IMG/VR virus record: IMGVR_UViG_3300028920_000023
Reading direction: 5' to 3' (one strand)
Source: a virus
Lineage: Duplodnaviria; Caudoviricetes
DNA: 64,000 nucleotides
In this document: positions 1 through 64,000 of the stretch, piece after piece
How the letters are laid out: the number at the start of each line of letters is the position of its first letter
Numbering within the stretch: position 1 is the stretch's first letter
Made by a program: the position numbers and the translations under genes
The notes under the pieces: model-generated
What the model saw: the letters and a program-made list of their open reading frames with translations, nothing else
The model's database searches: none
What the model was told of the DNA's origin: nothing

Positions 1-2007
1 CTCCTGACCATAAGAGGTAAATTGGCATTCTGATCCTATTGGTTTATTAACCGGTACGTTTAGATATTTCTCTGTCTCAGAGGAACTCTTGTGAGTGCCA
101 TCCAGCTGCTTCCAATCACCGAACTCACGCAATAAACCATTATAGATAGCATCTCTAAGGAAAATATCTTCGTCTTTGAGATTAGAATCGGATAAATCTG
201 GGGAACATACATCTCCTTTGCTTTCATCAACAGGAGGAGGAACTTGAACACCAGGATTCGTTATACAATAATCAATTACGTTATAAACTTCATAATTATT
301 AAGATCATAAACAATCTTCCTTAACAAAGAATGGAACGCCTTCAATTTGAAAATAAACTGCATAAGAAATTCTAATAATTCAGAAGGTATCTCTTGACCA
401 GTCTTTAATAATATCCTAACATCAAAACGATTAGAACGAAGATTCTCCAAACTATCCGGAATAATCAACTTCTCACGAGGATAAGTTGCAAATACGTATA
501 AAGAAGCCTGAGAGAAATCAAAATACCTATCAAAAACAATAGAGACAGTATTCCTAATATTATTATACGAGATTCCGTTCTGATTTATCAATATAGGAGA
601 ATCAGAATTAACTACACTGGTCGGAACCCCTGTCTCGTTATCTAAAGTTATCTCAGTAGTGCTAATGAGTGTAGAATCACCAGTCGGAAGACTGTCATAT
701 AATTTAGAAGCAGAAATAGCCCCACCTGGCAAAATACATTGCTCTTGTAAAGCATCTGGGTCCGCAGTTATTTGCTCCACAAGGCCATCTAGAGCATCTT
801 TCGTAGGTCCTGCTTCTACGAAGAAAGCTGTTATTGTTATGTCTGATGTTGGGGTATAAACTAGCGGTATCTCAAGCTGTCCAAAACCAGGCTCTGAATA
901 GTCGGAGACCATCGGTTCGTTTTGGCAGACGGTCTGTACTTCTATTTGCTCATCGAGTATTGTATCTGGCAGTTTCTCGTTTGGAGCTACGAGCATAGTG
1001 CCATCTGTCGAGTACCACAAATTTACTAATTCGATGGCGAACCCGAATATATCGAACAATTCTACTAATACTCTTTTAGAGCCTTTTAATTTCTGTAGAT
1101 AGACAGCTTGTCTTAGGATGGATCTTCTTACATTATCGGTTACACCTGGGAAGTTTGGTAAGTCCCATCCGATCAAGAACGCTAGATATGGTATTAGCTG
1201 GGCTGGTATTTTGTTTATGTGGTTTATGCCGTTGATGAAGGTTTGTTCATCGAAGGCATCTTGCAGGATGTCTGCGAATGGTCTGTAGAATTCCAGTACT
1301 CTGTCGTCTGCTCGTCTTTCTGATTCCTGCTCGAAGTATAGCGGTGGTGTTTTTCTGAACATCTCATGGTGCACTTCGCCGGGGTGCGCTATGAGGAATT
1401 TGCTTTGGGTGGTCTTTATTTCAGATTCGTCGATGCATCCTGGGCCTTGGGCGGATGCTACTTGCGGGTTGAATATTACTCGGCTGTAGTATTTGGCTTC
1501 CCATACGAAGTAATATCTTTCTGGCCTGGGTAGGTCTTCGACGTCTATTATAAACAGGGACATGTCGTGATAATCAGCGTCTGGGTAGTAGGGCAGTTCG
1601 CTGGTTATGTTCCCGCGTATTGTGGTGTATTCGAAGGTATCTCCTTCTTGGACGTCTTCGTAGGTTCTTAGTTCTCCGGTTGGGCTTTTGAATATTCTTC
1701 CTTCTGGGTCTATTTTGACGTCTTGTAGTTGCAGGGTATTGACTGGTATTGTGTATATGTCTGTTGTTGGTACGAGTAATCCGGTGTTGAAGGGTCCTGC
1801 TACTTTGGCTTGTTCTGGGGCGTCTGCTATGAAGAATTTTACGTCAAATACTTCGGTTTTGCCTAAGGTGGTTCCGTTTGCGTTCCTTCTTCTGGGAACG
1901 ATTAGGATCATGGGCAGATAGACCGGTTTAAACCCGGTTCTATTGTTGTTTATGGGAAATCTGTAGAAGCTAGGGTTATTTCTATCTGGAGGTGTCGCTG
2001 CTGGCAT
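1..2007 (-). CDS. Phage baseplate wedge / tail protein (P2 gpI / T4 gp7-like), truncated at window start
   Basis: Absent from the ORF track because it runs off the edge. ATG at 2007 (MPAATPPDRNN...) follows GGGGA; frame open in the parts I translated (about 980-2007 and 1-60). Contains IPYLAFLIGWDLP...RRSILRQAVYLQKLKGSKRVLVELFDIFG, typical of tail/baseplate wedge proteins. Confidence 0.6.
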   Translation of the reverse strand, partial: MPAATPPDRNNPSFYRFPINNNRTGFKPVYLPMILIVPRRRNANGTTLGKTEVFDVKFFIADAPEQAKVAGPFNTGLLVPTTDIYTIPVNTLQLQDVKIDPEGRIFKSPTGELRTYEDVQEGDTFEYTTIRGNITSELPYYPDADYHDMSLFIIDVEDLPRPERYYFVWEAKYYSRVIFNPQVASAQGPGCIDESEIKTTQSKFLIAHPGEVHHEMFRKTPPLYFEQESERRADDRVLEFYRPFADILQDAFDEQTFINGINHINKIPAQLIPYLAFLIGWDLPNFPGVTDNVRRSILRQAVYLQKLKGSKRVLVELFDIFGFAIELVNLWYSTDGTMLVAPNEKLPDTILDEQIEVQTVCQNEPMVSDYSEPGFGQLEIPLVYTPTSDITITAFFVEAGPTKDALDGLVEQITADPDALQEQCILPGGAISASKLYDSLPTGDSTLISTTEITLDNETGVPTSVVNSDSPILINQNGISYNNIRNTVSIVFDRYFDFSQASLYVFATYPREKLIIPDSLENLRSNRFDVRILLKTGQEIPSELLEFLMQFIFKLKAFHSLLRKIVYDLNNYEVYNVIDYCITNPGVQVPPPVDESKGDVCSPDLSDSNLKDEDIFLRDAIYNGLLREFGDWKQLDGTHKSSSETEKYLNVPVNKPIGSECQFTSYGQE

Positions 2008-2024
2008 ATAAGTCCCCTTACTTC

Positions 2025-2363
2025 TTATTTTTGGTTAGTTTTTGGGGATGGGAGCACGTCTACGATATCTCCATCAATATGCACTTTAACCATTTTCTTT
2101 AATACTACGATTTCGTAATGTTTGTTTTTAGAGGCTGCTATTATCACACCTTGTGCTTTGAAATTCATTGGATTTATGAACCTGTGCATTAAATCTGCTA
2201 TGGGGTTCTCCAGACAGGTACATTCTGTACCGTCCCATTGTATTGCTCTGCCGTCTTTGCTGATTTCTAGGTTTATTTGGTGTTTTTGGATATGGTCTTG
2301 TATTGCTTTGGCTTGGCTAAATGTTAGTTCTTTGCCTAGTTCTATTCTACCGTTATAACGCAT
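2025..2363 (-). CDS. Hypothetical protein
   Basis: 112-aa ORF co-oriented with and ending just before the baseplate gene. Confidence 0.55.
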   Translation of the reverse strand: MRYNGRIELGKELTFSQAKAIQDHIQKHQINLEISKDGRAIQWDGTECTCLENPIADLMHRFINPMNFKAQGVIIAASKNKHYEIVVLKKMVKVHIDGDIVDVLPSPKTNQK

Positions 2364-2407
2364 ATTTTACTCCGTTTTTTATATGTACATATTATTGGAG
2401 GTACGAG

Positions 2408-2899
2408 ATGAGCAAAGAATATTCTTTTAAGAGAATGAGATGCACAATATGTGGAGAGGAAATAAGCAAAGCCGGAGCTGCTTATACATCGCACATGAGA
2501 ATGCACGTCAGAAGAGACGAAGTAATAGAACTCAAAAGAGGCAAAAAATGCGTCTTCATAAGCAAAGACGCCCTGGTGAGCCTACTCGATAAAGAACCCT
2601 ACGCCCTTCTGGGGGAAGAACCATTACCCCGACAACCAAAGGACGTTTGGGACATTACCTCCGCTTTAAAAGAACTAAAAGCAGTAAATCCAAATGAATA
2701 TTATATAACCAGTGGGGAAGCAGTCAAAAAAGCAGAAAAATTAGTCAAGGATGCTTATTCTTTAGCTGTTAAGAGCAAAGCATTCCTTAAGAAATTACAA
2801 AACGCAAGAGGAAAAAAGAAGTTTCTTGAGACATCTAGAGAAGAAAACAGATTACTAGTCAAAAGCAAGAACCCTCGAAGCATAAAGAAAGCACGATAA
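2408..2899 (+). CDS. C2H2-type zinc-finger protein
   Basis: Start moved to ATG 2408 (GGAGG RBS). CTICGEEISKAGAAYTSHMRMH = C-x2-C-x13-H-x3-H followed by a basic region. Confidence 0.6.
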   Translation: MSKEYSFKRMRCTICGEEISKAGAAYTSHMRMHVRRDEVIELKRGKKCVFISKDALVSLLDKEPYALLGEEPLPRQPKDVWDITSALKELKAVNPNEYYITSGEAVKKAEKLVKDAYSLAVKSKAFLKKLQNARGKKKFLETSREENRLLVKSKNPRSIKKAR

Positions 2900-3120
2900 T
2901 GGCAGACTACACAATCACATTGAACTTAGAGAGCGCCAAGCTATTATACGACGGCTTAGATAATCTGCCTGCAGATAAGAAGAGAACCATATTATATAAC
3001 AATCTTAGGAAAAATCTCAAGGTTATAATAACATTACGAGAACGACAAATCAAGAATGAACAAATCATACAAGATGAACGCAGAAAATTGAAAAGCCAGA
3101 AAGGCTCTAGGAAGAAATGA
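2899..3120 (+). CDS. Hypothetical small basic protein
   Basis: Overlapping stop/start junctions with both neighbours. Confidence 0.55.
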   Translation: MADYTITLNLESAKLLYDGLDNLPADKKRTILYNNLRKNLKVIITLRERQIKNEQIIQDERRKLKSQKGSRKK

Positions 3121-3671
3121 AGATATTTGGTATAGGCGCAAATAGGACAGGAACAGGGAGTTTAGCAGAAGCATTAAGAAAGTTAGGATACAATATATCT
3201 CATTGGGATCATCATGAACAAATATGCCAGAACTTAGTCAAAAACAAACTCAAGCATGAATTTCTAAATACTTACGACGGTGCTGCTGATCTACCGATAC
3301 CGTCTATCTACAGAGAATTAGATAGGGCGTACCCCGGCAGCAAATTCATCTTGACCATAAGAGATGAAAAAGACTGGATAAGAAGCCAAGAATTACATCA
3401 TAAAAGAATTGGTGTCGATAAACCTTATTTCGAGTGTTTTTTGTTGTATGGGTCTTTCTTTTTTGACAGAAAGAAATATCTAGAGGCTTATAGACGTCAC
3501 AACATAGAAGTAGTAAATTACTTCTATGGACGTAAGGATCTCCTAGTCGTAAATATCACAATAGAAGATGCATGGGATAAAATATGTTCCTTTCTTGGTA
3601 AGTCAAAGCCAGAACTACCATTCCCACAAATTAACAGAAGACCAGAAAAATCCCCAAAGAAAATCATATAG
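3117..3671 (+). CDS. Sulfotransferase family protein
   Basis: N-terminal PAPS-binding loop IFGIGANRTGTGSLAEALRKLGY; PGSKFILTIRD. Confidence 0.8.
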   Translation: MKIFGIGANRTGTGSLAEALRKLGYNISHWDHHEQICQNLVKNKLKHEFLNTYDGAADLPIPSIYRELDRAYPGSKFILTIRDEKDWIRSQELHHKRIGVDKPYFECFLLYGSFFFDRKKYLEAYRRHNIEVVNYFYGRKDLLVVNITIEDAWDKICSFLGKSKPELPFPQINRRPEKSPKKII

Positions 3672-3742
3672 TGAATTGCACAGAAAAATCGCAGATTTTT
3701 CTACTTCGGTAATAGACGAATTCTACGAAGTACTAAAAAGAA

Positions 3743-4372
3743 CTAAGAAATCCCCTGAAAAATCCTAAAAACATTCTCAGCAACCACACCAGGATCATCA
3801 TTAGCATCCACAGAATGTAGACTCTCTAAGAATCTAGACATATTAGAAAAACAACCGCTAGTATCCCCAGAAGCGAGCCTATTATACAAATCCAAAACAT
3901 TCCTCTGATACTCTACATCATTCTCTTCAAAATAATCACGAACATTATTAGAACCTCTTCTCTTTAAGGCCGTAATCAAATCAGTACACAAAACGACAAG
4001 ATGAAACTTGGAATTAGACAAATTCTGCATATTCCATAACGTCTCACGATCACAACCACCACAAACACCATAAATCAATCCAGAAACAATATTACACCTA
4101 TCACTAATACTCCAAACACCCTCCGAGATATTAACATTCAACTCAGAATGAACAAACTCATTATAATCAGCAGCCATCAGAATCTGTCTAGTAAAACCAT
4201 TCGCTTTTATGCTAGGGTCCTTAACTATCTCTCTAACTTTCATGCCCAACGAAGTCGCACCTGGATGAATATAATATCTAGCCGGTATCCCCTGCTTTTT
4301 AAGCAACGACATAAGATTAGAACAGACTGTAGTCTTACCGGAACCATCCGGGCCTTCGATAACTAGATGCAT
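3743..4372 (-). CDS. tmk: Thymidylate kinase
   Basis: IEGPDGSGKTT P-loop, SDR motif, size 209 aa. Confidence 0.85.
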   Translation of the reverse strand: MHLVIEGPDGSGKTTVCSNLMSLLKKQGIPARYYIHPGATSLGMKVREIVKDPSIKANGFTRQILMAADYNEFVHSELNVNISEGVWSISDRCNIVSGLIYGVCGGCDRETLWNMQNLSNSKFHLVVLCTDLITALKRRGSNNVRDYFEENDVEYQRNVLDLYNRLASGDTSGCFSNMSRFLESLHSVDANDDPGVVAENVFRIFQGIS

Positions 4373-4382
4373 AATAACCTCC

Positions 4383-5480
4383 CTAAGGCATAAGTAAACA
4401 GAAAAAACCCATCACCGGTATCATGCAACCGCCTTCAACTGGGATGCTTATTTCCGGTTTCCAGAACGACCTAATATCACCAAAGATGCTCTTCGGAATA
4501 TATACCAGCAAGAAATCTGTTTTCTCCTTCCAGACCTCTAAATCTTTCCAAATACTTTCGGAAGGCTTGAAACTATAATCCAGAAATACAGCATCATAAT
4601 AATCTTCATCAAGCGGATGTACATCCGCATTTAGAAATTCAGCCAGTCTAGAATGTTGTTTAGAACAATGATAAGTGCAACCTTCTAATATACAACCAAT
4701 CATTTTGCTTCCATAATCAGTCCTAGGGTCGGCTATAGATTTACCGCTCAGACCGAATTCCCTAATAATCTTCCGGTATACAGTCGGACTAATGTAATTT
4801 ATATGTACAGACAAGGCTGAAAGCAACGACCCCCTAGTGACATCCTTACCCCTTCTCAATAGCTTATTAATGGCAGTCATAATCCTCATGCCGCCACTCA
4901 TTCTTTTATCGAACCTACTGACCCAATTGGTCAATGAAGCCATAACATACTTTCCTGGAACACCACGATTATCATAACAAGTTAAAATCCCCAAATAATT
5001 CCTATAAAGATGCTTATCTATATCGAATTCCAATATTCTTTTATAATCTTCTACTAGGATATCATGGGGATATTCTAAGTGCCTCCAGTTCTCCTTAATA
5101 TTATGAACTAATTCATTACAAATTATCCTCTGAGATGCAAAATTAGAACGTTTATAATCAGAACCAGATACCAGGAAAAATTCCTCGTATGTCTCAGCAT
5201 TTCCACCCAGAGGATCATATGGGAATTCATTCCTTAATATAAGATCCTCACCATCATAAGGATCATCCGGCAAATAATGCCTAACGATGGGCATAATATG
5301 ATCAGAGATATCGCAATCATGCCAGATCTCATAGACACCAGTCGTAAAGATCACCGACCAGTACCTATGGCGTAATCTGATGTTTCTTACAAGTGGATGT
5401 TCACGCAGACATGACAATAGGCGACGCGTATTGTTTCTTCTTCTCAGCAGTCTTAGGAGTCTTGGTTGCTCCAATGTCAT
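4383..5480 (-). CDS. Hypothetical protein (start uncertain)
   Basis: 365-aa ORF in a minus-strand gene run; overlaps upstream gene by 80 nt, so the true start may be downstream. Confidence 0.55.
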   Translation of the reverse strand: MTLEQPRLLRLLRRRNNTRRLLSCLREHPLVRNIRLRHRYWSVIFTTGVYEIWHDCDISDHIMPIVRHYLPDDPYDGEDLILRNEFPYDPLGGNAETYEEFFLVSGSDYKRSNFASQRIICNELVHNIKENWRHLEYPHDILVEDYKRILEFDIDKHLYRNYLGILTCYDNRGVPGKYVMASLTNWVSRFDKRMSGGMRIMTAINKLLRRGKDVTRGSLLSALSVHINYISPTVYRKIIREFGLSGKSIADPRTDYGSKMIGCILEGCTYHCSKQHSRLAEFLNADVHPLDEDYYDAVFLDYSFKPSESIWKDLEVWKEKTDFLLVYIPKSIFGDIRSFWKPEISIPVEGGCMIPVMGFFCLLMP

Positions 5481-6048
5481 CTACGCCCCAGTTTTCATGT
5501 CTTTCTCGTATAGGTATCTGGAAACGCACCAACCAATAATAGAATCCGATATGACTAATGTTAGCCAATTTAGCACACTCGATAATAGAGAGTCCCATGG
5601 TAACATAATGATCTACGATCCATTCCTTATTACAACAAGGGTTCCTAGATTTAGTTACCTCGGGACCCCTCTTCGGGATATTGAACTGCTTGAGATAATA
5701 ATCCACACGCCAACAAGATCTCTTGATAATACGAGCAATCATATTCCTACTAATACCCTCCACAACATATTTCTGATAAAGCCATTCCCGCGTATGCCAT
5801 ACGCTCCTATCTTCCTCATGTATAATAGGCTTCGGCGGGTTTTTAGGACGTTTCTTAAATGGGCACTCTTCAAGGCCAACAGACCACCCCTTACAGGGAC
5901 GAGGTATCCCAGCAATTCTTTTCCATTTCCTAATCGTCCAGGCACTGCGACCAACAAGCTGAGCCTGTTCCATAGTCGTCAAATTTTCATATTCCTTAAA
6001 AAATTTTTTAAGGCTTCTAGGATCTGATGGTTGTGGCAACGGGATCAT
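5401..6048 (-). CDS. DNA-binding protein with tandem HTH-like repeats
   Basis: Two similar units REWLYQKYVVEGISRNMIARII...KQFNIPKR and KEWIVDHYVTMGLSIIECAKLAN...RFQIPIR plus an N-terminal HTH (AQLVGRSAWTIRKWK); no nuclease motif seen. Confidence 0.55.
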   Translation of the reverse strand: MIPLPQPSDPRSLKKFFKEYENLTTMEQAQLVGRSAWTIRKWKRIAGIPRPCKGWSVGLEECPFKKRPKNPPKPIIHEEDRSVWHTREWLYQKYVVEGISRNMIARIIKRSCWRVDYYLKQFNIPKRGPEVTKSRNPCCNKEWIVDHYVTMGLSIIECAKLANISHIGFYYWLVRFQIPIRERHENWGVDDIGATKTPKTAEKKKQYASPIVMSA

Positions 6049-6848
6049 CTCGGCTCCTCCTCTTCGCCCTCTGGTTCCTCAAGTTCCTCAGGCTGCTCAG
6101 GTTCTAAGTCCATCTCCTCTGGTTCTTCCGGTTCTTCTTCCGGTCCCGGTTCAGCACCAGAAGCGAGATCAGCACGCTCCTCATCTCCCAAATCTGCGAT
6201 CTCTTTCTCAACACGCTTCTGATCAACCTCATCCTTCGCCTTCTCAGCAGTAGTATCGGGCTGGTCAGCCGGACCCTCTATAGAAGGCTCCTGTTCAGGC
6301 TCCTGCTCAGGCTCCGGGAATTCCAACTCAGCTTCTGGCTCTAATTCCGTAGGTGGTTTCTCTCTCGGCGAAATACCGCTAGGTGCCTTGGGTTTCTTCT
6401 TAAGCTCAGTCCTTCTCTGATCCAAACGATCAGCTCTCTCTGTGTCCCCAATATCACGCAATTCCTTCGGAGTCATAGTACGTAAAGTACCTGGGCTTAT
6501 AGCCTGAATTCTATCCAGTCTGTAGGTCCTATAAGCGCCCTTACCAGGAGGTTCCCCAAAAACATCCGGTAATAATCTACGTCCAGTCCAATACCTCCTC
6601 CTGAGATTTCTATCCTTCAGGATCTCAGGTAGATAATAACGCAGTTTCTTAATCTGATTATCGTTCAAATAATTTAGATTTATACCAGCCACTAGTACAT
6701 TTCTGGTATTAGGGTGGATCCAAGTACCAAGTTTTAGTACTTTAGGTTTAGGGTCCACATTAAAGTGCGTATAATCGAATTCATTTGTTCGACCATACCC
6801 TTCGGTGATGGGCAATATTTCAGCCTCGTGCAATAATGTTAACTTCAT
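6045..6848 (-). CDS. Possible head/virion protein, DNA end-protector (T4 gp2)-like N-domain plus acidic Glu/Pro tail
   Basis: Start 6848 (ATGA overlap with upstream stop). DPKPKVL...VAGINLNYL resembles the gp2 GLNLHY motif; EPE-rich C-terminus. Confidence 0.4.
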   Translation of the reverse strand: MKLTLLHEAEILPITEGYGRTNEFDYTHFNVDPKPKVLKLGTWIHPNTRNVLVAGINLNYLNDNQIKKLRYYLPEILKDRNLRRRYWTGRRLLPDVFGEPPGKGAYRTYRLDRIQAISPGTLRTMTPKELRDIGDTERADRLDQRRTELKKKPKAPSGISPREKPPTELEPEAELEFPEPEQEPEQEPSIEGPADQPDTTAEKAKDEVDQKRVEKEIADLGDEERADLASGAEPGPEEEPEEPEEMDLEPEQPEELEEPEGEEEEPR

Positions 6849-7189
6849 GTGGTAATTTCCGCCCAAGACGTATTGAAATCTGGGTTGTTGGTTGTTGGGG
6901 CTGAGGATAACAGTGCCTCCACATATTCGCCCTCATTTAAAACCAGAACCTCCCCAGCTTCACCAAATATGAAAGTGCTACCTGCATTAAGAGTTCCAGA
7001 CCATATTATGTACGAGGAAGAACCAGAAGCCACTCTAACTGTTAAAGTAACGGTAGCTGTATCCTTGTTATAGACACCCATGTACCTCACGGCACTTCGT
7101 GAAGTACCAGTCCCCGTAGGAGAAGGGACAATCGTCACAGGTGTACTACCGTTTAGTACACCCCTATCACCAAATTCTTCAAAGGCCAT
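6845..7189 (-). CDS. Small beta-rich putative virion protein
   Basis: 114 aa, Thr/Ser/Gly-rich, GGAGAG RBS, directly downstream of collagen gene. Confidence 0.55.
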   Translation of the reverse strand: MAFEEFGDRGVLNGSTPVTIVPSPTGTGTSRSAVRYMGVYNKDTATVTLTVRVASGSSSYIIWSGTLNAGSTFIFGEAGEVLVLNEGEYVEALLSSAPTTNNPDFNTSWAEITT

Positions 7190-7204
7190 AACTTCTCTCC
7201 ATGA

Positions 7205-19287
<12,083 letters not shown>

Positions 19288-19301
<14 letters not shown>

Positions 19302-20292
19302 TCTCTCTTACATCAGCATTCAACAAAATACGTTCCCTCTCAGCGAGCCTAAGATCCCCATTAATCATCTCAGTAACAAGATCATTAAAAGAAAACTCCG
19401 GAACCCACCCAAGAACCCGTTTAATCTTAGAAGCATCACCACGCAACTCAGGAACCTCAGTAGGTCTCAAATATCGCTCATCAAATCTCACATAATCCCG
19501 CCAATCATAAATACCAACCCTCTCAAAAGCAGCAGTAAGAAAATCCCTAACAGAATAACAAGTACCAGTAGCAACAACATAATCATCAGGAACATCATGC
19601 TGTAACATCAAATGCATCGCACGAACATAATCACCAGCATGGCCCCAGTCTCTCTTAGCATCTAAATTACCCAAAGTAATATGATCCTGTAAACCATACT
19701 TAATCCTAGTAACAGCACGCGTAATCTTACGCGTTACAAAAGTCTCACCGCGCCTTTGCGACTCATGATTAAACAAAATACCATTGCAAGCAAACATTCC
19801 ATACGCTTCACGATAATTGACCACCTGATTAAAAGCACAGGCCTTAGCACAAGCATAAGGACTCCTAGGCCTAAACGGAGTATCCTCATTCTGAGGAACA
19901 GGCATATCCCCATACATCTCACTAGAACTAGCTTGATAAATCTTAGACTTAAGACCCAACCGCCTAACCGCTTCCAAAATATTCAAAGTACCAACAGCAA
20001 TAGTCTCATGACAATACACAGGCTGATCGAAAGAAATCCTCACATGTGATAAAGCACCCAGATTATAAATCTCATCTGGTCTACAAGAATTAATAATACT
20101 AATTATACTACTAGAGTCTGTTAGATCACCATAATGCAGCTGTAATTTATCAAGAATATGATCAATACGGTCAGTGTTAAAAGAGGAACTTCTCCTCTTT
20201 AGGCCATGAACTTCATAACCCTTCTCAAGCAGATATTCACTCAAATAAGAACCATCTTGACCAGTAATTCCAGTAATAAGAGCAATCTTCAT
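19288..20292 (-). CDS. gmd: GDP-mannose 4,6-dehydratase
   Basis: [64 protein letters not shown]; start set at ATG 20292 (GGAG RBS). Confidence 0.95.
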
Positions 20293-20339
20293 AGTATTCT
20301 CCAAGAGTTTATAATACTTACTCTTGGAGATGACTGACC

Positions 20340-20651
20340 TTAAGGGTTGGCAACAGTTACAGCGACCCTTAAGTTAGGGCCAGCTCTCTTTAAGCGATCC
20401 GCAATAAGCTCTGCTCTCTCCAGATGACATTCCGCAACCACGGTTATGTCGTCCATTACCTCTCGTGCCACATCCAGAGCGAAGTCGGGTTTAAAACCAA
20501 TATCGGTTAGTGCTTTAAAGACATATTCTGGATCTTTATACTTACCTAGGATAACGTATGCTATCTTGACTTTCACGTTCTTATACTTCTCATCGTGCTT
20601 TCTGATGATCTTCTCCACTTCGTCTATTTTCTGTATCTTTTTGCGTCTCAT
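20340..20651 (-). CDS. Small protein, weakly ClpS-like
   Basis: Start 20651 has AAAGGAGG RBS; C-terminal [21 protein letters not shown] recalls the ClpS C-terminus but the ND/DD N-degron pocket is not evident. Confidence 0.3.
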
Positions 20652-20712
20652 GATGTCGTTCCTCCTTTTTCTGTTATATCGCATAGATAAATAACAGAAA
20701 ATGGGAATAATA

Positions 20713-21753
20713 ATGAAACTACCCAAGAAAATATTATTCACCAATTATCAAGCCCCTGGCGACGTTCTGGTACTCACAGCTACCATCAGAGACCTCCATA
20801 GAAAGTATCCAAACAAATATCTAACCGACGTAGACACCACAGCAATGCAGATCTGGGAAAACAACCCCCACATAACCAAACTGGACTGGACCAAAGAAAA
20901 CGAAACAATCAAAACACACGAAAATATCAAAATCATAAACTGTAAATACCCACTCATAGACCAATCCAACACCGCACCATACCACTTCCTACACGCATTT
21001 GCACAATACATCGAAACCAAACTCAGAATCAAAATACCCCTAACAGAAGCAAAAGGGGACATCCACCTATCCGAAGAAGAAAAGAACTGGATCTCACAAG
21101 CAAAAGAAAAAGGCATCGAGAACAACTTCTGGATCGTAATAGCAGGCGGAAAATATGACTTCACCGCAAAATGGTATCCACCAGAACGACACCAACATAT
21201 CATCAACTATTTCAAAGACAAAATAACATTCATACAATGTGGAGAAAGCCACGGACCGCCACTAGACCAAAACGGAAACAAAACAAACAACCACTTCCAC
21301 CCACAACTCAAAAACGTAGTAGATCTAAGAGGGCAAACAGATATACGACAATTCATACGACTAATGTACCACGCCTCCGGAGTCCTCTGCCCAGTCACTT
21401 TCGCAATGCATCTAGCGGCCGCCGTAGAGACCAAAACAGGACCAAAAAACAGACCCTGTGTCGTAATAGCAGGCGGAAGAGAACCAATGCAATGGGAAGC
21501 CTACCCACACCACCAATACATACACAAAAACGGCTGTCTCCCATGCTGCGAACAAGGCGGATGCTGGAAATCAAGATGCCAACTAATTGGCGATAAAGAC
21601 GAAAAAGACACCGAGAACGTCTGCGAAAACTACACACAAATAACACCAAACTTCAGAATACCAAGGTGTATGGACATGATCCACACCGGCGAAGTAATAC
21701 GTAGAATAGAATCATACTACGAGGGAGGAGCACTACGATATGATCAACACTGA
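20713..21753 (+). CDS. GT9-family (heptosyltransferase-like) glycosyltransferase
   Basis: APGDVLVLTATIRDL, AKWYP, DLRGQTDIRQFIRLMYHASGVLCPVTFAMHLAAA. Confidence 0.75.
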   Translation: MKLPKKILFTNYQAPGDVLVLTATIRDLHRKYPNKYLTDVDTTAMQIWENNPHITKLDWTKENETIKTHENIKIINCKYPLIDQSNTAPYHFLHAFAQYIETKLRIKIPLTEAKGDIHLSEEEKNWISQAKEKGIENNFWIVIAGGKYDFTAKWYPPERHQHIINYFKDKITFIQCGESHGPPLDQNGNKTNNHFHPQLKNVVDLRGQTDIRQFIRLMYHASGVLCPVTFAMHLAAAVETKTGPKNRPCVVIAGGREPMQWEAYPHHQYIHKNGCLPCCEQGGCWKSRCQLIGDKDEKDTENVCENYTQITPNFRIPRCMDMIHTGEVIRRIESYYEGGALRYDQH

Positions 21754-22165
21754 AGAATTATACAAAAAACTGTCCAGCAATGACCCAATAATCAAATCAA
21801 AAGCTGTAGAAGAATTCAAAAACCTCAGCATAAGAGAAAGGAACATATTCATCGCAGAAGTAGACGGAGGACTAACCAAAATATCCGAGCTAATCGCTGA
21901 ACGAAAACCACCAGACACAAGCAACATACAATTGAAAAAACAGAGAATCGTCAAAAGACGCCAACCACCACCCCCACCAACAGTAGAAAAGACCATAGAG
22001 AGAGGCACTTTCTATAAGTTCCTAAAGAGCAAACAATGGGAACCTACAATAAATAATTGCTCTAAACATCCCAAAGATCTCGCCTTAGTCATAGAACAAA
22101 AAACACAATTCTGCTTAGGATGCGCAGTAGAAGCCAACAAACTCTGGAAAGAAATGAACCAATAA
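21740..22165 (+). CDS. Hypothetical protein with C-terminal Cys/His Zn motif
   Basis: CSKHP...CLGC; Pro-rich linker; coupled to both neighbours. Confidence 0.55.
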   Translation: MINTEELYKKLSSNDPIIKSKAVEEFKNLSIRERNIFIAEVDGGLTKISELIAERKPPDTSNIQLKKQRIVKRRQPPPPPTVEKTIERGTFYKFLKSKQWEPTINNCSKHPKDLALVIEQKTQFCLGCAVEANKLWKEMNQ

Positions 22166-23256
22166 TGCACATCGGAATATTCTCAAAATTAGGCGCAGCT
22201 GGAGGATCGGAACACAGATGCGCAGAAATGGCCAACTCGATAGTACGATACACAGGACATACCGTAACCCTATTATGCGAAAAAGAATTAAACGAAAGAA
22301 TAAAGAACCTGCTAGACAACAAAGTCAACATAGCACTCCACGTCCTAGGAGAATACGGACACAACCGAAACCTCCTACACGAAGTAGACTCCCTACTAAT
22401 AGTAAACAGCGACAGCTACTCATTCAGTAAACCAGAATACTGGCATGGCAAAGCCATGAACAAAGACAAACCACACCACACCTTCGACATAGACCCAGCC
22501 AAAATCCGACAGATGGTCTTCCTATACAACTTCGTAGTAAGCCCAGCACAAAATCTCAAAAAATTATACCAAGAATGTCCAGATGTAAGAATCATATGCG
22601 CCAACAAACGTTTCTTCGATGAAATAAGCACCAAAGACAAATTCAAAGGAATGAGACACCTACCAAGAACAACACTAGACTCTCCCATATGCCCACAAAG
22701 CGTATCGACAGCCAAATACCCATCGGAACAAATCAGAATAGGCAAACATTCCCTAGCACATGGATATAAATTCAACAAAGAACACCAAAAATTAATCGAG
22801 AGGATAAACGAAAAGTATAGTCATAAGGTCATCTGGGACTTCATGGGAGTGCCAAAAGACCGCATTAAAGAATTATCCAGAATACCAAACGTCATAATTC
22901 GTGAAGCATTCTCAAAATCTGTAAAAGAATACCTAATGGGTATAGATATCTTTCTCTTTTTCATAGATTGGGGAAGAACAGAACCATGGTCTAGGGCAGT
23001 AGCAGAGGCCATGATGAGCGGCACACCAGTAATAGCCACAGACAAAGCCGGCAATAGAGACCAAGTCATCAGCGGGAATAACGGGTTCCTATGCAACACC
23101 GTAGACCAAATGTTCGACAGTATAAGCTTTTTAATAGAAAACCCAGAAATACGCAAAACCATGGGTCTAAACAACCACATCTATTCCCAGAGATTCACAA
23201 GCCAAAAAATAATCAACAACTACCTAGACTTCATAACCACCAAAAAACATACATAA
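22165..23256 (+). CDS. GT4-family glycosyltransferase
   Basis: GGSEHR N-motif; EPWSRAVAEAMMSGTPVIATDKAGNRDQVISGNNGFL (EX7E); start set at ATG 22165. Confidence 0.85.
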   Translation: MHIGIFSKLGAAGGSEHRCAEMANSIVRYTGHTVTLLCEKELNERIKNLLDNKVNIALHVLGEYGHNRNLLHEVDSLLIVNSDSYSFSKPEYWHGKAMNKDKPHHTFDIDPAKIRQMVFLYNFVVSPAQNLKKLYQECPDVRIICANKRFFDEISTKDKFKGMRHLPRTTLDSPICPQSVSTAKYPSEQIRIGKHSLAHGYKFNKEHQKLIERINEKYSHKVIWDFMGVPKDRIKELSRIPNVIIREAFSKSVKEYLMGIDIFLFFIDWGRTEPWSRAVAEAMMSGTPVIATDKAGNRDQVISGNNGFLCNTVDQMFDSISFLIENPEIRKTMGLNNHIYSQRFTSQKIINNYLDFITTKKHT

Positions 23257-24011
23257 TCACCGCATGCGGAGAAAAACACACCGCACGAATCAACCCATGT
23301 ATACAAGCACTCAAAAAATACACCACAGCCGATATCATAATAATCACCTCAAGATCAACCCAACATATCAACCACGACCAAATAATTCGACATACAATCC
23401 CGGACAAATATGACGATGCACAAGCCAGTAGAATCCTAAAAACCGGAATACAGAAAATCATATCACTAACAGAAACATACTGCTATATGGATACAGACAT
23501 ATTCGCAGTAGACCAGGAAGCAGACGAAATATTCACACACAGAAAAGGAATCATAAACTTCGCCAAAGACCCAGGAAAAACAGTCAAAAAATTCTCCAAA
23601 TATGCCACCAAAATACCCCTAACACAAGCAATAAAAGAAAAATTCAACCTAGATATACCAGAAAAATGGCAAATATGGAACGGAGGACTATTCCTATTTG
23701 ACAAACACTCAATACCATTCCTCAATACCTGGCACCAATTCACCCTAGACACATTCCAAGACCCCATCTGGAAAACAAGAGACCAAGGAGCACTAATAGC
23801 AGCAGTATGGAAACACGGACTACAAAACAACGACACAATACCCAGAGAATACAACTGGCTACATAAACTACAAAGCGGACTAAAAAACCTACCAAACGGA
23901 TTCAGAACCAAAAAAGGCCAAAAAATCAAATTCCTACACTTCCCAGTATCCTATGGAGACACCAAATCAGAAACCTGGAATAATCTACAAAAAATACTTA
24001 ATCAAGCCTAA
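23091..24011 (+). CDS. GT8-like glycosyltransferase domain (no good own start; possibly frameshift-fused to upstream GT4)
   Basis: YMDTDIF (DxD), WNGGLFLFD, DQGAL, PREYNW, KFLHF. Confidence 0.65.
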   Translation: MQHRRPNVRQYKLFNRKPRNTQNHGSKQPHLFPEIHKPKNNQQLPRLHNHQKTYIITACGEKHTARINPCIQALKKYTTADIIIITSRSTQHINHDQIIRHTIPDKYDDAQASRILKTGIQKIISLTETYCYMDTDIFAVDQEADEIFTHRKGIINFAKDPGKTVKKFSKYATKIPLTQAIKEKFNLDIPEKWQIWNGGLFLFDKHSIPFLNTWHQFTLDTFQDPIWKTRDQGALIAAVWKHGLQNNDTIPREYNWLHKLQSGLKNLPNGFRTKKGQKIKFLHFPVSYGDTKSETWNNLQKILNQA

Positions 24012-24879
24012 TATTTCATGCCATGTACATATATTCATGATCACATTATACCACAATCTTAAAAATGACGGATGGCATGTCAGATTATTCAGCGAGATAC
24101 TCGGCTTAGTTGAAACATCCAAAGAAATAATTACGCCTACTCTCAAGATCGGCGAAGACATAATAAAGATCAAGAGATTTGTAATTTTTCAGAAAGACGA
24201 AGAATATTATATAATAGAATTCCAAGATCAAGTCAATCCAAAGAAATTATCAGTTAGACACTTCATAAAAAATGAAGCTATCAAGATCGTGCTCAAATGC
24301 ATGTATCGAGATAACTTATATCAATGGGACAAAATCAGACCATTCTTGTACTTTGAAAAAGACCCACATATTTGGCAGAAGCACCTAGGATACCTCAGAT
24401 CAGGCCCAAGGAATGTACCAAAATTATACTTCCGTGGTACCTCGGGATTTGGAAATAGGAAAAACGTCCTCAAAAAATTAAGAATACTAAACCCAAGCCA
24501 AAAGAAAATAGGACTAAACCAATACATAGAAGAATGTAGACAACATATTATGGCCTTATCCCTGCCAGGAGTAGCCAATACCTGTCATAGAGAAATAGAA
24601 ATGTTCGGGGCCGGAATCCCGGTCCTAATGCCCAGACAAAAAACCGCATTCTACGACCCACTAATACCAAATTACCATTACATCTCAGTAGATGTTGACG
24701 CCAAACAGGACGCTACTGACACAATCGTATCTAAAATAACCAAAAGATTTTTGGAAACATATAAAAACGAGGCCTTGCTGCACGACATCAGAAAAAACGC
24801 TCTGGAATGGTACGATAGGAATATACTAGTTGGGAACAGAAGCAAAATAACTTTACGATTACTGGGTTTAAATGGATAA
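23953..24879 (+). CDS. Putative glycosyltransferase (GT90/exostosin-like)
   Basis: KLYFRGT...ALSLPG...CHREIEMFGAGIPVL...PLIPNYHYISV; start uncertain. Confidence 0.5.
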   Translation: METPNQKPGIIYKKYLIKPNISCHVHIFMITLYHNLKNDGWHVRLFSEILGLVETSKEIITPTLKIGEDIIKIKRFVIFQKDEEYYIIEFQDQVNPKKLSVRHFIKNEAIKIVLKCMYRDNLYQWDKIRPFLYFEKDPHIWQKHLGYLRSGPRNVPKLYFRGTSGFGNRKNVLKKLRILNPSQKKIGLNQYIEECRQHIMALSLPGVANTCHREIEMFGAGIPVLMPRQKTAFYDPLIPNYHYISVDVDAKQDATDTIVSKITKRFLETYKNEALLHDIRKNALEWYDRNILVGNRSKITLRLLGLNG

Positions 24880-26245
24880 ATTCAGAAGAAAACTCCAAAT
24901 ATTACAACATAAAAAACAGGGGGCACCACTTCCGCCAACCAAAAAAGAATATATACCACCAGTACAACAGCAGCTGAGCATTTCCTTATGCTGCACATGT
25001 AAGGGAAGAAAAGAACAACTAGGATATACGGTACCTAGCAATCTTGAGATCATCAAAGATGACCAAGATATAGAATATATCCTGTTAGATTATGATAGCC
25101 CAGATAACCTCAAAGAGTTCGCCCAGAGATATCCACAACTGAAATATTATAGAATAAATGATAGACCATACTTCCACCATAGCGAAGCCAAAAATTTTGC
25201 ACATGCGCAGGCATCAAATGCAATTGTAATTAATATAGATTCCGAGACATATTTCACTAAAAAATTCATTGATAAAGTAAGAACAGAATTCACTAAGAAT
25301 ATAAACATTATATTACATTGCGACCGCCATGGGGTTATCGCGTTAAGCAGAGAAAACTTCCAGAAACTAAATGGATATGATACAAGATTCATAGGATGGG
25401 GCTCAGAGGATAATGATTTAGTCAACAGAGCCAGGAATCTAGGATTAAGACATAAAAAATTAAGAGGAAAAGAATATACCAGCTACCATGATCACAAAGA
25501 CAAAGTAAGAAACAGATTCACCATAATACCAAAACACCTTTCCTATCCGGCAAACAAAGAAATCCTTAAACAAAACGAAAGAAATAAAATAACAAGAGTA
25601 GAAAATAAACCAATATTCAGAAACAATAACCCAATGAGGTTCGTAATCGTTGTAGGCCTACCAAGATCCGGAACCAGCTGCGTAGCAGGGACCATCGAAA
25701 AACTTGGTATAGCTTTCAGCCCAAGCATGTATGGACCCAAACAAAACAACCAAAAAGGATTCTACGAGTGCGTAGTTCTGGCCAATGTTTGCCATAGGTG
25801 CGTAGCACAACCAAGTTTGGAATATAGAGTAAGTATCGAAAGCCGCAAAAAGAACTTGTTAGAATTGTATAAGTATTATAGATTCGGTATCGATAATAAC
25901 AGGACAGTGGGTATGAAGCATCCTCTTCTTACGATGATGCTCCCGGAAGCTGAGTATATCTTCGGGAATATCATATGGGTTAATGTGATAAGGCCGCTGG
26001 ATAAGATCAAACAGTCAGCTATCAGCGTGGGTTATTTTGGGAGCAAATCAGAGACTATAGCTATGCTGGATAATATGAATGCGGAACGGAATCACCAGAT
26101 GGATAAGAGGGAACATTTGGATGTATATTATGAGAGGTTGTTGCGGAGGCCAGAAGAGGAAATAGAGCGTATTGCTAATTATCTTGGAACAAATATGAAT
26201 ATGAGAGCGTTAGAATTTGTGGATGATAAATTAAGGCATTTCTAA
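24872..26245 (+). CDS. GT2/GT7-like glycosyltransferase fused to sulfotransferase domain
   Basis: GYDTRFIGWGSEDNDL in N-half; VVGLPRSGTSCVAG PAPS loop in C-half. Confidence 0.75.
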   Translation: MDKFRRKLQILQHKKQGAPLPPTKKEYIPPVQQQLSISLCCTCKGRKEQLGYTVPSNLEIIKDDQDIEYILLDYDSPDNLKEFAQRYPQLKYYRINDRPYFHHSEAKNFAHAQASNAIVINIDSETYFTKKFIDKVRTEFTKNINIILHCDRHGVIALSRENFQKLNGYDTRFIGWGSEDNDLVNRARNLGLRHKKLRGKEYTSYHDHKDKVRNRFTIIPKHLSYPANKEILKQNERNKITRVENKPIFRNNNPMRFVIVVGLPRSGTSCVAGTIEKLGIAFSPSMYGPKQNNQKGFYECVVLANVCHRCVAQPSLEYRVSIESRKKNLLELYKYYRFGIDNNRTVGMKHPLLTMMLPEAEYIFGNIIWVNVIRPLDKIKQSAISVGYFGSKSETIAMLDNMNAERNHQMDKREHLDVYYERLLRRPEEEIERIANYLGTNMNMRALEFVDDKLRHF

Positions 26246-26964
26246 TGATTAGCTTCTGCACCACTTGTATGAACAGAACATGTCATTTGGCTAGGACTTT
26301 ACCGATCAATTTGGTAAACACAAGAGATTGTGATGTGGAGTTTGTTGTTTTAAATTATGGCAGCAGGGATGATTTGGATCATTTTATGGGGATGTTTTAT
26401 CATTTAATAATGACTTCTAGAGTCAGGTATTTCAAGACACAACAGGATGTCTTCCGGATGAGTCATGCTAAGAATGTTGTGCACAAGTTGGGCGATGGAG
26501 ATATTTTGTGCAATTTGGATGCGGATTGTATTATTGATGAGAATTTCGTTAAGGAGGTCAAGGAACGTGTGCTGGGCTCTGTGGTTAGGGGATGGTATGG
26601 TGGTCTTATTGCGATAGAGAAGAAGAATTTTATGGAATTGAGGGGATATGATGAGAGATTTAGGGGATGGGGTCGAGAGGATGATGATTTTGTTAACAGA
26701 GCTGGGCGTCTGGGGTTAGAGTTCGTGAGGTTAAATAGGGATGTTTATAAACAGATTAAGCATAAGCCTGATGATTCTAACCTGGATATGAAGGCTGAGG
26801 AATCTATTCCTCTAAACAGTGAATTGATGCATAATAATACTAAGCTAGGTATTATTACGGTCAATCAAGTTTCTTTTGGGGAGTGTATGATTGAATCTGG
26901 TAAAGTTGAGTTGACGAAGCCAAACAGTATGGTAAGGAGAGCTGTATCTAGATTCTCTAAATAA
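26245..26964 (+). CDS. GT2/GT7-like glycosyltransferase
   Basis: SFCTTCMNR, NLDAD, GYDERFRGWGREDDDF; paralog of the preceding N-domain. Confidence 0.8.
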   Translation: MISFCTTCMNRTCHLARTLPINLVNTRDCDVEFVVLNYGSRDDLDHFMGMFYHLIMTSRVRYFKTQQDVFRMSHAKNVVHKLGDGDILCNLDADCIIDENFVKEVKERVLGSVVRGWYGGLIAIEKKNFMELRGYDERFRGWGREDDDFVNRAGRLGLEFVRLNRDVYKQIKHKPDDSNLDMKAEESIPLNSELMHNNTKLGIITVNQVSFGECMIESGKVELTKPNSMVRRAVSRFSK

Positions 26965-27005
26965 AGTCTGACCTCCCAAACATAATATGGACAAGGGAGG
27001 ACAAG

Positions 27006-27791
27006 ATGAAACAGAAAAATGTGGTTACCCTCTACAGAGAGACATGGAATCTGGGCGATGCAGTACAGACTCTAGCTTTGTCTAGGCTGATTGATGTCCA
27101 TGCTGGGATTTTCCGTGGAGAGAAGATTTATCTTGCCAATGATTATCTACATGTGAATAATGGTTATATCAGCGAGAAAGATTTTATTCCGCATCATGAT
27201 GCTTTGTTTGCTGGTGTGCATATTGATGTCTCATCTGGCGATGATAATATTTTGGTGTGGTTAGAGAATTCTTCTAGGCCTATTGGATCTAGGGACCCTT
27301 GGACGCATGAATATTTGTTGAAGAAGGGGATAAATTCTGAACTTGTTGGATGCGCGACAGTCACTTTCCCTACAATCGGTATGTGCGGTAAGGATGTTAT
27401 TAATGTTGAAAGCAGTTTGGAATTGGATGGTTGTATTAAGATGGACCATTTGATCCATAGGGAGATGTCGTGGGGTATGCAGTGGAATAGGGCTCAGAGT
27501 TATGTTACTAGGTATTCTATGGCGAAGTTTGTTGCGACATGTCGTTTGCATGTGGCGTTGGTTTGTATTGCGTATGGTATCCCGTTCTTTGTAGATAGGC
27601 CTAGGAATGAGAGTATGGAGAGAAGATTTAGTATTTTGTCTGAGATGGGTGTAAGATTTGGTGAAATCAATCAAATTTCTAATGAGGTTGTTGATGAGTG
27701 GAGGTTGAGGTATAAGGGGTTTTTGGAGAGGTTTGTTGATGTTGAGGAACATTCGCCAGGATTTGTTAAGCCGATATGGGATGTGGTCTGA
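27006..27791 (+). CDS. Polysaccharide pyruvyl transferase-like protein
   Basis: NLGDAVQTLAL, IGSRDPWT, TCRLHVALVCIAYGIP. Confidence 0.65.
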   Translation: MKQKNVVTLYRETWNLGDAVQTLALSRLIDVHAGIFRGEKIYLANDYLHVNNGYISEKDFIPHHDALFAGVHIDVSSGDDNILVWLENSSRPIGSRDPWTHEYLLKKGINSELVGCATVTFPTIGMCGKDVINVESSLELDGCIKMDHLIHREMSWGMQWNRAQSYVTRYSMAKFVATCRLHVALVCIAYGIPFFVDRPRNESMERRFSILSEMGVRFGEINQISNEVVDEWRLRYKGFLERFVDVEEHSPGFVKPIWDVV

Positions 27792-28300
27792 GGATTGTTT
27801 CTCCGTATTTTGATTTTACCCCTCCGGTTTTAGTGGAGAAGCAGAGGGAGGTTTTCGAGCGTTTTGATCTTCCTTTAGAACAGTGCAGAACGCGTGCTTC
27901 CGAGGGGAGCTTTTTGGATGAGGTAGTTCGTTCTGATTTTTCTTTGTTATTGTATTTCAGTCCTTATTGTGTTCCGTTGTTTGGTGATTTTATTAGGGTG
28001 GTTTGTTGTTTGGATCCGTTTGAGCGGTTGGTTGGTTTAAGGAGTCCTGGGTTTGGTGAGTGGGTTGTTGGTGGTTTTTTCGCTTTGAGTAGGGATGTTT
28101 ATGAGAGAGCTGGTCGTCCTTCGTTTTTGCCTTATGGTGGTGGTGTTTTGGGTCAGAGATTAATCAGAGGTTGTAGGGTAAATAGGATTGATGTCAGGTT
28201 TTTGGTGGATGATCAGTTGGTTTATCGTGGTGTGGTGAATGGTTTTAGGAGAAGGTGCGATAGGATTCTTTCTGAGGTTCCTGTATTGAGTTATGGATAA
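27776..28300 (+). CDS. Hypothetical, possibly degenerate glycosyltransferase
   Basis: 174-aa ORF filling the gap in the operon; extremely G/T-rich coding strand. Confidence 0.4.
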   Translation: MGCGLRIVSPYFDFTPPVLVEKQREVFERFDLPLEQCRTRASEGSFLDEVVRSDFSLLLYFSPYCVPLFGDFIRVVCCLDPFERLVGLRSPGFGEWVVGGFFALSRDVYERAGRPSFLPYGGGVLGQRLIRGCRVNRIDVRFLVDDQLVYRGVVNGFRRRCDRILSEVPVLSYG

Positions 28301-28973
28301 ATTTCGGATTAGATTAAAGAATCGTGTTAAACCTAGAAAAATTAATAAGCATAATTCTGATAAATTATTTCTAAGGAATGTTACACTTATATGTATTGAT
28401 TGTGTGAATATTGTTGGGGCGTTACGTAGTCTTGCGATATGCTTACATTATTGCGATTTTCAAGATATCAAGTTTTTAACATCGGAAAATATGAACTTTA
28501 GATATAGGGTAGAGATACCTAAAATTCACAGCAAAAGAGAATATTCGTTTTTTGTTGTTAGAGAATTATACAAGTATGTCGATACTAGCCATTTACTCAT
28601 TGTACAACACGATGGATGGATTTGTAATCCCAAGGCATGGGATGATGAGTGGTACAAATATGATTATATTGGATCGAATGTTACGTGGATGGATAATAAA
28701 GGAGGGAATGGCGGTTTTTCTTTTAGGTCTAAAAGGTTATTAGAATATGGTTTGAATATTATTCCGGAGGGGAAAGAACATCCGGAAGATGCTGCGTACT
28801 CGTCTGTAAAGAAAAAGAATACTGGATTTAGGAAACAATTTGAAGATGCTGGTTTAAGATTTGCGGATAGGGAATTACAAGCAAAATTCGGATGTAAGAA
28901 TAGGAAGAAATGGGAAGGTTCTTTCGGCCATCATACGTCTAAATTGGATGATTGGAGAAATCCAATTGGATAA
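28293..28973 (+). CDS. DUF5672-like glycosyltransferase
   Basis: HLLIVQHDGWICN...WDDEWYKYDYIG...GNGGFSFRSKRLLE...EDA. Confidence 0.65.
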   Translation: MDKFRIRLKNRVKPRKINKHNSDKLFLRNVTLICIDCVNIVGALRSLAICLHYCDFQDIKFLTSENMNFRYRVEIPKIHSKREYSFFVVRELYKYVDTSHLLIVQHDGWICNPKAWDDEWYKYDYIGSNVTWMDNKGGNGGFSFRSKRLLEYGLNIIPEGKEHPEDAAYSSVKKKNTGFRKQFEDAGLRFADRELQAKFGCKNRKKWEGSFGHHTSKLDDWRNPIG

Positions 28974-30456
28974 ATTCAGAAAAAGACTTATAAATCGTAT
29001 AAAACCAAAGAAAACTAATAAAATTGAGATACGAAATAAGGCAAATAAGATTATATCCCGTAATCATCTAGGAGGACATGAGAACATAACACATATAGAT
29101 GAAGCTGTCCTAGATTATTTAATAAGGCGATTTAGACCACATTCTTTTTTGGACGTCGGTTGCGGTCCAGGCGGCATGGTTTCTATAGCTAAATCAAGAG
29201 GATTATATTCAAAAGGAATAGATGGAGATGATAATATCAAATTTGAAGATTTGATATTGCATGATTTTCAAAATGGAAAAATAGACATCAAAAGAAAATT
29301 CGATATAATTTGGTCCACTGAATTTTTGGAACATATACCCGAGGAACTATTAGGAAACGTATTTTATACTCTAAAGAATTGTAGTAAAGAAGGAACAATT
29401 TTAATTATAACTGCGGCCCCGCCAAAATCAAAAGGACATTATCACGTTAATTTACAGAATTCAGATTATTGGATAGAAGTTTTCGAATCCAATGGATTTC
29501 AATATAGTAAGAGTCTCACTACATCAATACGAAGGTTATCTTCTATGAGACGCGAATTTATGAGAAAAACAGGTCTAGTATTTCAATTCAGGAGTAAATC
29601 AGAGAATAAAAAATCAGAACATCAAAAAACAAAAAAGATATGCTTTTATAGTTATTATGGCGGAGGCAAAAGACACGCAGAATTACTTAGGAAATATTAT
29701 GAATGTCGAAATTCAGAATTTTCAATAATAAAGCCTTGTAGTAAATGGTGTGAAGACGTATTTTCGGTAGTTACAGATATAATTTCGTCAGATATTATTT
29801 TCATCTGGAATGGGCAGGATCCGGGGTGTGATTGGATCAAATCTGTTTGCAAAGCTCATAACATCAAATATTTATACGCAGAATTGGGTCTTCTACCTCA
29901 GAAGAATAACTGGCATATCGACCCAAACGGTATAATCGGAAAGTCCTCTTTATGCAAAGAACTCAGTTGGGTTGATGACGAAATGATAAGAAAATACGAA
30001 CAATATAAGGAAACCTATATTCGAAAAAATAAATTATATTATAATCCTGGTGAATATATCTTGATTCCTTTACAATTGGAATTCGATAGTGCATTCTATC
30101 TCTATTCTGGTTATGCAAGAATATCTGATTTTATAGCGGATATGGAATCAAAATATGACAAAATCATCATCAGCCCACATCCTGTTAGGAAAGATATCAG
30201 ATTATATCCCAAAAAAGCTAAAATAATCAGAGATACCCCAACAATTAAGCTAGCTTTGAAATCAAAACAGGTAATAGGTCTGACCTCTACTATATTATAC
30301 GAGACATCCATGTTGGGCATCCCAACAGAAGCCATAGGGGATTGTCCTATGAAATACCATAAAGATGATCAAATACGTCTATTAGCAGCAGTATACCACA
30401 GACAAATACCAGAAGAAACAACAGATTTAACTAGATGGATAAACGATTTACTTTAG
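28966..30456 (+). CDS. SAM methyltransferase fused to capsule-biosynthesis (KpsS-like) domain
   Basis: TTG start 28966 with GGAG RBS; FLDVGCGPGG, STEFLEHI; C-half YAELGLLP, IPLQLEFDS, HP, TSTILYE. Confidence 0.65.
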   Translation: MDKFRKRLINRIKPKKTNKIEIRNKANKIISRNHLGGHENITHIDEAVLDYLIRRFRPHSFLDVGCGPGGMVSIAKSRGLYSKGIDGDDNIKFEDLILHDFQNGKIDIKRKFDIIWSTEFLEHIPEELLGNVFYTLKNCSKEGTILIITAAPPKSKGHYHVNLQNSDYWIEVFESNGFQYSKSLTTSIRRLSSMRREFMRKTGLVFQFRSKSENKKSEHQKTKKICFYSYYGGGKRHAELLRKYYECRNSEFSIIKPCSKWCEDVFSVVTDIISSDIIFIWNGQDPGCDWIKSVCKAHNIKYLYAELGLLPQKNNWHIDPNGIIGKSSLCKELSWVDDEMIRKYEQYKETYIRKNKLYYNPGEYILIPLQLEFDSAFYLYSGYARISDFIADMESKYDKIIISPHPVRKDIRLYPKKAKIIRDTPTIKLALKSKQVIGLTSTILYETSMLGIPTEAIGDCPMKYHKDDQIRLLAAVYHRQIPEETTDLTRWINDLL

Positions 30457-31398
30457 AATCATGTTAGCTGTTGCAATACAGGCACCAGTATGTCCTAATT
30501 CTGGAAAAGTTAACATAACATCAGAATCAGCTACAAGACCAAAAACGATAAAATAACCCTGAGCCTTATCCGTAACCCTCAATTCAGTTATCTTTCTCCA
30601 ACCAGATTTCAACATGGTCTCGCGATATTCGGATGTACCTCTCGGGTCTATGAACGAATATAACCTGGTTCCTTTTGGCACAGATAATTCGACAGACGAT
30701 CTATTGTTCATAGATAATCTTAAAAAGGATAAACCTATGAGTTCCTTGGGTATATCTTTTATGATATAATTCCTATCTACTAGATAGACAAAATTAGAAG
30801 ATATCGTAACAATATCTTTTTTACCATTGTGTTTAATAATAACGTTATTTCCAATCGAAACATTTGGTTTTTTACTCAAAACACTCATACCCTTCCTAGG
30901 CTCTTCCTTGAAATTAACCTCCTCAATATCATCACCAGCCTTAATCTGAAAAGTCTGATCACGATACCCCTCCTTCGCAATAGAAACGCTCCTGGTCTGC
31001 GGAGTATAGACCACAGTACAAGGAGTCACAGCATCCTTACCAAAAACATCCTTAACAGGCTTACCATCCACAAACACCCGCCAACCATCCTCAGCACTCA
31101 AAACATCAGCCTTCAACTGTACCGGCTTTAGCTTAACAACATCCAAACGCTTAATACCCCTATTCTCCACCTTCAGAGCAAGAACAAAATCCTCGTAACC
31201 AGCCTTCTTGAACAAAAGCTTCTGATCCCCAACCGGAACACGCACCAGACACTTCGTCATGCCCAAAGGAGCATTCATCTCCTCCTTGACCAAGAAAACA
31301 GCAGCCTTCGAAGGAGAAGAATCCACATAAAGCTTGCCCTCTTCTCCAAACACCACACCAACCAAAAGGAACAAACAAACCAAATATCGCATAATCAA
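30448..31398 (-). CDS. Secreted PEGA-domain protein
   Basis: Signal peptide MRYLVCLFLLVGVVFG; two PEGA-like units (VDSSPSKAAVFL...KKAGYED; VFVDGK...AKEGYRD). Confidence 0.7.
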   Translation of the reverse strand: MIMRYLVCLFLLVGVVFGEEGKLYVDSSPSKAAVFLVKEEMNAPLGMTKCLVRVPVGDQKLLFKKAGYEDFVLALKVENRGIKRLDVVKLKPVQLKADVLSAEDGWRVFVDGKPVKDVFGKDAVTPCTVVYTPQTRSVSIAKEGYRDQTFQIKAGDDIEEVNFKEEPRKGMSVLSKKPNVSIGNNVIIKHNGKKDIVTISSNFVYLVDRNYIIKDIPKELIGLSFLRLSMNNRSSVELSVPKGTRLYSFIDPRGTSEYRETMLKSGWRKITELRVTDKAQGYFIVFGLVADSDVMLTFPELGHTGACIATANMILK

Positions 31399-31467
31399 TC
31401 TCCTTTCTAACCTCTTTGTATCGCGCCCCGTCTAATACGCAACCCGTATATCTTAATCACAAAAACT

Positions 31468-31992
31468 TCAGTACGGAACCTCCCCAACAATACTCGTTAC
31501 AATCTTTTGGTGCTCCGGATCCATCTTCTCATGATCAACAGCCTTATCGACAACCACACCACGAGCTGCAAGATGAGAAAGATTAAACCGACTCATAATC
31601 TTACCAAGCTGACCACTCTTCGTACCACTCGGAAAATCATCACCATGCAACAAAAAGAACTTAGGACCACCCTCAGCCCTCAGACCCATCTCCAGATCAG
31701 TAGTAACATCAACACGACCACGAGGAACACCCCTATAAGCATCCTCCAAATCGTCAATATTATCCTCAATATCATAATGATCAATCAGCTTAGGAACAAT
31801 ATACTTCATCCAAGCCTCATAATGCGAAAGAGCACCATATTCGGCATCCGAAAAAGTCATCAAAACCCACTTCGGCTTCAAATACACATAATACCAAATG
31901 CCAGTAGAAGGCTTCCTAGACTCCTCGAGCTTCCTCACATCCTCAGCGCTAATCCCAAGAACCTCATCCAACTCGCTAGACAAATCAGACAT
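31468..31992 (-). CDS. Hypothetical phage protein
   Basis: 174 aa, GGAGG RBS. Confidence 0.65.
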   Translation of the reverse strand: MSDLSSELDEVLGISAEDVRKLEESRKPSTGIWYYVYLKPKWVLMTFSDAEYGALSHYEAWMKYIVPKLIDHYDIEDNIDDLEDAYRGVPRGRVDVTTDLEMGLRAEGGPKFFLLHGDDFPSGTKSGQLGKIMSRFNLSHLAARGVVVDKAVDHEKMDPEHQKIVTSIVGEVPY

Positions 31993-32055
31993 GTCATTCC
32001 CTCCTATACATCGTTGTATCGTGTCAGCGGAAAAACGCTACCTTTTGGGAGATAC

Positions 32056-32083
32056 TTGACAGACTAGAAAGAAAGGATAGAAT
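32056..32083 (+). promoter_or_regulatory. Sigma70-like promoter TTGACA-16-TAGAAT, antisense to surrounding genes
   Basis: Direct match in intergenic region. Confidence 0.5.
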
Positions 32084-32103
32084 GACCGAATACTACCGCC
32101 CTA

Positions 32104-32143
32104 GGCTTCAGGCTGACGCGACCCTCCCTGTTGGCCTGAAGCC
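32104..32143. other. Strong GC-rich hairpin GGCTTCAGGC...GCCTGAAGCC
   Basis: 10 Watson-Crick bp plus 4 further pairs including G-U; no U-tract on either strand. Confidence 0.6.
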
Positions 32144-32147
32144 ACAA

Positions 32148-32360
32148 TCACTCAGTATCCTCATCCGGTCTAGCAAAATCCACAAAATGAGTAGTCTTAA
32201 CCTCAGGTACAGGATAATGCATCCTAGATTGGCAATTATAACAAACATCTTCAACCGTCGCAGGAGGTTCCTTACCAAAAGGAGGATTACCATCACTCCT
32301 ATGGCGTCTGCTACGCCAACCACAAATCGTGCATTGCAGGATTATATCCCATTGTCCCAC
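32148..32360 (-). CDS. Small zinc-ribbon protein
   Basis: CTIC...CYNC. Confidence 0.55.
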   Translation of the reverse strand: MGQWDIILQCTICGWRSRRHRSDGNPPFGKEPPATVEDVCYNCQSRMHYPVPEVKTTHFVDFARPDEDTE

Positions 32361-32647
32361 GGCTTCTTCCCCCGCCTTACGAGTATCTCCTTAAGCGCCG
32401 CAATAAGGTCGGACTCGGGATCCGGATCTGGCCATTGGATACCAATATATACCAGTGCGTAACATGTCTCCGTATGTCGCAGATGATATCTATCGAGTAT
32501 CGCCACCAATTTAGTCATATGATACGGCTTGGCCACCAGATAAAATTCATTACAAAGACATACAAGAGAAATGGTTTTTGTGAACACGATCCTCTGACCA
32601 TCCGATACAGGCAAATTAAGCTGTTTAGAAATCTGTTCAAGAACCAT
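32342..32647 (-). CDS. Hypothetical protein
   Basis: Coupled in minus-strand small-gene run. Confidence 0.55.
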   Translation of the reverse strand: MVLEQISKQLNLPVSDGQRIVFTKTISLVCLCNEFYLVAKPYHMTKLVAILDRYHLRHTETCYALVYIGIQWPDPDPESDLIAALKEILVRRGKKPWDNGI

Positions 32648-32654
32648 TTCGAAG

Positions 32655-33059
32655 TTATTCTGTCTTCAAATATTTGCTCCCATCCTTGATAATGCGATTC
32701 TGAGCAATAAGCGTATACAACGTAGAAGACAAGCTGCTCATCCTAACACTCCGCTTGTTTCTAATATGCCTATAAATACCCCAAGCATTAATCGGGCCAC
32801 ATTCCTCGATGGCTTTACAAGCCAAACTGGCTACAGAATTAGGATCCTTCTTTCTGCCCCTAAAAAGCCTGGGAGAATCGGTCATTTCTGGTTCTACCTG
32901 TTCTCCCTCCTCTTTTTCTGCCTTCTCTTCAAGCTCAGCAATGAGCTTCTTGGAAGCAGACAAATGAGAGATCGCGGCAGTGATGACATCCACAGACCGA
33001 ACATGACGTGATCTCTCTTCGCGGAGACCATCGATCAAAACACCTAGCTCTTTGCACAT
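32655..33059 (-). CDS. Putative winged-helix DNA-binding protein
   Basis: Coiled-coil N-half; ACKAIEECGPINAWGIY...LSSTLYTLIAQNRIIKDGSKY resembles wHTH. Confidence 0.45.
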   Translation of the reverse strand: MCKELGVLIDGLREERSRHVRSVDVITAAISHLSASKKLIAELEEKAEKEEGEQVEPEMTDSPRLFRGRKKDPNSVASLACKAIEECGPINAWGIYRHIRNKRSVRMSSLSSTLYTLIAQNRIIKDGSKYLKTE

Positions 33060-33316
33060 CGTTCTTCTCCCGATATGAAACTAAACAATACCTCACCAGT
33101 AGGAACATACAGCAGCTCCACAAGCACGCCTTCGGGGAAGTCCAATTTCGACATACCAACCAACGCCTCAGCGTTCTTCTCGAACGTGGCTACAAGAACG
33201 CTCATGACCCCCTTCTCGGTAGAACCAGTCAATACCAAGAAGTAATCATGTTCAGACATCCCAGGCAAAAGCATTTCGATACCATAATATCTGGATAAAA
33301 AGAAAATAATTATCAA
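33044..33316 (-). CDS. Hypothetical protein
   Basis: Coupled in gene run; start uncertain. Confidence 0.5.
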   Translation of the reverse strand: MIIIFFLSRYYGIEMLLPGMSEHDYFLVLTGSTEKGVMSVLVATFEKNAEALVGMSKLDFPEGVLVELLYVPTGEVLFSFISGEERCAKS

Positions 33317-33558
33317 TCAGAAATCATACCAGACTCACGAGCAAGATCCAAAACCTCCTTCTTGGAGCACTCATGAAGCTCACGCCCAGATCTCTTGCGA
33401 AGATCAGTGAACTTCATAGCAGCATCTTGCATCTGTTCATGAGTCTCCTTGGTACCACCAAACAATACAAAATCAGAAGATTTAGTAATCCTCTTATGGC
33501 CATCACTTTCGGTGATTCCGACAATAACCATTTTACTCATAGCGTCCTCCTCTGTCAT
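33313..33558 (-). CDS. Hypothetical protein
   Basis: 81 aa, coupled to downstream gene. Confidence 0.55.
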   Translation of the reverse strand: MTEEDAMSKMVIVGITESDGHKRITKSSDFVLFGGTKETHEQMQDAAMKFTDLRKRSGRELHECSKKEVLDLARESGMISD

Positions 33559-33588
33559 GTTTTATCACATAACGATACAGGGGAAACT

Positions 33589-33636
33589 GGGCAGGGATCG
33601 GAACGGTCTAAAGGCCGTAACTCATGATCCCTGCCC
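33589..33636. other. Intergenic two-tier hairpin (11-bp GGGCAGGGATC/GATCCCTGCCC plus inner ACGGTC/GGCCGT)
   Basis: Direct inverted-repeat inspection. Confidence 0.65.
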
Positions 33637-33681
33637 CTTCCTACAGCAATTTCAAAATATCATAAGCAACCCAAATAGAAA

Positions 33682-36495
33682 TTAACTCACAATCTCCATC
33701 TGCCTCAAAGAATACTCATTATAAGATTGCAGCTGATCCCTAACCTCCATAGAACGAATAACAGCCCCAGGGAACATCCTCAAACCCATCTTGCCAGACA
33801 AAGTCTGAATATTAATCGGGAAATAAGGAGTATTCACAGCAACAGGAGAAGTCTGATCAGCAGAAAGCAAAGTATCCGGAGATACTAGCAACCCATTAAA
33901 CCAAATCCAAACCTGATTATCCCTCACCAAAACAGTAACATCATTCCACTTCTCAACCTCACCATTAATCGGAGCAGGAAGCTCACCACCAAAATAACAA
34001 CGAAAAGCCTCAGGACTAGAAGAAACACCAGAACCAACACCATCAACAATAAAACCATTCTGAGAAAACACCTGACTCACAGCACTACCAGGCTGAAAAC
34101 CACGCACCAAATCATCCTCAGAATCCTCATCATTCAAATCATACCGAGTATTCATATCCAAAATACCAACCTGAACCTTCAACTGTACCTGCTCAGAACC
34201 ACTAGACGTATTCTGAGTAAACTGGAAACGCACCGCAGGACACGTAAAATCCTTACGCAACAACTCAACAACAGTTGTATTCGTAGGAACCTCAACAGCC
34301 TCAAGATCAGTAATACCAGTCACGTCAGTGCCACCAGTAGCATCATATGTCGGACAACAAGTACCACCAGTCTGATCCTGGCTAGAATGATCAACAGTAC
34401 AATCAGTCGGACGAACAATCTCATAATCCTCATCAAACGGAAAAACATCATCCCCACCATTAATAAGAACAGCACAATCATCATCCCAATTAGAAAAAGC
34501 CAACTTAAAATCATACTTCCACAGAATATTACGAAAAGCACCCGTCAAAATACGCAAAGTACCACGAGGAGGAAGCTGATTCCAGATCCGCCCCTTCACA
34601 ACCACATACGGAGCACCCGCAAACGGACCAGTCGTATACACACCACGCTGCAAGACCTTCAGATAAGTATCATTGAAACTATCCACCGGAGCATTCAGAA
34701 GAAGATCATATGGAGGATAAGTAAATTCTGTCTCACGAGGTTGACCAATCTTCAAACGAACCAAAGCATTCTTGTGATTCTGACGATGCCACAAGAAAAC
34801 CGGACGATCAGCAACATTCTCAGCAACAAGATCAAACTGCTGACCAAGAATAGACATATCGCGAATATCGACACGACCATCCTTATTAAAATCAGCCGCA
34901 GGATTATAATTACTATCTAAAATCGTAGAACCATAAGCACACAAGAAAATCTTCAAATCCTCATTATCAACAACACCATCACCATTCAAATCCCCAGCCA
35001 AAGAAGGCTCCTGCCTAATAATCCTCAAACCAGGTATACTAGGATCAGAATCGGCAACAATATCATTATTGATAGGTTCACCAGAAGGTTCCCGCCGAAT
35101 AACACCATCAACATCCTGGACCTCACCACCATCGTCCGACAACAATAATCTATCTTCAAAATTAGTTAGGCCCCACTCACCCTCCCTCTCAACCAAACGG
35201 AAATCTGGAACATCAACTTCTGCAGCACTAAGATTTCCCTCGGTATCCGAATTAATCTCATCCCTAGCTTCATATAAATCACCAAACTGAACCATACCAG
35301 ACAGAGCCCAGAGAGACTCAGGATTAAGTTGAGGTTCCTTACTAAAATAAGTCCTGACCGTTCTCTGGTTAGCATCCCTAGTTATCTCAAACTGCCAAAT
35401 ATCAACCAAAGTTCCCAAAGGAAGTATAGAAACAGTAGAATCCAAAACCAAAGTCTTGGGGTTGGCAAGATCCGTCGTAGCATTCTCAGGATTCAAATAC
35501 CTCCAAACATTCGTAGCACTAAACTCATTGCCAACCGGAACAGCATCCTGCACATCCCACAATTTCAACTTATACTGATTATTACTTAACACATTCGGAT
35601 CGACATCCACCACAACCGCCATCTGCTTAGTAATAAGATGGCCATTAGCCAAAATAGAACCAAGCAAACCAGGCTCAGTCTCCGGATGGAACTCATACTT
35701 CAACTGAGCACCGTTCTTATCCTGACCAACAAACCAAACGCACTCAGCCACCCCGGCAGTGCCGGGAGTAAAGGACCAACCAGTCTGGGAAGTAAGATTC
35801 TGATTTCTCTTAAGAACTACCTCAAAACTATTCTCATATGGTGTAACCCTGTTATCGTACCTCTTGAATATTAAAGAAGGAACTATACCCTTCTGATTGA
35901 AGAAATCATCCGGATTAGTTGGATCGAAGATCGTGCTCTCGGGGTATGTGTAGATCTTTAATTCACCATAAGCGCTTACATCTGGCATGATGCCGTTGCA
36001 GCTTGGTGGTCGTACGGATCTAGTCTCGCTCTCATCTTGTATCCAGAATATTCGAGCGCAATCTTCACAATTACAGCTGAGGGGGAGAGGAGAATCGACT
36101 GTAAAGCGGACAGTATTTCCGACTCTTTCGAGACTTATAAATTCGCTACCAGCTGCTAGGATAATATCCCCTACCAGATAACCTCCGTCATCCGCCATTC
36201 CTGCGCCTTGATAGCCAAGTACACCAACCCTGGTCTGGATGGCGGCATCTAATTTGCATTTGTCATCTGCGCTCATCAGCCCAGGTGAGTCACATGTGGC
36301 GTCCGGCACTGGGTCTTCGGATATGTGGGTCGAGCCATGCATGCTGGGTATTGCTACTTGGCTTTCTCTCTGATATAGTGTGTTTGTCTGCTCGTCATAT
36401 TGGAATCCGATGAGCTGCCCGTCTGCTACTGGCACCTGGAAGTATTGGCGGTCTACCAGACTCGAGGGTTCCGGGAGTATTCTGCAGGCTACCAT
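33682..36495 (-). CDS. Large virion structural protein with dockerin/EF-hand-like domain
   Basis: PGLMSADDKCKLD fibre motif near N-terminus; GDLNGDGVVDNEDL...ADFNKDGRVDIRDMSIL paired Ca-binding loops. Confidence 0.65.
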   Translation of the reverse strand: MVACRILPEPSSLVDRQYFQVPVADGQLIGFQYDEQTNTLYQRESQVAIPSMHGSTHISEDPVPDATCDSPGLMSADDKCKLDAAIQTRVGVLGYQGAGMADDGGYLVGDIILAAGSEFISLERVGNTVRFTVDSPLPLSCNCEDCARIFWIQDESETRSVRPPSCNGIMPDVSAYGELKIYTYPESTIFDPTNPDDFFNQKGIVPSLIFKRYDNRVTPYENSFEVVLKRNQNLTSQTGWSFTPGTAGVAECVWFVGQDKNGAQLKYEFHPETEPGLLGSILANGHLITKQMAVVVDVDPNVLSNNQYKLKLWDVQDAVPVGNEFSATNVWRYLNPENATTDLANPKTLVLDSTVSILPLGTLVDIWQFEITRDANQRTVRTYFSKEPQLNPESLWALSGMVQFGDLYEARDEINSDTEGNLSAAEVDVPDFRLVEREGEWGLTNFEDRLLLSDDGGEVQDVDGVIRREPSGEPINNDIVADSDPSIPGLRIIRQEPSLAGDLNGDGVVDNEDLKIFLCAYGSTILDSNYNPAADFNKDGRVDIRDMSILGQQFDLVAENVADRPVFLWHRQNHKNALVRLKIGQPRETEFTYPPYDLLLNAPVDSFNDTYLKVLQRGVYTTGPFAGAPYVVVKGRIWNQLPPRGTLRILTGAFRNILWKYDFKLAFSNWDDDCAVLINGGDDVFPFDEDYEIVRPTDCTVDHSSQDQTGGTCCPTYDATGGTDVTGITDLEAVEVPTNTTVVELLRKDFTCPAVRFQFTQNTSSGSEQVQLKVQVGILDMNTRYDLNDEDSEDDLVRGFQPGSAVSQVFSQNGFIVDGVGSGVSSSPEAFRCYFGGELPAPINGEVEKWNDVTVLVRDNQVWIWFNGLLVSPDTLLSADQTSPVAVNTPYFPINIQTLSGKMGLRMFPGAVIRSMEVRDQLQSYNEYSLRQMEIVS

Positions 36496-36616
36496 TTTAG
36501 TCTCCTATTTTGATTTTACTTATGTTTGAGGTTTCTAAGCCCTAATGTTTTTCTGATGGCTTCTACGGTAATCGAATGTCGATATCGGGATTTCACCACG
36601 ATGTGCACAAATATAA

Positions 36617-36820
36617 TTGCGGAGGATAATAATGGTTAATTTTCAAACAAGTCATTATTGCGTGAAATGTAAAATAGTGACTAAACACAATAGAACGCCT
36701 GAACACCAAGGGAGGATTAGTTTCGAGTGTACCAAATGTGGTAGAAAAAGAACATCTACTACCAGTCAACCTATCTTAAGAAAGAGACAATATTCAGAGA
36801 TATTTGAAAAATCGCAATAG
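36617..36820 (+). CDS. Small zinc-ribbon protein
   Basis: YCVKCK...FECTKCG. Confidence 0.55.
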   Translation: MRRIIMVNFQTSHYCVKCKIVTKHNRTPEHQGRISFECTKCGRKRTSTTSQPILRKRQYSEIFEKSQ

Positions 36821-37083
36821 AAGAAGAACCGAAGTACAAAACATGGCCAAGGCCAAAACAAAAAGGCTATAGACATACAAGCAACCACCAGTTTCAGAAG
36901 GCAGGAACACCCGGCCATACCTCTCATGCAGATACAGATGCACAATCGATAGAGTGACGGTCAAAATAACAAAAATTATCGACAAATTATCAAAGAAACG
37001 CATACTTACCACCAAAGTTAGACCCAAACTAACTTTGAATAATACAACCATATGGTACCACATCACAAGAGCAGAGAAAAGAC

Positions 37084-37395
37084 ATGGCCAAACGATCATT
37101 CAGATGCCCTATAGGTCTAGTGAACGCAATAAAGGAGACCTGCCAAAGCAATGTCGAAATAATGTCGGCATTGTGTAGAGATGATCTACAATCATTAGCT
37201 AGCGAACTTTGGGAAATAGGGATACGTCCAGGACCTGGTCCAGACGAACGAAAGAAATATAAACTAATATTAAACGACGAAGATGAGAACGAAATAAAAG
37301 AAGTGGCAAAGAAATTAGGTGTACCAGCAGATTTCCTAATTATCACATTACTCAAAAGAAATCTACAGCCTCATAAGAAGAACCCGTTCCGGTAA
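37084..37395 (+). CDS. Putative ribbon-helix-helix regulator
   Basis: Two short strand-helix-helix-like units (KRSFRCPIGLVNAIKE; KYKLILNDEDENEIKEVAKKLGV). Confidence 0.45.
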   Translation: MAKRSFRCPIGLVNAIKETCQSNVEIMSALCRDDLQSLASELWEIGIRPGPGPDERKKYKLILNDEDENEIKEVAKKLGVPADFLIITLLKRNLQPHKKNPFR

Positions 37396-37409
37396 TACGG
37401 AACGGGTTC
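37380..37409. terminator. Hairpin between convergent genes (bidirectional terminator candidate)
   Basis: Perfect 12-bp GAACCCGTTCCG-gtaata-CGGAACGGGTTC. Confidence 0.65.
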
Positions 37410-37414
37410 CAAAC

Positions 37415-38458
37415 TTATCCAACAGGTAGACCATCCAGGAACCCTTCTTGTTTACCATTTAAATCAAGAACACCACCCTTAACAATATCAGTGAACTGCT
37501 CTTCAAACACAAAATACAACCTAATCATCGAAGAAGGCTCTTCCTTCCAATTAGACAGGTCCTGATCATCTTCTTTGAGTTCCTGCCTAATTTTAGCACC
37601 AGCACCAACCGCAACATAAACAGACCTCTTTAACGACCTCTCGTGTGTACGATGTGCATAGACCCATGCCTTAGACATTTCTGCGTCCTCTGAGTCATAA
37701 GAGAGAGGAACAGCACCATAAGGGCTTGTCTTCTCTTGTATGGGGGTATTAGCACTCATGGAACTAGGAGAAGATGTAGAGGGAATCGCTGAATTATATG
37801 GAATCGAACCCCCAAAAGAAGCAACCGTAGACCTCAGAAAATAATGAGGAGGAACAACCTTTTCCTTAGTTTTATAGAAAACAAAACCAAAAGCAGGAAC
37901 AGTATTCTCCTCGCCAATCACCAAAGAAGCAATATCCCTGGACTCATCTTCACTAAAGAAAAACTGCCTCACAGAACCATCAGGCTGTCTAAAACCATCC
38001 CACCATAACGTATTCGGAGAACACACATAATTCTGAGGAGGCCACTTATACTCACACTCCGGACAAAAACGATCACCTTTGAAATCACAACCATGTTTAG
38101 GACACTTCTCATCATACTTATGCAACCCTATACCATCAATCTTCAAACCAGTAATAGGATTCATCCCCTTAACACTAGCCATAATAGCAGTGTTATAACT
38201 ATCGTTCATTGTCCAATCGAACCACAAAGCCCAATTCGGCCTAACTGGACACACGAAACTTCCAGGCTCGCGAACCCAAGACTCGGGAGCCCCAGGTAAT
38301 GAGTCCAGAGGAAAAACAGAAATCGTTTGGCCAGCAGGCAAACCATGTACGTGACCGTTATCCTCTAGCTTCTCAGCACGACGCAGGACAGCCTCGAATC
38401 CCTTATGAGACATGACCTTAACACTGGCTCCGCGAATAACATCTGACATAGAATCCAT
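37415..38458 (-). CDS. Conserved uncharacterised protein with Zn-finger insert
   Basis: 347 aa; ALWFDW, KGMNPITG, QNYVCSPNTLWWDGFRQPDGSVRQFF, VGAGAKIRQEL; CPKH...CPEC. Confidence 0.7.
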   Translation of the reverse strand: MDSMSDVIRGASVKVMSHKGFEAVLRRAEKLEDNGHVHGLPAGQTISVFPLDSLPGAPESWVREPGSFVCPVRPNWALWFDWTMNDSYNTAIMASVKGMNPITGLKIDGIGLHKYDEKCPKHGCDFKGDRFCPECEYKWPPQNYVCSPNTLWWDGFRQPDGSVRQFFFSEDESRDIASLVIGEENTVPAFGFVFYKTKEKVVPPHYFLRSTVASFGGSIPYNSAIPSTSSPSSMSANTPIQEKTSPYGAVPLSYDSEDAEMSKAWVYAHRTHERSLKRSVYVAVGAGAKIRQELKEDDQDLSNWKEEPSSMIRLYFVFEEQFTDIVKGGVLDLNGKQEGFLDGLPVG

Positions 38459-38487
38459 GACGAAATCTCCAATTCTAGAGTTGAAAA

Positions 38488-39375
38488 TTAGTAGCGCTTA
38501 TGTTGATTCAGCGGATCAAGTTTACCATTACGAGAAACAGATATACGCTTTCTCAACTTAGGCAACGTACCATCTTCCTGCATCTCGGAATAAATGCGAC
38601 TGAACGATGGCACTTTCTTCAACTCATCAATACCATGTTGACGCAACCTAACAATCAGAGTAGCAATATCCATAAGATTACCAGTAGAGACCATACCTCT
38701 TACCAGGGCTACATTGGCCGCAACCCTAACCTCATCAGAGATACCTTCCCAAGTATTATGACACTTATCACAATACCCATTAGTCAAGATCGTACCGGCA
38801 TGGAACGGACATTCCTCTACGTACGTCATAGGGAACTGATTCACTGTATAAACACGAACCTCTTCCCCATCAACAATACATACCGGGCTGGTCTCCCGAC
38901 GACGGGCAATACGCAAATGCTCCAACGTACGCTCAAGATCAATAGTCTCGTTATCTGATTTATAGATGACGAAAGGACGGCCATTAGAACGCTTCAATAA
39001 CTCATCTATGATCTCGGAACTTGATTCAGGACCGTATTTCTCTAATAATTCCTTATCACTCATCCTCCCTACAGGCTTAAGAGCTTCTAATAACGAGGAA
39101 TTATCTTCGAGAATAATATTCTCTTTCTTGACTCGCCCCTTAAGAACCTGCCAACCAGCCGAAAATCTAGCTGGTTTTACCTTAGTGCTCTTAAAAGCCT
39201 CCTTGGCGTCTGCTTCTCTTGTCGTATCTGCTTCTAGAAGAGAAATCGCATCCTCATCTTCCTTGTCTACACCAAGCTCAGACAAAGCTTGATATACAGC
39301 CTCTTCTGTGATTTTCATCACTTCAGCTGCTTTGCTTACTCTACATTCTAGGGGAGATACAGGAGGATTAGCCAT
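38488..39375 (-). CDS. Hypothetical protein with Zn-binding motif
   Basis: 295 aa, AAGGAG RBS; CPFH...YCDKC. Confidence 0.7.
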   Translation of the reverse strand: MANPPVSPLECRVSKAAEVMKITEEAVYQALSELGVDKEDEDAISLLEADTTREADAKEAFKSTKVKPARFSAGWQVLKGRVKKENIILEDNSSLLEALKPVGRMSDKELLEKYGPESSSEIIDELLKRSNGRPFVIYKSDNETIDLERTLEHLRIARRRETSPVCIVDGEEVRVYTVNQFPMTYVEECPFHAGTILTNGYCDKCHNTWEGISDEVRVAANVALVRGMVSTGNLMDIATLIVRLRQHGIDELKKVPSFSRIYSEMQEDGTLPKLRKRISVSRNGKLDPLNQHKRY

Positions 39376-39488
39376 GGTTATGGCTCCTTATTCTGTGCAC
39401 CTTGATTTTCGGTGCTGTGTTGTCAGGTTACTTGGGCCACACTCGTGGTACCGTTCGCCAGACTTCATTCTTATTTACTTTTGAGGAA

Positions 39489-39614
39489 GGGGATTAGCGC
39501 ATGGACGTGTTGTTTATTCACAATTTGCGATTGTGCGCTCCACCATGGAGCATTTTACGCTTACGCGTAAACTAGGAATCGAACCTAGCAGACTGTAACG
39601 TCGTGCAGTTCCCC
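39489..39614 (-). ncRNA. Y-RNA (YrlA)-like RNA with circularly permuted tRNA module
   Basis: Closing stem GGGGA-ACU-GCA-C-GACGU / ACGUC-CA-UGC-GCUAA-UCCCC encloses T arm CUAGG-UUCGAUU-CCUAG, loop-closed 7-bp acceptor UUUACGC-GUAA-GCGUAAA, D arm GCUC-CAUGGUG-GAGC, and 5-bp/7-nt arm CACAA-UCGCAAA-UUGUG. Confidence 0.85.
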
Positions 39615-39619
39615 AATCC

Positions 39620-40651
39620 TCAAATAGCAAACTTACTAGCACGGTTCCAAGGAGCATCTTTAGCCCATTTAGCTTTCGTAAACATCGAAGCATAAACAAT
39701 AGACCTAGATTTCCTCAAAACCTGACCATTAAACTGATCATTCTCCAAAGACACAATATCATAACCATTCATTGTGTCCTCAACCTTATCGGAAAACGGG
39801 TCATCTAGCAGTTCCCGGACGATTTCACGAACACGCTTATCCTCTTCTGCCTCTGCCCGTTCAATCTCACGCTCAAGATCTTCCAATGATCCGAGACCGC
39901 GAGATTTCAGAGGAACACGCAAACGAGAAGTCGGGGTACGGCTATTCTTACGAGCAACCTCGATAGACAATGACCCATAACACTCACGAACTAAAGGCCT
40001 CCAAAGCTCTGACCAATATCTAGGATTAGGAGCACGCTCCACGCCAGTAACAGAACCATTGATCAGAATAATCGCCCCAATCTGTTTAGGAACTATCTCA
40101 AACTCCGCAACAAACTGATCCAACTCATCCCTAAATGCACTAAGAAAATTATCCAAATTACCAGTCGCACTAACCTCAAAAGAAGCATTAAAACGAGAAA
40201 TATCATCCCAAAGCTTATAATAAGAACGCTCACCCCGCTTGTTAAACGCAGACTCACGCAAAGAAAAAGGAAGAACCAACATATCATGCTGGCCCTCGGG
40301 GATATAGCCACCTTGCGATTGCTGTATACACATCGCATCATCAAAAGACTTATCGCCCTTACCAACCAAACCAGCCCTGCTCATAGCATGATCCTGGGCA
40401 GCATGTTTCGTAACATACCCAGCATGACACGGAATAAGCAGGACCTTCTCCGGATCAGGATTACGAAACTTCATCTCACCATAATTGTGAGTACTTAAGC
40501 TCGTCTCAACGTCCTTATCCTGAGGAGAAATAATATTCAGATCATACAACTCCTTATCTTTACAAATAAGAGGAATAATCTGCATAACACCAACAGACTG
40601 CAGATTGCCAACCTTCGTACCACGCAGAACCTCACTGATAGTATAATCCAT
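39620..40651 (-). CDS. ARPP / DUF6569-like protein
   Basis: Start 40651 (GGAGG RBS, 1 nt after upstream TAG); NLQSVGVMQIIPL, AQDHAM, CIQQSQGG, EFEIVPKQIGAIILING...VERAP...W...CYG recognised from memory of the ARPP family. Confidence 0.6.
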   Translation of the reverse strand: MDYTISEVLRGTKVGNLQSVGVMQIIPLICKDKELYDLNIISPQDKDVETSLSTHNYGEMKFRNPDPEKVLLIPCHAGYVTKHAAQDHAMSRAGLVGKGDKSFDDAMCIQQSQGGYIPEGQHDMLVLPFSLRESAFNKRGERSYYKLWDDISRFNASFEVSATGNLDNFLSAFRDELDQFVAEFEIVPKQIGAIILINGSVTGVERAPNPRYWSELWRPLVRECYGSLSIEVARKNSRTPTSRLRVPLKSRGLGSLEDLEREIERAEAEEDKRVREIVRELLDDPFSDKVEDTMNGYDIVSLENDQFNGQVLRKSRSIVYASMFTKAKWAKDAPWNRASKFAI

Positions 40652-40652
40652 G

Positions 40653-42197
40653 CTAGATATCCTCCAACTGAGGCAAAGCGATCCTCGCCAGACCCTCGAT
40701 AGCCTCTTCCAAATTCGTAACAAGAAGAGACTTCAAAACCCGCATGCCAATCCCCTCAGGTTTAGACAACGGAACAGCCTCAACCTCCGGAGCCAAAGTC
40801 CTGAGCGCACCAGCCTTCTCCGCAGCCACCACAGGGGAGACCTGAACCACCGGAGTATTAATCCCCATCTCACGAACAATCTTCAGAACTTCAGAAAATC
40901 TACCCGCAGGAGCATTCTCGTAACCATCAGACAACACATAAACAATCTCAGGATCATACTTCAAAAGAGACACCAAAGCAGACGCCAAAGAGGTCGGACC
41001 ACAGGGAAAAACCAAACCGCCCCTAGGGGCACCACCACAATGGACCACATCAGCAGAAGAACTAGCCTCTTTTAACATATCCCTTACAGCCAAAGAAACA
41101 GCAATCGGACGATTCTTCTGAGTATCATCACCCATCATGGACCTAGAACAATCCACAATAATACCTATGTGACCATGTTTGGAGAACATCGCCTCAGCAG
41201 ATTTCTTTGCTTTCTGCTTTAATGCTGCACGGATCTCGTCTGTCATCCCCATCTCATAAGCGTAGATATAAAGCCTTACGGCATCCAGAGAATGAGGATT
41301 AAACTCGACTTTCACACCAACTTTCTTTGTAGCCTTCTGGACAAGGGCCTTCTGTCGTTTGGTCATCCCACTCTTTGCTAACTCATAAACCACATCCTTG
41401 CCGACGCTAGTATGGAACCTACTTCTTAAGTAAAAGAGTTGCTCTTTGGGCAATCCTTTCCCTTCGGCAAGGTTCTTCTTGGCTTTGATATACTTCTTCA
41501 TAGGATCGGATTTGATCCTGTTCTCAAATCCGAGTATGAAGGCCAGAGGCTCCGTGACGTCGGCGTCTGTATATGGCTCTACGTATTTGGACAGGGTTGT
41601 TTTTTGTTTTTCTGTCCATGCTTTCTTGACGCCTTTTCCGTGTTTCGCTTCCAGGCATTTATACACGGATTTAAAGACGTTCTGGCCCCAGGCATGTTGT
41701 AGGCATTGTCTTATTTTGTAGCGGTATTTGACGCTCCAGTGTTTGAGATTTTTGTTACCTAATAGGCAATTTAGAATGAGTTTCCTAGTTCTAGAATTGT
41801 TGATTCTGTTTTTTCTGAATTCCAGGAACGCTTTGATCATTCTCTGCGGTTCTACGGAACCTGCGAGATGTCTTATTAGTTTGCCTTCTTGCGCCGGAGT
41901 TAGGATTGCTTCCCCACTTCTTGGATTATCAAGGAAGAAACCCATTCCGAGCTGTTTCGAGTAGTCGTTTATCCCAGGCAAGCAGAGACACAGACCGTAA
42001 ATCCCACGGTCGATTGAGAAGATGTCTTTGTGCAGTTGTAATATTGCTTGTTTTTGTTCTTCTCTTGTATTGTAATGTGTTGCTCTGTCCGTTGCTGCAG
42101 CTACGGTATCAAGGAAACTACCCAGGAGCCCTGGCAGTTTTCGTTTCTGCGCTGTACTTAGATGGTCTATTTTGGATATCGCTAGTTCTGTGGTCAT
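40653..42197 (-). CDS. Ro60/TROVE-like protein: ~370-aa helical domain plus C-terminal vWA domain
   Basis: Start 42197 (MTTELAIS); vWA MIDAS IIVDCSRSM ... GPTSLA ... VLSDGYEN; basic helical N-domain. vWA is well supported; TROVE homology is inferred from architecture and flanking RNAs. Confidence 0.6.
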   Translation of the reverse strand: MTTELAISKIDHLSTAQKRKLPGLLGSFLDTVAAATDRATHYNTREEQKQAILQLHKDIFSIDRGIYGLCLCLPGINDYSKQLGMGFFLDNPRSGEAILTPAQEGKLIRHLAGSVEPQRMIKAFLEFRKNRINNSRTRKLILNCLLGNKNLKHWSVKYRYKIRQCLQHAWGQNVFKSVYKCLEAKHGKGVKKAWTEKQKTTLSKYVEPYTDADVTEPLAFILGFENRIKSDPMKKYIKAKKNLAEGKGLPKEQLFYLRSRFHTSVGKDVVYELAKSGMTKRQKALVQKATKKVGVKVEFNPHSLDAVRLYIYAYEMGMTDEIRAALKQKAKKSAEAMFSKHGHIGIIVDCSRSMMGDDTQKNRPIAVSLAVRDMLKEASSSADVVHCGGAPRGGLVFPCGPTSLASALVSLLKYDPEIVYVLSDGYENAPAGRFSEVLKIVREMGINTPVVQVSPVVAAEKAGALRTLAPEVEAVPLSKPEGIGMRVLKSLLVTNLEEAIEGLARIALPQLEDI

Positions 42198-42254
42198 GAT
42201 CTCGCCCTTTCCAGTGATGAGGCTGTTTATCAGCTTCGTCCTGGTAGTTAAAGT

Positions 42255-42283
42255 AGATGCGGACCTGATTGGGGTCCGCATCT
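42255..42283. other. 11-bp hairpin between RNA pair and vWA gene
   Basis: AGATGCGGACC-tgattgg-GGTCCGCATCT. Confidence 0.7.
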
Positions 42284-42291
42284 GATTTAGT

Positions 42292-42404
42292 GGGGGATTT
42301 GCGCAGGGTCAGTTTTCGTCAGAGAGGGAATTGAACCCTCAACTTCGCTTTATAAGAGCGATGTCCTATCCATTGGACTATCTGTAATGACGTGCAGTTC
42401 CCCC
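42292..42404 (-). ncRNA. Y-like RNA containing tRNA-Ile(UAU) body with broken acceptor stem
   Basis: Closing stem GGGGGA-ACU-GCA-C-GUCA / UGAC-CC-UGC-GCAAA-UCCCCC; D arm GUCC/GGAC, anticodon arm UCGCU-CUUAUAA-AGCGA, T arm GAGGG-UUCAAUU-CCCUC; only 4 acceptor bp, no CCA. Confidence 0.85.
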
Positions 42405-42431
42405 GAACTTGCTTTTTTGTTTTGGGATTAG

Positions 42432-42547
42432 TTTGGGGTTGGCGCAAAGTCGTGTTTAAGTGGAGCAGGACTTGAACCTGCGACTTATCGGTTATCAGCC
42501 GATCGCTCTACCATTGAGCTATCCTGTAACGACGTGCAGTCCCCAAA
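42432..42547 (-). ncRNA. Y-like RNA containing tRNA-Ile(GAU) body with broken acceptor stem
   Basis: Closing stem UUUGGGG-ACU-GCA-C-GUCGU / ACGAC-UU-UGC-GCCAA-CCCCAAA; D arm GCUC/GAGC, anticodon arm AUCGG-CUGAUAA-CCGAU, T arm GCAGG-UUCAAGU-CCUGC; only 3 contiguous acceptor bp, no CCA. Confidence 0.85.
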
Positions 42548-42579
42548 GATCATTTTTCGGTCAGTGCCAAACCAGAAAC

Positions 42580-42608
42580 ATTGTATCACATCCAAACCGC
42601 TTTGTCAA
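42580..42608 (-). promoter_or_regulatory. Sigma70 promoter TTGACA-17-TACAAT with extended -10 TG
   Basis: Direct match; predicted TSS about 42573, roughly 26-30 nt before the first RNA; the -35 box contains the upstream gene's TGA stop. Confidence 0.8.
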
Positions 42609-42997
42609 GTACCCACTGCCATCTTCTTTGTCGTCTTCTTCTTATAAGAACGACGACCCCGTTTCTGCATCTCCTCGCTCTCATATAGAGAACGGGCCAT
42701 ATTTAAAAATTGTCTAGTAACCATCCTAAGAACATTCTCGAACTCTCTAGAATTCAAAGCACAATTATGATAACAAGTATAGGTAACTATCTTCACAACA
42801 ACTGTACCAGGCATAGAAGAATCATTCACAATACCACTAGCTATAATCTCAGCATGAGTCTTATCATAAGTCTCACCACCAAAATAAGGATAATCAAAAA
42901 ACACACCGTCCTCATCCGTATCCCTAATCAACCCATAGAAAATCGCAAACTTCTTCATTTCCGATGGTCTAGACAAGAAATTCAAAGGTGCTTCCAT
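42605..42997 (-). CDS. Hypothetical protein
   Basis: Start set at 42997 (GGGAG RBS just after dut stop); basic C-terminus. Confidence 0.6.
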   Translation of the reverse strand: MEAPLNFLSRPSEMKKFAIFYGLIRDTDEDGVFFDYPYFGGETYDKTHAEIIASGIVNDSSMPGTVVVKIVTYTCYHNCALNSREFENVLRMVTRQFLNMARSLYESEEMQKRGRRSYKKKTTKKMAVGT

Positions 42998-43007
42998 GAT
43001 GCTCTCC

Positions 43008-43964
43008 CTATTTTCCCGATGAACCAAAACCCGCGACACCCCGCTGATTATAATCGGGGCCAAACTCACACACCTCAACAATATCAACATTACAATAACG
43101 CTGTATAATGACCTGAGCTATACGATCATGAAAATTGACCTTATAAGGCTTATCCGAAATATTCATAAGAGCAATCATAAGCTCGCCACAATATGTGCTA
43201 TCAATAATACCGTGAAACGGCGTAACCCCCTGGACCCACATAGAAGACCTACCCTCAACAGTAATATAATAACCCTCAGGACAGGAAAGAATAACCCCAG
43301 TATGGATATTCTTAGTACCATGGGGTTCAATTACAACCTCCTCGATAGAATAAACATCATATCCCGCATCCGTAGTCCTCTTACGAGTAGGAACTTTAGC
43401 CTCATCGGATATGGGTTTGCATTCTAAACGAACTGGTGTAAGGTTGTCTTTGAGGTATTCAGTAGAGGATGGAGTGGTGAGGTAGATGTTTCTTGGATTT
43501 ACTTCTAGTTCTGGCTTTATTCTATTTATTGTAATATTATTTGGATCCAGGTATTTTCTAGTATTGTAGCTTCTTCCTCCTTGTAAGTGCCATTGGTATA
43601 ACATATCTTCTGATGTTATTGTTGGCAAATTATGTATTAATAGGTAATTTTCGAATCGTTGTAAGAGATCTTCTGAACATTTTTTGCAACATGCTCCCAA
43701 TCCGTCGTATCTTTCCGGCATTATTATAAACTGGTCTGTTGTCCTATAAATTTTGCACATGTTACACCATTTGACCCTGGATATGCCGTCTGTCTTGTGT
43801 GTAGGGCACCTGTGCAGTTGTCCTATTCTTTTGTATTCTCTCTCAAACTCTTCATCGCAATTTCTACAACGCACTTTGATTTTGTCGTTGGGTTTCGGTA
43901 TTTTGTCTACAATGTGGTTTATTGGTTCAACTGTTCCGACTCTTTCGTTCATCTTCATCTCCAC
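43008..43964 (-). CDS. dut: dUTPase with N-terminal Cys-rich / degenerate HNH-like extension
   Basis: C-terminal AGYDV, GRSS, GIIDSTYCGE, DRIAQ, RGVAGFGSSG trimeric dUTPase motifs; N-terminal CxxC clusters. Confidence 0.9.
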   Translation of the reverse strand: MEMKMNERVGTVEPINHIVDKIPKPNDKIKVRCRNCDEEFEREYKRIGQLHRCPTHKTDGISRVKWCNMCKIYRTTDQFIIMPERYDGLGACCKKCSEDLLQRFENYLLIHNLPTITSEDMLYQWHLQGGRSYNTRKYLDPNNITINRIKPELEVNPRNIYLTTPSSTEYLKDNLTPVRLECKPISDEAKVPTRKRTTDAGYDVYSIEEVVIEPHGTKNIHTGVILSCPEGYYITVEGRSSMWVQGVTPFHGIIDSTYCGELMIALMNISDKPYKVNFHDRIAQVIIQRYCNVDIVEVCEFGPDYNQRGVAGFGSSGK

Positions 43965-44001
43965 AACTTTATCTCATGTAATAACGAGATATTATAGAAT
44001 T

Positions 44002-44589
44002 ATGGTTAAAGAACTGTTAGAATCGCATGAGAGATTCTCCAAAGAATTTGGTAAGGGTTTCCTTTCTCTTATCAAGTTCAGATTCTATCTCGAGTCCTTC
44101 GAAACCGGTAAGCTGCGTTCTATCATACACGAAAATTATGGTAAGTGGCCCCACACATCGAGCAGAAAAATATTAACAAGTAGTATAGGTAGAATTGCTC
44201 AAAAGAAGTTTTATAAGGAGATATATGGAGAAGAACCCAACGGGAATATAGAGAAGGAAGATAAAAAGATCATATGTGCATTGGCTCTGAAAGATGAACC
44301 TGTGCAGCCAAAGAAACCAAAACCAAAGCCAATAAAACAAAAGAAATCAGAAAAACCAAAGAAACCAAACAGGCCAAAGAAACCGACAACGGTATTCTGC
44401 CATAAAGTACGTAATATGAGCGCTGATGAAATAGCACAATGGGCTAAAGAGTTGGGTGCTACTGATAAGGAAATATCGTATCGTAGTCCGAATAAGGGTC
44501 TGACTAAGATGAGGTTATTATCTTTAGTCAGGAAATATTTACCCAAAGAGGCGTTAATGGATTTGGATAAGTTTATACCCCAAAACTAG
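44002..44589 (+). CDS. Hypothetical basic protein
   Basis: Start moved to ATG 44002 (track extension overlaps dut antisense); Lys/Pro-rich linker. Confidence 0.55.
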   Translation: MVKELLESHERFSKEFGKGFLSLIKFRFYLESFETGKLRSIIHENYGKWPHTSSRKILTSSIGRIAQKKFYKEIYGEEPNGNIEKEDKKIICALALKDEPVQPKKPKPKPIKQKKSEKPKKPNRPKKPTTVFCHKVRNMSADEIAQWAKELGATDKEISYRSPNKGLTKMRLLSLVRKYLPKEALMDLDKFIPQN

Positions 44590-45556
44590 AGCCAATAGGA
44601 GAATTAACAATTTCGGGATTATATTCTATTGGCTCTTCTGGTTCGGGAGGAACATACTCCCTTGGCCTTTCAGGCTCTTCTTTTGTTCTTTCGCCAGCCA
44701 CAGTCTTCGCGACTAGAACCACAAACTCTGCGAAGTCCATGTTCTCTTCTTCATCCATCTCGGGTGTTTCCGAGACTAAATTTTTGGCTTTATCACCAAG
44801 GCTTGATATAGCTTCCTTGACTCGTCCACCAGCTTTACTTAGGGAACGTTTGAAGCTACTGAGGTCGTAGCCTTTATCCTGTAGGCCATAACGGTCCATT
44901 AGCTCGTTTATTTGGTCATCACTGAGCCCTAGATCGGACATTACTTCCGACATTCTAGCTTCGGTAATGGTCAGAGTATCTTTATAGAGTTTATTTTCTT
45001 GTACTCGTCTGCGGTATGTTCCTAGGACTATGGCTTTAATTCGTTCGCCTTGACCGGTGACGTCGTCTACTAGTTTCCAGAATTTCTCATCGTCGTAGAT
45101 GGGTTGTTGGGTTCTTTGTGCGTACCGTAGGATGGCCCCGAGCTTGGGTTCTTCGTCTATTGCTTTGGATACTAGTTCGTGTTCTTGGCGGTCGTCTACT
45201 TTGAGTAGGGACCGGAGCTTTTTCATTACGAAGTCGCCCATGTCTGAGAATACGTTCTCTTCGATGAGGTCCCGGACGACGCTTTCTAGAACGGTGATTT
45301 TTACTTTTCTTCCGAATGCTTTTCCGGTTTTGGTTTCACTTGGTTTTGCTTCGCTTATCCATTTTTGGAAAGCTGCTTTGCCATGTTCTGTTTGACCTAT
45401 TTCTCCGCCCATGAGCATGCGTATTTCTCTGGCGAATGGGTCTGGATCTATGCCTTGTTTTGCTGCCATCATCTGGAGGTAGGCTAGACCTTCTTGTTGG
45501 GAGAGGTCTTCGGTTAGGCAGATTCTACTTGAGGCATGCAGGTTGCTGAGTTTCAT
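44573..45556 (-). CDS. Hypothetical acidic protein, possible internal head protein
   Basis: 327 aa, AGGAG RBS, MKLSNLH N-terminus, Glu-rich. Confidence 0.65.
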   Translation of the reverse strand: MKLSNLHASSRICLTEDLSQQEGLAYLQMMAAKQGIDPDPFAREIRMLMGGEIGQTEHGKAAFQKWISEAKPSETKTGKAFGRKVKITVLESVVRDLIEENVFSDMGDFVMKKLRSLLKVDDRQEHELVSKAIDEEPKLGAILRYAQRTQQPIYDDEKFWKLVDDVTGQGERIKAIVLGTYRRRVQENKLYKDTLTITEARMSEVMSDLGLSDDQINELMDRYGLQDKGYDLSSFKRSLSKAGGRVKEAISSLGDKAKNLVSETPEMDEEENMDFAEFVVLVAKTVAGERTKEEPERPREYVPPEPEEPIEYNPEIVNSPIGSSFGV

Positions 45557-45627
45557 TGATATCTCCTATTACTCCTGAATATTTTTGATTGCACTCAAAA
45601 ATATTGTACAAAATGGGAGGATTGGAA

Positions 45628-45897
45628 ATGGCGTACACTTTGATTGATACGATTCAGGTTAAAAACATTAGTACTCAGGTGCTTCCGATCAATATCAAAA
45701 AGCAGGTTGGAAGTAGTATTCAGAGTGCTCATGGTACGATACAACTAAGCGCTGGAGCTTCGATTGAAGCAGAGGATAATCGGTTTGATATTTCCCAGCT
45801 CCGATCTCTTCGCAGCAAGAAGCTAATTACCTCCGATAGTTTCCGTAGACGGGTCGATGTCCCTGATTCCTCGGGCACAGATGTGACTAGCTCATAG
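45628..45897 (+). CDS. Small putative virion protein
   Basis: GGGAGG RBS before ATG 45628. Confidence 0.6.
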   Translation: MAYTLIDTIQVKNISTQVLPINIKKQVGSSIQSAHGTIQLSAGASIEAEDNRFDISQLRSLRSKKLITSDSFRRRVDVPDSSGTDVTSS

Positions 45898-46596
45898 GTA
45901 TTCTGAGTAATTTTGGGCTGTTTTTTCTAGGTTGATGTCGTCTTCGGCACTGGCTGTCACTCTTATGGTGGCGTCAGTGCCGAAATATATCGAGACTTTT
46001 TTGAAGTTTTTCATTGTGGCTTCTAGTCCGGTTACTCCTGTTTCTCCTTGGTTTTCTATGGCTTCTCTGCTTCCGCCGTAGTCCGTGGTGTCTATGGAGG
46101 CGTTTCTTATTTCTCCGAGGTTGATTGATACTTTCCTCACTTTGAGTTTTTTGATGTCTGATATTTCTTGTTTTTCTTCTAGTTTGGTTAGTATTCCCAT
46201 TAGGTCTACGTCGATGTCTGTGAGCTTGTAGTAGTCGGTGTATTGGAAGTCGGCTGGGTTTTCTTGGGCTTCTCTTCCTCCTAGCCTGAGTGCTAGGGCG
46301 TCTAGGAGGTAGGTTATTTCTGAAATTTCTACTTTTGTTCCTTGGACGTAGAGCCGGTTGTTTATTATTTTGAATTTGACTGCTCTTATTGAGTTTATTT
46401 CGTTTGTTGTTACGTCCCATAGTTCGGGGTCGAAGTTTTTGACTTTGATAATTCTGAGGTATGTTAGGAAGTACCAGTCGTCTTTCTTCCGCAGAACTCC
46501 TGGTTTGCTTTCTGGGGATGTGGATACGAATTCGTTCATGGCCTGTTTTAGGTCATCGCTGATCCATAGGTCTCTTACTGTTAGTCCGAATTTCAT
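45892..46596 (-). CDS. Hypothetical protein
   Basis: 234-aa ORF. Confidence 0.65.
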   Translation of the reverse strand: MKFGLTVRDLWISDDLKQAMNEFVSTSPESKPGVLRKKDDWYFLTYLRIIKVKNFDPELWDVTTNEINSIRAVKFKIINNRLYVQGTKVEISEITYLLDALALRLGGREAQENPADFQYTDYYKLTDIDVDLMGILTKLEEKQEISDIKKLKVRKVSINLGEIRNASIDTTDYGGSREAIENQGETGVTGLEATMKNFKKVSIYFGTDATIRVTASAEDDINLEKTAQNYSEYL

Positions 46597-46623
46597 GATT
46601 TGGCCTCAGGTTAGAACACAGTA

Positions 46624-47268
46624 TTATCGTCGCTTTATAACGCATGAAATATGTAGGCGGCTGGACCTTGTCCGACCGTCTTCGATTATAGGGGATTCCC
46701 ATTCATAGAAATAACATCCAGAGCATATACTACAGACCTCATCGGCTTCTTCTGTTGTCATGTAAATACTTGCTATCTTATTTCCAGTTTGTAATTTTCT
46801 TAATAAATCATAAGTATTGTGTTGTTTATGACTTTCTATGAAGCTATATTGCAAATCTTCTATAATATAAAATCCGCCAGATTTAACGAAAGGAAATAAG
46901 AACCCGAAACTTATTTGCTGTTGTTGATTCTCATGCCCACCATCGTCAATAATTACATCGAAATCAGATCCAATTTTATTTATTAAATCAGATAATGCTT
47001 TACGGTTTGACTGATTTGCCTCATGGGTTCGTATTCTATCACCAAAATTTGGCATTTTATAAATATCTAGGCCGTGTATAACGGAGTTACAAAAATAATC
47101 TCTCCACATTTTCAGAGATTTACCTTCGAGAATTCCTATCTCCAAAATTTTCTTAACAGATTCCTTAATTCTACACAGATGTTGATTATAAAATGGTGTG
47201 TAATTATGAATCTTCGGCCCTTTATCTGTGCCGTATTTATCTGCCAATACAGACAATTGATCAAACAT
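46624..47268 (-). CDS. Class I SAM-dependent (sugar O-)methyltransferase
   Basis: YGTDKG..HNY, ILEIGI, IIDDGGH, GGFYIIEDL. Confidence 0.8.
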   Translation of the reverse strand: MFDQLSVLADKYGTDKGPKIHNYTPFYNQHLCRIKESVKKILEIGILEGKSLKMWRDYFCNSVIHGLDIYKMPNFGDRIRTHEANQSNRKALSDLINKIGSDFDVIIDDGGHENQQQQISFGFLFPFVKSGGFYIIEDLQYSFIESHKQHNTYDLLRKLQTGNKIASIYMTTEEADEVCSICSGCYFYEWESPIIEDGRTRSSRLHISCVIKRR

Positions 47269-47656
47269 CGTCTTCCTCCGATAAAGGCCCAGATGGCTTC
47301 ATTCTTATAGAATCTTCAGGATTATCTGGGGTTGATACTTCTACAAACACTGCTCTGTTTTTTGTCGCCCAGAACCTATGCGGCTGATTTTTTTGTATTG
47401 TTATGCTATCACCTACATTAACTTTAGAACCGAAGATCTTTCTCATCGAAATCGGATTATCCCAAATCTGTAATTCCAAAACGCCCTCAATGACATAGAA
47501 AGTCTCAGTTTTAATTGCATGATAATGCATACTGCATGCGTTGCCATTTGGCTCTACGGTCAATACTTTCCCAGTATACCCAGATTGCCCGTCTACAAAT
47601 GAAGCTATAATTTTCTCGTTGCCCCACAATTTATCAATTACCTTACATTCGTTCAT
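47261..47656 (-). CDS. Cupin (sugar isomerase-like)
   Basis: KLWGNE, SMHYHAIKTETFYVIEG, HRF, EVST. Confidence 0.8.
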   Translation of the reverse strand: MNECKVIDKLWGNEKIIASFVDGQSGYTGKVLTVEPNGNACSMHYHAIKTETFYVIEGVLELQIWDNPISMRKIFGSKVNVGDSITIQKNQPHRFWATKNRAVFVEVSTPDNPEDSIRMKPSGPLSEEDDV

Positions 47657-47657
47657 A

Positions 47658-48485
47658 TTAGCTCCTCTTTAAATCATTTTCAAGAGTCTTTAACCCAACA
47701 GCCGGGTCATACTTACTCATGGAATATAGATGTTTAAGATATTTTGGCATCTTATTCTTGTCAAATGTCCCGAATCTATAATTGTTATCTATTTCCTTAT
47801 CCAACCTATGTTTCTTGATTTCTCCAGCTAACATTTCCTGACAGATTCTTCTTGCATTTTCATAATTTTGGCACCCTGGATATAATTTAGCGTGATTTAT
47901 ATGCTTTTGGCAAATATGATAGGGAAAACACCAACCAACATGGTATATCCTGATATTTGACGATAGTACAGGATTAATATTCCCCGAAAAATTAAAACCA
48001 TCCTGTATACTTTGGGCACCATTGGCTGGTATAATTCTTATGGCTCTATCGTAAGTTGGGTTAATAATAAATTGAAGGAACCCATTTCTGAAATGTATAA
48101 ATTTAAAGGATACCGATCTAGATTCGGAGTTAATAGACTTTTTCAATTCTTTTTCATCATTCTCATGATAAACTTCGTCTGCTTGCACATAAAATAATTT
48201 TCTAGAGCCGTTAAGAACGGGATGCCGTACCGCATTATTTGTAGCTACAGCTATGGCATTTCCTAATGCTGATTTATCTGGCCATCCAATTTTTACCAGT
48301 AAAAATTTGGTGTTTATATTACAAAGAGATTCCAACGATTCGGCTGTACCATCATCACTTCCGCAATCAAATATCACAAATTTATCGCAGCAAGTATGCA
48401 TACTTGCTATGGATTCTACAAATGGGTATCCGAGCTTTATTCCGTTTTTTATTACCATGAATCCTGTGTTCATGTTCTTCTCCAT
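47658..48485 (-). CDS. GT2-like glycosyltransferase
   Basis: YPFVESI, DCGSDDGT, YVQADEV, IYHVGW. Confidence 0.75.
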   Translation of the reverse strand: MEKNMNTGFMVIKNGIKLGYPFVESIASMHTCCDKFVIFDCGSDDGTAESLESLCNINTKFLLVKIGWPDKSALGNAIAVATNNAVRHPVLNGSRKLFYVQADEVYHENDEKELKKSINSESRSVSFKFIHFRNGFLQFIINPTYDRAIRIIPANGAQSIQDGFNFSGNINPVLSSNIRIYHVGWCFPYHICQKHINHAKLYPGCQNYENARRICQEMLAGEIKKHRLDKEIDNNYRFGTFDKNKMPKYLKHLYSMSKYDPAVGLKTLENDLKRS

Positions 48486-49279
48486 TTTTCAAGAAGTTTA
48501 AGAGCTGCGTTCGCCATTTTTTCAACACCTTCTTGGTGATTTATATCTATAATATTATCATCGCTGAGAAATTTTTGAAATCCAACCAGACCTATTTTAA
48601 ATCTGTGTCTGTCCGTTATACATAATTTCGGTGTATTTCTAGATCCGCATGCCAACCAAGTACATCCCGTATCTGGTCCTATATAAAGAGAACATCTATT
48701 TATTGCTTCTACAGTACCTAGTAGCGATAATTTGCCGTGGTAGGATTGCGCTCCTTTATAATCAAGACCGTCTTTACCACCCACGGTAATTATTTTGTTG
48801 CCAGACTTTACGAGTGCATCAATCAACCACTGCCTTTGTCTAGATGGCCAATCAAAACACGAATAACATGGACTAGAACAAATGGCTATAGGATCTTTAG
48901 GTAAATTCAACGAATCTACCTCCTGTTTAACCTTTTGGTCTATATTAAATTTTATGCGTCTTTCTTTAAGAGTAACGTTACTCCATTTTGCTATGAGGTC
49001 TATTAGATGTACGTTCTTTCCTTCCCATTCCGCATGTCTCCACATTGGTTGAGCTTTGATCAGCAAATCAGGTGGTTTTGGCTGCCAATTGGGATATGAC
49101 CCAAATGGCGGAGAGCCATGTGGCAGGGGAGTCCCGCAAGACGGCACTAAGGGAACATATTGCGGTAAAGTCAACCATCTCAGATCCGCATTCGGATATT
49201 TCTCTCTTAAAGCATAAAAAGAAGGTATGCCACAACAGATATCTCCAAGTCTAGCAGATAAACAAAAGGTTATCTTCAT
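48470..49279 (-). CDS. GT9-family glycosyltransferase
   Basis: RLGDICC, LREKYPNADL, WP, YIGPDTGCTWLA. Confidence 0.75.
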   Translation of the reverse strand: MKITFCLSARLGDICCGIPSFYALREKYPNADLRWLTLPQYVPLVPSCGTPLPHGSPPFGSYPNWQPKPPDLLIKAQPMWRHAEWEGKNVHLIDLIAKWSNVTLKERRIKFNIDQKVKQEVDSLNLPKDPIAICSSPCYSCFDWPSRQRQWLIDALVKSGNKIITVGGKDGLDYKGAQSYHGKLSLLGTVEAINRCSLYIGPDTGCTWLACGSRNTPKLCITDRHRFKIGLVGFQKFLSDDNIIDINHQEGVEKMANAALKLLEKWRRT

Positions 49280-50148
49280 TTATATTCCTCAAAACCTAGT
49301 TCTGCTTCTAGTTCTTCTTTTGTAACAGCATGAACCCCATCGTAATCCGCAGCTACCGCACCACAAGCCATGGCCAACACACAGGATCTGTTTAGGGATA
49401 AGCCCGTAGACAGACCATAAGCCAAACCGGCTAACGCATTGTCACCACAGCCGATAGCACACCCCTTTTTTCTTTCTCTTACGTTCAGGGTCATATCGTC
49501 CCTATTTTGGGATTTTAAGACAGCTCCTTTTTTAGATAAGGTCACAAGGACAGATTGAGCATCCACTTGTGAGATATCGAAATTTTTATCCACTTCGTGT
49601 TCATTTGGTTTTATACATAAGCTTTTACCGTAGAATGATATTTCCTTTTTCGGGTCTACTATAAATCTTCTGTGTTGGATCTCCTTCATTAATTCCTCTG
49701 TAATTGAGCCTTTATTATAATCAGATACTACAATAAAATCTGATTTATTCTTGATTTCATCTAGGAACAGACTTGTAATTTTCTGCGATACAGGGTTGGT
49801 ATTCTCATAATCTACCCTGCAAATATATCTTCCTTCTTCTGTGTAATATCTTACCTTTCTCGTTGTCATTCTGTCGTCTGGGATAAGCAATGCATCGAAA
49901 TTGCATAAGTTTTTTATAACATCCGAGTACTTATCCTGACCAACTACCGATAATAATTTAACATTGCATCCAAGTTGTATCAAATTTAAAGCAACATTAG
50001 CAGCTCCGCCTAACCTCGTATCTTCTTTAATAAAACGTAATTTTGGAGCTATAGGATCTTCTGGTGTTAAGCCGCTAGCCGAGGTAAGAACATACTCATC
50101 TAACATGCAATCGCCTATGACTACGATATCGGGTTTTTTATTAAACAT
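49276..50148 (-). CDS. Heptose-7-phosphate kinase (HldE/RfaE domain I, PfkB family)
   Basis: VIGDCMLDEY, LGGAANVALN, VSDYNKG, VDPK, KPNEHE, GCGD. Confidence 0.85.
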   Translation of the reverse strand: MFNKKPDIVVIGDCMLDEYVLTSASGLTPEDPIAPKLRFIKEDTRLGGAANVALNLIQLGCNVKLLSVVGQDKYSDVIKNLCNFDALLIPDDRMTTRKVRYYTEEGRYICRVDYENTNPVSQKITSLFLDEIKNKSDFIVVSDYNKGSITEELMKEIQHRRFIVDPKKEISFYGKSLCIKPNEHEVDKNFDISQVDAQSVLVTLSKKGAVLKSQNRDDMTLNVRERKKGCAIGCGDNALAGLAYGLSTGLSLNRSCVLAMACGAVAADYDGVHAVTKEELEAELGFEEYK

Positions 50149-50198
50149 TGTGTCGTCCTCATTGGTATTTACGAGTAAATATTTGAAAGGGGCAATAG

Positions 50199-51182
50199 AT
50201 GGAAAGAACTTCAGTTTTAGAGATTGTTGAAAATTGGAAAAAAGCAGGGCTTACGATCGGGTTTACAAGCGGAGTTTTTGATTTATTACATTATGGTCAT
50301 GTCGATTTCCTCACCAAAGCATCGAAAATATGTGATAAACTGGTAGTCGGCATTAATTCAGATGGTTCTGTTAAGAAATATAAAGATCCCAATTTACCAA
50401 TAAACGCTTCTGCACATAGAGCAGGGATAATATCCAGTCTGAGGTGTGTTGATGCAGTATTCGTGTTTGACGAAAGAAGAAACAGAAAGAATCTGGAATT
50501 ATTAAAACCAGACTTCTATATCAAAGCTGGTGATTATGATATATCCCAATTAACAAGCAGAGATGTCGTTGAAGCTTATGGCGGTAAAGCCGTCATAATA
50601 AAAGACATCGAGGGTATATCGACTAGCTCATTAATAGAAAGAATAAGAAATCCAAAGCAAAAAGCAGTCTTCCTAGATAGAGACGGCACAATAAACAGAG
50701 AAGTTGAATACCTACATGAACCAGAAAAATTTGAATTTCTACCGAATGCCGTAGAAGGAATAATCAAGTTTTACAATATGGGTTATAGAATAATTGTTAT
50801 AACATGTCAGAACGGCATCGGATTGGGATATTTCACCAAAGAAGATTTTTTCAAGGTCAACAAGGTGCTATTAGGCGGCTTATCTGAAAAAGAAATTAAA
50901 GTAGATAAAATTTATTTCACAACTGAATCTAACACTAAAGAAAATCCCAAAAAGGAACTGATTGAACGAGCCCAGAGGGATTTAAATTTAGATTTACAAA
51001 ATTGTGTAGTTATAGGTGATAAGGAAGTAGATATAGAACTTGGATCGATTTTTGGGTTTACAAGTATTGGAGTCAGAACTGGCCATGGATGTAGGACCGC
51101 AAAATTGAAACCAGATTATATGGCATCTGATTTAATGGATGCTGCGGATCATATCGAACGAGCAGCATCTCTTAAGATCTGA
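50199..51182 (+). CDS. Heptose-1-phosphate nucleotidyltransferase (HldE domain II) fused to GmhB phosphatase
   Basis: GVFDLLHYGH, GINSDGSV, KAGDY, ISTS; then FLDRDGTIN HAD motif, IGDK..D. Confidence 0.85.
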   Translation: MERTSVLEIVENWKKAGLTIGFTSGVFDLLHYGHVDFLTKASKICDKLVVGINSDGSVKKYKDPNLPINASAHRAGIISSLRCVDAVFVFDERRNRKNLELLKPDFYIKAGDYDISQLTSRDVVEAYGGKAVIIKDIEGISTSSLIERIRNPKQKAVFLDRDGTINREVEYLHEPEKFEFLPNAVEGIIKFYNMGYRIIVITCQNGIGLGYFTKEDFFKVNKVLLGGLSEKEIKVDKIYFTTESNTKENPKKELIERAQRDLNLDLQNCVVIGDKEVDIELGSIFGFTSIGVRTGHGCRTAKLKPDYMASDLMDAADHIERAASLKI

Positions 51183-51400
51183 TAATAATCGTTTGGATAT
51201 CCCAAATTGCTTTGGAAATCTGGTAATACAAAAAGTCTGCGTTGTTTGTCTACAAACGGTTTAACCAATGTAGAGGAACCGGGCACCACAGACAGAGCAT
51301 CACTTAATGTTAATCTAGAATTTTCCGTGTCTATTAACCCCGGAACTTCTACGAAACCATTTATGACCGGCAAATAATTTCTTTGATTTATATTTACCAT
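51149..51400 (-). CDS. Hypothetical protein
   Basis: 83 aa, GGAG RBS. Confidence 0.45.
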   Translation of the reverse strand: MVNINQRNYLPVINGFVEVPGLIDTENSRLTLSDALSVVPGSSTLVKPFVDKQRRLFVLPDFQSNLGYPNDYYQILRDAARSI

Positions 51401-51414
51401 AATTATCTCCCTAA

Positions 51415-52131
51415 TTATTTTTGCAAAAAGTCAGATAGACCAGCTTCCTTAATTCTATTACATATTATGTTGTTTGATTTAGCGTCAAAATGATTCGTCC
51501 AATCTCCCACAATGCCCTTTCTAGGCGATACAGATTTATTCCCCAATGTAGGAACGACACATCCGGTTAAATCTCTACCTAATACTACGGATACCTTACG
51601 CATTGCAGAAGAAAAATTTGTCTTCATTTCTTCATAAGTTATAATAGTAGCTTTATCAAGCCATCCTCTGACATGAGTTATCCAGCGACTCACAAAATCC
51701 TCTGATTTAACCAAACTATATGCACCATCAAATGGGTACCGATATGGTTTAGTATTGAAGGCCAAATCACACACGTTCTTAACTCGTGGGAACGCCGTTA
51801 CATTGGATCTATTGAAGTAATAATAGCAACTGACCAAAACGTCCCTAGGATCCCTTACTATATAGAAGATATGGTAAGATTCATTTAATTTATGAATATC
51901 AAAGAAACCATCTTGGTGGTGTGATTTGTAAATTCTGTTATCTAGACCCTTTTGTAATTCGCAGAAATTTATTATTTTAGATCGATATTCTTCTTGATTT
52001 GAACGAGATGGGTTAATCGCGTCCCTTGCAAAGACATCAATTTGGTTATTATTAAAACCGAAGTTTGCAGATATACTGTTTATCAGGAAATGTGTGCCGG
52101 ATCTCTCATGAGATACCACTAATATTTTCAT
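51415..52131 (-). CDS. Sulfotransferase domain protein
   Basis: SHERSGTHFL, KSH, RDPRDVLVS, YEEM, RKGIVGDW. Confidence 0.85.
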   Translation of the reverse strand: MKILVVSHERSGTHFLINSISANFGFNNNQIDVFARDAINPSRSNQEEYRSKIINFCELQKGLDNRIYKSHHQDGFFDIHKLNESYHIFYIVRDPRDVLVSCYYYFNRSNVTAFPRVKNVCDLAFNTKPYRYPFDGAYSLVKSEDFVSRWITHVRGWLDKATIITYEEMKTNFSSAMRKVSVVLGRDLTGCVVPTLGNKSVSPRKGIVGDWTNHFDAKSNNIICNRIKEAGLSDFLQK

Positions 52132-52134
52132 TAC

Positions 52135-53232
52135 TTATCCTATGTATTCCAAAACTGCGTTTACTACCTGGGATATTTCATCATCATCAAGCGATGGGTA
52201 CGATGGAAGTATTACACATTGCTGATTCAGAAGTCTCGCGTTTCCCTCGGAATCTTCATTCGCGTATTCAGCCAAACCATTATGTTTGGACATAGGATAA
52301 AACATCGGCCTAATATCGATATTGCGCTTATTAAAGAATTTTTCTGCGGCTTTATAGGAAGGATTACATAATATTCTTACCCCGAACATCCAATAGGAAT
52401 GATTACAAGCATCATCTACAAATTGAATTTGTAGTTTTTCTTTATTTTTAAAACATTGTTGATAATGTCTATAGATCCTTTCTTTGCGAGCCATTATATC
52501 TTTATATCTGCGTAATTGCCCATATAATATAGCTGCTTGCATATTCGTCATTCTATAATTATAACCAATATAATTATGAACAAAGCGAGTTTCAGATTGT
52601 CCTTGTCCATGCAACATAACAAGATGCTTGTACAATTCCTCGTTGCCAGTTATTACGGCTCCGCCTTCACCACAGGTAATACTCTTATTACCGTAGAAAG
52701 ATAACGAAGATGCTAGGCACTCTGTTCCAGTTAATTTCCCTTCGTAACGTCCAAATATTCCTTCACAATTATCTTCTATAACAATAAAATCTTGTAATTC
52801 TTTCCTTAATCGCGGAACATTAACAGGATTGCCAAGATTATGGACTGTCAATATAGCAGTGTCGTTAGGATCATATTTTAGTGCCGTATCGATTAATCTG
52901 TCTACGTCTATATTCCATGTTCTTAAGTCAGCCTGTACCGGAACTAATTCAAATTTTGGACCATATATCATTGAATTCCATGCCGCAACATATACGTTAT
53001 CTGGAACTAGAATTCTGGTTATATTGGGATTTTCATGCTTTATAGCGTGTGCAAGTAGATGCGTGGCAGATGTGCCATTACTTGTCAATAATACAAATTT
53101 ACCAAATATTTCGGATAATAATGCTGATACTCTTTTATTGTATTCTCCGGAAGACACCCAGGTAGATCCTAATGCCTCGGATACGAGCTCTATGTCCTCC
53201 GGAAGTATTTCTGGTTTATAAACCGGTATCAT
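52135..53232 (-). CDS. DegT/DnrJ aminotransferase, GDP-perosamine synthase-like
   Basis: TWVSS, SNGTSATHL, EDNCE, SFYGNKSITCGEGG, GYNYRMTNMQAA, LPS. Confidence 0.85.
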   Translation of the reverse strand: MIPVYKPEILPEDIELVSEALGSTWVSSGEYNKRVSALLSEIFGKFVLLTSNGTSATHLLAHAIKHENPNITRILVPDNVYVAAWNSMIYGPKFELVPVQADLRTWNIDVDRLIDTALKYDPNDTAILTVHNLGNPVNVPRLRKELQDFIVIEDNCEGIFGRYEGKLTGTECLASSLSFYGNKSITCGEGGAVITGNEELYKHLVMLHGQGQSETRFVHNYIGYNYRMTNMQAAILYGQLRRYKDIMARKERIYRHYQQCFKNKEKLQIQFVDDACNHSYWMFGVRILCNPSYKAAEKFFNKRNIDIRPMFYPMSKHNGLAEYANEDSEGNARLLNQQCVILPSYPSLDDDEISQVVNAVLEYIG

Positions 53233-53537
53233 CAGTATGTCTTATGCTTTCTCTGGATGTGTTTGCCGGAGTCTAGATCTGCGCCATTAAGCGCATCTCG
53301 TATTATTTCGACAATTTTTTCATCAATCTCATCTATAAGCTGGCTGCGCTGCACATTGAGGTCACAACATTTCTTCAAAACTTCGTATAATTTCTCCAGA
53401 TTCTCCTCATTTTCATAACGAGATTTGAATTCATCAAAATCCATCCTCCGTATTTTGTACAATAATTCCTGATTACACCACATTTTCGAATCTGCAGTGA
53501 ATAATTTGTCAACTAAACCGCCTAATGTGTCAGCCAT
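53232..53537 (-). CDS. DUF4254-like protein
   Basis: TLGGLVDKL...DLNVQRSQLIDEID. Confidence 0.55.
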   Translation of the reverse strand: MADTLGGLVDKLFTADSKMWCNQELLYKIRRMDFDEFKSRYENEENLEKLYEVLKKCCDLNVQRSQLIDEIDEKIVEIIRDALNGADLDSGKHIQRKHKTY

Positions 53538-53586
53538 CGTTATCCCCTGGATTTAGATGCAAATATTCTTGACGTATATATTTACT

Positions 53587-53997
53587 ATGATAATTAGAAA
53601 AGCATATAACCCGAATGATATTTCACAATTTATATCAAATGCTGGGGCATCATTAAAAACATTCAGATATTTCAAAACAAGGCCTGTAAATATCATAGAG
53701 AAGCATCTAATAACTCTTGTGGGAGTAAAATCTGGAAAGATAATAGCATATGGGCATCTAGATCAGGAAAACGGGAATATTTGGTTAGGCATTTGTGTGG
53801 CTGAGTCATATTCTGGTTTAGGTTTTGGATCACAAATAATGCAAGAATTGTTAAAAATAGCTTATAATTTATCAATTAAAACAATTAAATTGAGTGTCGA
53901 TTCCGATAATAAGGCAGCTATAAAATTTTACAAGAAATTCGGATTCACAATCATACAGAAAAATCTTAAAAACTATCTTATGATATTTTCATCCTAG
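53587..53997 (+). CDS. GNAT acetyltransferase
   Basis: GICVAESYSGLGFG, VDSDNKAAIKFYKKFGF. Confidence 0.85.
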   Translation: MIIRKAYNPNDISQFISNAGASLKTFRYFKTRPVNIIEKHLITLVGVKSGKIIAYGHLDQENGNIWLGICVAESYSGLGFGSQIMQELLKIAYNLSIKTIKLSVDSDNKAAIKFYKKFGFTIIQKNLKNYLMIFSS

Positions 53998-54665
53998 CCT
54001 CCGGCTGTTTTGAAGACAGCATATCCGTTGCGATACGACCTATCTTCCTCAATCATAACATACGATTCATCCATAGATAATTTTTTATATGAAGATAAAT
54101 TCTTAATGTCCATAACATCATCGAGTATAATAATTTTTGTCCCCCATAACTCTATTAACTCGGCATAACCGGAAAAAGCGGATCCGTCTATTAAAGCCAT
54201 TTCAGGCACATCACACCCCAGGATCTCTTTTGCTATTTTTATACCATTATGTGGGATATCAGCAGCCTCTTGTATGTCTTCTGTACGCCATGACTTAATC
54301 ATTTCTAGCGAATATTGACGTATATTCAGGTTGGGATTTTGATGCCAAAATTCATCTATTTGTTGTTCTGTCATCAGTGAGGTCGACGGAACAGAGGATG
54401 CTCTTATTTGGCGCACAAACCCATATTTCGACGTGTTTGCAACCAAGGCATTGTAACGTGGCAACACAGACTCGATACAACATAAGGTTGAATTTGCACC
54501 GCTTTCGCGTATACCCCTTATGAAAGCCTGAGTGCTGCCCAGGCCAGTCGCTGATCCTATTTCTATTATACTTCTTGGTTTTTCGGTCTTAATCAAGTCT
54601 ATTATTTTATAGAATAATTTATCATCTAGGATCTCTGGTCGGAAATCTACTGTCTTCATCCCCAT
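53994..54665 (-). CDS. Methyltransferase-like protein
   Basis: IIEIGSATGLGST, LIDG..F. Confidence 0.6.
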   Translation of the reverse strand: MGMKTVDFRPEILDDKLFYKIIDLIKTEKPRSIIEIGSATGLGSTQAFIRGIRESGANSTLCCIESVLPRYNALVANTSKYGFVRQIRASSVPSTSLMTEQQIDEFWHQNPNLNIRQYSLEMIKSWRTEDIQEAADIPHNGIKIAKEILGCDVPEMALIDGSAFSGYAELIELWGTKIIILDDVMDIKNLSSYKKLSMDESYVMIEEDRSYRNGYAVFKTAGG

Positions 54666-55375
54666 CTCCTTGTAGCTTCTTTTGCCACTGCCTTGATATC
54701 TTCGGTTATATAACTTATCCTATCATAATCATAGGACCAAAGGCGGTTCATTGGCGATTGTTCCCAACTCTTGGTCATGGATACTATTACCTCTCCACCA
54801 GCAGCCAACATAAGAAAGAAATCGCCAGTACTGACACCAACATATTTCCCGATTGCAGCGTAATAACATACAAGATCGTCAAATGATTTGTCATGTAATT
54901 CTACTACGTTATTTAATTTCATAATATTGTCACTCATGCCAAATTGCAAGACCGTGAAATTCTCAGACAAAAGATTAACAAGATTCTGTGTGTCCTCAAC
55001 TGACATTCGGCGCAAATGTGCCCAACGCTTTGAACAATTTGATATAAACACAATTGGGTTATCATAATCCTTTATTAATTCTTGCCCCCTAGATATCTCT
55101 TCTTCCTTGATTTTCATATAAGGGTAATAATCGTTATCTGGTAAACCTAAAGTTCTTAGTTTTTGTTTAGACCAATGATCTCCCCTACCATCTCCTTTTG
55201 TTTCTATGGGATTCTCTACCAGTCTAATTTCTTTGCATATACCCTCGAAAATTCTACTAAATCTCTTTGAATTATGATGCAAATTAACGATACAATCAGG
55301 AACAGCTTTACATATTGGGGTAATTGTGAAAAGATCTCCAAAGCCCGGAGAATCACCAGGAAGGCCAATTATCAT
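54656..55375 (-). CDS. GT9-like glycosyltransferase
   Basis: GFGDLFTITP, YVGVSTGDFFLMLAAG. Confidence 0.6.
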   Translation of the reverse strand: MIIGLPGDSPGFGDLFTITPICKAVPDCIVNLHHNSKRFSRIFEGICKEIRLVENPIETKGDGRGDHWSKQKLRTLGLPDNDYYPYMKIKEEEISRGQELIKDYDNPIVFISNCSKRWAHLRRMSVEDTQNLVNLLSENFTVLQFGMSDNIMKLNNVVELHDKSFDDLVCYYAAIGKYVGVSTGDFFLMLAAGGEVIVSMTKSWEQSPMNRLWSYDYDRISYITEDIKAVAKEATRRWG

Positions 55376-56574
55376 TTTCTGTCCAATCTATACATATTCC
55401 GTGGCCTAATAGTATCCGTAGCTAGACCCAAATGTTCAGCAACAACAAAATTAGTTAGATGTTTATTACAAATATGATCAAGCATTTCCTGAACAGACCC
55501 AAAATCCCACTCCTGGCCAGGCAAGGGTTTACTTCCCCAAGATTGTTCTTTGTGATGTTCCTCCAATAATATAGAGGACCTTACCTTGTTATTTAAAAAA
55601 GCATAAATCTTATTCTTAGGGTTAATATGATGTATAACAGAAAAACACAACGCAATATCACATTGATCAATGATTTCCTCTTCGCCAAGATTACGATGAA
55701 TAATCGAGATTTGGTCTAATTCTTCTAACTCGATAATTCGCCTAGCTGCCTCCGCAGTTTTCCCACATACCTCAAACCCTACCACCTTTTGAGCCCCGAG
55801 TTCAGCAGCTAAATGAGACATCCTACCCAAATTGCAACCAATATCGAAAACCACTTTATCCTTAAAAAATCCAGGTAATTTTTCACGAATAATATTAGGC
55901 CTTTGATCTGCTCTGTGTCCACGAACAGTGAAATTCTTGCCAGTCCAAGCGTAATAAGGCTTATCGGAACCAGTAGATACAAAGCCCTTCATCCAAGGTT
56001 CATCAGTAATATCTCTCTTCATCGTTTTCCCCTTAAAACAATTAATCTTCTTAACTAAATATTTGTAATTAGATGGATCCCACCTCTTGGAATTATTATT
56101 CCCGCACATATCCGGAGAAGACTCAAACGGTACATTGTGAACCAACTTATATGATCTATTAAAATCGATCATATATACCTCGTTTCCACATACCACAAAA
56201 CTATCCAATTTTATATCACCATGTACAAATCCCCTATCAAATACGGCCCTTATTTGACCAAGAACCACATCCTCAAGACCATCAAAATAAGTATCCTCAG
56301 ATATAGGACCACCAGACTTGAAATCCATAATGATCAATTCAACATCACCGAATTTCTTATAAGAATGCACCTTCGGTATAAACGGTAAATCTAAGGAAAT
56401 AATAATATCGTATTCTTCTTTCAAAGATTTAATATTATTATTCGGAAAAGAAAATTTGAAAAAGAGATCTCCAGACCTATAATATTGCGCTACATGCGTC
56501 AGGGGGCGAATAGGCAATCTATAGTAATCATCATACCCCAAAGACCTCAATATCTTCTCAAAACTGTGTTCCAC
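55372..56574 (-). CDS. Kinase (APH/RIO-like) fused to SAM methyltransferase
   Basis: VHGDIKLDSF, MIDFN; then FDIGCNLG, FSVIHH. Confidence 0.75.
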   Translation of the reverse strand: MEHSFEKILRSLGYDDYYRLPIRPLTHVAQYYRSGDLFFKFSFPNNNIKSLKEEYDIIISLDLPFIPKVHSYKKFGDVELIIMDFKSGGPISEDTYFDGLEDVVLGQIRAVFDRGFVHGDIKLDSFVVCGNEVYMIDFNRSYKLVHNVPFESSPDMCGNNNSKRWDPSNYKYLVKKINCFKGKTMKRDITDEPWMKGFVSTGSDKPYYAWTGKNFTVRGHRADQRPNIIREKLPGFFKDKVVFDIGCNLGRMSHLAAELGAQKVVGFEVCGKTAEAARRIIELEELDQISIIHRNLGEEEIIDQCDIALCFSVIHHINPKNKIYAFLNNKVRSSILLEEHHKEQSWGSKPLPGQEWDFGSVQEMLDHICNKHLTNFVVAEHLGLATDTIRPRNMYRLDRK

Positions 56575-56575
56575 T

Positions 56576-57442
56576 TCATCTCACCCTCGTAGCAACCAAA
56601 TAACTACCCTCTTTAAACGTCAAAACATCACTACCAACAAACCCCTTACACCACCGCAAAGCAACCACACCAGACAAACCAGTCACAACACGCAAACAAA
56701 TCCTCAACAAACCCTCAACCGAACTAGAAACAGAAACCGACATCTCAGAACACAAATCAAACTGAGACTGAACACACAAAGACCCCTCACAATACACATA
56801 CGAACCCAACCCAACAGAACCCTCCGGCGCACAAACCTCAAACTTCAAACCAGTGCCAGAAGAAGCATCATCAAAAACAACAAACTCCAAAACCCACTCA
56901 CTATCATTACCAACATCAATAAACAAATCAGCATCATCAACCAAATCAACATCATCAACAACCTGATCCGAACCCTTAGTCACCACAACAGAACCACCAG
57001 AACAAACACCAGCAGGCCCAGTAGCACCAACAGGACCAATCGGACCAGTAACACCAGAAGACAAACCCTCAAAAACAGGAGGACCCTCAGCACCCAACTC
57101 CTCAACCTCAATATTAATAACATCCCTCAACTTCGAATCAAAATCCTCCAAACCAGACCTATCAAAATCATAGCGAATAAAAACCGTATCACTGGCCCTG
57201 ATCGTAAAACGATACAAATCCTCCTCAATAAAAACAAAATTATACTCCTCATTATCAATAAAAACAGACTCATCCAACTCAATATAACTGGAAACAGGAT
57301 CAACCAAACGACCAGTCAAATCCAACAACTGTCTAGCCTGAGACTCACCAATAATCTTCTCAGTACTAGCAATAGAATCATCACTAAGCCTAATAATAAG
57401 CCTAACATTCCCATCAATACGATCAACAGTAATATTCGACAT
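56576..57442 (-). CDS. Putative virion fibre protein with short collagen segment
   Basis: GVTGPIGPVGATGPAG; beta-rich acidic C-domain. Confidence 0.6.
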   Translation of the reverse strand: MSNITVDRIDGNVRLIIRLSDDSIASTEKIIGESQARQLLDLTGRLVDPVSSYIELDESVFIDNEEYNFVFIEEDLYRFTIRASDTVFIRYDFDRSGLEDFDSKLRDVINIEVEELGAEGPPVFEGLSSGVTGPIGPVGATGPAGVCSGGSVVVTKGSDQVVDDVDLVDDADLFIDVGNDSEWVLEFVVFDDASSGTGLKFEVCAPEGSVGLGSYVYCEGSLCVQSQFDLCSEMSVSVSSSVEGLLRICLRVVTGLSGVVALRWCKGFVGSDVLTFKEGSYLVATRVR

Positions 57443-57459
57443 CGAAAATCCCCTGTATA

Positions 57460-57467
57460 TATTTATA
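57460..57467 (-). promoter_or_regulatory. T4-type late promoter candidate TATAAATA
   Basis: Exact octamer 17 nt upstream of the virion gene start at 57442. Confidence 0.4.
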
Positions 57468-57478
57468 AGGAGACCAAA

Positions 57479-57892
57479 ATGTTAGAACCATATAGACATA
57501 GAGGCATCAAAAACCACGAATGGGGCCAAATCAAAACCGTCATAGACGGACCCCACTACTCCCTGAGAATCCTAACAGTATATCCAAACAACCTAACATC
57601 CCCACTAATCTTCCACCACAAAACCCAAAGAACAATACACACAACATCGGGATTCCTAAACATCCAAATCTACACCTGCATCCAAGACAAATTATCTACA
57701 GAAGAAAAAGACTGGGGCAAAATATTCGACTACATATTATCAGAAGGAATGAGCATAACCATCAACCCATACCAAGCATACAAATTCTGGGCATGGGAAA
57801 CAACAGCAACAGCCATCGAAGCCTCATGCCCAGAACAAAACGACATACAAATAATAGCAAATCAAGGTTATGCACCAGAATTAAGCAAATAA
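57479..57892 (+). CDS. Divergent cupin, paralog of 47261-47656
   Basis: HEWGQIK...RILTV...FHHKTQRT...YKFWA...IEAS. Confidence 0.55.
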   Translation: MLEPYRHRGIKNHEWGQIKTVIDGPHYSLRILTVYPNNLTSPLIFHHKTQRTIHTTSGFLNIQIYTCIQDKLSTEEKDWGKIFDYILSEGMSITINPYQAYKFWAWETTATAIEASCPEQNDIQIIANQGYAPELSK

Positions 57893-58099
57893 AGCATCCT
57901 CAAACGAAGAGAATTCTTTAACATCCAAATATTCCCCACGAACAAAATGACCCTTCTTCCACAAAGACGTAATATCCTTCCAAATGTGCACCTCCTGGCC
58001 ACAATGTCTAGACTGCACAATGTCCCTGTACTTATTTGGACTTACCTCCTCAAATAAATTCTCTTTAGCCAAACTACGCTCGCGCATAACGTCAGTCAT
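57881..58099 (-). CDS. Hypothetical protein
   Basis: 72 aa, GGGGAG RBS. Confidence 0.5.
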   Translation of the reverse strand: MTDVMRERSLAKENLFEEVSPNKYRDIVQSRHCGQEVHIWKDITSLWKKGHFVRGEYLDVKEFSSFEDALFA

Positions 58100-58113
58100 G
58101 TCAAGATCTCCCC

Positions 58114-58629
58114 CTACATGTCCAAAATTCTACGCTCAAAAGGTATCTTCCTAACCTCTGGTTTCTTGAACTTCCTACGTTCCGCCTCCTTTCTAAACCT
58201 CTGGTAAATCTTAAAATCACGTAAAGCACCATCTAAGATCTCTTTTTTATCAAGGAAACCAGGTAACCCCTCAGTAAAACGAACTATGATGTTCTTCAAA
58301 TAATTAATTATGTTAATCACATGAGTGTCAGATAATTTAGATATTTTCCTGGACACCATCTTACCATTACATTTATAAGTCCAAGAATCAGTATCCACAA
58401 TATTAAAAACGCTAGGCAATGGACAACAAAACAATAATTGTTCTGCACATAGAGCAGATAAGAAAACAGCAACATCCGAATCAAAACACCTAATAACATA
58501 ACCATCCGGACGCAAACAAATATTCACCTTGGGTATAGTAACATCATACTTACATAAATTAACACAAAGAACATTACTATTCTCATTATTAAGATCATCA
58601 CTAAAAATGAAATTAAAACAACCAAGCAT
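58114..58629 (-). CDS. Hypothetical phage protein
   Basis: Start moved to ATG 58629 to avoid the divergent neighbour. Confidence 0.55.
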   Translation of the reverse strand: MLGCFNFIFSDDLNNENSNVLCVNLCKYDVTIPKVNICLRPDGYVIRCFDSDVAVFLSALCAEQLLFCCPLPSVFNIVDTDSWTYKCNGKMVSRKISKLSDTHVINIINYLKNIIVRFTEGLPGFLDKKEILDGALRDFKIYQRFRKEAERRKFKKPEVRKIPFERRILDM

Positions 58630-58691
58630 ACTAAATAATATCCCGAAGACGTACAATAGAAAGTAAATACAACAAACACAGGAGAACAACA

Positions 58692-59201
58692 ATGAGCAAA
58701 GAGCAGGAAACTAAAGAACAAAGTGCAGTAAAAATCAACTACAAACTAGTAAACAAATACAAACTACTATCCGGAATAGCCAGAAGAGCAGGACTAGCCG
58801 CAGAAGAACTGAAAAGAGACCTCAGCGGAAGCCTAAAAGACCTAGTCCAGAAATCCACCAAAGCAGACAGAGAAAGAGAAGACTTCGAAGACAAAATAGC
58901 CATCAAACAAATCGACGACGAAAACTACCAATTAACACAAGAAGAAAAAGAAGAACACAAAAAAGTAAAAAGAAACGAATACGACGCAAGAACAGAATTA
59001 AATAACAAATCAAGAGAAAAAGACAAAGAATTCACAAACAGCAAAGAATATAAAAACCAAATACAATGCGAAAAAGAACTAGAAGAATGGCTATGTAAAG
59101 TCAGCAACCATCTCGGCTGCAGCCAAGACGCCATAGACTGGGAAAAAGGGACATACACCCCAGAAGAAGATCAAGACGACATACCAGAAGACCTGTTATA
59201 A
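58692..59201 (+). CDS. Coiled-coil protein
   Basis: GGAGA RBS; Lys/Glu-rich helical sequence. Confidence 0.65.
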   Translation: MSKEQETKEQSAVKINYKLVNKYKLLSGIARRAGLAAEELKRDLSGSLKDLVQKSTKADREREDFEDKIAIKQIDDENYQLTQEEKEEHKKVKRNEYDARTELNNKSREKDKEFTNSKEYKNQIQCEKELEEWLCKVSNHLGCSQDAIDWEKGTYTPEEDQDDIPEDLL

Positions 59202-59307
59202 CACAGGAATATCCGGCCTTAAACAACCACTCAAAAGAACCAAAACAAAACACAACAAAAGCCTTAACAAAATCTTCATAGGAATCCTCCAATAACAATA
59301 ATTTTGA

Positions 59308-59539
59308 CTACACATACTTCTCAGGATTGAGCTTAAAAAGCCGCATAAGCTCAATCCTAGCTTCATCGTTAGACTGCATATTAATCAAGTCAGCAATATC
59401 ATCCCAAGACCTGACCTCTAAACCACTTCCCGATGTGCAATTGCAGCTAGGGTCAAAAAAACGGAACACCATTAGAAATAATATACCCAATCATATGACC
59501 ACAAACCACAAGAACGAAGAGAAAAACGTCTCTCACCAC
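59308..59539 (-). CDS. Small membrane/secreted protein, apparently split by a frameshift at an A7 run
   Basis: GTG-start hydrophobic ORF (RDVFLFVLVVCGHMIGYII) stops in the run 59455-59461; the adjacent frame continues to 59308. Confidence 0.35.
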
Positions 59540-59799
59540 TACTGGTTATCGCCTCCTGCACTTCCTCTATCGTGGCATCCCTCATTCTTCTTATACTCCC
59601 TAATAACGGCCTCTTCGAAGTCCCTAAAGACTTCTACCAGTCTCATAAACTGAGCAAATTTGCAACCGTAATCATCAAAAGGCGTCAACTTCAAAAAATT
59701 ATCATTAATCTCTATATTCTTACGACCACCAACCGGCCTAAGATCAACCTCTATACAAGCAGTAGACTGTCTAACTACCTTATCAGCCAACATGATCAC
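59539..59799 (-). CDS. Hypothetical protein
   Basis: Coupled small-gene run. Confidence 0.55.
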   Translation of the reverse strand: MIMLADKVVRQSTACIEVDLRPVGGRKNIEINDNFLKLTPFDDYGCKFAQFMRLVEVFRDFEEAVIREYKKNEGCHDRGSAGGDNQ

Positions 59800-60077
59800 C
59801 CCCCATCGAGACGTAGAACCTGCCCCTCATCAAAACACTCCATATCAGAAACGAATTTAATTACAACACCGCCAACTCTATACATCATGGAAGTAATCTT
59901 ACTAACATACAAACCCTGATCACGCAACAAACGCAAGACACAAGGAATATGTGACATAGAAACGGAACAAAGAATTAAAGAAGTCTCAGAAGCCTTAATC
60001 GCATCAACCAAAGGACCGATATCAACCCTCCTGTAAACATCTATCAAATTTAACCCTCCCGAATTAATATCCATCAT
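59796..60077 (-). CDS. Hypothetical protein
   Basis: Coupled small-gene run. Confidence 0.55.
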   Translation of the reverse strand: MMDINSGGLNLIDVYRRVDIGPLVDAIKASETSLILCSVSMSHIPCVLRLLRDQGLYVSKITSMMYRVGGVVIKFVSDMECFDEGQVLRLDGG

Positions 60078-60273
60078 TTACCCCAATCGAAACATCGACC
60101 CTACGGCACCCAACAACAGAACCCATAGGGACCTCTAAAAACAAATAACAATCATCACTATTACCAACGTAAGTATATCTTTTACCATCTCTAATTATGA
60201 AATGCACATCTTCCTGATCAATCCACAGTTCATGATTGCTAGAGTGAAGCTCGTTTTTCTGTATCCTTATCAT
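60064..60273 (-). CDS. Hypothetical protein
   Basis: Coupled small-gene run. Confidence 0.5.
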   Translation of the reverse strand: MIRIQKNELHSSNHELWIDQEDVHFIIRDGKRYTYVGNSDDCYLFLEVPMGSVVGCRRVDVSIGVNDGY

Positions 60274-60964
60274 TTCTTCTCTCCATATCTACGTCAGTCA
60301 ACACATTGTGCAAATCCACCGTATCTTTATGTTCAGCATTGGTAATCAAATACAAAATCCTAGAAATAATATTATCCTCAATACCACTACGTGCAGTATA
60401 TTCATCAAGCAAATCTCTAGCCTTAGAAACAGAATCAACCTCACCAACAAAATCAGACAACATAATCTGAAACTCAAAATGCAAATCTTCAGGTAATAAA
60501 TCAATCAATTTAGGATCAACAAAAGACATGCTAGCATCATCACTCATCTTCGCCCTATAATAAGGATCATCATCCTTGATATCGCCATATAAACCCAAAT
60601 TCTCCCTAGGATAATACTTCATCAATGCACCTGTGCTCATCTCCCTCTTGCCACCTATCGAAATCGAAATCGAATTACCCAACTGGGGCCTATGGGAGGA
60701 CTCATCACTAGCAATAAAACATCTCAGCAGATATAGGATCTTTGCGTTCTCTGTTGCCTTCCTTTTTATTTCCTCGACATAAGCTACCTTATCAGGTATT
60801 TCCTTAACGAAATCAACGAGGAGCTCGTCTGCCCTCTTCTCTAGGTCCTCCAGAGGACCGAGCTGACCCACAATATCCAGCTTGTCCTCCAAAGACAACC
60901 CACCAGAAGATACGAGGCGCACAGCCTCATGCAATTCGTATAATTCCTCGGGATATAATCTCAT
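60239..60964 (-). CDS. Hypothetical protein
   Basis: 241 aa, acidic. Confidence 0.65.
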   Translation of the reverse strand: MRLYPEELYELHEAVRLVSSGGLSLEDKLDIVGQLGPLEDLEKRADELLVDFVKEIPDKVAYVEEIKRKATENAKILYLLRCFIASDESSHRPQLGNSISISIGGKREMSTGALMKYYPRENLGLYGDIKDDDPYYRAKMSDDASMSFVDPKLIDLLPEDLHFEFQIMLSDFVGEVDSVSKARDLLDEYTARSGIEDNIISRILYLITNAEHKDTVDLHNVLTDVDMERRNDKDTEKRASL

Positions 60965-61380
60965 TTTATAACATCCAAAACTTTTTCTACTTCAAGACCC
61001 CTAATCGTGCCCATAATCTCCTTAGTCTTATGCACAATATGCGGCAGTATCTCATTTTGACTTAATACGATATCACTATTCCAAACCTCATGCCCCATAA
61101 ATTCAACATGAGTGCGAATACCAGTAGAAACAAGTTTAAAATGTTCAGAATTAAGATTGATATTTAATAATCGAATTGTGCTGGCCAGAGACTCGCTAAT
61201 AGGATCCTGTAAAGCAGCTCGTAAAAAATGTTTTAAAGCACGACAGACTGCTTTTCCTTCATTTTCATCCTGTGGAACCTTTACACCACGAATAAAAAAT
61301 TCGCCATTATTAGTTATTTTAAGTATTTCTCCTTCTTCATCTGATTTGAAAACGAAACTATCTTCGCTATTTTCTGACAT
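60961..61380 (-). CDS. Hypothetical phage protein
   Basis: EILKITNNGEFFIRGVKVPQDENE segment; GGGGG RBS. Confidence 0.6.
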   Translation of the reverse strand: MSENSEDSFVFKSDEEGEILKITNNGEFFIRGVKVPQDENEGKAVCRALKHFLRAALQDPISESLASTIRLLNINLNSEHFKLVSTGIRTHVEFMGHEVWNSDIVLSQNEILPHIVHKTKEIMGTIRGLEVEKVLDVIK

Positions 61381-61401
61381 GTTGCCCCCTTGCTTTGTAG
61401 T

Positions 61402-61477
61402 TGGTGGTCCCGGCAGGATTCGAACCTGCGACCAGCTGATTATGAGTCAGCGGCTCTCACCTCTGAGCTACGGGACC
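61402..61477 (-). tRNA. tRNA-CAU (Ile2- or elongator Met-type), CCA encoded
   Basis: GGUCCCG/CGGGACC acceptor, GCUC/GAGC D arm, GCUGA-CUCAUAA-UCAGC, GCAGG-UUCGAAU-CCUGC, ACCA. Confidence 0.92.
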
Positions 61478-61516
61478 TATTCGTAACCCTTTTATCTGTT
61501 CTAAATTTAGGATAAA

Positions 61517-61592
61517 TGGTTGCGGGCCGTGGTAACGCTCCACGATTAGCGGGTTATGAGCCCGCCCAGGAGACTTCTCCTAGCCACCCGCA
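61517..61592 (-). tRNA. Atypical initiator-like tRNA-CAU
   Basis: UGCGGG.../CCCGCA-ACCA and GGG/CCC anticodon stem as in tRNA-fMet, but a 7-bp D stem with 4-nt loop and T loop AGCGUUA. Confidence 0.7.
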
Positions 61593-61650
61593 ACAGGAAG
61601 AAAGAACAGGCCTGGCGAGGGGGCGGCCCTGTTCCTCCAGGGGAGAGAAA

Positions 61651-61956
61651 TCACGTGGTCTGACCGCGACCTCTCCTTAACATATTAACCGTAGCACGAT
61701 AATCACCAGTCGATACCGCACTATTCCCAAAAAAATTATCCAATTGCTGGAATAACGTAATACCATTACCAAGTTCAGTAGCAGTAATAGCAAAATCCGT
61801 CAAATCACCATCAACAATCTCATCCGCGCCGCCACTATTATAGCCATTATCGAAATATTCTTCGGTCATAGCATTGATCTGATCCATGACCTTAGCTAAT
61901 TCCTCAATCCTAGCAATAAACGTACTCGTAAAAGCACTCTTGTGATTAACAGCCAT
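61651..61956 (-). CDS. Hypothetical protein
   Basis: 101 aa, GAGGAGG RBS. Confidence 0.65.
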   Translation of the reverse strand: MAVNHKSAFTSTFIARIEELAKVMDQINAMTEEYFDNGYNSGGADEIVDGDLTDFAITATELGNGITLFQQLDNFFGNSAVSTGDYRATVNMLRRGRGQTT

Positions 61957-61997
61957 TAGGAAAGCCTCCTCAAGGGTTCACAAATATCTTTGAGCCT

Positions 61998-62543
61998 CTA
62001 CTCCCTCCCAAGAATCTCCCTCATATCCCTCTCACCAATAGCCTTCCTGATCGCAGATATATCCGCTTCATAACTAGCAACACTCTTAGACAAAACCTCA
62101 ACCTCGCTAGATTTGGACTCTAAACACTCCTGCAAAGAAGATAACTTCTTATCCCTTTCAGCAATCATTTTTCTAGAACAATCACGCATATCCTCCAACT
62201 CCTTGGTAATCTTATCAACAGCAATTTGCTTCTCTTTAGCCTCTTTGACAGCCCTATCTCGGTGCGATATCATATCAGTGTACTTCTTATCCATCGGAAG
62301 ACCGACAACGAACCTCGGAGAGATATTAGTCAAGATACTATGAACTGGGCATTCATAATTCGAATTATCAACATCTTTAAATTGAGTCTGCTCATAAATT
62401 ACAGACAACAAAATATACCCATCAGGAATACCACCACCTGCATCACAAGTACGAATGTCCGTATACTCATTAGGATCAACAAAAATAACTGGTTGTGGAA
62501 CACCACCAACTGGCCCAAGAATCGCCTTCGTGCTACTGCCCAT
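61998..62543 (-). CDS. Coiled-coil phage protein
   Basis: Start moved to ATG 62543 (AAAGGAG RBS). Confidence 0.6.
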   Translation of the reverse strand: MGSSTKAILGPVGGVPQPVIFVDPNEYTDIRTCDAGGGIPDGYILLSVIYEQTQFKDVDNSNYECPVHSILTNISPRFVVGLPMDKKYTDMISHRDRAVKEAKEKQIAVDKITKELEDMRDCSRKMIAERDKKLSSLQECLESKSSEVEVLSKSVASYEADISAIRKAIGERDMREILGRE

Positions 62544-62641
62544 GTTGTTCTCCTTTCTTAGGTTATTATCCCACAGCACATAGAGTGAAATACAACTTAC
62601 ACGATACATCAGTCGTGATAAAATAAATAAGGAGAGACACA

Positions 62642-62824
62642 ATGGACATAGAAACCGAAATCCAATTATCATACCTAGACGAAGATATCGAAAAAGCTAT
62701 AGAATCCTTCTCGGAATTGTCCGAAGAAGACAAAGATAAAATAGTAACTAGATTAAACAAATCGGCGGATGAACATGATGTTACCATTCAAGAAGCAATT
62801 AGAAGATGCTCTGAACGAAGCTAG
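62642..62824 (+). CDS. Small acidic protein
   Basis: AAGGAGA RBS. Confidence 0.55.
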   Translation: MDIETEIQLSYLDEDIEKAIESFSELSEEDKDKIVTRLNKSADEHDVTIQEAIRRCSERS

Positions 62825-63299
62825 CATAAAAGACCTCACCAGAAAAATCAAACGCACAAACGCAAGACGAAAAACCAGCTCAAAACCAATCCCGCCACCC
62901 AAAACCATAGACAAACCACAAGACATCAGTAAACTAATCCTACCACAAGAAGAAAGAGAAGCCATAAAGAAAATAACAATAAAATTAAACAGCTTCCTTG
63001 CGCACCTTGTGAAGATAAAACCCGAACTTAGAGAATTCGCAATAAAAGTCAATAAAGCACTAAACCAACTCTACGGAAAAACCAAACTGCCATTATCTGC
63101 ACAAGAATTCGACACGATAATGGGAGAAGACCTAGAAGACACCACAGACAAAATCGCCAAAGCATTTTGGATCGGAATATCGCACATAATAAACATAATC
63201 AAAAAATCAAAATACAATACACCAGACCAAATCAACGACTTCTCACGAGCATACCAGAACATACTAAGGATGATCGAATCCGGACTCAGATCGAGTTAG
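62769..63299 (+). CDS. Hypothetical protein
   Basis: 176 aa; 56-nt overlap with upstream ORF. Confidence 0.55.
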   Translation: MNMMLPFKKQLEDALNEASIKDLTRKIKRTNARRKTSSKPIPPPKTIDKPQDISKLILPQEEREAIKKITIKLNSFLAHLVKIKPELREFAIKVNKALNQLYGKTKLPLSAQEFDTIMGEDLEDTTDKIAKAFWIGISHIINIIKKSKYNTPDQINDFSRAYQNILRMIESGLRSS

Positions 63300-63930
63300 C
63301 ACTCAAAGTCCTCTCATCTAACAAAGGGCGTTCATCATTATCAACAGCAAAAAACATATAAGACAAACAATGCTTAGACCTCGTCCATAAAAACTTTCCA
63401 CCGCCATCATCTGGCGACGACCTCTCTATAATATGTTCCTTATGCTTATCAAAATCGCCTATCCATCTATTTCCTCGCTCATCATCTTTATTCTTCGGAG
63501 CAACAAAAGACAAATCCAACTTCCTGTGATGAAAAACACCCCACTTAACAAAATCATATGCCTCATCGGTTAACGGAGGCTCATCTTTCGGTTCCCCAGC
63601 TGCCGTCAACGAATCAAAAAGATATGCGCTTAACAAATAAGTAGGAACAGTAAAGAAACTAGTCCTAGTATTACCAACATTGAACAACTGCTCATCGCCC
63701 AACACAAAAGAATCCCTATCCCTACCACCACCCGGCCTTAAATAATCATTATAAGAAGAAATCTGGAACCTAAAAGTAGCAAACTCACCATCATGTAAAC
63801 CAACAACAGCATGTATCCCAACCTTATATAACAAATCACCCGGACCAGTAAAGACCAAACTATGTGGCACATACCCTTGCACCCTAGTTATAATATGGCG
63901 AATCGAATTGTAATAGCTAGTCGTTGTCAT
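63286..63930 (-). CDS. Hypothetical protein
   Basis: 214 aa, GAGGGG RBS. Confidence 0.65.
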   Translation of the reverse strand: MTTTSYYNSIRHIITRVQGYVPHSLVFTGPGDLLYKVGIHAVVGLHDGEFATFRFQISSYNDYLRPGGGRDRDSFVLGDEQLFNVGNTRTSFFTVPTYLLSAYLFDSLTAAGEPKDEPPLTDEAYDFVKWGVFHHRKLDLSFVAPKNKDDERGNRWIGDFDKHKEHIIERSSPDDGGGKFLWTRSKHCLSYMFFAVDNDERPLLDERTLSANSI

Positions 63931-64000
63931 CTAAATCCCTCTTAATGCTATCATCGGACAAATAAGTCGTAAGAGCGATCCTAAACACGCCCTTGTAATC

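Follow-up and report, generated by a model that had tools for sequence, protein, structure and literature searches.

Ro60 and Y RNAs are conserved from bacteria to humans, and their functions in bacteria are poorly understood. Among the closest described systems is that of bacterial Ro60 (Rsr) with its YrlA and YrlB RNAs, known from Salmonella, M. smegmatis and mycobacteriophages, in which a ring-plus-vWA protein of ∼520 aa is encoded next to several small RNAs, all genes lying on the same strand and within 4 kb, and in which the RNAs share one terminal stem whether or not they contain a tRNA-like module (Chen et al. 2014, PMC4201824). In D. radiodurans Rsr-Yrn1-PNPase (RYPER), and in the Ro60 of Thermus phage phiLo with Yrl1/Yrl2, a Y RNA tethers the ring protein to an effector enzyme, and the specific role of the MIDAS site of Ro60 is described as unclear (PMC12135203). 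A different set of relatives is found in the ADP-ribosylglycohydrolase (ARG)-centred conflict systems, which include ARPP-1/ARPP-2 domains with conserved Cys and Gln and have vWA proteins recurring in their neighbourhoods (Iyer, Burroughs, Anantharaman, Aravind 2022, PMC9503650).

Here we describe a module, found in a 64-kb stretch of phage-like DNA (the window), which shares features with both. We consider it probable that this module is the phage-encoded representative of a branch of Ro60/Y-RNA-type ribonucleoprotein which is widespread and has not been described so far. This reading is carried by the predicted fold of its protein and by four observations: the gene pair is obligate, the RNAs form a covarying family, this family adjoins the genes on the same strand, and it is distinct from YrlA. 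We found no published description of the module.

Organization of the locus

The module comprises the following features, given in their order along the minus strand:

42580..42608, minus strand: sigma-70-type promoter TTGACA-17-TACAAT with extended -10 TG, predicted to drive RNA-A and RNA-B
42432..42547, minus strand: RNA-A, a handle (P1-P2-P3) around an unpermuted tRNA-like cargo
42292..42404, minus strand: RNA-B, the same handle as RNA-A around a tRNA-like cargo
42256..42282, minus strand: 10-bp GC-rich hairpin between RNA-B and the Ro60-like gene, read from the sequence
40653..42197, minus strand: Ro60-like protein of 514 aa, N-terminal all-helical ring and C-terminal vWA domain with MIDAS
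39620..40651, minus strand: ARPP-family protein of 343 aa, Pfam ARPP-1
39489..39614, minus strand: RNA-C, the handle of RNA-A and RNA-B around a circularly permuted tRNA-like cargo

Both genes, the promoter and the three RNAs thus lie on the minus strand exactly where an earlier note on this DNA had placed them. The promoter (42608-42580) matches at 11 of 12 positions and is the top promoter-like site within 37.3-42.8 kb; two further loci, L001 and L070, have a similar TTGACA promoter 5' of their RNA arrays. The hairpin at 42256..42282 is possibly a partial terminator or processing site. It was not called by the terminator scan because it has no U-run, and at the equivalent position L001 has a hairpin with a T-run. 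An alternative start of the Ro60-like reading frame (42197-40653) is present at 42281, the database copy being the 514-aa form. The ATG of the ARPP gene is 1 nt past the stop codon of the Ro60-like gene and RNA-C begins 5 nt past the ARPP stop; the ARPP protein would be made by translational coupling with the Ro60-like gene. The region is present in only three runs, all of them DNA metagenomes.

The three RNAs share a handle and differ in cargo

RNAfold gives the same closing stem (P1, loop, P2, bulged C, P3) in all three RNAs, with z-scores of -2.3, -2.9 and -4.0 for RNA-A, RNA-B and RNA-C, respectively. The 17-nt core ACTGCACGNNNTTACAG has exactly three copies in the 64 kb, all within these RNAs, and the 5' strand of the RNA-C handle is that of RNA-A and RNA-B except at compensated positions of the inner helix. 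The inner helices described in the earlier note (GUCG/CGAC, GUCA/UGAC and GACG/CGUC) can indeed be read from the sequence as compensatory changes, as can the 3' strands of the form YGWC-NN-UGCGCNAA-(U)CCCC. Its claim that the unpaired residues are nearly invariant holds in part, the 5' ACU, the bulged C and UWC-AG being kept across the wider family described below, whereas GCNAA is nearly invariant within the window only and the 3' loop of the wider family is A(A/C)CYU-like.

Each stem was also said to enclose a different tRNA-shaped domain, and this is what we observe. RNA-A and RNA-B have D, anticodon and T arms, with anticodon loops CUGAUAA (GAU) and CUUAUAA (UAU), respectively. RNA-A scores 61.6 bits with the Rfam tRNA model, with marked mismatches in the acceptor stem, and RNA-B scores 56.8 bits over model positions 4-67 only and is called by ARAGORN as tRNA-Ile(TAT) at 42387-42316. 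Neither has the seven-pair acceptor stem and free 3' end of a canonical tRNA: four of the seven pairs form in RNA-A and five in RNA-B, CCA is absent from both, and the ends run on into P3. In RNA-C the order is T arm, a 7-bp acceptor hairpin with a GUAA cap, D arm and an anticodon-like arm (GCA). ARAGORN makes no tRNA call for this cargo in its native order, and once the sequence is opened at the GUAA loop and its ends are rejoined the program returns tRNA-Cys(GCA). RNA-C therefore has the modular build of YrlA, a terminal stem followed by T arm, closed acceptor-like hairpin and D arm (PMC4201824), whereas RNA-A and RNA-B combine a terminal stem with a tRNA-like module in an unpermuted order unlike that of YrlA.

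The RNAs nevertheless belong to a family apart from YrlA, as the earlier note had proposed. An Rfam scan of 39300-42700 gave no match to Y_RNA (RF00019) or YrlA (RF02553) at E≤10, and the motif GNCGAAN0-1G (or GGUCCGA) is absent from the handle 5' strands. In genomes that carry the module, matches of 30-46 bits to the YrlA model adjoin TROVE genes, and beside those same TROVE genes the handle-family model R1 matches only tRNAs, at 27.6 bits or less.

A covarying RNA family beside the gene pair

Covariance models of the handle RNAs (R1 and R2) match RNA-A over its full length at 67.7 and 86.8 bits and RNA-B at 57.6 and 79 bits, respectively. Searches with these models revealed a conserved, covarying RNA family on the same strand as, and next to, homologues of the gene pair in both phages and bacteria, which answers the question that the earlier note had put to such models. 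Full-length matches of at least 50 bits lie beside the gene at 40 of 67 genome loci and at 22 of the 28 viral loci. With a single exception the matches are on the strand of the gene, and most of them are no more than 0.5 kb upstream; about one-fifth of the loci with an intact upstream flank have no clear handle RNA by R1/R2. In four whole genomes, the top match to the handle model adjoins the gene (128.8, 128.1, 110.2 and 76.7 bits), and matches elsewhere reach at most 67.6 bits. Exact matches to the 5' motif number five in 49 Mb, four of which fall within module loci.

Across 58 aligned RNAs, 94.5% of the cells pair, against 26-43% with the partners slid, and compensatory changes are found at 9 of 9 P1 pairs, 3 of 3 P2 pairs and 4 of 5 P3 pairs, these counts coming from an alignment fitted to the covariance model itself. 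G-U pairs outnumber A-C appositions in the handle by 48 to 15, which is consistent with pairing on the sense strand.

The cargos on this shared stem include tRNA-like, permuted tRNA-like, two-hairpin and 23S-fragment-like bodies, and some RNAs carry none. That cargo types differ while the stem stays constant fits the idea, put forward in the earlier note, of interchangeable cassettes on one handle. L070 has handle-only and tiny-cargo RNAs, and the handle is therefore an autonomous unit. Most cargos in the family are tRNA bodies in the unpermuted order, which keep the anticodon arm intact and connect to the handle by way of the acceptor stem, a further difference from the Rsr-associated YrlA and YrlB. 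Handle RNAs are mis-called in genome annotation as tRNAs with odd anticodons, for example His-ATG and Asn-ATT.

Spread of the module and its association with tRNA arrays

The module recurs in ∼100 phage and bacterial loci, often beside arrays of tRNA genes. The earlier note had presented it as a phage system, but the module is not phage-specific and most of the homologues found are chromosomal. These belong to Planctomycetota and Myxococcota, where the module usually lies within or next to tRNA arrays, of 13-38 genes each. RNA-processing genes such as rtcB are reported to be over-represented in the neighbourhoods of tRNA arrays. The linked genes named in the parts of that literature available to us are HNH endonuclease, rtcB and dpsA, the Ro60-like/ARPP pair not being among them. 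The handle RNAs differ in not being canonical tRNAs, and the phage copies of the module have no array.

An alternative is that the RNAs are members of the tRNA arrays and atypical precursors of functional tRNAs, with the stem serving as a processing, stability or regulatory element (e.g., an RNase III or RNase P gate) which the neighbouring proteins do not bind. The cargos of RNA-A and RNA-B score as tRNAs and one of them is named by ARAGORN, but across the family only three acceptor pairs are kept, the conserved UUACAG strand locks in the acceptor mismatches 3-70 and 4-69, and CCA is lacking. In bacteria the module is surrounded by arrays that reach 38 tRNA genes, but the ordinary tRNAs of these arrays lack the handle, matching its model at positions 26-96 only, and in the window, in L001 and in L070 the RNAs accompany the gene pair with no tRNA array at all. 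The anticodon loops do keep the U33/R37 architecture with many different triplets, and M. smegmatis YrlA is cleaved by RNase P and receives CCA (PMC4201824), but the same handle is also found with permuted, two-hairpin or 23S-like cargos or with none, and such RNAs cannot be tRNAs. We therefore consider a tRNA-precursor role improbable.

The protein is predicted to have a Ro60-like fold

The AF2 model of the 514-aa protein has a pLDDT of 89.9, and its top 13 Foldseek matches in the PDB are all Ro60/TROVE entries, in agreement with the Ro60/TROVE-like fold that the earlier note had suspected. The VIA Z for the model is 18.3 against Xenopus Ro60 (405 residues, rmsd 4.3), 15.9 against the likewise phage-encoded phiLo Ro60 and 12.8 against D. 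radiodurans Rsr. Across Ro60 entries it ranges from 12.4 to 18.3 over 388-406 residues, spanning residues 20-512 of the protein, and for vWA-only chains it is at most 11.8. The helical domain superposes on the Ro60 ring, RNA-bound Ro60 entries included. Helical repeat proteins can give middling Z values from the arrangement of their helices alone; however, a Z of 18, the coverage of both domains and the presence of only Ro60 entries at the top suggest that the modelled likeness goes beyond a generic helical repeat.

The MIDAS motif (DxSxS ... T ... D) is present as D349, S351, S353, T402 and D424 across 30 homologues, in which S351 is nearly invariant and the other residues are invariant. The helical domain of ∼330 residues is as conserved as the vWA part and contains many invariant Arg, Lys, His, Tyr and Asn residues, including N133-N134-x-R136-T137. 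The protein family is large, with ∼400 clusters at 50% identity (E≤1e-30), and its members are annotated as 'VWA domain-containing' or hypothetical.

At the sequence level, Pfam gives no TROVE (PF05731) or vWA_Ro60 (PF25045) match and only a weak VWA_2 match (E 0.065), the family profile finds no Ro60 among PDB sequences, and hhalign against five TROVE proteins aligns the vWA part only, with a probability of 24.8%. Genuine TROVE proteins encoded in two of the genomes (G003 and G004) score 148-173 bits. The 514-aa protein is thus best described as a very diverged structural cousin of Ro60, the likeness being at the level of the predicted fold only.

The ARPP protein is an obligate partner predicted to dock on the MIDAS face

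The ARPP gene lies directly 3' of the Ro60-like gene wherever the contig continues, that is, at 58 genome loci, at 28 viral loci and in L001, and one natural fusion of the two proteins is found (P0207, 884 aa). The obligate partner is ARPP, not rtcB/rtcA as for Rsr. The ARPP product (Pfam PF20208 / PF22549) matches ARPP-1 at 3.8e-33 and 115.5 bits (cut-off, 27) and ARPP-2 at 34.5 bits. Residues Q86, H88, C108, E185, E205, R222 and Y225 are invariant, and C108, Q86, Q110 and Q113 are invariant or nearly so. Judged by this Cys/His/Gln cluster the protein appears enzyme-like; a search for structural relatives found none (Z≤5.1). The module lacks the ADP-ribosylglycohydrolase, rhodanese-phosphatase, HIRAN, WYL and deacetylase partners of the ARG-centred systems, and in none of the three two-gene ARPP contexts in the accessible part of their description is ARPP accompanied by a ring protein of the Ro60 type, by structured RNAs or by tRNA arrays (PMC9503650).

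Complex prediction for the Ro60-like and ARPP proteins gave 0.67, against 0.00 for the best of three controls. Of 80 solved complexes 58 attain this score, as do 2 of 110 mismatched pairs, a calibration that holds only roughly for a prediction made, as here, on custom alignments. The runs share at least 95% of contacts, with a partner pLDDT of at least 85. The predicted interface brings MIDAS residues 351-353, 399-403 and 426-431 against ARPP residues 16-21 and 182-188, including the invariant E185, and involves the vWA domain only. In the model, ARPP would therefore dock on the MIDAS face of the vWA domain. This differs from RYPER and phiLo in that the candidate effector is encoded next door and predicted to contact the MIDAS face directly, not via the RNA; no link to PNPase was seen.

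An interface confined to the vWA domain would also suit an arrangement in which the handle is bound by ARPP or a host factor rather than by the ring domain, the vWA protein being a MIDAS-type adaptor or chaperone for ARPP. Iyer et al. 2022 link vWA proteins, as peptide-binding co-chaperones, to ARPP-containing systems (PMC9503650), but the helical domain is conserved like the vWA part and rich in invariant basic, aromatic and polar residues. There is no TROVE signal in the sequence, but the same domain superposes on the Ro60 ring, also that of RNA-bound entries, and the gene-RNA arrangement is that of Ro60 and Y RNAs, on the same strand and within 4 kb (PMC4201824). We regard this arrangement as quite improbable. 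That the repeated stems act as DNA rather than within functional RNAs, marking recombination points or cassette boundaries of a mobile tRNA-array element, is hardly credible: stems with conserved unpaired bases around variable 'cassettes' do recall folded integron attC sites, and mobility has been suggested for tRNA arrays (PMC4758250, PMC8421152), but a consensus promoter lies immediately upstream, the cargos keep RNA-level tRNA features (T loop, D loop), G-U exceeds A-C by 3 to 1 on the sense strand, all but one of the handle matches are on the strand of the gene, and no recombinase is conserved next to the module.

Proposed mechanism and significance

For the Ro60/Y-RNA-type particle that we favour, the handle (P1, ACU loop, P2, bulged C, P3) would be the docking site of the ring protein, by analogy with the Y-RNA stem and Ro60 and in keeping with the genomic arrangement. 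In the window two of the cargos are tRNA-Ile-like, with crippled acceptor stems, and the third is a circularly permuted body resembling tRNA-Cys. Cargos in general may act as tRNA or rRNA mimics which expose an anticodon-type loop and have no usable acceptor end. They could recruit the protein/ARPP complex to tRNA- or rRNA-recognising factors, or serve as decoys for these factors. The module would then act in the surveillance, repair or protection of translation RNAs and, in a phage, might keep translation going against tRNA-directed host defences.

A more specific version, which we put forward tentatively and think unlikely, is that the handle RNAs are programmable baits in a new form of RNA-guided repair or counter-defence. 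The mimic on display, of the 23S H69-H71 region or of a tRNA bearing a given anticodon, would be attacked by RNA-targeting toxins or modifying enzymes (e.g., anticodon nucleases or RNA ADP-ribosyltransferases), the ring would hold the bait, and ARPP docked at the MIDAS would reverse, process or signal the lesion. If true, this would give the enigmatic MIDAS site of Ro60 a ligand.

For the Ro60-type particle as such, the predicted complex makes ARPP a concrete candidate ligand of the MIDAS face and would couple the ring to a dedicated enzyme-like partner. The family is invisible to sequence-based annotation, and the Ro60/Y-RNA design would be more widespread and modular than TROVE and YrlA models reveal. 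The module also links a Ro60-type particle with tRNA arrays, for which a role as backup or anti-defence sets of tRNAs is under discussion at present. The handle itself, ∼40 nt long and naturally cargo-free in some RNAs, provides a minimal RNA element for binding tests.

Arrangement of the module

On the minus strand of the window, a promoter, three RNAs and two genes described in the earlier note were all found where it had placed them, and we consider that the RNAs and the two proteins probably form a ribonucleoprotein of the Ro60/Y-RNA kind. The features are as follows.

42608-42580, minus strand: near-consensus promoter, TTGACA-17-TACAAT with an upstream TG
42547-42432, minus strand: RNA-A, after the promoter
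42404-42292, minus strand: RNA-B
42282-42256, minus strand: 10-bp hairpin, after RNA-B
42197-40653, minus strand: gene for the 514-aa Ro60-like protein
40651-39620, minus strand: 343-aa ARPP gene, starting 1 nt past the stop of the 514-aa gene
39614-39489, minus strand: RNA-C, starting 5 nt past the ARPP stop

The promoter ranks first among the promoter-like sites in a scan of 37.3-42.8 kb. All three RNAs fold with RNAfold into the same closing structure, here called the handle, in which P1 (5-7 bp) is followed by an ACU loop, P2, a bulged C and a 5-bp P3, with fold z-scores of -2.3 to -4.0, and the compensatory changes in their inner helix match exactly the sequences reported earlier. Within the 64-kb window, the core ACTGCACGNNNTTACAG has three copies, all of which fall in this module.

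Two further genes follow RNA-C (37415-39375, minus strand; 295 and 347 aa), with counterparts 45-47% identical in L070, the closest viral relative, and with no match in Pfam or PHROG. The two (38488-39375 and 37415-38458) were rejected as parts of the system since their conservation is confined to L070, and they are therefore lineage-specific neighbors rather than core parts.

tRNA-like domains within the handle

The domain enclosed by the handle, or cargo, is tRNA-shaped in each RNA, as had been proposed. The bodies of RNA-A and RNA-B score 61.6 and 56.8 bits against the Rfam tRNA model, and ARAGORN calls RNA-B a tRNA-Ile(TAT). RNA-C has the order T arm, 7-bp hairpin with a GUAA cap, D arm and anticodon-like arm, and receives no ARAGORN call in its native order; cut at the GUAA loop and rejoined across the handle using five of its own bases, it is called tRNA-Cys(GCA). 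The cargo of RNA-C thus has a tRNA-like fold in circular permutation, while those of RNA-A and RNA-B are unpermuted. RNA-C shares the arm order T, acceptor-hairpin, D with YrlA, the tRNA-like bacterial Y RNA class (PMC4201824), whereas RNA-A and RNA-B do not. Across the module region, Rfam at an E value of up to 10 gave tRNA-type matches only, neither Y RNA nor YrlA, and no relative of RNA-C was recovered by nhmmer from about 115 loci.

It is unlikely that the handle RNAs are precursors of tRNAs whose closing stem serves in processing; only four of seven acceptor pairs form in RNA-A and five of seven in RNA-B, there is no CCA, and the stems continue into P3. If the module is instead a ribonucleoprotein, the cargo would, by analogy with Y RNAs, direct or bait the particle.

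In most Pirellulaceae loci, the handle RNA is preceded at ∼22 nt by a tRNA-Cys(GCA) gene (e.g., L009:3523-3594). That the permuted cargo of RNA-C is Cys(GCA)-like as well may be a coincidence.

Predicted structure of the Ro60-like protein

For the 514-aa protein, Pfam gave a weak VWA_2 match and nothing useful beyond it, and PHROGs gave no match. The family profile searched against PDB sequences found no Ro60, only spurious coiled-coil matches, and with hhalign the match to five TROVE proteins was weak, at 25% probability, and confined to the vWA part. A confident AlphaFold model built with 30 homologues (pLDDT 89.9, pTM 0.84) had Ro60/TROVE entries as its best 13 Foldseek matches in the PDB. 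With VIA-align, the model superposed on Xenopus Ro60 with a Z of 18.3 over 405 residues (rmsd 4.3), on the Ro60 of Thermus phage phiLo with a Z of 15.9 and on Deinococcus radiodurans Rsr with a Z of 12.8. These alignments cover residues 20-512, and chains matching only the vWA domain reach a Z of at most 11.8. The comparison that the earlier note had called for thus yields a predicted helical ring plus vWA that matches Ro60 structures.

Invariant positions among 30 homologues include the MIDAS residues and, in the helical part, a set of basic and aromatic ones. The family comprises 733 representatives (50% identity) at an E value of at most 1e-3 and 400 at 1e-30 or below. Its members, mainly from Planctomycetota, are named in databases as "VWA domain-containing" or hypothetical; Rhodopirellula baltica SH28, Roseiconus nitratireducens and Stieleria magnilauensis are cultivable carriers of homologues. 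As in Ro60/Y RNA complexes, the handle would dock on the ring.

The ARPP partner

The 343-aa product is a clear member of the ARPP-1/ARPP-2 family, defined by Iyer et al. in 2022, who proposed an enzymatic action on ribose moieties (PMC9503650). The gene pair is obligate: by tblastn, ARPP lies directly 3' of the Ro60-like gene in every locus that does not run off its contig there (58 in genomes, 28 viral and the closely related locus L001), and the nine loci lacking it are all cut by the contig at, or no more than ∼260 nt from, the end of the Ro60-like gene. One homologue, P0207 (884 aa), joins a Ro60-like part (residues 14-519) to an ARPP domain (562-831) and is a candidate natural fusion, the sole such representative.

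The ARPP structure model is confident (pLDDT 91.7) and has no relative in the PDB by Foldseek or among 48,161 chains by VIA (Z of at most 5.1). The predicted complex of the two proteins scored 0.67, the best of three controls scoring 0.00; 58 of 80 solved complexes attain this value, as do 2 of 110 mismatched pairs, counts that are only rough because custom alignments were used. Contacts agreed between runs to at least 95%, with a partner pLDDT of at least 85, and the predicted interface places the MIDAS face (351-353, 399-403 and 426-431) against ARPP residues 16-21 and 182-188, including the invariant E185. The prediction supports binding of ARPP to the Ro60-like protein, and by analogy ARPP would sit on the MIDAS face. 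We think it quite unlikely that the handle is bound by ARPP or a host factor.

A full-text literature search found no publication joining ARPP, a Ro60-like ring and structured RNAs. The sources covered Ro60 and Y RNAs, phage Ro60 included (PMC4201824, PMC12135203, PMC7824862), as well as ARPP (PMC9503650) and tRNA arrays (PMC8421152, PMC4758250).

The handle RNA family

The closest relatives share the layout of the window; in L001, a promoter precedes three handle RNAs whose cargos are tRNA-like, and both genes follow. In Rhodopirellula, the "tRNA" directly upstream of the gene bears the same handle, with a P1 that is different yet complementary. One covariance model (R1) was built from eight Pirellulaceae RNAs, their structure being drawn by hand, and a second (R2) from 58 hits. 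The co-occurrence check proposed earlier, run with these models, found full-length matches of at least 50 bits beside the gene pair in 40 of 67 genome loci and 22 of 28 IMG/VR loci. Only such matches were counted because "full-length" matches below ∼45 bits occur at plain tRNAs too; ordinary tRNAs reach at most 42 bits, at model positions 26-96 only. In most of the other loci the full-length matches are weaker, and eight loci lack any upstream sequence. All matches but one lie on the strand of the gene, mostly within 0.5 kb upstream and some just past ARPP.

In the 58-RNA alignment, which was fitted to the covariance model and so is biased in favor of the structure, standard pairing holds for 94.5% of cells, against 26-43% with partners slid, and none of 500 shuffles attains the observed values. 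Every P1 pair (nine), every P2 pair (three) and four of the five P3 pairs have changed on both sides. Among unpaired positions, the family conserves the ACU that follows P1, the bulged C, the UWC-AG that follows P3 and a 3' loop resembling A(A/C)CYU. The handles hold 48 G-U against 15 A-C pairs, and we regard it as highly improbable that the stems are DNA-level cassette sites. A structure-only descriptor of the handle was dropped as nonspecific (391 sense, 325 antisense and 408 reversed matches).

In each of four complete genomes, R2 scores highest on the RNA next to the gene pair (128.8, 128.1, 110.2 and 76.7 bits; at most 67.6 elsewhere), and four of the five exact matches to the 5' motif ACTNGCNCGTCANTNCAG in 49 Mb fall within these loci. 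Seventeen IMG/VR matches to a 15-base window-type motif were set aside as chance by appearance, having no GGGG stem, tRNA-like body or gene pair. The genome of L004 (G003) carries the 18-nt ACTAGCACGTAAGTGCAG, one base off the handle motif, at eight dispersed sites (e.g., C1:1727801), which is probably an unrelated repeat.

The same complete genomes also encode true TROVE proteins. Directly upstream of those TROVE genes, the Rfam YrlA model gives matches of 30-46 bits, and R1 finds only tRNAs there (at most 27.6 bits); the YrlA model has no match on the window RNAs. Two RNA families therefore track two protein families, which agrees with the earlier proposal of a family separate from YrlA.

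Cargo diversity

Five kinds of cargo occur on one handle: unpermuted tRNA-like, permuted (RNA-C), a two-hairpin domain of ∼50 nt, a domain of ∼150 nt, and a stub or none. L070 carries three mini handle RNAs.

L070, 3676-3738: 20-nt cargo stub
L070, 3752-3843: two hairpins
L070, 3867-3905: handle with a CUAU tetraloop only

The ∼150-nt cargo contains a 22-nt core with 95-100% identity to the part of 23S rRNA genes near model position 1940-1960, in the H69-H71 region. Such cargos and their relatives are located as follows.

L022:1578-1770, L059:511-703 and L063:3515-3692: 23S-like cargo sites
L115:1495-1620 and L116: relatives

A 118-nt relative of this cargo without a handle is found in G003, where a divergent TROVE paralogue lies ∼0.5 kb downstream of it, and also in a second tRNA array of the genome G001.

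In a set of 13 near-identical Pirellulaceae handle RNAs, few positions vary as much as the anticodon triplet (CUU, UAG, AUG, AUU, AAG and UUU), with the U33/R37 architecture of the anticodon loop retained throughout. Near-identical RNAs span different genera (L009, L008, L010, L012, L013 and L062), and ARAGORN labels them odd tRNAs such as His-ATG and Asn-ATT.

Genomic context and probable viral origin

Bacterial copies usually lie inside or beside tRNA arrays, which flank the pair on both sides in Myxococcota and on the upstream side in Pirellulaceae. The pair lies in dense arrays at L028, L009, L044, L041 and numerous further genome loci; the largest array holds 38 tRNA genes in 9.6 kb and is that of Minicystis rosea (L028). 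The same island of M. rosea (L120/L028, G004:8256807-8261803) holds a canonical Ro60 gene ∼4 kb upstream of the pair (TROVE 148 bits, vWA_Ro60 217 bits).

The phage-type copies (window, L001 and L070) have no tRNA array. Elsewhere in the window, ARAGORN finds two adjoining tRNA-Met(CAT) genes (61402-61592, minus strand); Rfam at its gathering score reports only the first, and the second (61517-61592) is therefore atypical.

We infer that the window is viral from the 28 homologous loci on IMG/VR contigs of 40-435 kb, its synteny with L070, and its phage-type dUTPase and sugar-pathway genes. A blastn search of the region against 50,697 GenBank phages matched tRNA-like cores only and found no related annotated phage. 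A search for RNA sequencing runs containing the region returned three runs, all of marine-sediment DNA.

Follow-up and report, generated by a model that had tools for sequence, protein, structure and literature searches.

Tandem tRNA-like RNAs on a common closing stem beside a Ro60-like gene in a marine-sediment phage: probable Y-RNA-type partners that carry whole tRNA mimics

What is the nature of two tandem RNAs which each contain an apparently complete tRNA body, lack an acceptor stem of ordinary length and a CCA end, and are located directly in front of a protein gene on phage DNA? The locus lies within a 64-kb stretch of DNA (the window) from a huge phage of a marine-sediment metagenome. 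A search of sequencing runs returned marine-sediment and marsh DNA data sets and no RNA run. No near-identical phage DNA was found, and at the protein level the window matches one record only, that of the uncultured 462-kb phage LR756500.1. The first-pass annotation had read the two RNAs, here called RNA-A and RNA-B, as tRNA-Ile(GAU) and tRNA-Ile(UAU) bodies set into a Y-like stem that takes the place of the acceptor end. Ro60 and its Y RNAs form a conserved RNA-surveillance particle, and we know of no role that has been assigned to the tRNA-like half of the bacterial Y RNAs.

The cluster is located on the minus strand and consists of RNA-A, RNA-B, the gene of a 514-residue protein, a gene of the ARPP family and a third RNA, RNA-C (Table 1). 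The promoter-like site upstream of RNA-A agrees with the consensus at 11 of 12 positions and is the best within 39300-42800; the counts of sigma70-type sites in the region do not exceed those in shuffled sequences, and the site represents a consensus match only. The hairpin between RNA-B and the protein gene was not called by a terminator scan, and read-through into the protein gene is therefore likely. A dUTPase gene (43008-43964, minus strand) lies two genes upstream of the RNA cluster and is syntenic in the loci L149, L152 and L155; this synteny in the nearest relatives suggests a larger conserved block around the module. Elsewhere the window contains a sugar-nucleotide and glycosylation gene cluster (19288-30456 and 52135-56574) that encodes a GDP-mannose 4,6-dehydratase, several glycosyltransferases, a sulfotransferase, a DegT aminotransferase and methyltransferases, as well as an open reading frame of 3696 codons (7205-18295) and a 937-residue protein with a dockerin repeat (33682-36495).

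Table 1. Features of the RNA and protein gene cluster, in window coordinates
Feature	Position	Strand	Basis or remark
Promoter-like site, sigma70-type TTGACA-17-TACAAT with TG extension	42580..42608	(-)	consensus match, upstream of RNA-A
RNA-A, handle and tRNA-like body	42432..42547	(-)	Rfam tRNA 61.6 bits; R1 92.2 bits; fold
RNA-A, 5' handle strand	42525-42547	(-)	
RNA-A, body	42462-42524	(-)	
RNA-A, 3' handle strand	42432-42461	(-)	
RNA-A, anticodon loop CUGAUAA	42492..42498	(-)	GAU at 42496-42494
RNA-B, handle and tRNA-like body	42292..42405	(-)	Rfam tRNA 56.8 bits; ARAGORN; R1 81.4 bits; fold
RNA-B, 5' handle strand	42385-42405	(-)	
RNA-B, body	42320-42384	(-)	
RNA-B, 3' handle strand	42292-42319	(-)	
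RNA-B, anticodon loop CUUAUAA	42350..42356	(-)	UAU at 42354-42352
11-bp hairpin, without U run after it	42255..42283	(-)	between RNA-B and protein gene
Ro60-like protein gene, 514 aa	40653..42197	(-)	predicted fold
ARPP-family gene	39620..40651	(-)	Pfam PF20208, 4.8e-33
RNA-C, same handle and permuted tRNA-like insert	39489..39614	(-)	fold; handle word

RNA-A and RNA-B are both non-permuted, with the D arm followed by the anticodon arm and the T arm. The Rfam tRNA model RF00005 (gathering score 29) aligns to RNA-A at 42457-42528 (E 6.6e-11) and to RNA-B at 42320-42384 (E 1.4e-09); ARAGORN calls RNA-B alone, as tRNA-Ile(UAU) at 42316-42387, and misses RNA-A. The stems of RNA-A are GCUC/GAGC in the D arm, AUCGG/CCGAU in the anticodon arm and GCAGG-UUCAAGU-CCUGC in the T arm, those of RNA-B are GUCC/GGAC, UCGCU/AGCGA and GAGGG-UUCAAUU-CCCUC, and the differences between the two bodies in all three stems are compensatory. 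Both contain the elbow nucleotides of a tRNA (D-loop GG and T-loop UUCAA) and form the cloverleaf expected of one. The acceptor falls short of the 7 bp of a tRNA, since it pairs over 3 bp in RNA-A (GGA/UCC) and over 4 bp in RNA-B (CAGA/UCUG), with the outer positions mismatched in the Infernal alignment; no CCA is encoded after it, and the 3' strand runs on into the handle. The ordinary tRNAs of the window (61402-61477 and 61517-61592) have 7-bp acceptors and an encoded ACCA. The latter of these (minus strand) is called by ARAGORN as a second tRNA-Met(CAU) with ACCA, lies below the gathering score of the Rfam tRNA model and has an atypical-looking D region. Folded singly, both RNAs form a closing stem from the two flanks of the body, with -35.7 kcal/mol in either case and z-scores of -2.25 and -2.74, and the 5' handle word CTGCACG-NNN-TTACAG has exactly three copies in the 64 kb, which are those of RNA-A, RNA-B and RNA-C. 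The first-pass annotation had described the regular arms, the acceptor of 3-4 bp, the missing CCA as opposed to the ACCA of the tRNAs at 61.4-61.6 kb, and the shared closing stem; all four descriptions hold, the last of them also by comparative covariation far beyond chance.

The comparison drew on 80 loci on viral contigs and 68 in bacterial genomes, to which 7 further contigs from the nearest relatives were added. Where the locus is more closely related, the gene of the homologue of the 514-residue protein is preceded at short distance by a tRNA-like body within a long closing stem, and the anticodons differ between loci. The covariance model R1, which was built from a MAFFT alignment of 27 relatives and used with a cut-off of at least 54 bits for full-length members, yields 116 distinct full-length RNAs in 96 sources, namely 54 in the viral search (53 viral contigs and the window) and 42 bacterial genome loci. 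RNA-A matches over model positions 1-127, whereas the match of true tRNAs, including the window's own, is limited to the body (model positions 31-90). All of the RNAs are on the same strand as the homologue of the 514-residue protein gene and nearly all are just upstream of it. A literature search returned no description of the RNA family or of the Ro60-like/ARPP module, and the family of handle RNAs is apparently widespread and previously undescribed.

From the 27 aligned RNAs RNAalifold derives a consensus with P1 as the outer helix, P3 as the inner helix and the D, anticodon and T arms of the body; the structure that was tested adds P2 and the innermost acceptor pair to these (32 pairs in all). 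In the 27-RNA MAFFT alignment 91.2% of the cells are paired, compared to 35-41% when the partners are slid by 1-3 columns; double-sided changes occur in 27 of the 32 pairs, and in 500 shuffles the observed values were never attained. For 62 RNAs of the viral search, pairing extends to 93.9% of the cells and double changes are present throughout the 32 pairs; this second alignment leans toward the structure because it was fitted to the model, which is not the case for the 27-RNA MAFFT result. Over both alignments 91-94% of the cells are paired, compared to 35-50% in the slid controls. In the handle, helix 1 is paired at 87-92% and helix 2 at 81-89%, and of the 17 handle pairs 15 (27 RNAs) or all 17 (62 RNAs) are changed on both strands. 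The linkers U-N-C-A-G at the 5' side and the A-rich AAAC at the 3' side are near-universal in the family, and the 5' handle of the Pirellulaceae RNAs equals that of RNA-B nearly letter for letter (GCACGUCAUUACAG), with an acceptor that is likewise 3-4 bp long. Selection acts on both modules, the handle and the tRNA body. As the homologues keep the closing stem, the random decay which had been named beforehand as the observation that would speak against the architecture is not what is found.

The family is heterogeneous in its acceptor, which has 6-8 bp in 48 of the 116 RNAs and at most 4 bp in another 48. NCC follows the acceptor in 15 of the long-acceptor RNAs (NCCA in five) and in none of the short-acceptor RNAs, and RNA-A and RNA-B are members of the short-acceptor, CCA-less class. 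Given these long acceptors and the 15 RNAs with NCC, some relatives could be tRNA-like in their processing. Some phage RNAs of the family (L003:3650-3780, L006:3638-3765 and L018:3575-3703) have a 7-bp acceptor and ACC(A) yet a 6-nt anticodon loop, CUUCAA, and combine a tRNA-like acceptor with a loop that is not usable for decoding.

Inserts of other kinds are found on the same handle. RNA-C folds with -43.5 kcal/mol (z -4.0) and its insert is arranged in the order T arm, closed acceptor-like hairpin, D arm and anticodon-like arm; model R1 recognises the handle only (13.9 bits, E 0.18). RNA-C is like the YrlA RNAs in its permuted order, to which it adds the anticodon-like arm. After the ARPP gene of L149 and L151 no RNA-C-type element is obvious. 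In Planctomycetota a second class of handle RNA directly follows the full tRNA-type one and is composed of an anticodon-like hairpin and a T arm without a D arm, with the closing stem as in the full version (L107:2635-2733; L081:2377-2466 and 2646-2747; L091:2797-2892); these D-less RNAs are reminiscent of Yrn1 of Deinococcus radiodurans. The closest viral-contig relative, L001, contains three tandem handle RNAs with shrinking inserts, which are a single hairpin with the loop CCGAUAA (L001:3676-3738), a handle with two hairpins (L001:3751-3845) and a handle without insert, capped by a CUAU tetraloop (about L001:3868-3912). The view that RNA-A and RNA-B are non-permuted and opened at the acceptor, on a handle common to differently wired mimics, thus extends beyond RNA-C to D-less, hairpin-only and handle-only RNAs. 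A scan for all handle-bearing RNAs by regular expression and pairing gave 13 matches in the window alone and was discarded as too permissive.

The anticodon loop has seven nucleotides in 109 of the 116 RNAs, and the framework of these 109 loops resembles that of a tRNA, with U33 in 90, a purine at position 37 in 103 and A38 in 92 cases. Positions 34-36 have near-maximal entropy (1.85-1.96 bits), with 41 different triplets in the 109 loops, of which 14 have A34 and 12 are complementary to stop codons; some of the RNAs have 6-nt loops. Judged from the sequences, A34, stop-complementary triplets and 6-nt loops are at odds with a decoding role. RNA-A and RNA-B were described at first as tRNA-Ile bodies, but by mean identity they are no closer to true tRNA-Ile than to the family with its other anticodons: RNA-A scores 0.68 with the family, 0.66 with tRNA-Ile and 0.61 with tRNAs overall, and RNA-B 0.64, 0.62 and 0.60, respectively. 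Isoleucine is not a trait of the family, and the 'Ile' identity of RNA-A and RNA-B resides in the triplet alone.

The nearest relatives, whose Ro60-like proteins are 46-50% identical and which share the synteny of dUTPase, RNAs, Ro60-like and ARPP genes, carry the loop triplets GAU, UCC and UAG (L149), UAU and CCU (L151), ACU and GAU (L154), CAU (L155) and, in the hairpin-only RNA of L001, GAU. The orthologue of RNA-A (L149:2493-2615) keeps the GAU loop while three of the five anticodon-stem pairs are changed on both sides. The orthologue of RNA-B (L149:2641-2759) keeps the unusual D stem GUCC/GGAC and has the loop CUUCCAA, that is UCC and not UAU; the loop CUUAUAA of RNA-B recurs in L151:2745-2856. 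Loops with xAU (GAU, UAU or CAU) make up 7 of 13 in the nearest-relative group versus 4 of 107 elsewhere (Fisher p 8e-06; 3e-04 without the window's own two RNAs), an enrichment which is a lead and not proof of selection because the sequences are related. In the survey of the anticodons on homologous stems, which the first-pass annotation had proposed, the 41 triplets follow no Ile rule, but xAU is enriched in the closest relatives and the GAU of RNA-A is kept. The rarity of bacterial tRNA-Ile(UAU), which the first-pass annotation had mentioned, is irrelevant given the diversity of the family triplets and the UCC of the RNA-B orthologue. Thirteen near-identical Pirellulaceae RNAs carry the triplets CUU, UUU, AUG, UAG, AUU and AAG; the triplet is among their most variable positions, and since one T-loop, one D-loop and one linker position vary equally, diversifying selection is not claimed.

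The 514-residue protein has no hit in Pfam (including TROVE), PHROGs or NCBIfam, and neither its single sequence nor a profile of 40 sequences finds a PDB Ro60 chain. Its AlphaFold model has a pLDDT of 90.9, and all 13 of the PDB hits that Foldseek returns for it with E <= 0.001 are Ro60/TROVE structures (E 1.6e-06 to Ro60). VIA-align superimposes 406 residues on Xenopus Ro60 (2i91_A) with Z 17.7 and gives Z 15.7-15.9 to the Ro60 of Thermus phage phiLo. The MIDAS pattern of the vWA domain, DxSxS...T...D, is present, and D349, S353, T402 and D424 are invariant. By its predicted structure the protein is a full-length and very diverged Ro60 fold consisting of a HEAT ring and a vWA domain, and by analogy it is presumed to be the binding partner of RNA-A and RNA-B. 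More than 160 homologues were found, and an ARPP homologue directly follows the Ro60-like gene in 135 of 148 loci; the gene neighbourhoods that PMC9503650 lists for ARPP are others and do not include the pairing with a Ro60-like gene. In Planctomycetota, Myxococcota and other bacteria (L081-L133, for example L108, L083, L088 and L112) the Ro60-like/ARPP pair is embedded in tRNA gene arrays with 10-36 members. The handle RNA of Pirellulaceae is always preceded, at a distance of about 23 nt, by a tRNA-Cys(GCA)-like gene that starts with A1-U72 and has no CCA.

It is proposed that RNA-A and RNA-B are Y-RNA-type partner RNAs of the Ro60-like/ARPP pair in which the variable module is a whole, non-permuted tRNA mimic, and we consider this reading likely to be correct. 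One module is a constant, end-paired handle that is composed of P1, an internal loop with G(A)ACU, P2, P3 and the linkers U-N-C-A-G (5') and AAAC (3'), and which, by analogy with Ro60 and Y RNA, may serve as the binding site of the Ro60-like protein. The other module is variable and in RNA-A and RNA-B takes the form of a full, non-permuted tRNA fold, in which the D/T elbow is intact and the anticodon loop is of the canonical U-turn type. As the acceptor is cut to 3-4 bp and runs into the handle, no free CCA end is available and the RNAs would not be charged in vivo. They are probably cut from one transcript that would lead from the promoter at 42608 into the Ro60-like and ARPP genes. Most likely the module offers the surface of a tRNA, with a real anticodon loop as part of it, to some tRNA-recognising factor; it might tether or bait this factor to the Ro60-like/ARPP particle, or else serve as its decoy, presumably in the setting of a tRNA-centred conflict between phage and host. 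The roles suggested in the first-pass annotation, namely decoys, A-site mimics or substrates for maturation, are likewise hypothetical. Our confidence in any specific effector is much less than that in the reading as Y-RNA-type partners. A more far-reaching and rather doubtful idea is that of a programmable tRNA-decoy or surveillance device with the anticodon loop as its active element, in which exchangeable triplets on the uncharged, handle-tethered mimics of the Ro60-like/ARPP particle would determine the anticodon-directed enzyme to be baited, sensed or soaked up. Candidate targets of such a device would be anticodon nucleases of the host and enzymes that modify the loop or ADP-ribosylate, and the version in the lineage of the window phage would be directed at the AUN (Ile/Met) box.

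Three other explanations have to be weighed against partner RNAs of the Y type. It is unlikely, although the location in the 5' leader of the Ro60-like gene makes a cis role conceivable, that the RNAs are cis-acting leader elements of the Ro60-like/ARPP mRNA which serve as autoregulatory sites or tRNA-like processing signals. In favour of it, the sole strong promoter-like site is located ahead of them and the gene after them, no intrinsic terminator intervenes, the hairpin at 42255-42283 precedes the start codon, and the place just upstream of the gene is nearly universal. Leader elements would, however, hardly be expected in up to three tandem copies per locus with differing inserts, nor after the ARPP gene where RNA-C is located, nor as the handle-only mini versions, and the known bacterial Y RNAs are also co-transcribed with their neighbours and then processed (PMC4201824).

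A clearly lower probability is given to precursors of working tRNAs, from which the closing stem would be removed as a leader-trailer duplex, with repair or extension of the body and charging with isoleucine to follow. In its favour are the textbook arms with good tRNA scores, the 15 relatives with a 6-7 bp acceptor followed by NCC(A), the presence of relatives within large tRNA arrays, and YrlA of M. smegmatis, which RNase P cleaves and to which CCA is added (PMC4201824). Against it, the acceptors have only three and four pairs without CCA, NCC is lacking in all 48 members with an acceptor of at most 4 bp, the strong structural selection on the handle goes well past the need of a discarded flank, the family includes A34, stop-complementary triplets and 6-nt loops, and the real tRNAs of the window have 7-bp acceptors and encoded CCA. 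Finally, decaying pseudo-tRNAs from a degraded tRNA cluster, with fortuitous complementarity of the flanks, would account for the truncated acceptor, the missing CCA and the failure of ARAGORN to call RNA-A; they are scarcely credible in view of 116 distinct homologues in which all helices, the closing stem among them, show compensatory changes, of such changes between the D, anticodon and T stems of RNA-A and RNA-B themselves, and of the strict linkage to one gene pair.

The results describe a large branch of the Ro60 fold that is invisible to sequence searches, strictly coupled to ARPP and, in bacteria, often located in tRNA arrays. Full tRNA mimics with genuine anticodon loops suggest that the anticodon end, besides the elbow, is a functional surface, and as cultured Planctomycetota carry close orthologues, among them strains of Rhodopirellula, Roseiconus, Stieleria and Novipirellula (L088, L089, L091 and L098), the question is directly testable. 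For annotators, the result means that 'tRNA' calls on handle RNAs are not decoding tRNAs.

Compared with known Y RNAs, RNA-A and RNA-B have a same-strand neighbour gene that is recognised as Ro60 by predicted fold only, a linkage seen in 96 sources, and a bulged terminal stem formed from the 5' and 3' ends in which P1, P2 and P3 covary. The partner is not identified as TROVE/Ro60 by sequence, and the Ro60-contact motif GGUCCGA / GNCGAAN0-1G is absent; the 5' strands read GGGG(A)ACUGCACG with no CGAA in the handle, and the 5' handle strand of relatives reads CGAG(A/G)ACU. The Rfam Y RNA models match nothing in RNA-A or RNA-B up to E 10, where only tRNA and chance-level hits are returned.

The YrlA Y RNAs, which are bound by Rsr/Ro60, are known from Salmonella, M. 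smegmatis and mycobacteriophages (PMC4201824; structure preprint 10.1101/312249). Like RNA-A and RNA-B, they are non-coding RNAs beside a same-strand Ro60-type gene, with an end-paired terminal stem and a tRNA-like module with D and T arms; there are several Y RNAs per locus, which for YrlA are processed from a polycistronic transcript, and mostly no free CCA end (PMC4201824). YrlA is permuted, with a T arm, a closed acceptor-like stem-loop and a D arm (PMC4201824), whereas RNA-A and RNA-B are non-permuted and opened at the acceptor. YrlA has no anticodon loop because the position of the anticodon stem leads into the Ro60-binding stem (PMC4201824), and RNA-A and RNA-B differ from it by keeping a full anticodon arm of 5 bp and 7 nt. 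In place of the GNCGAAN0-1G motif of YrlA (PMC4201824) their handle contains G(A)ACU ... UNCAG / AAAC, and in place of a Pfam-recognisable TROVE partner, often accompanied by RtcB/RtcA, a sequence-invisible Ro60-like protein and ARPP are found here.

Yrn1 of D. radiodurans is closer in its wiring, as it is non-permuted, has an anticodon-like arm between a D-like region and the T arm and carries the Ro60-binding stem in the acceptor position (PMC4201824). It differs by the lack of a full D arm and of a variable region, by an anticodon-like arm of 5 bp and 6 nt, and by a metazoan-type Ro60 motif in the stem, and it tethers PNPase (PMC4201824). RNA-A and RNA-B, by contrast, are whole cloverleaves that score above the Rfam threshold for tRNA. 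Thermus phage phiLo encodes a Ro60-fold protein with two upstream Y-like RNAs, Yrl1 and Yrl2 (PMC12135203; PDB 9KOP, 9L5Y), but these consist of stem, bulge and stem with the CGAA motif and without a tRNA body, and no ARPP partner is reported (PMC12135203). A survey of jumbo phages mentions TROVE proteins with a tRNA-like partner in general terms only (PMC7824862). tRNA array units of phages, plasmids and bacteria have been discussed as anti-defence tRNA supplies (PMC5966550, PMC12803027), and the bacterial homologous loci resemble them in lying inside arrays of 10-36 tRNA genes; the tRNAs of the arrays are free-standing with 7-bp acceptors, from which the handle RNAs are distinct as a class. 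Y RNAs are built from a constant stem joined to a variable module (PMC4201824, PMC12135203), and both tRNA wirings have precedent among them, the permuted one in YrlA and the non-permuted one in Yrn1 (PMC4201824).
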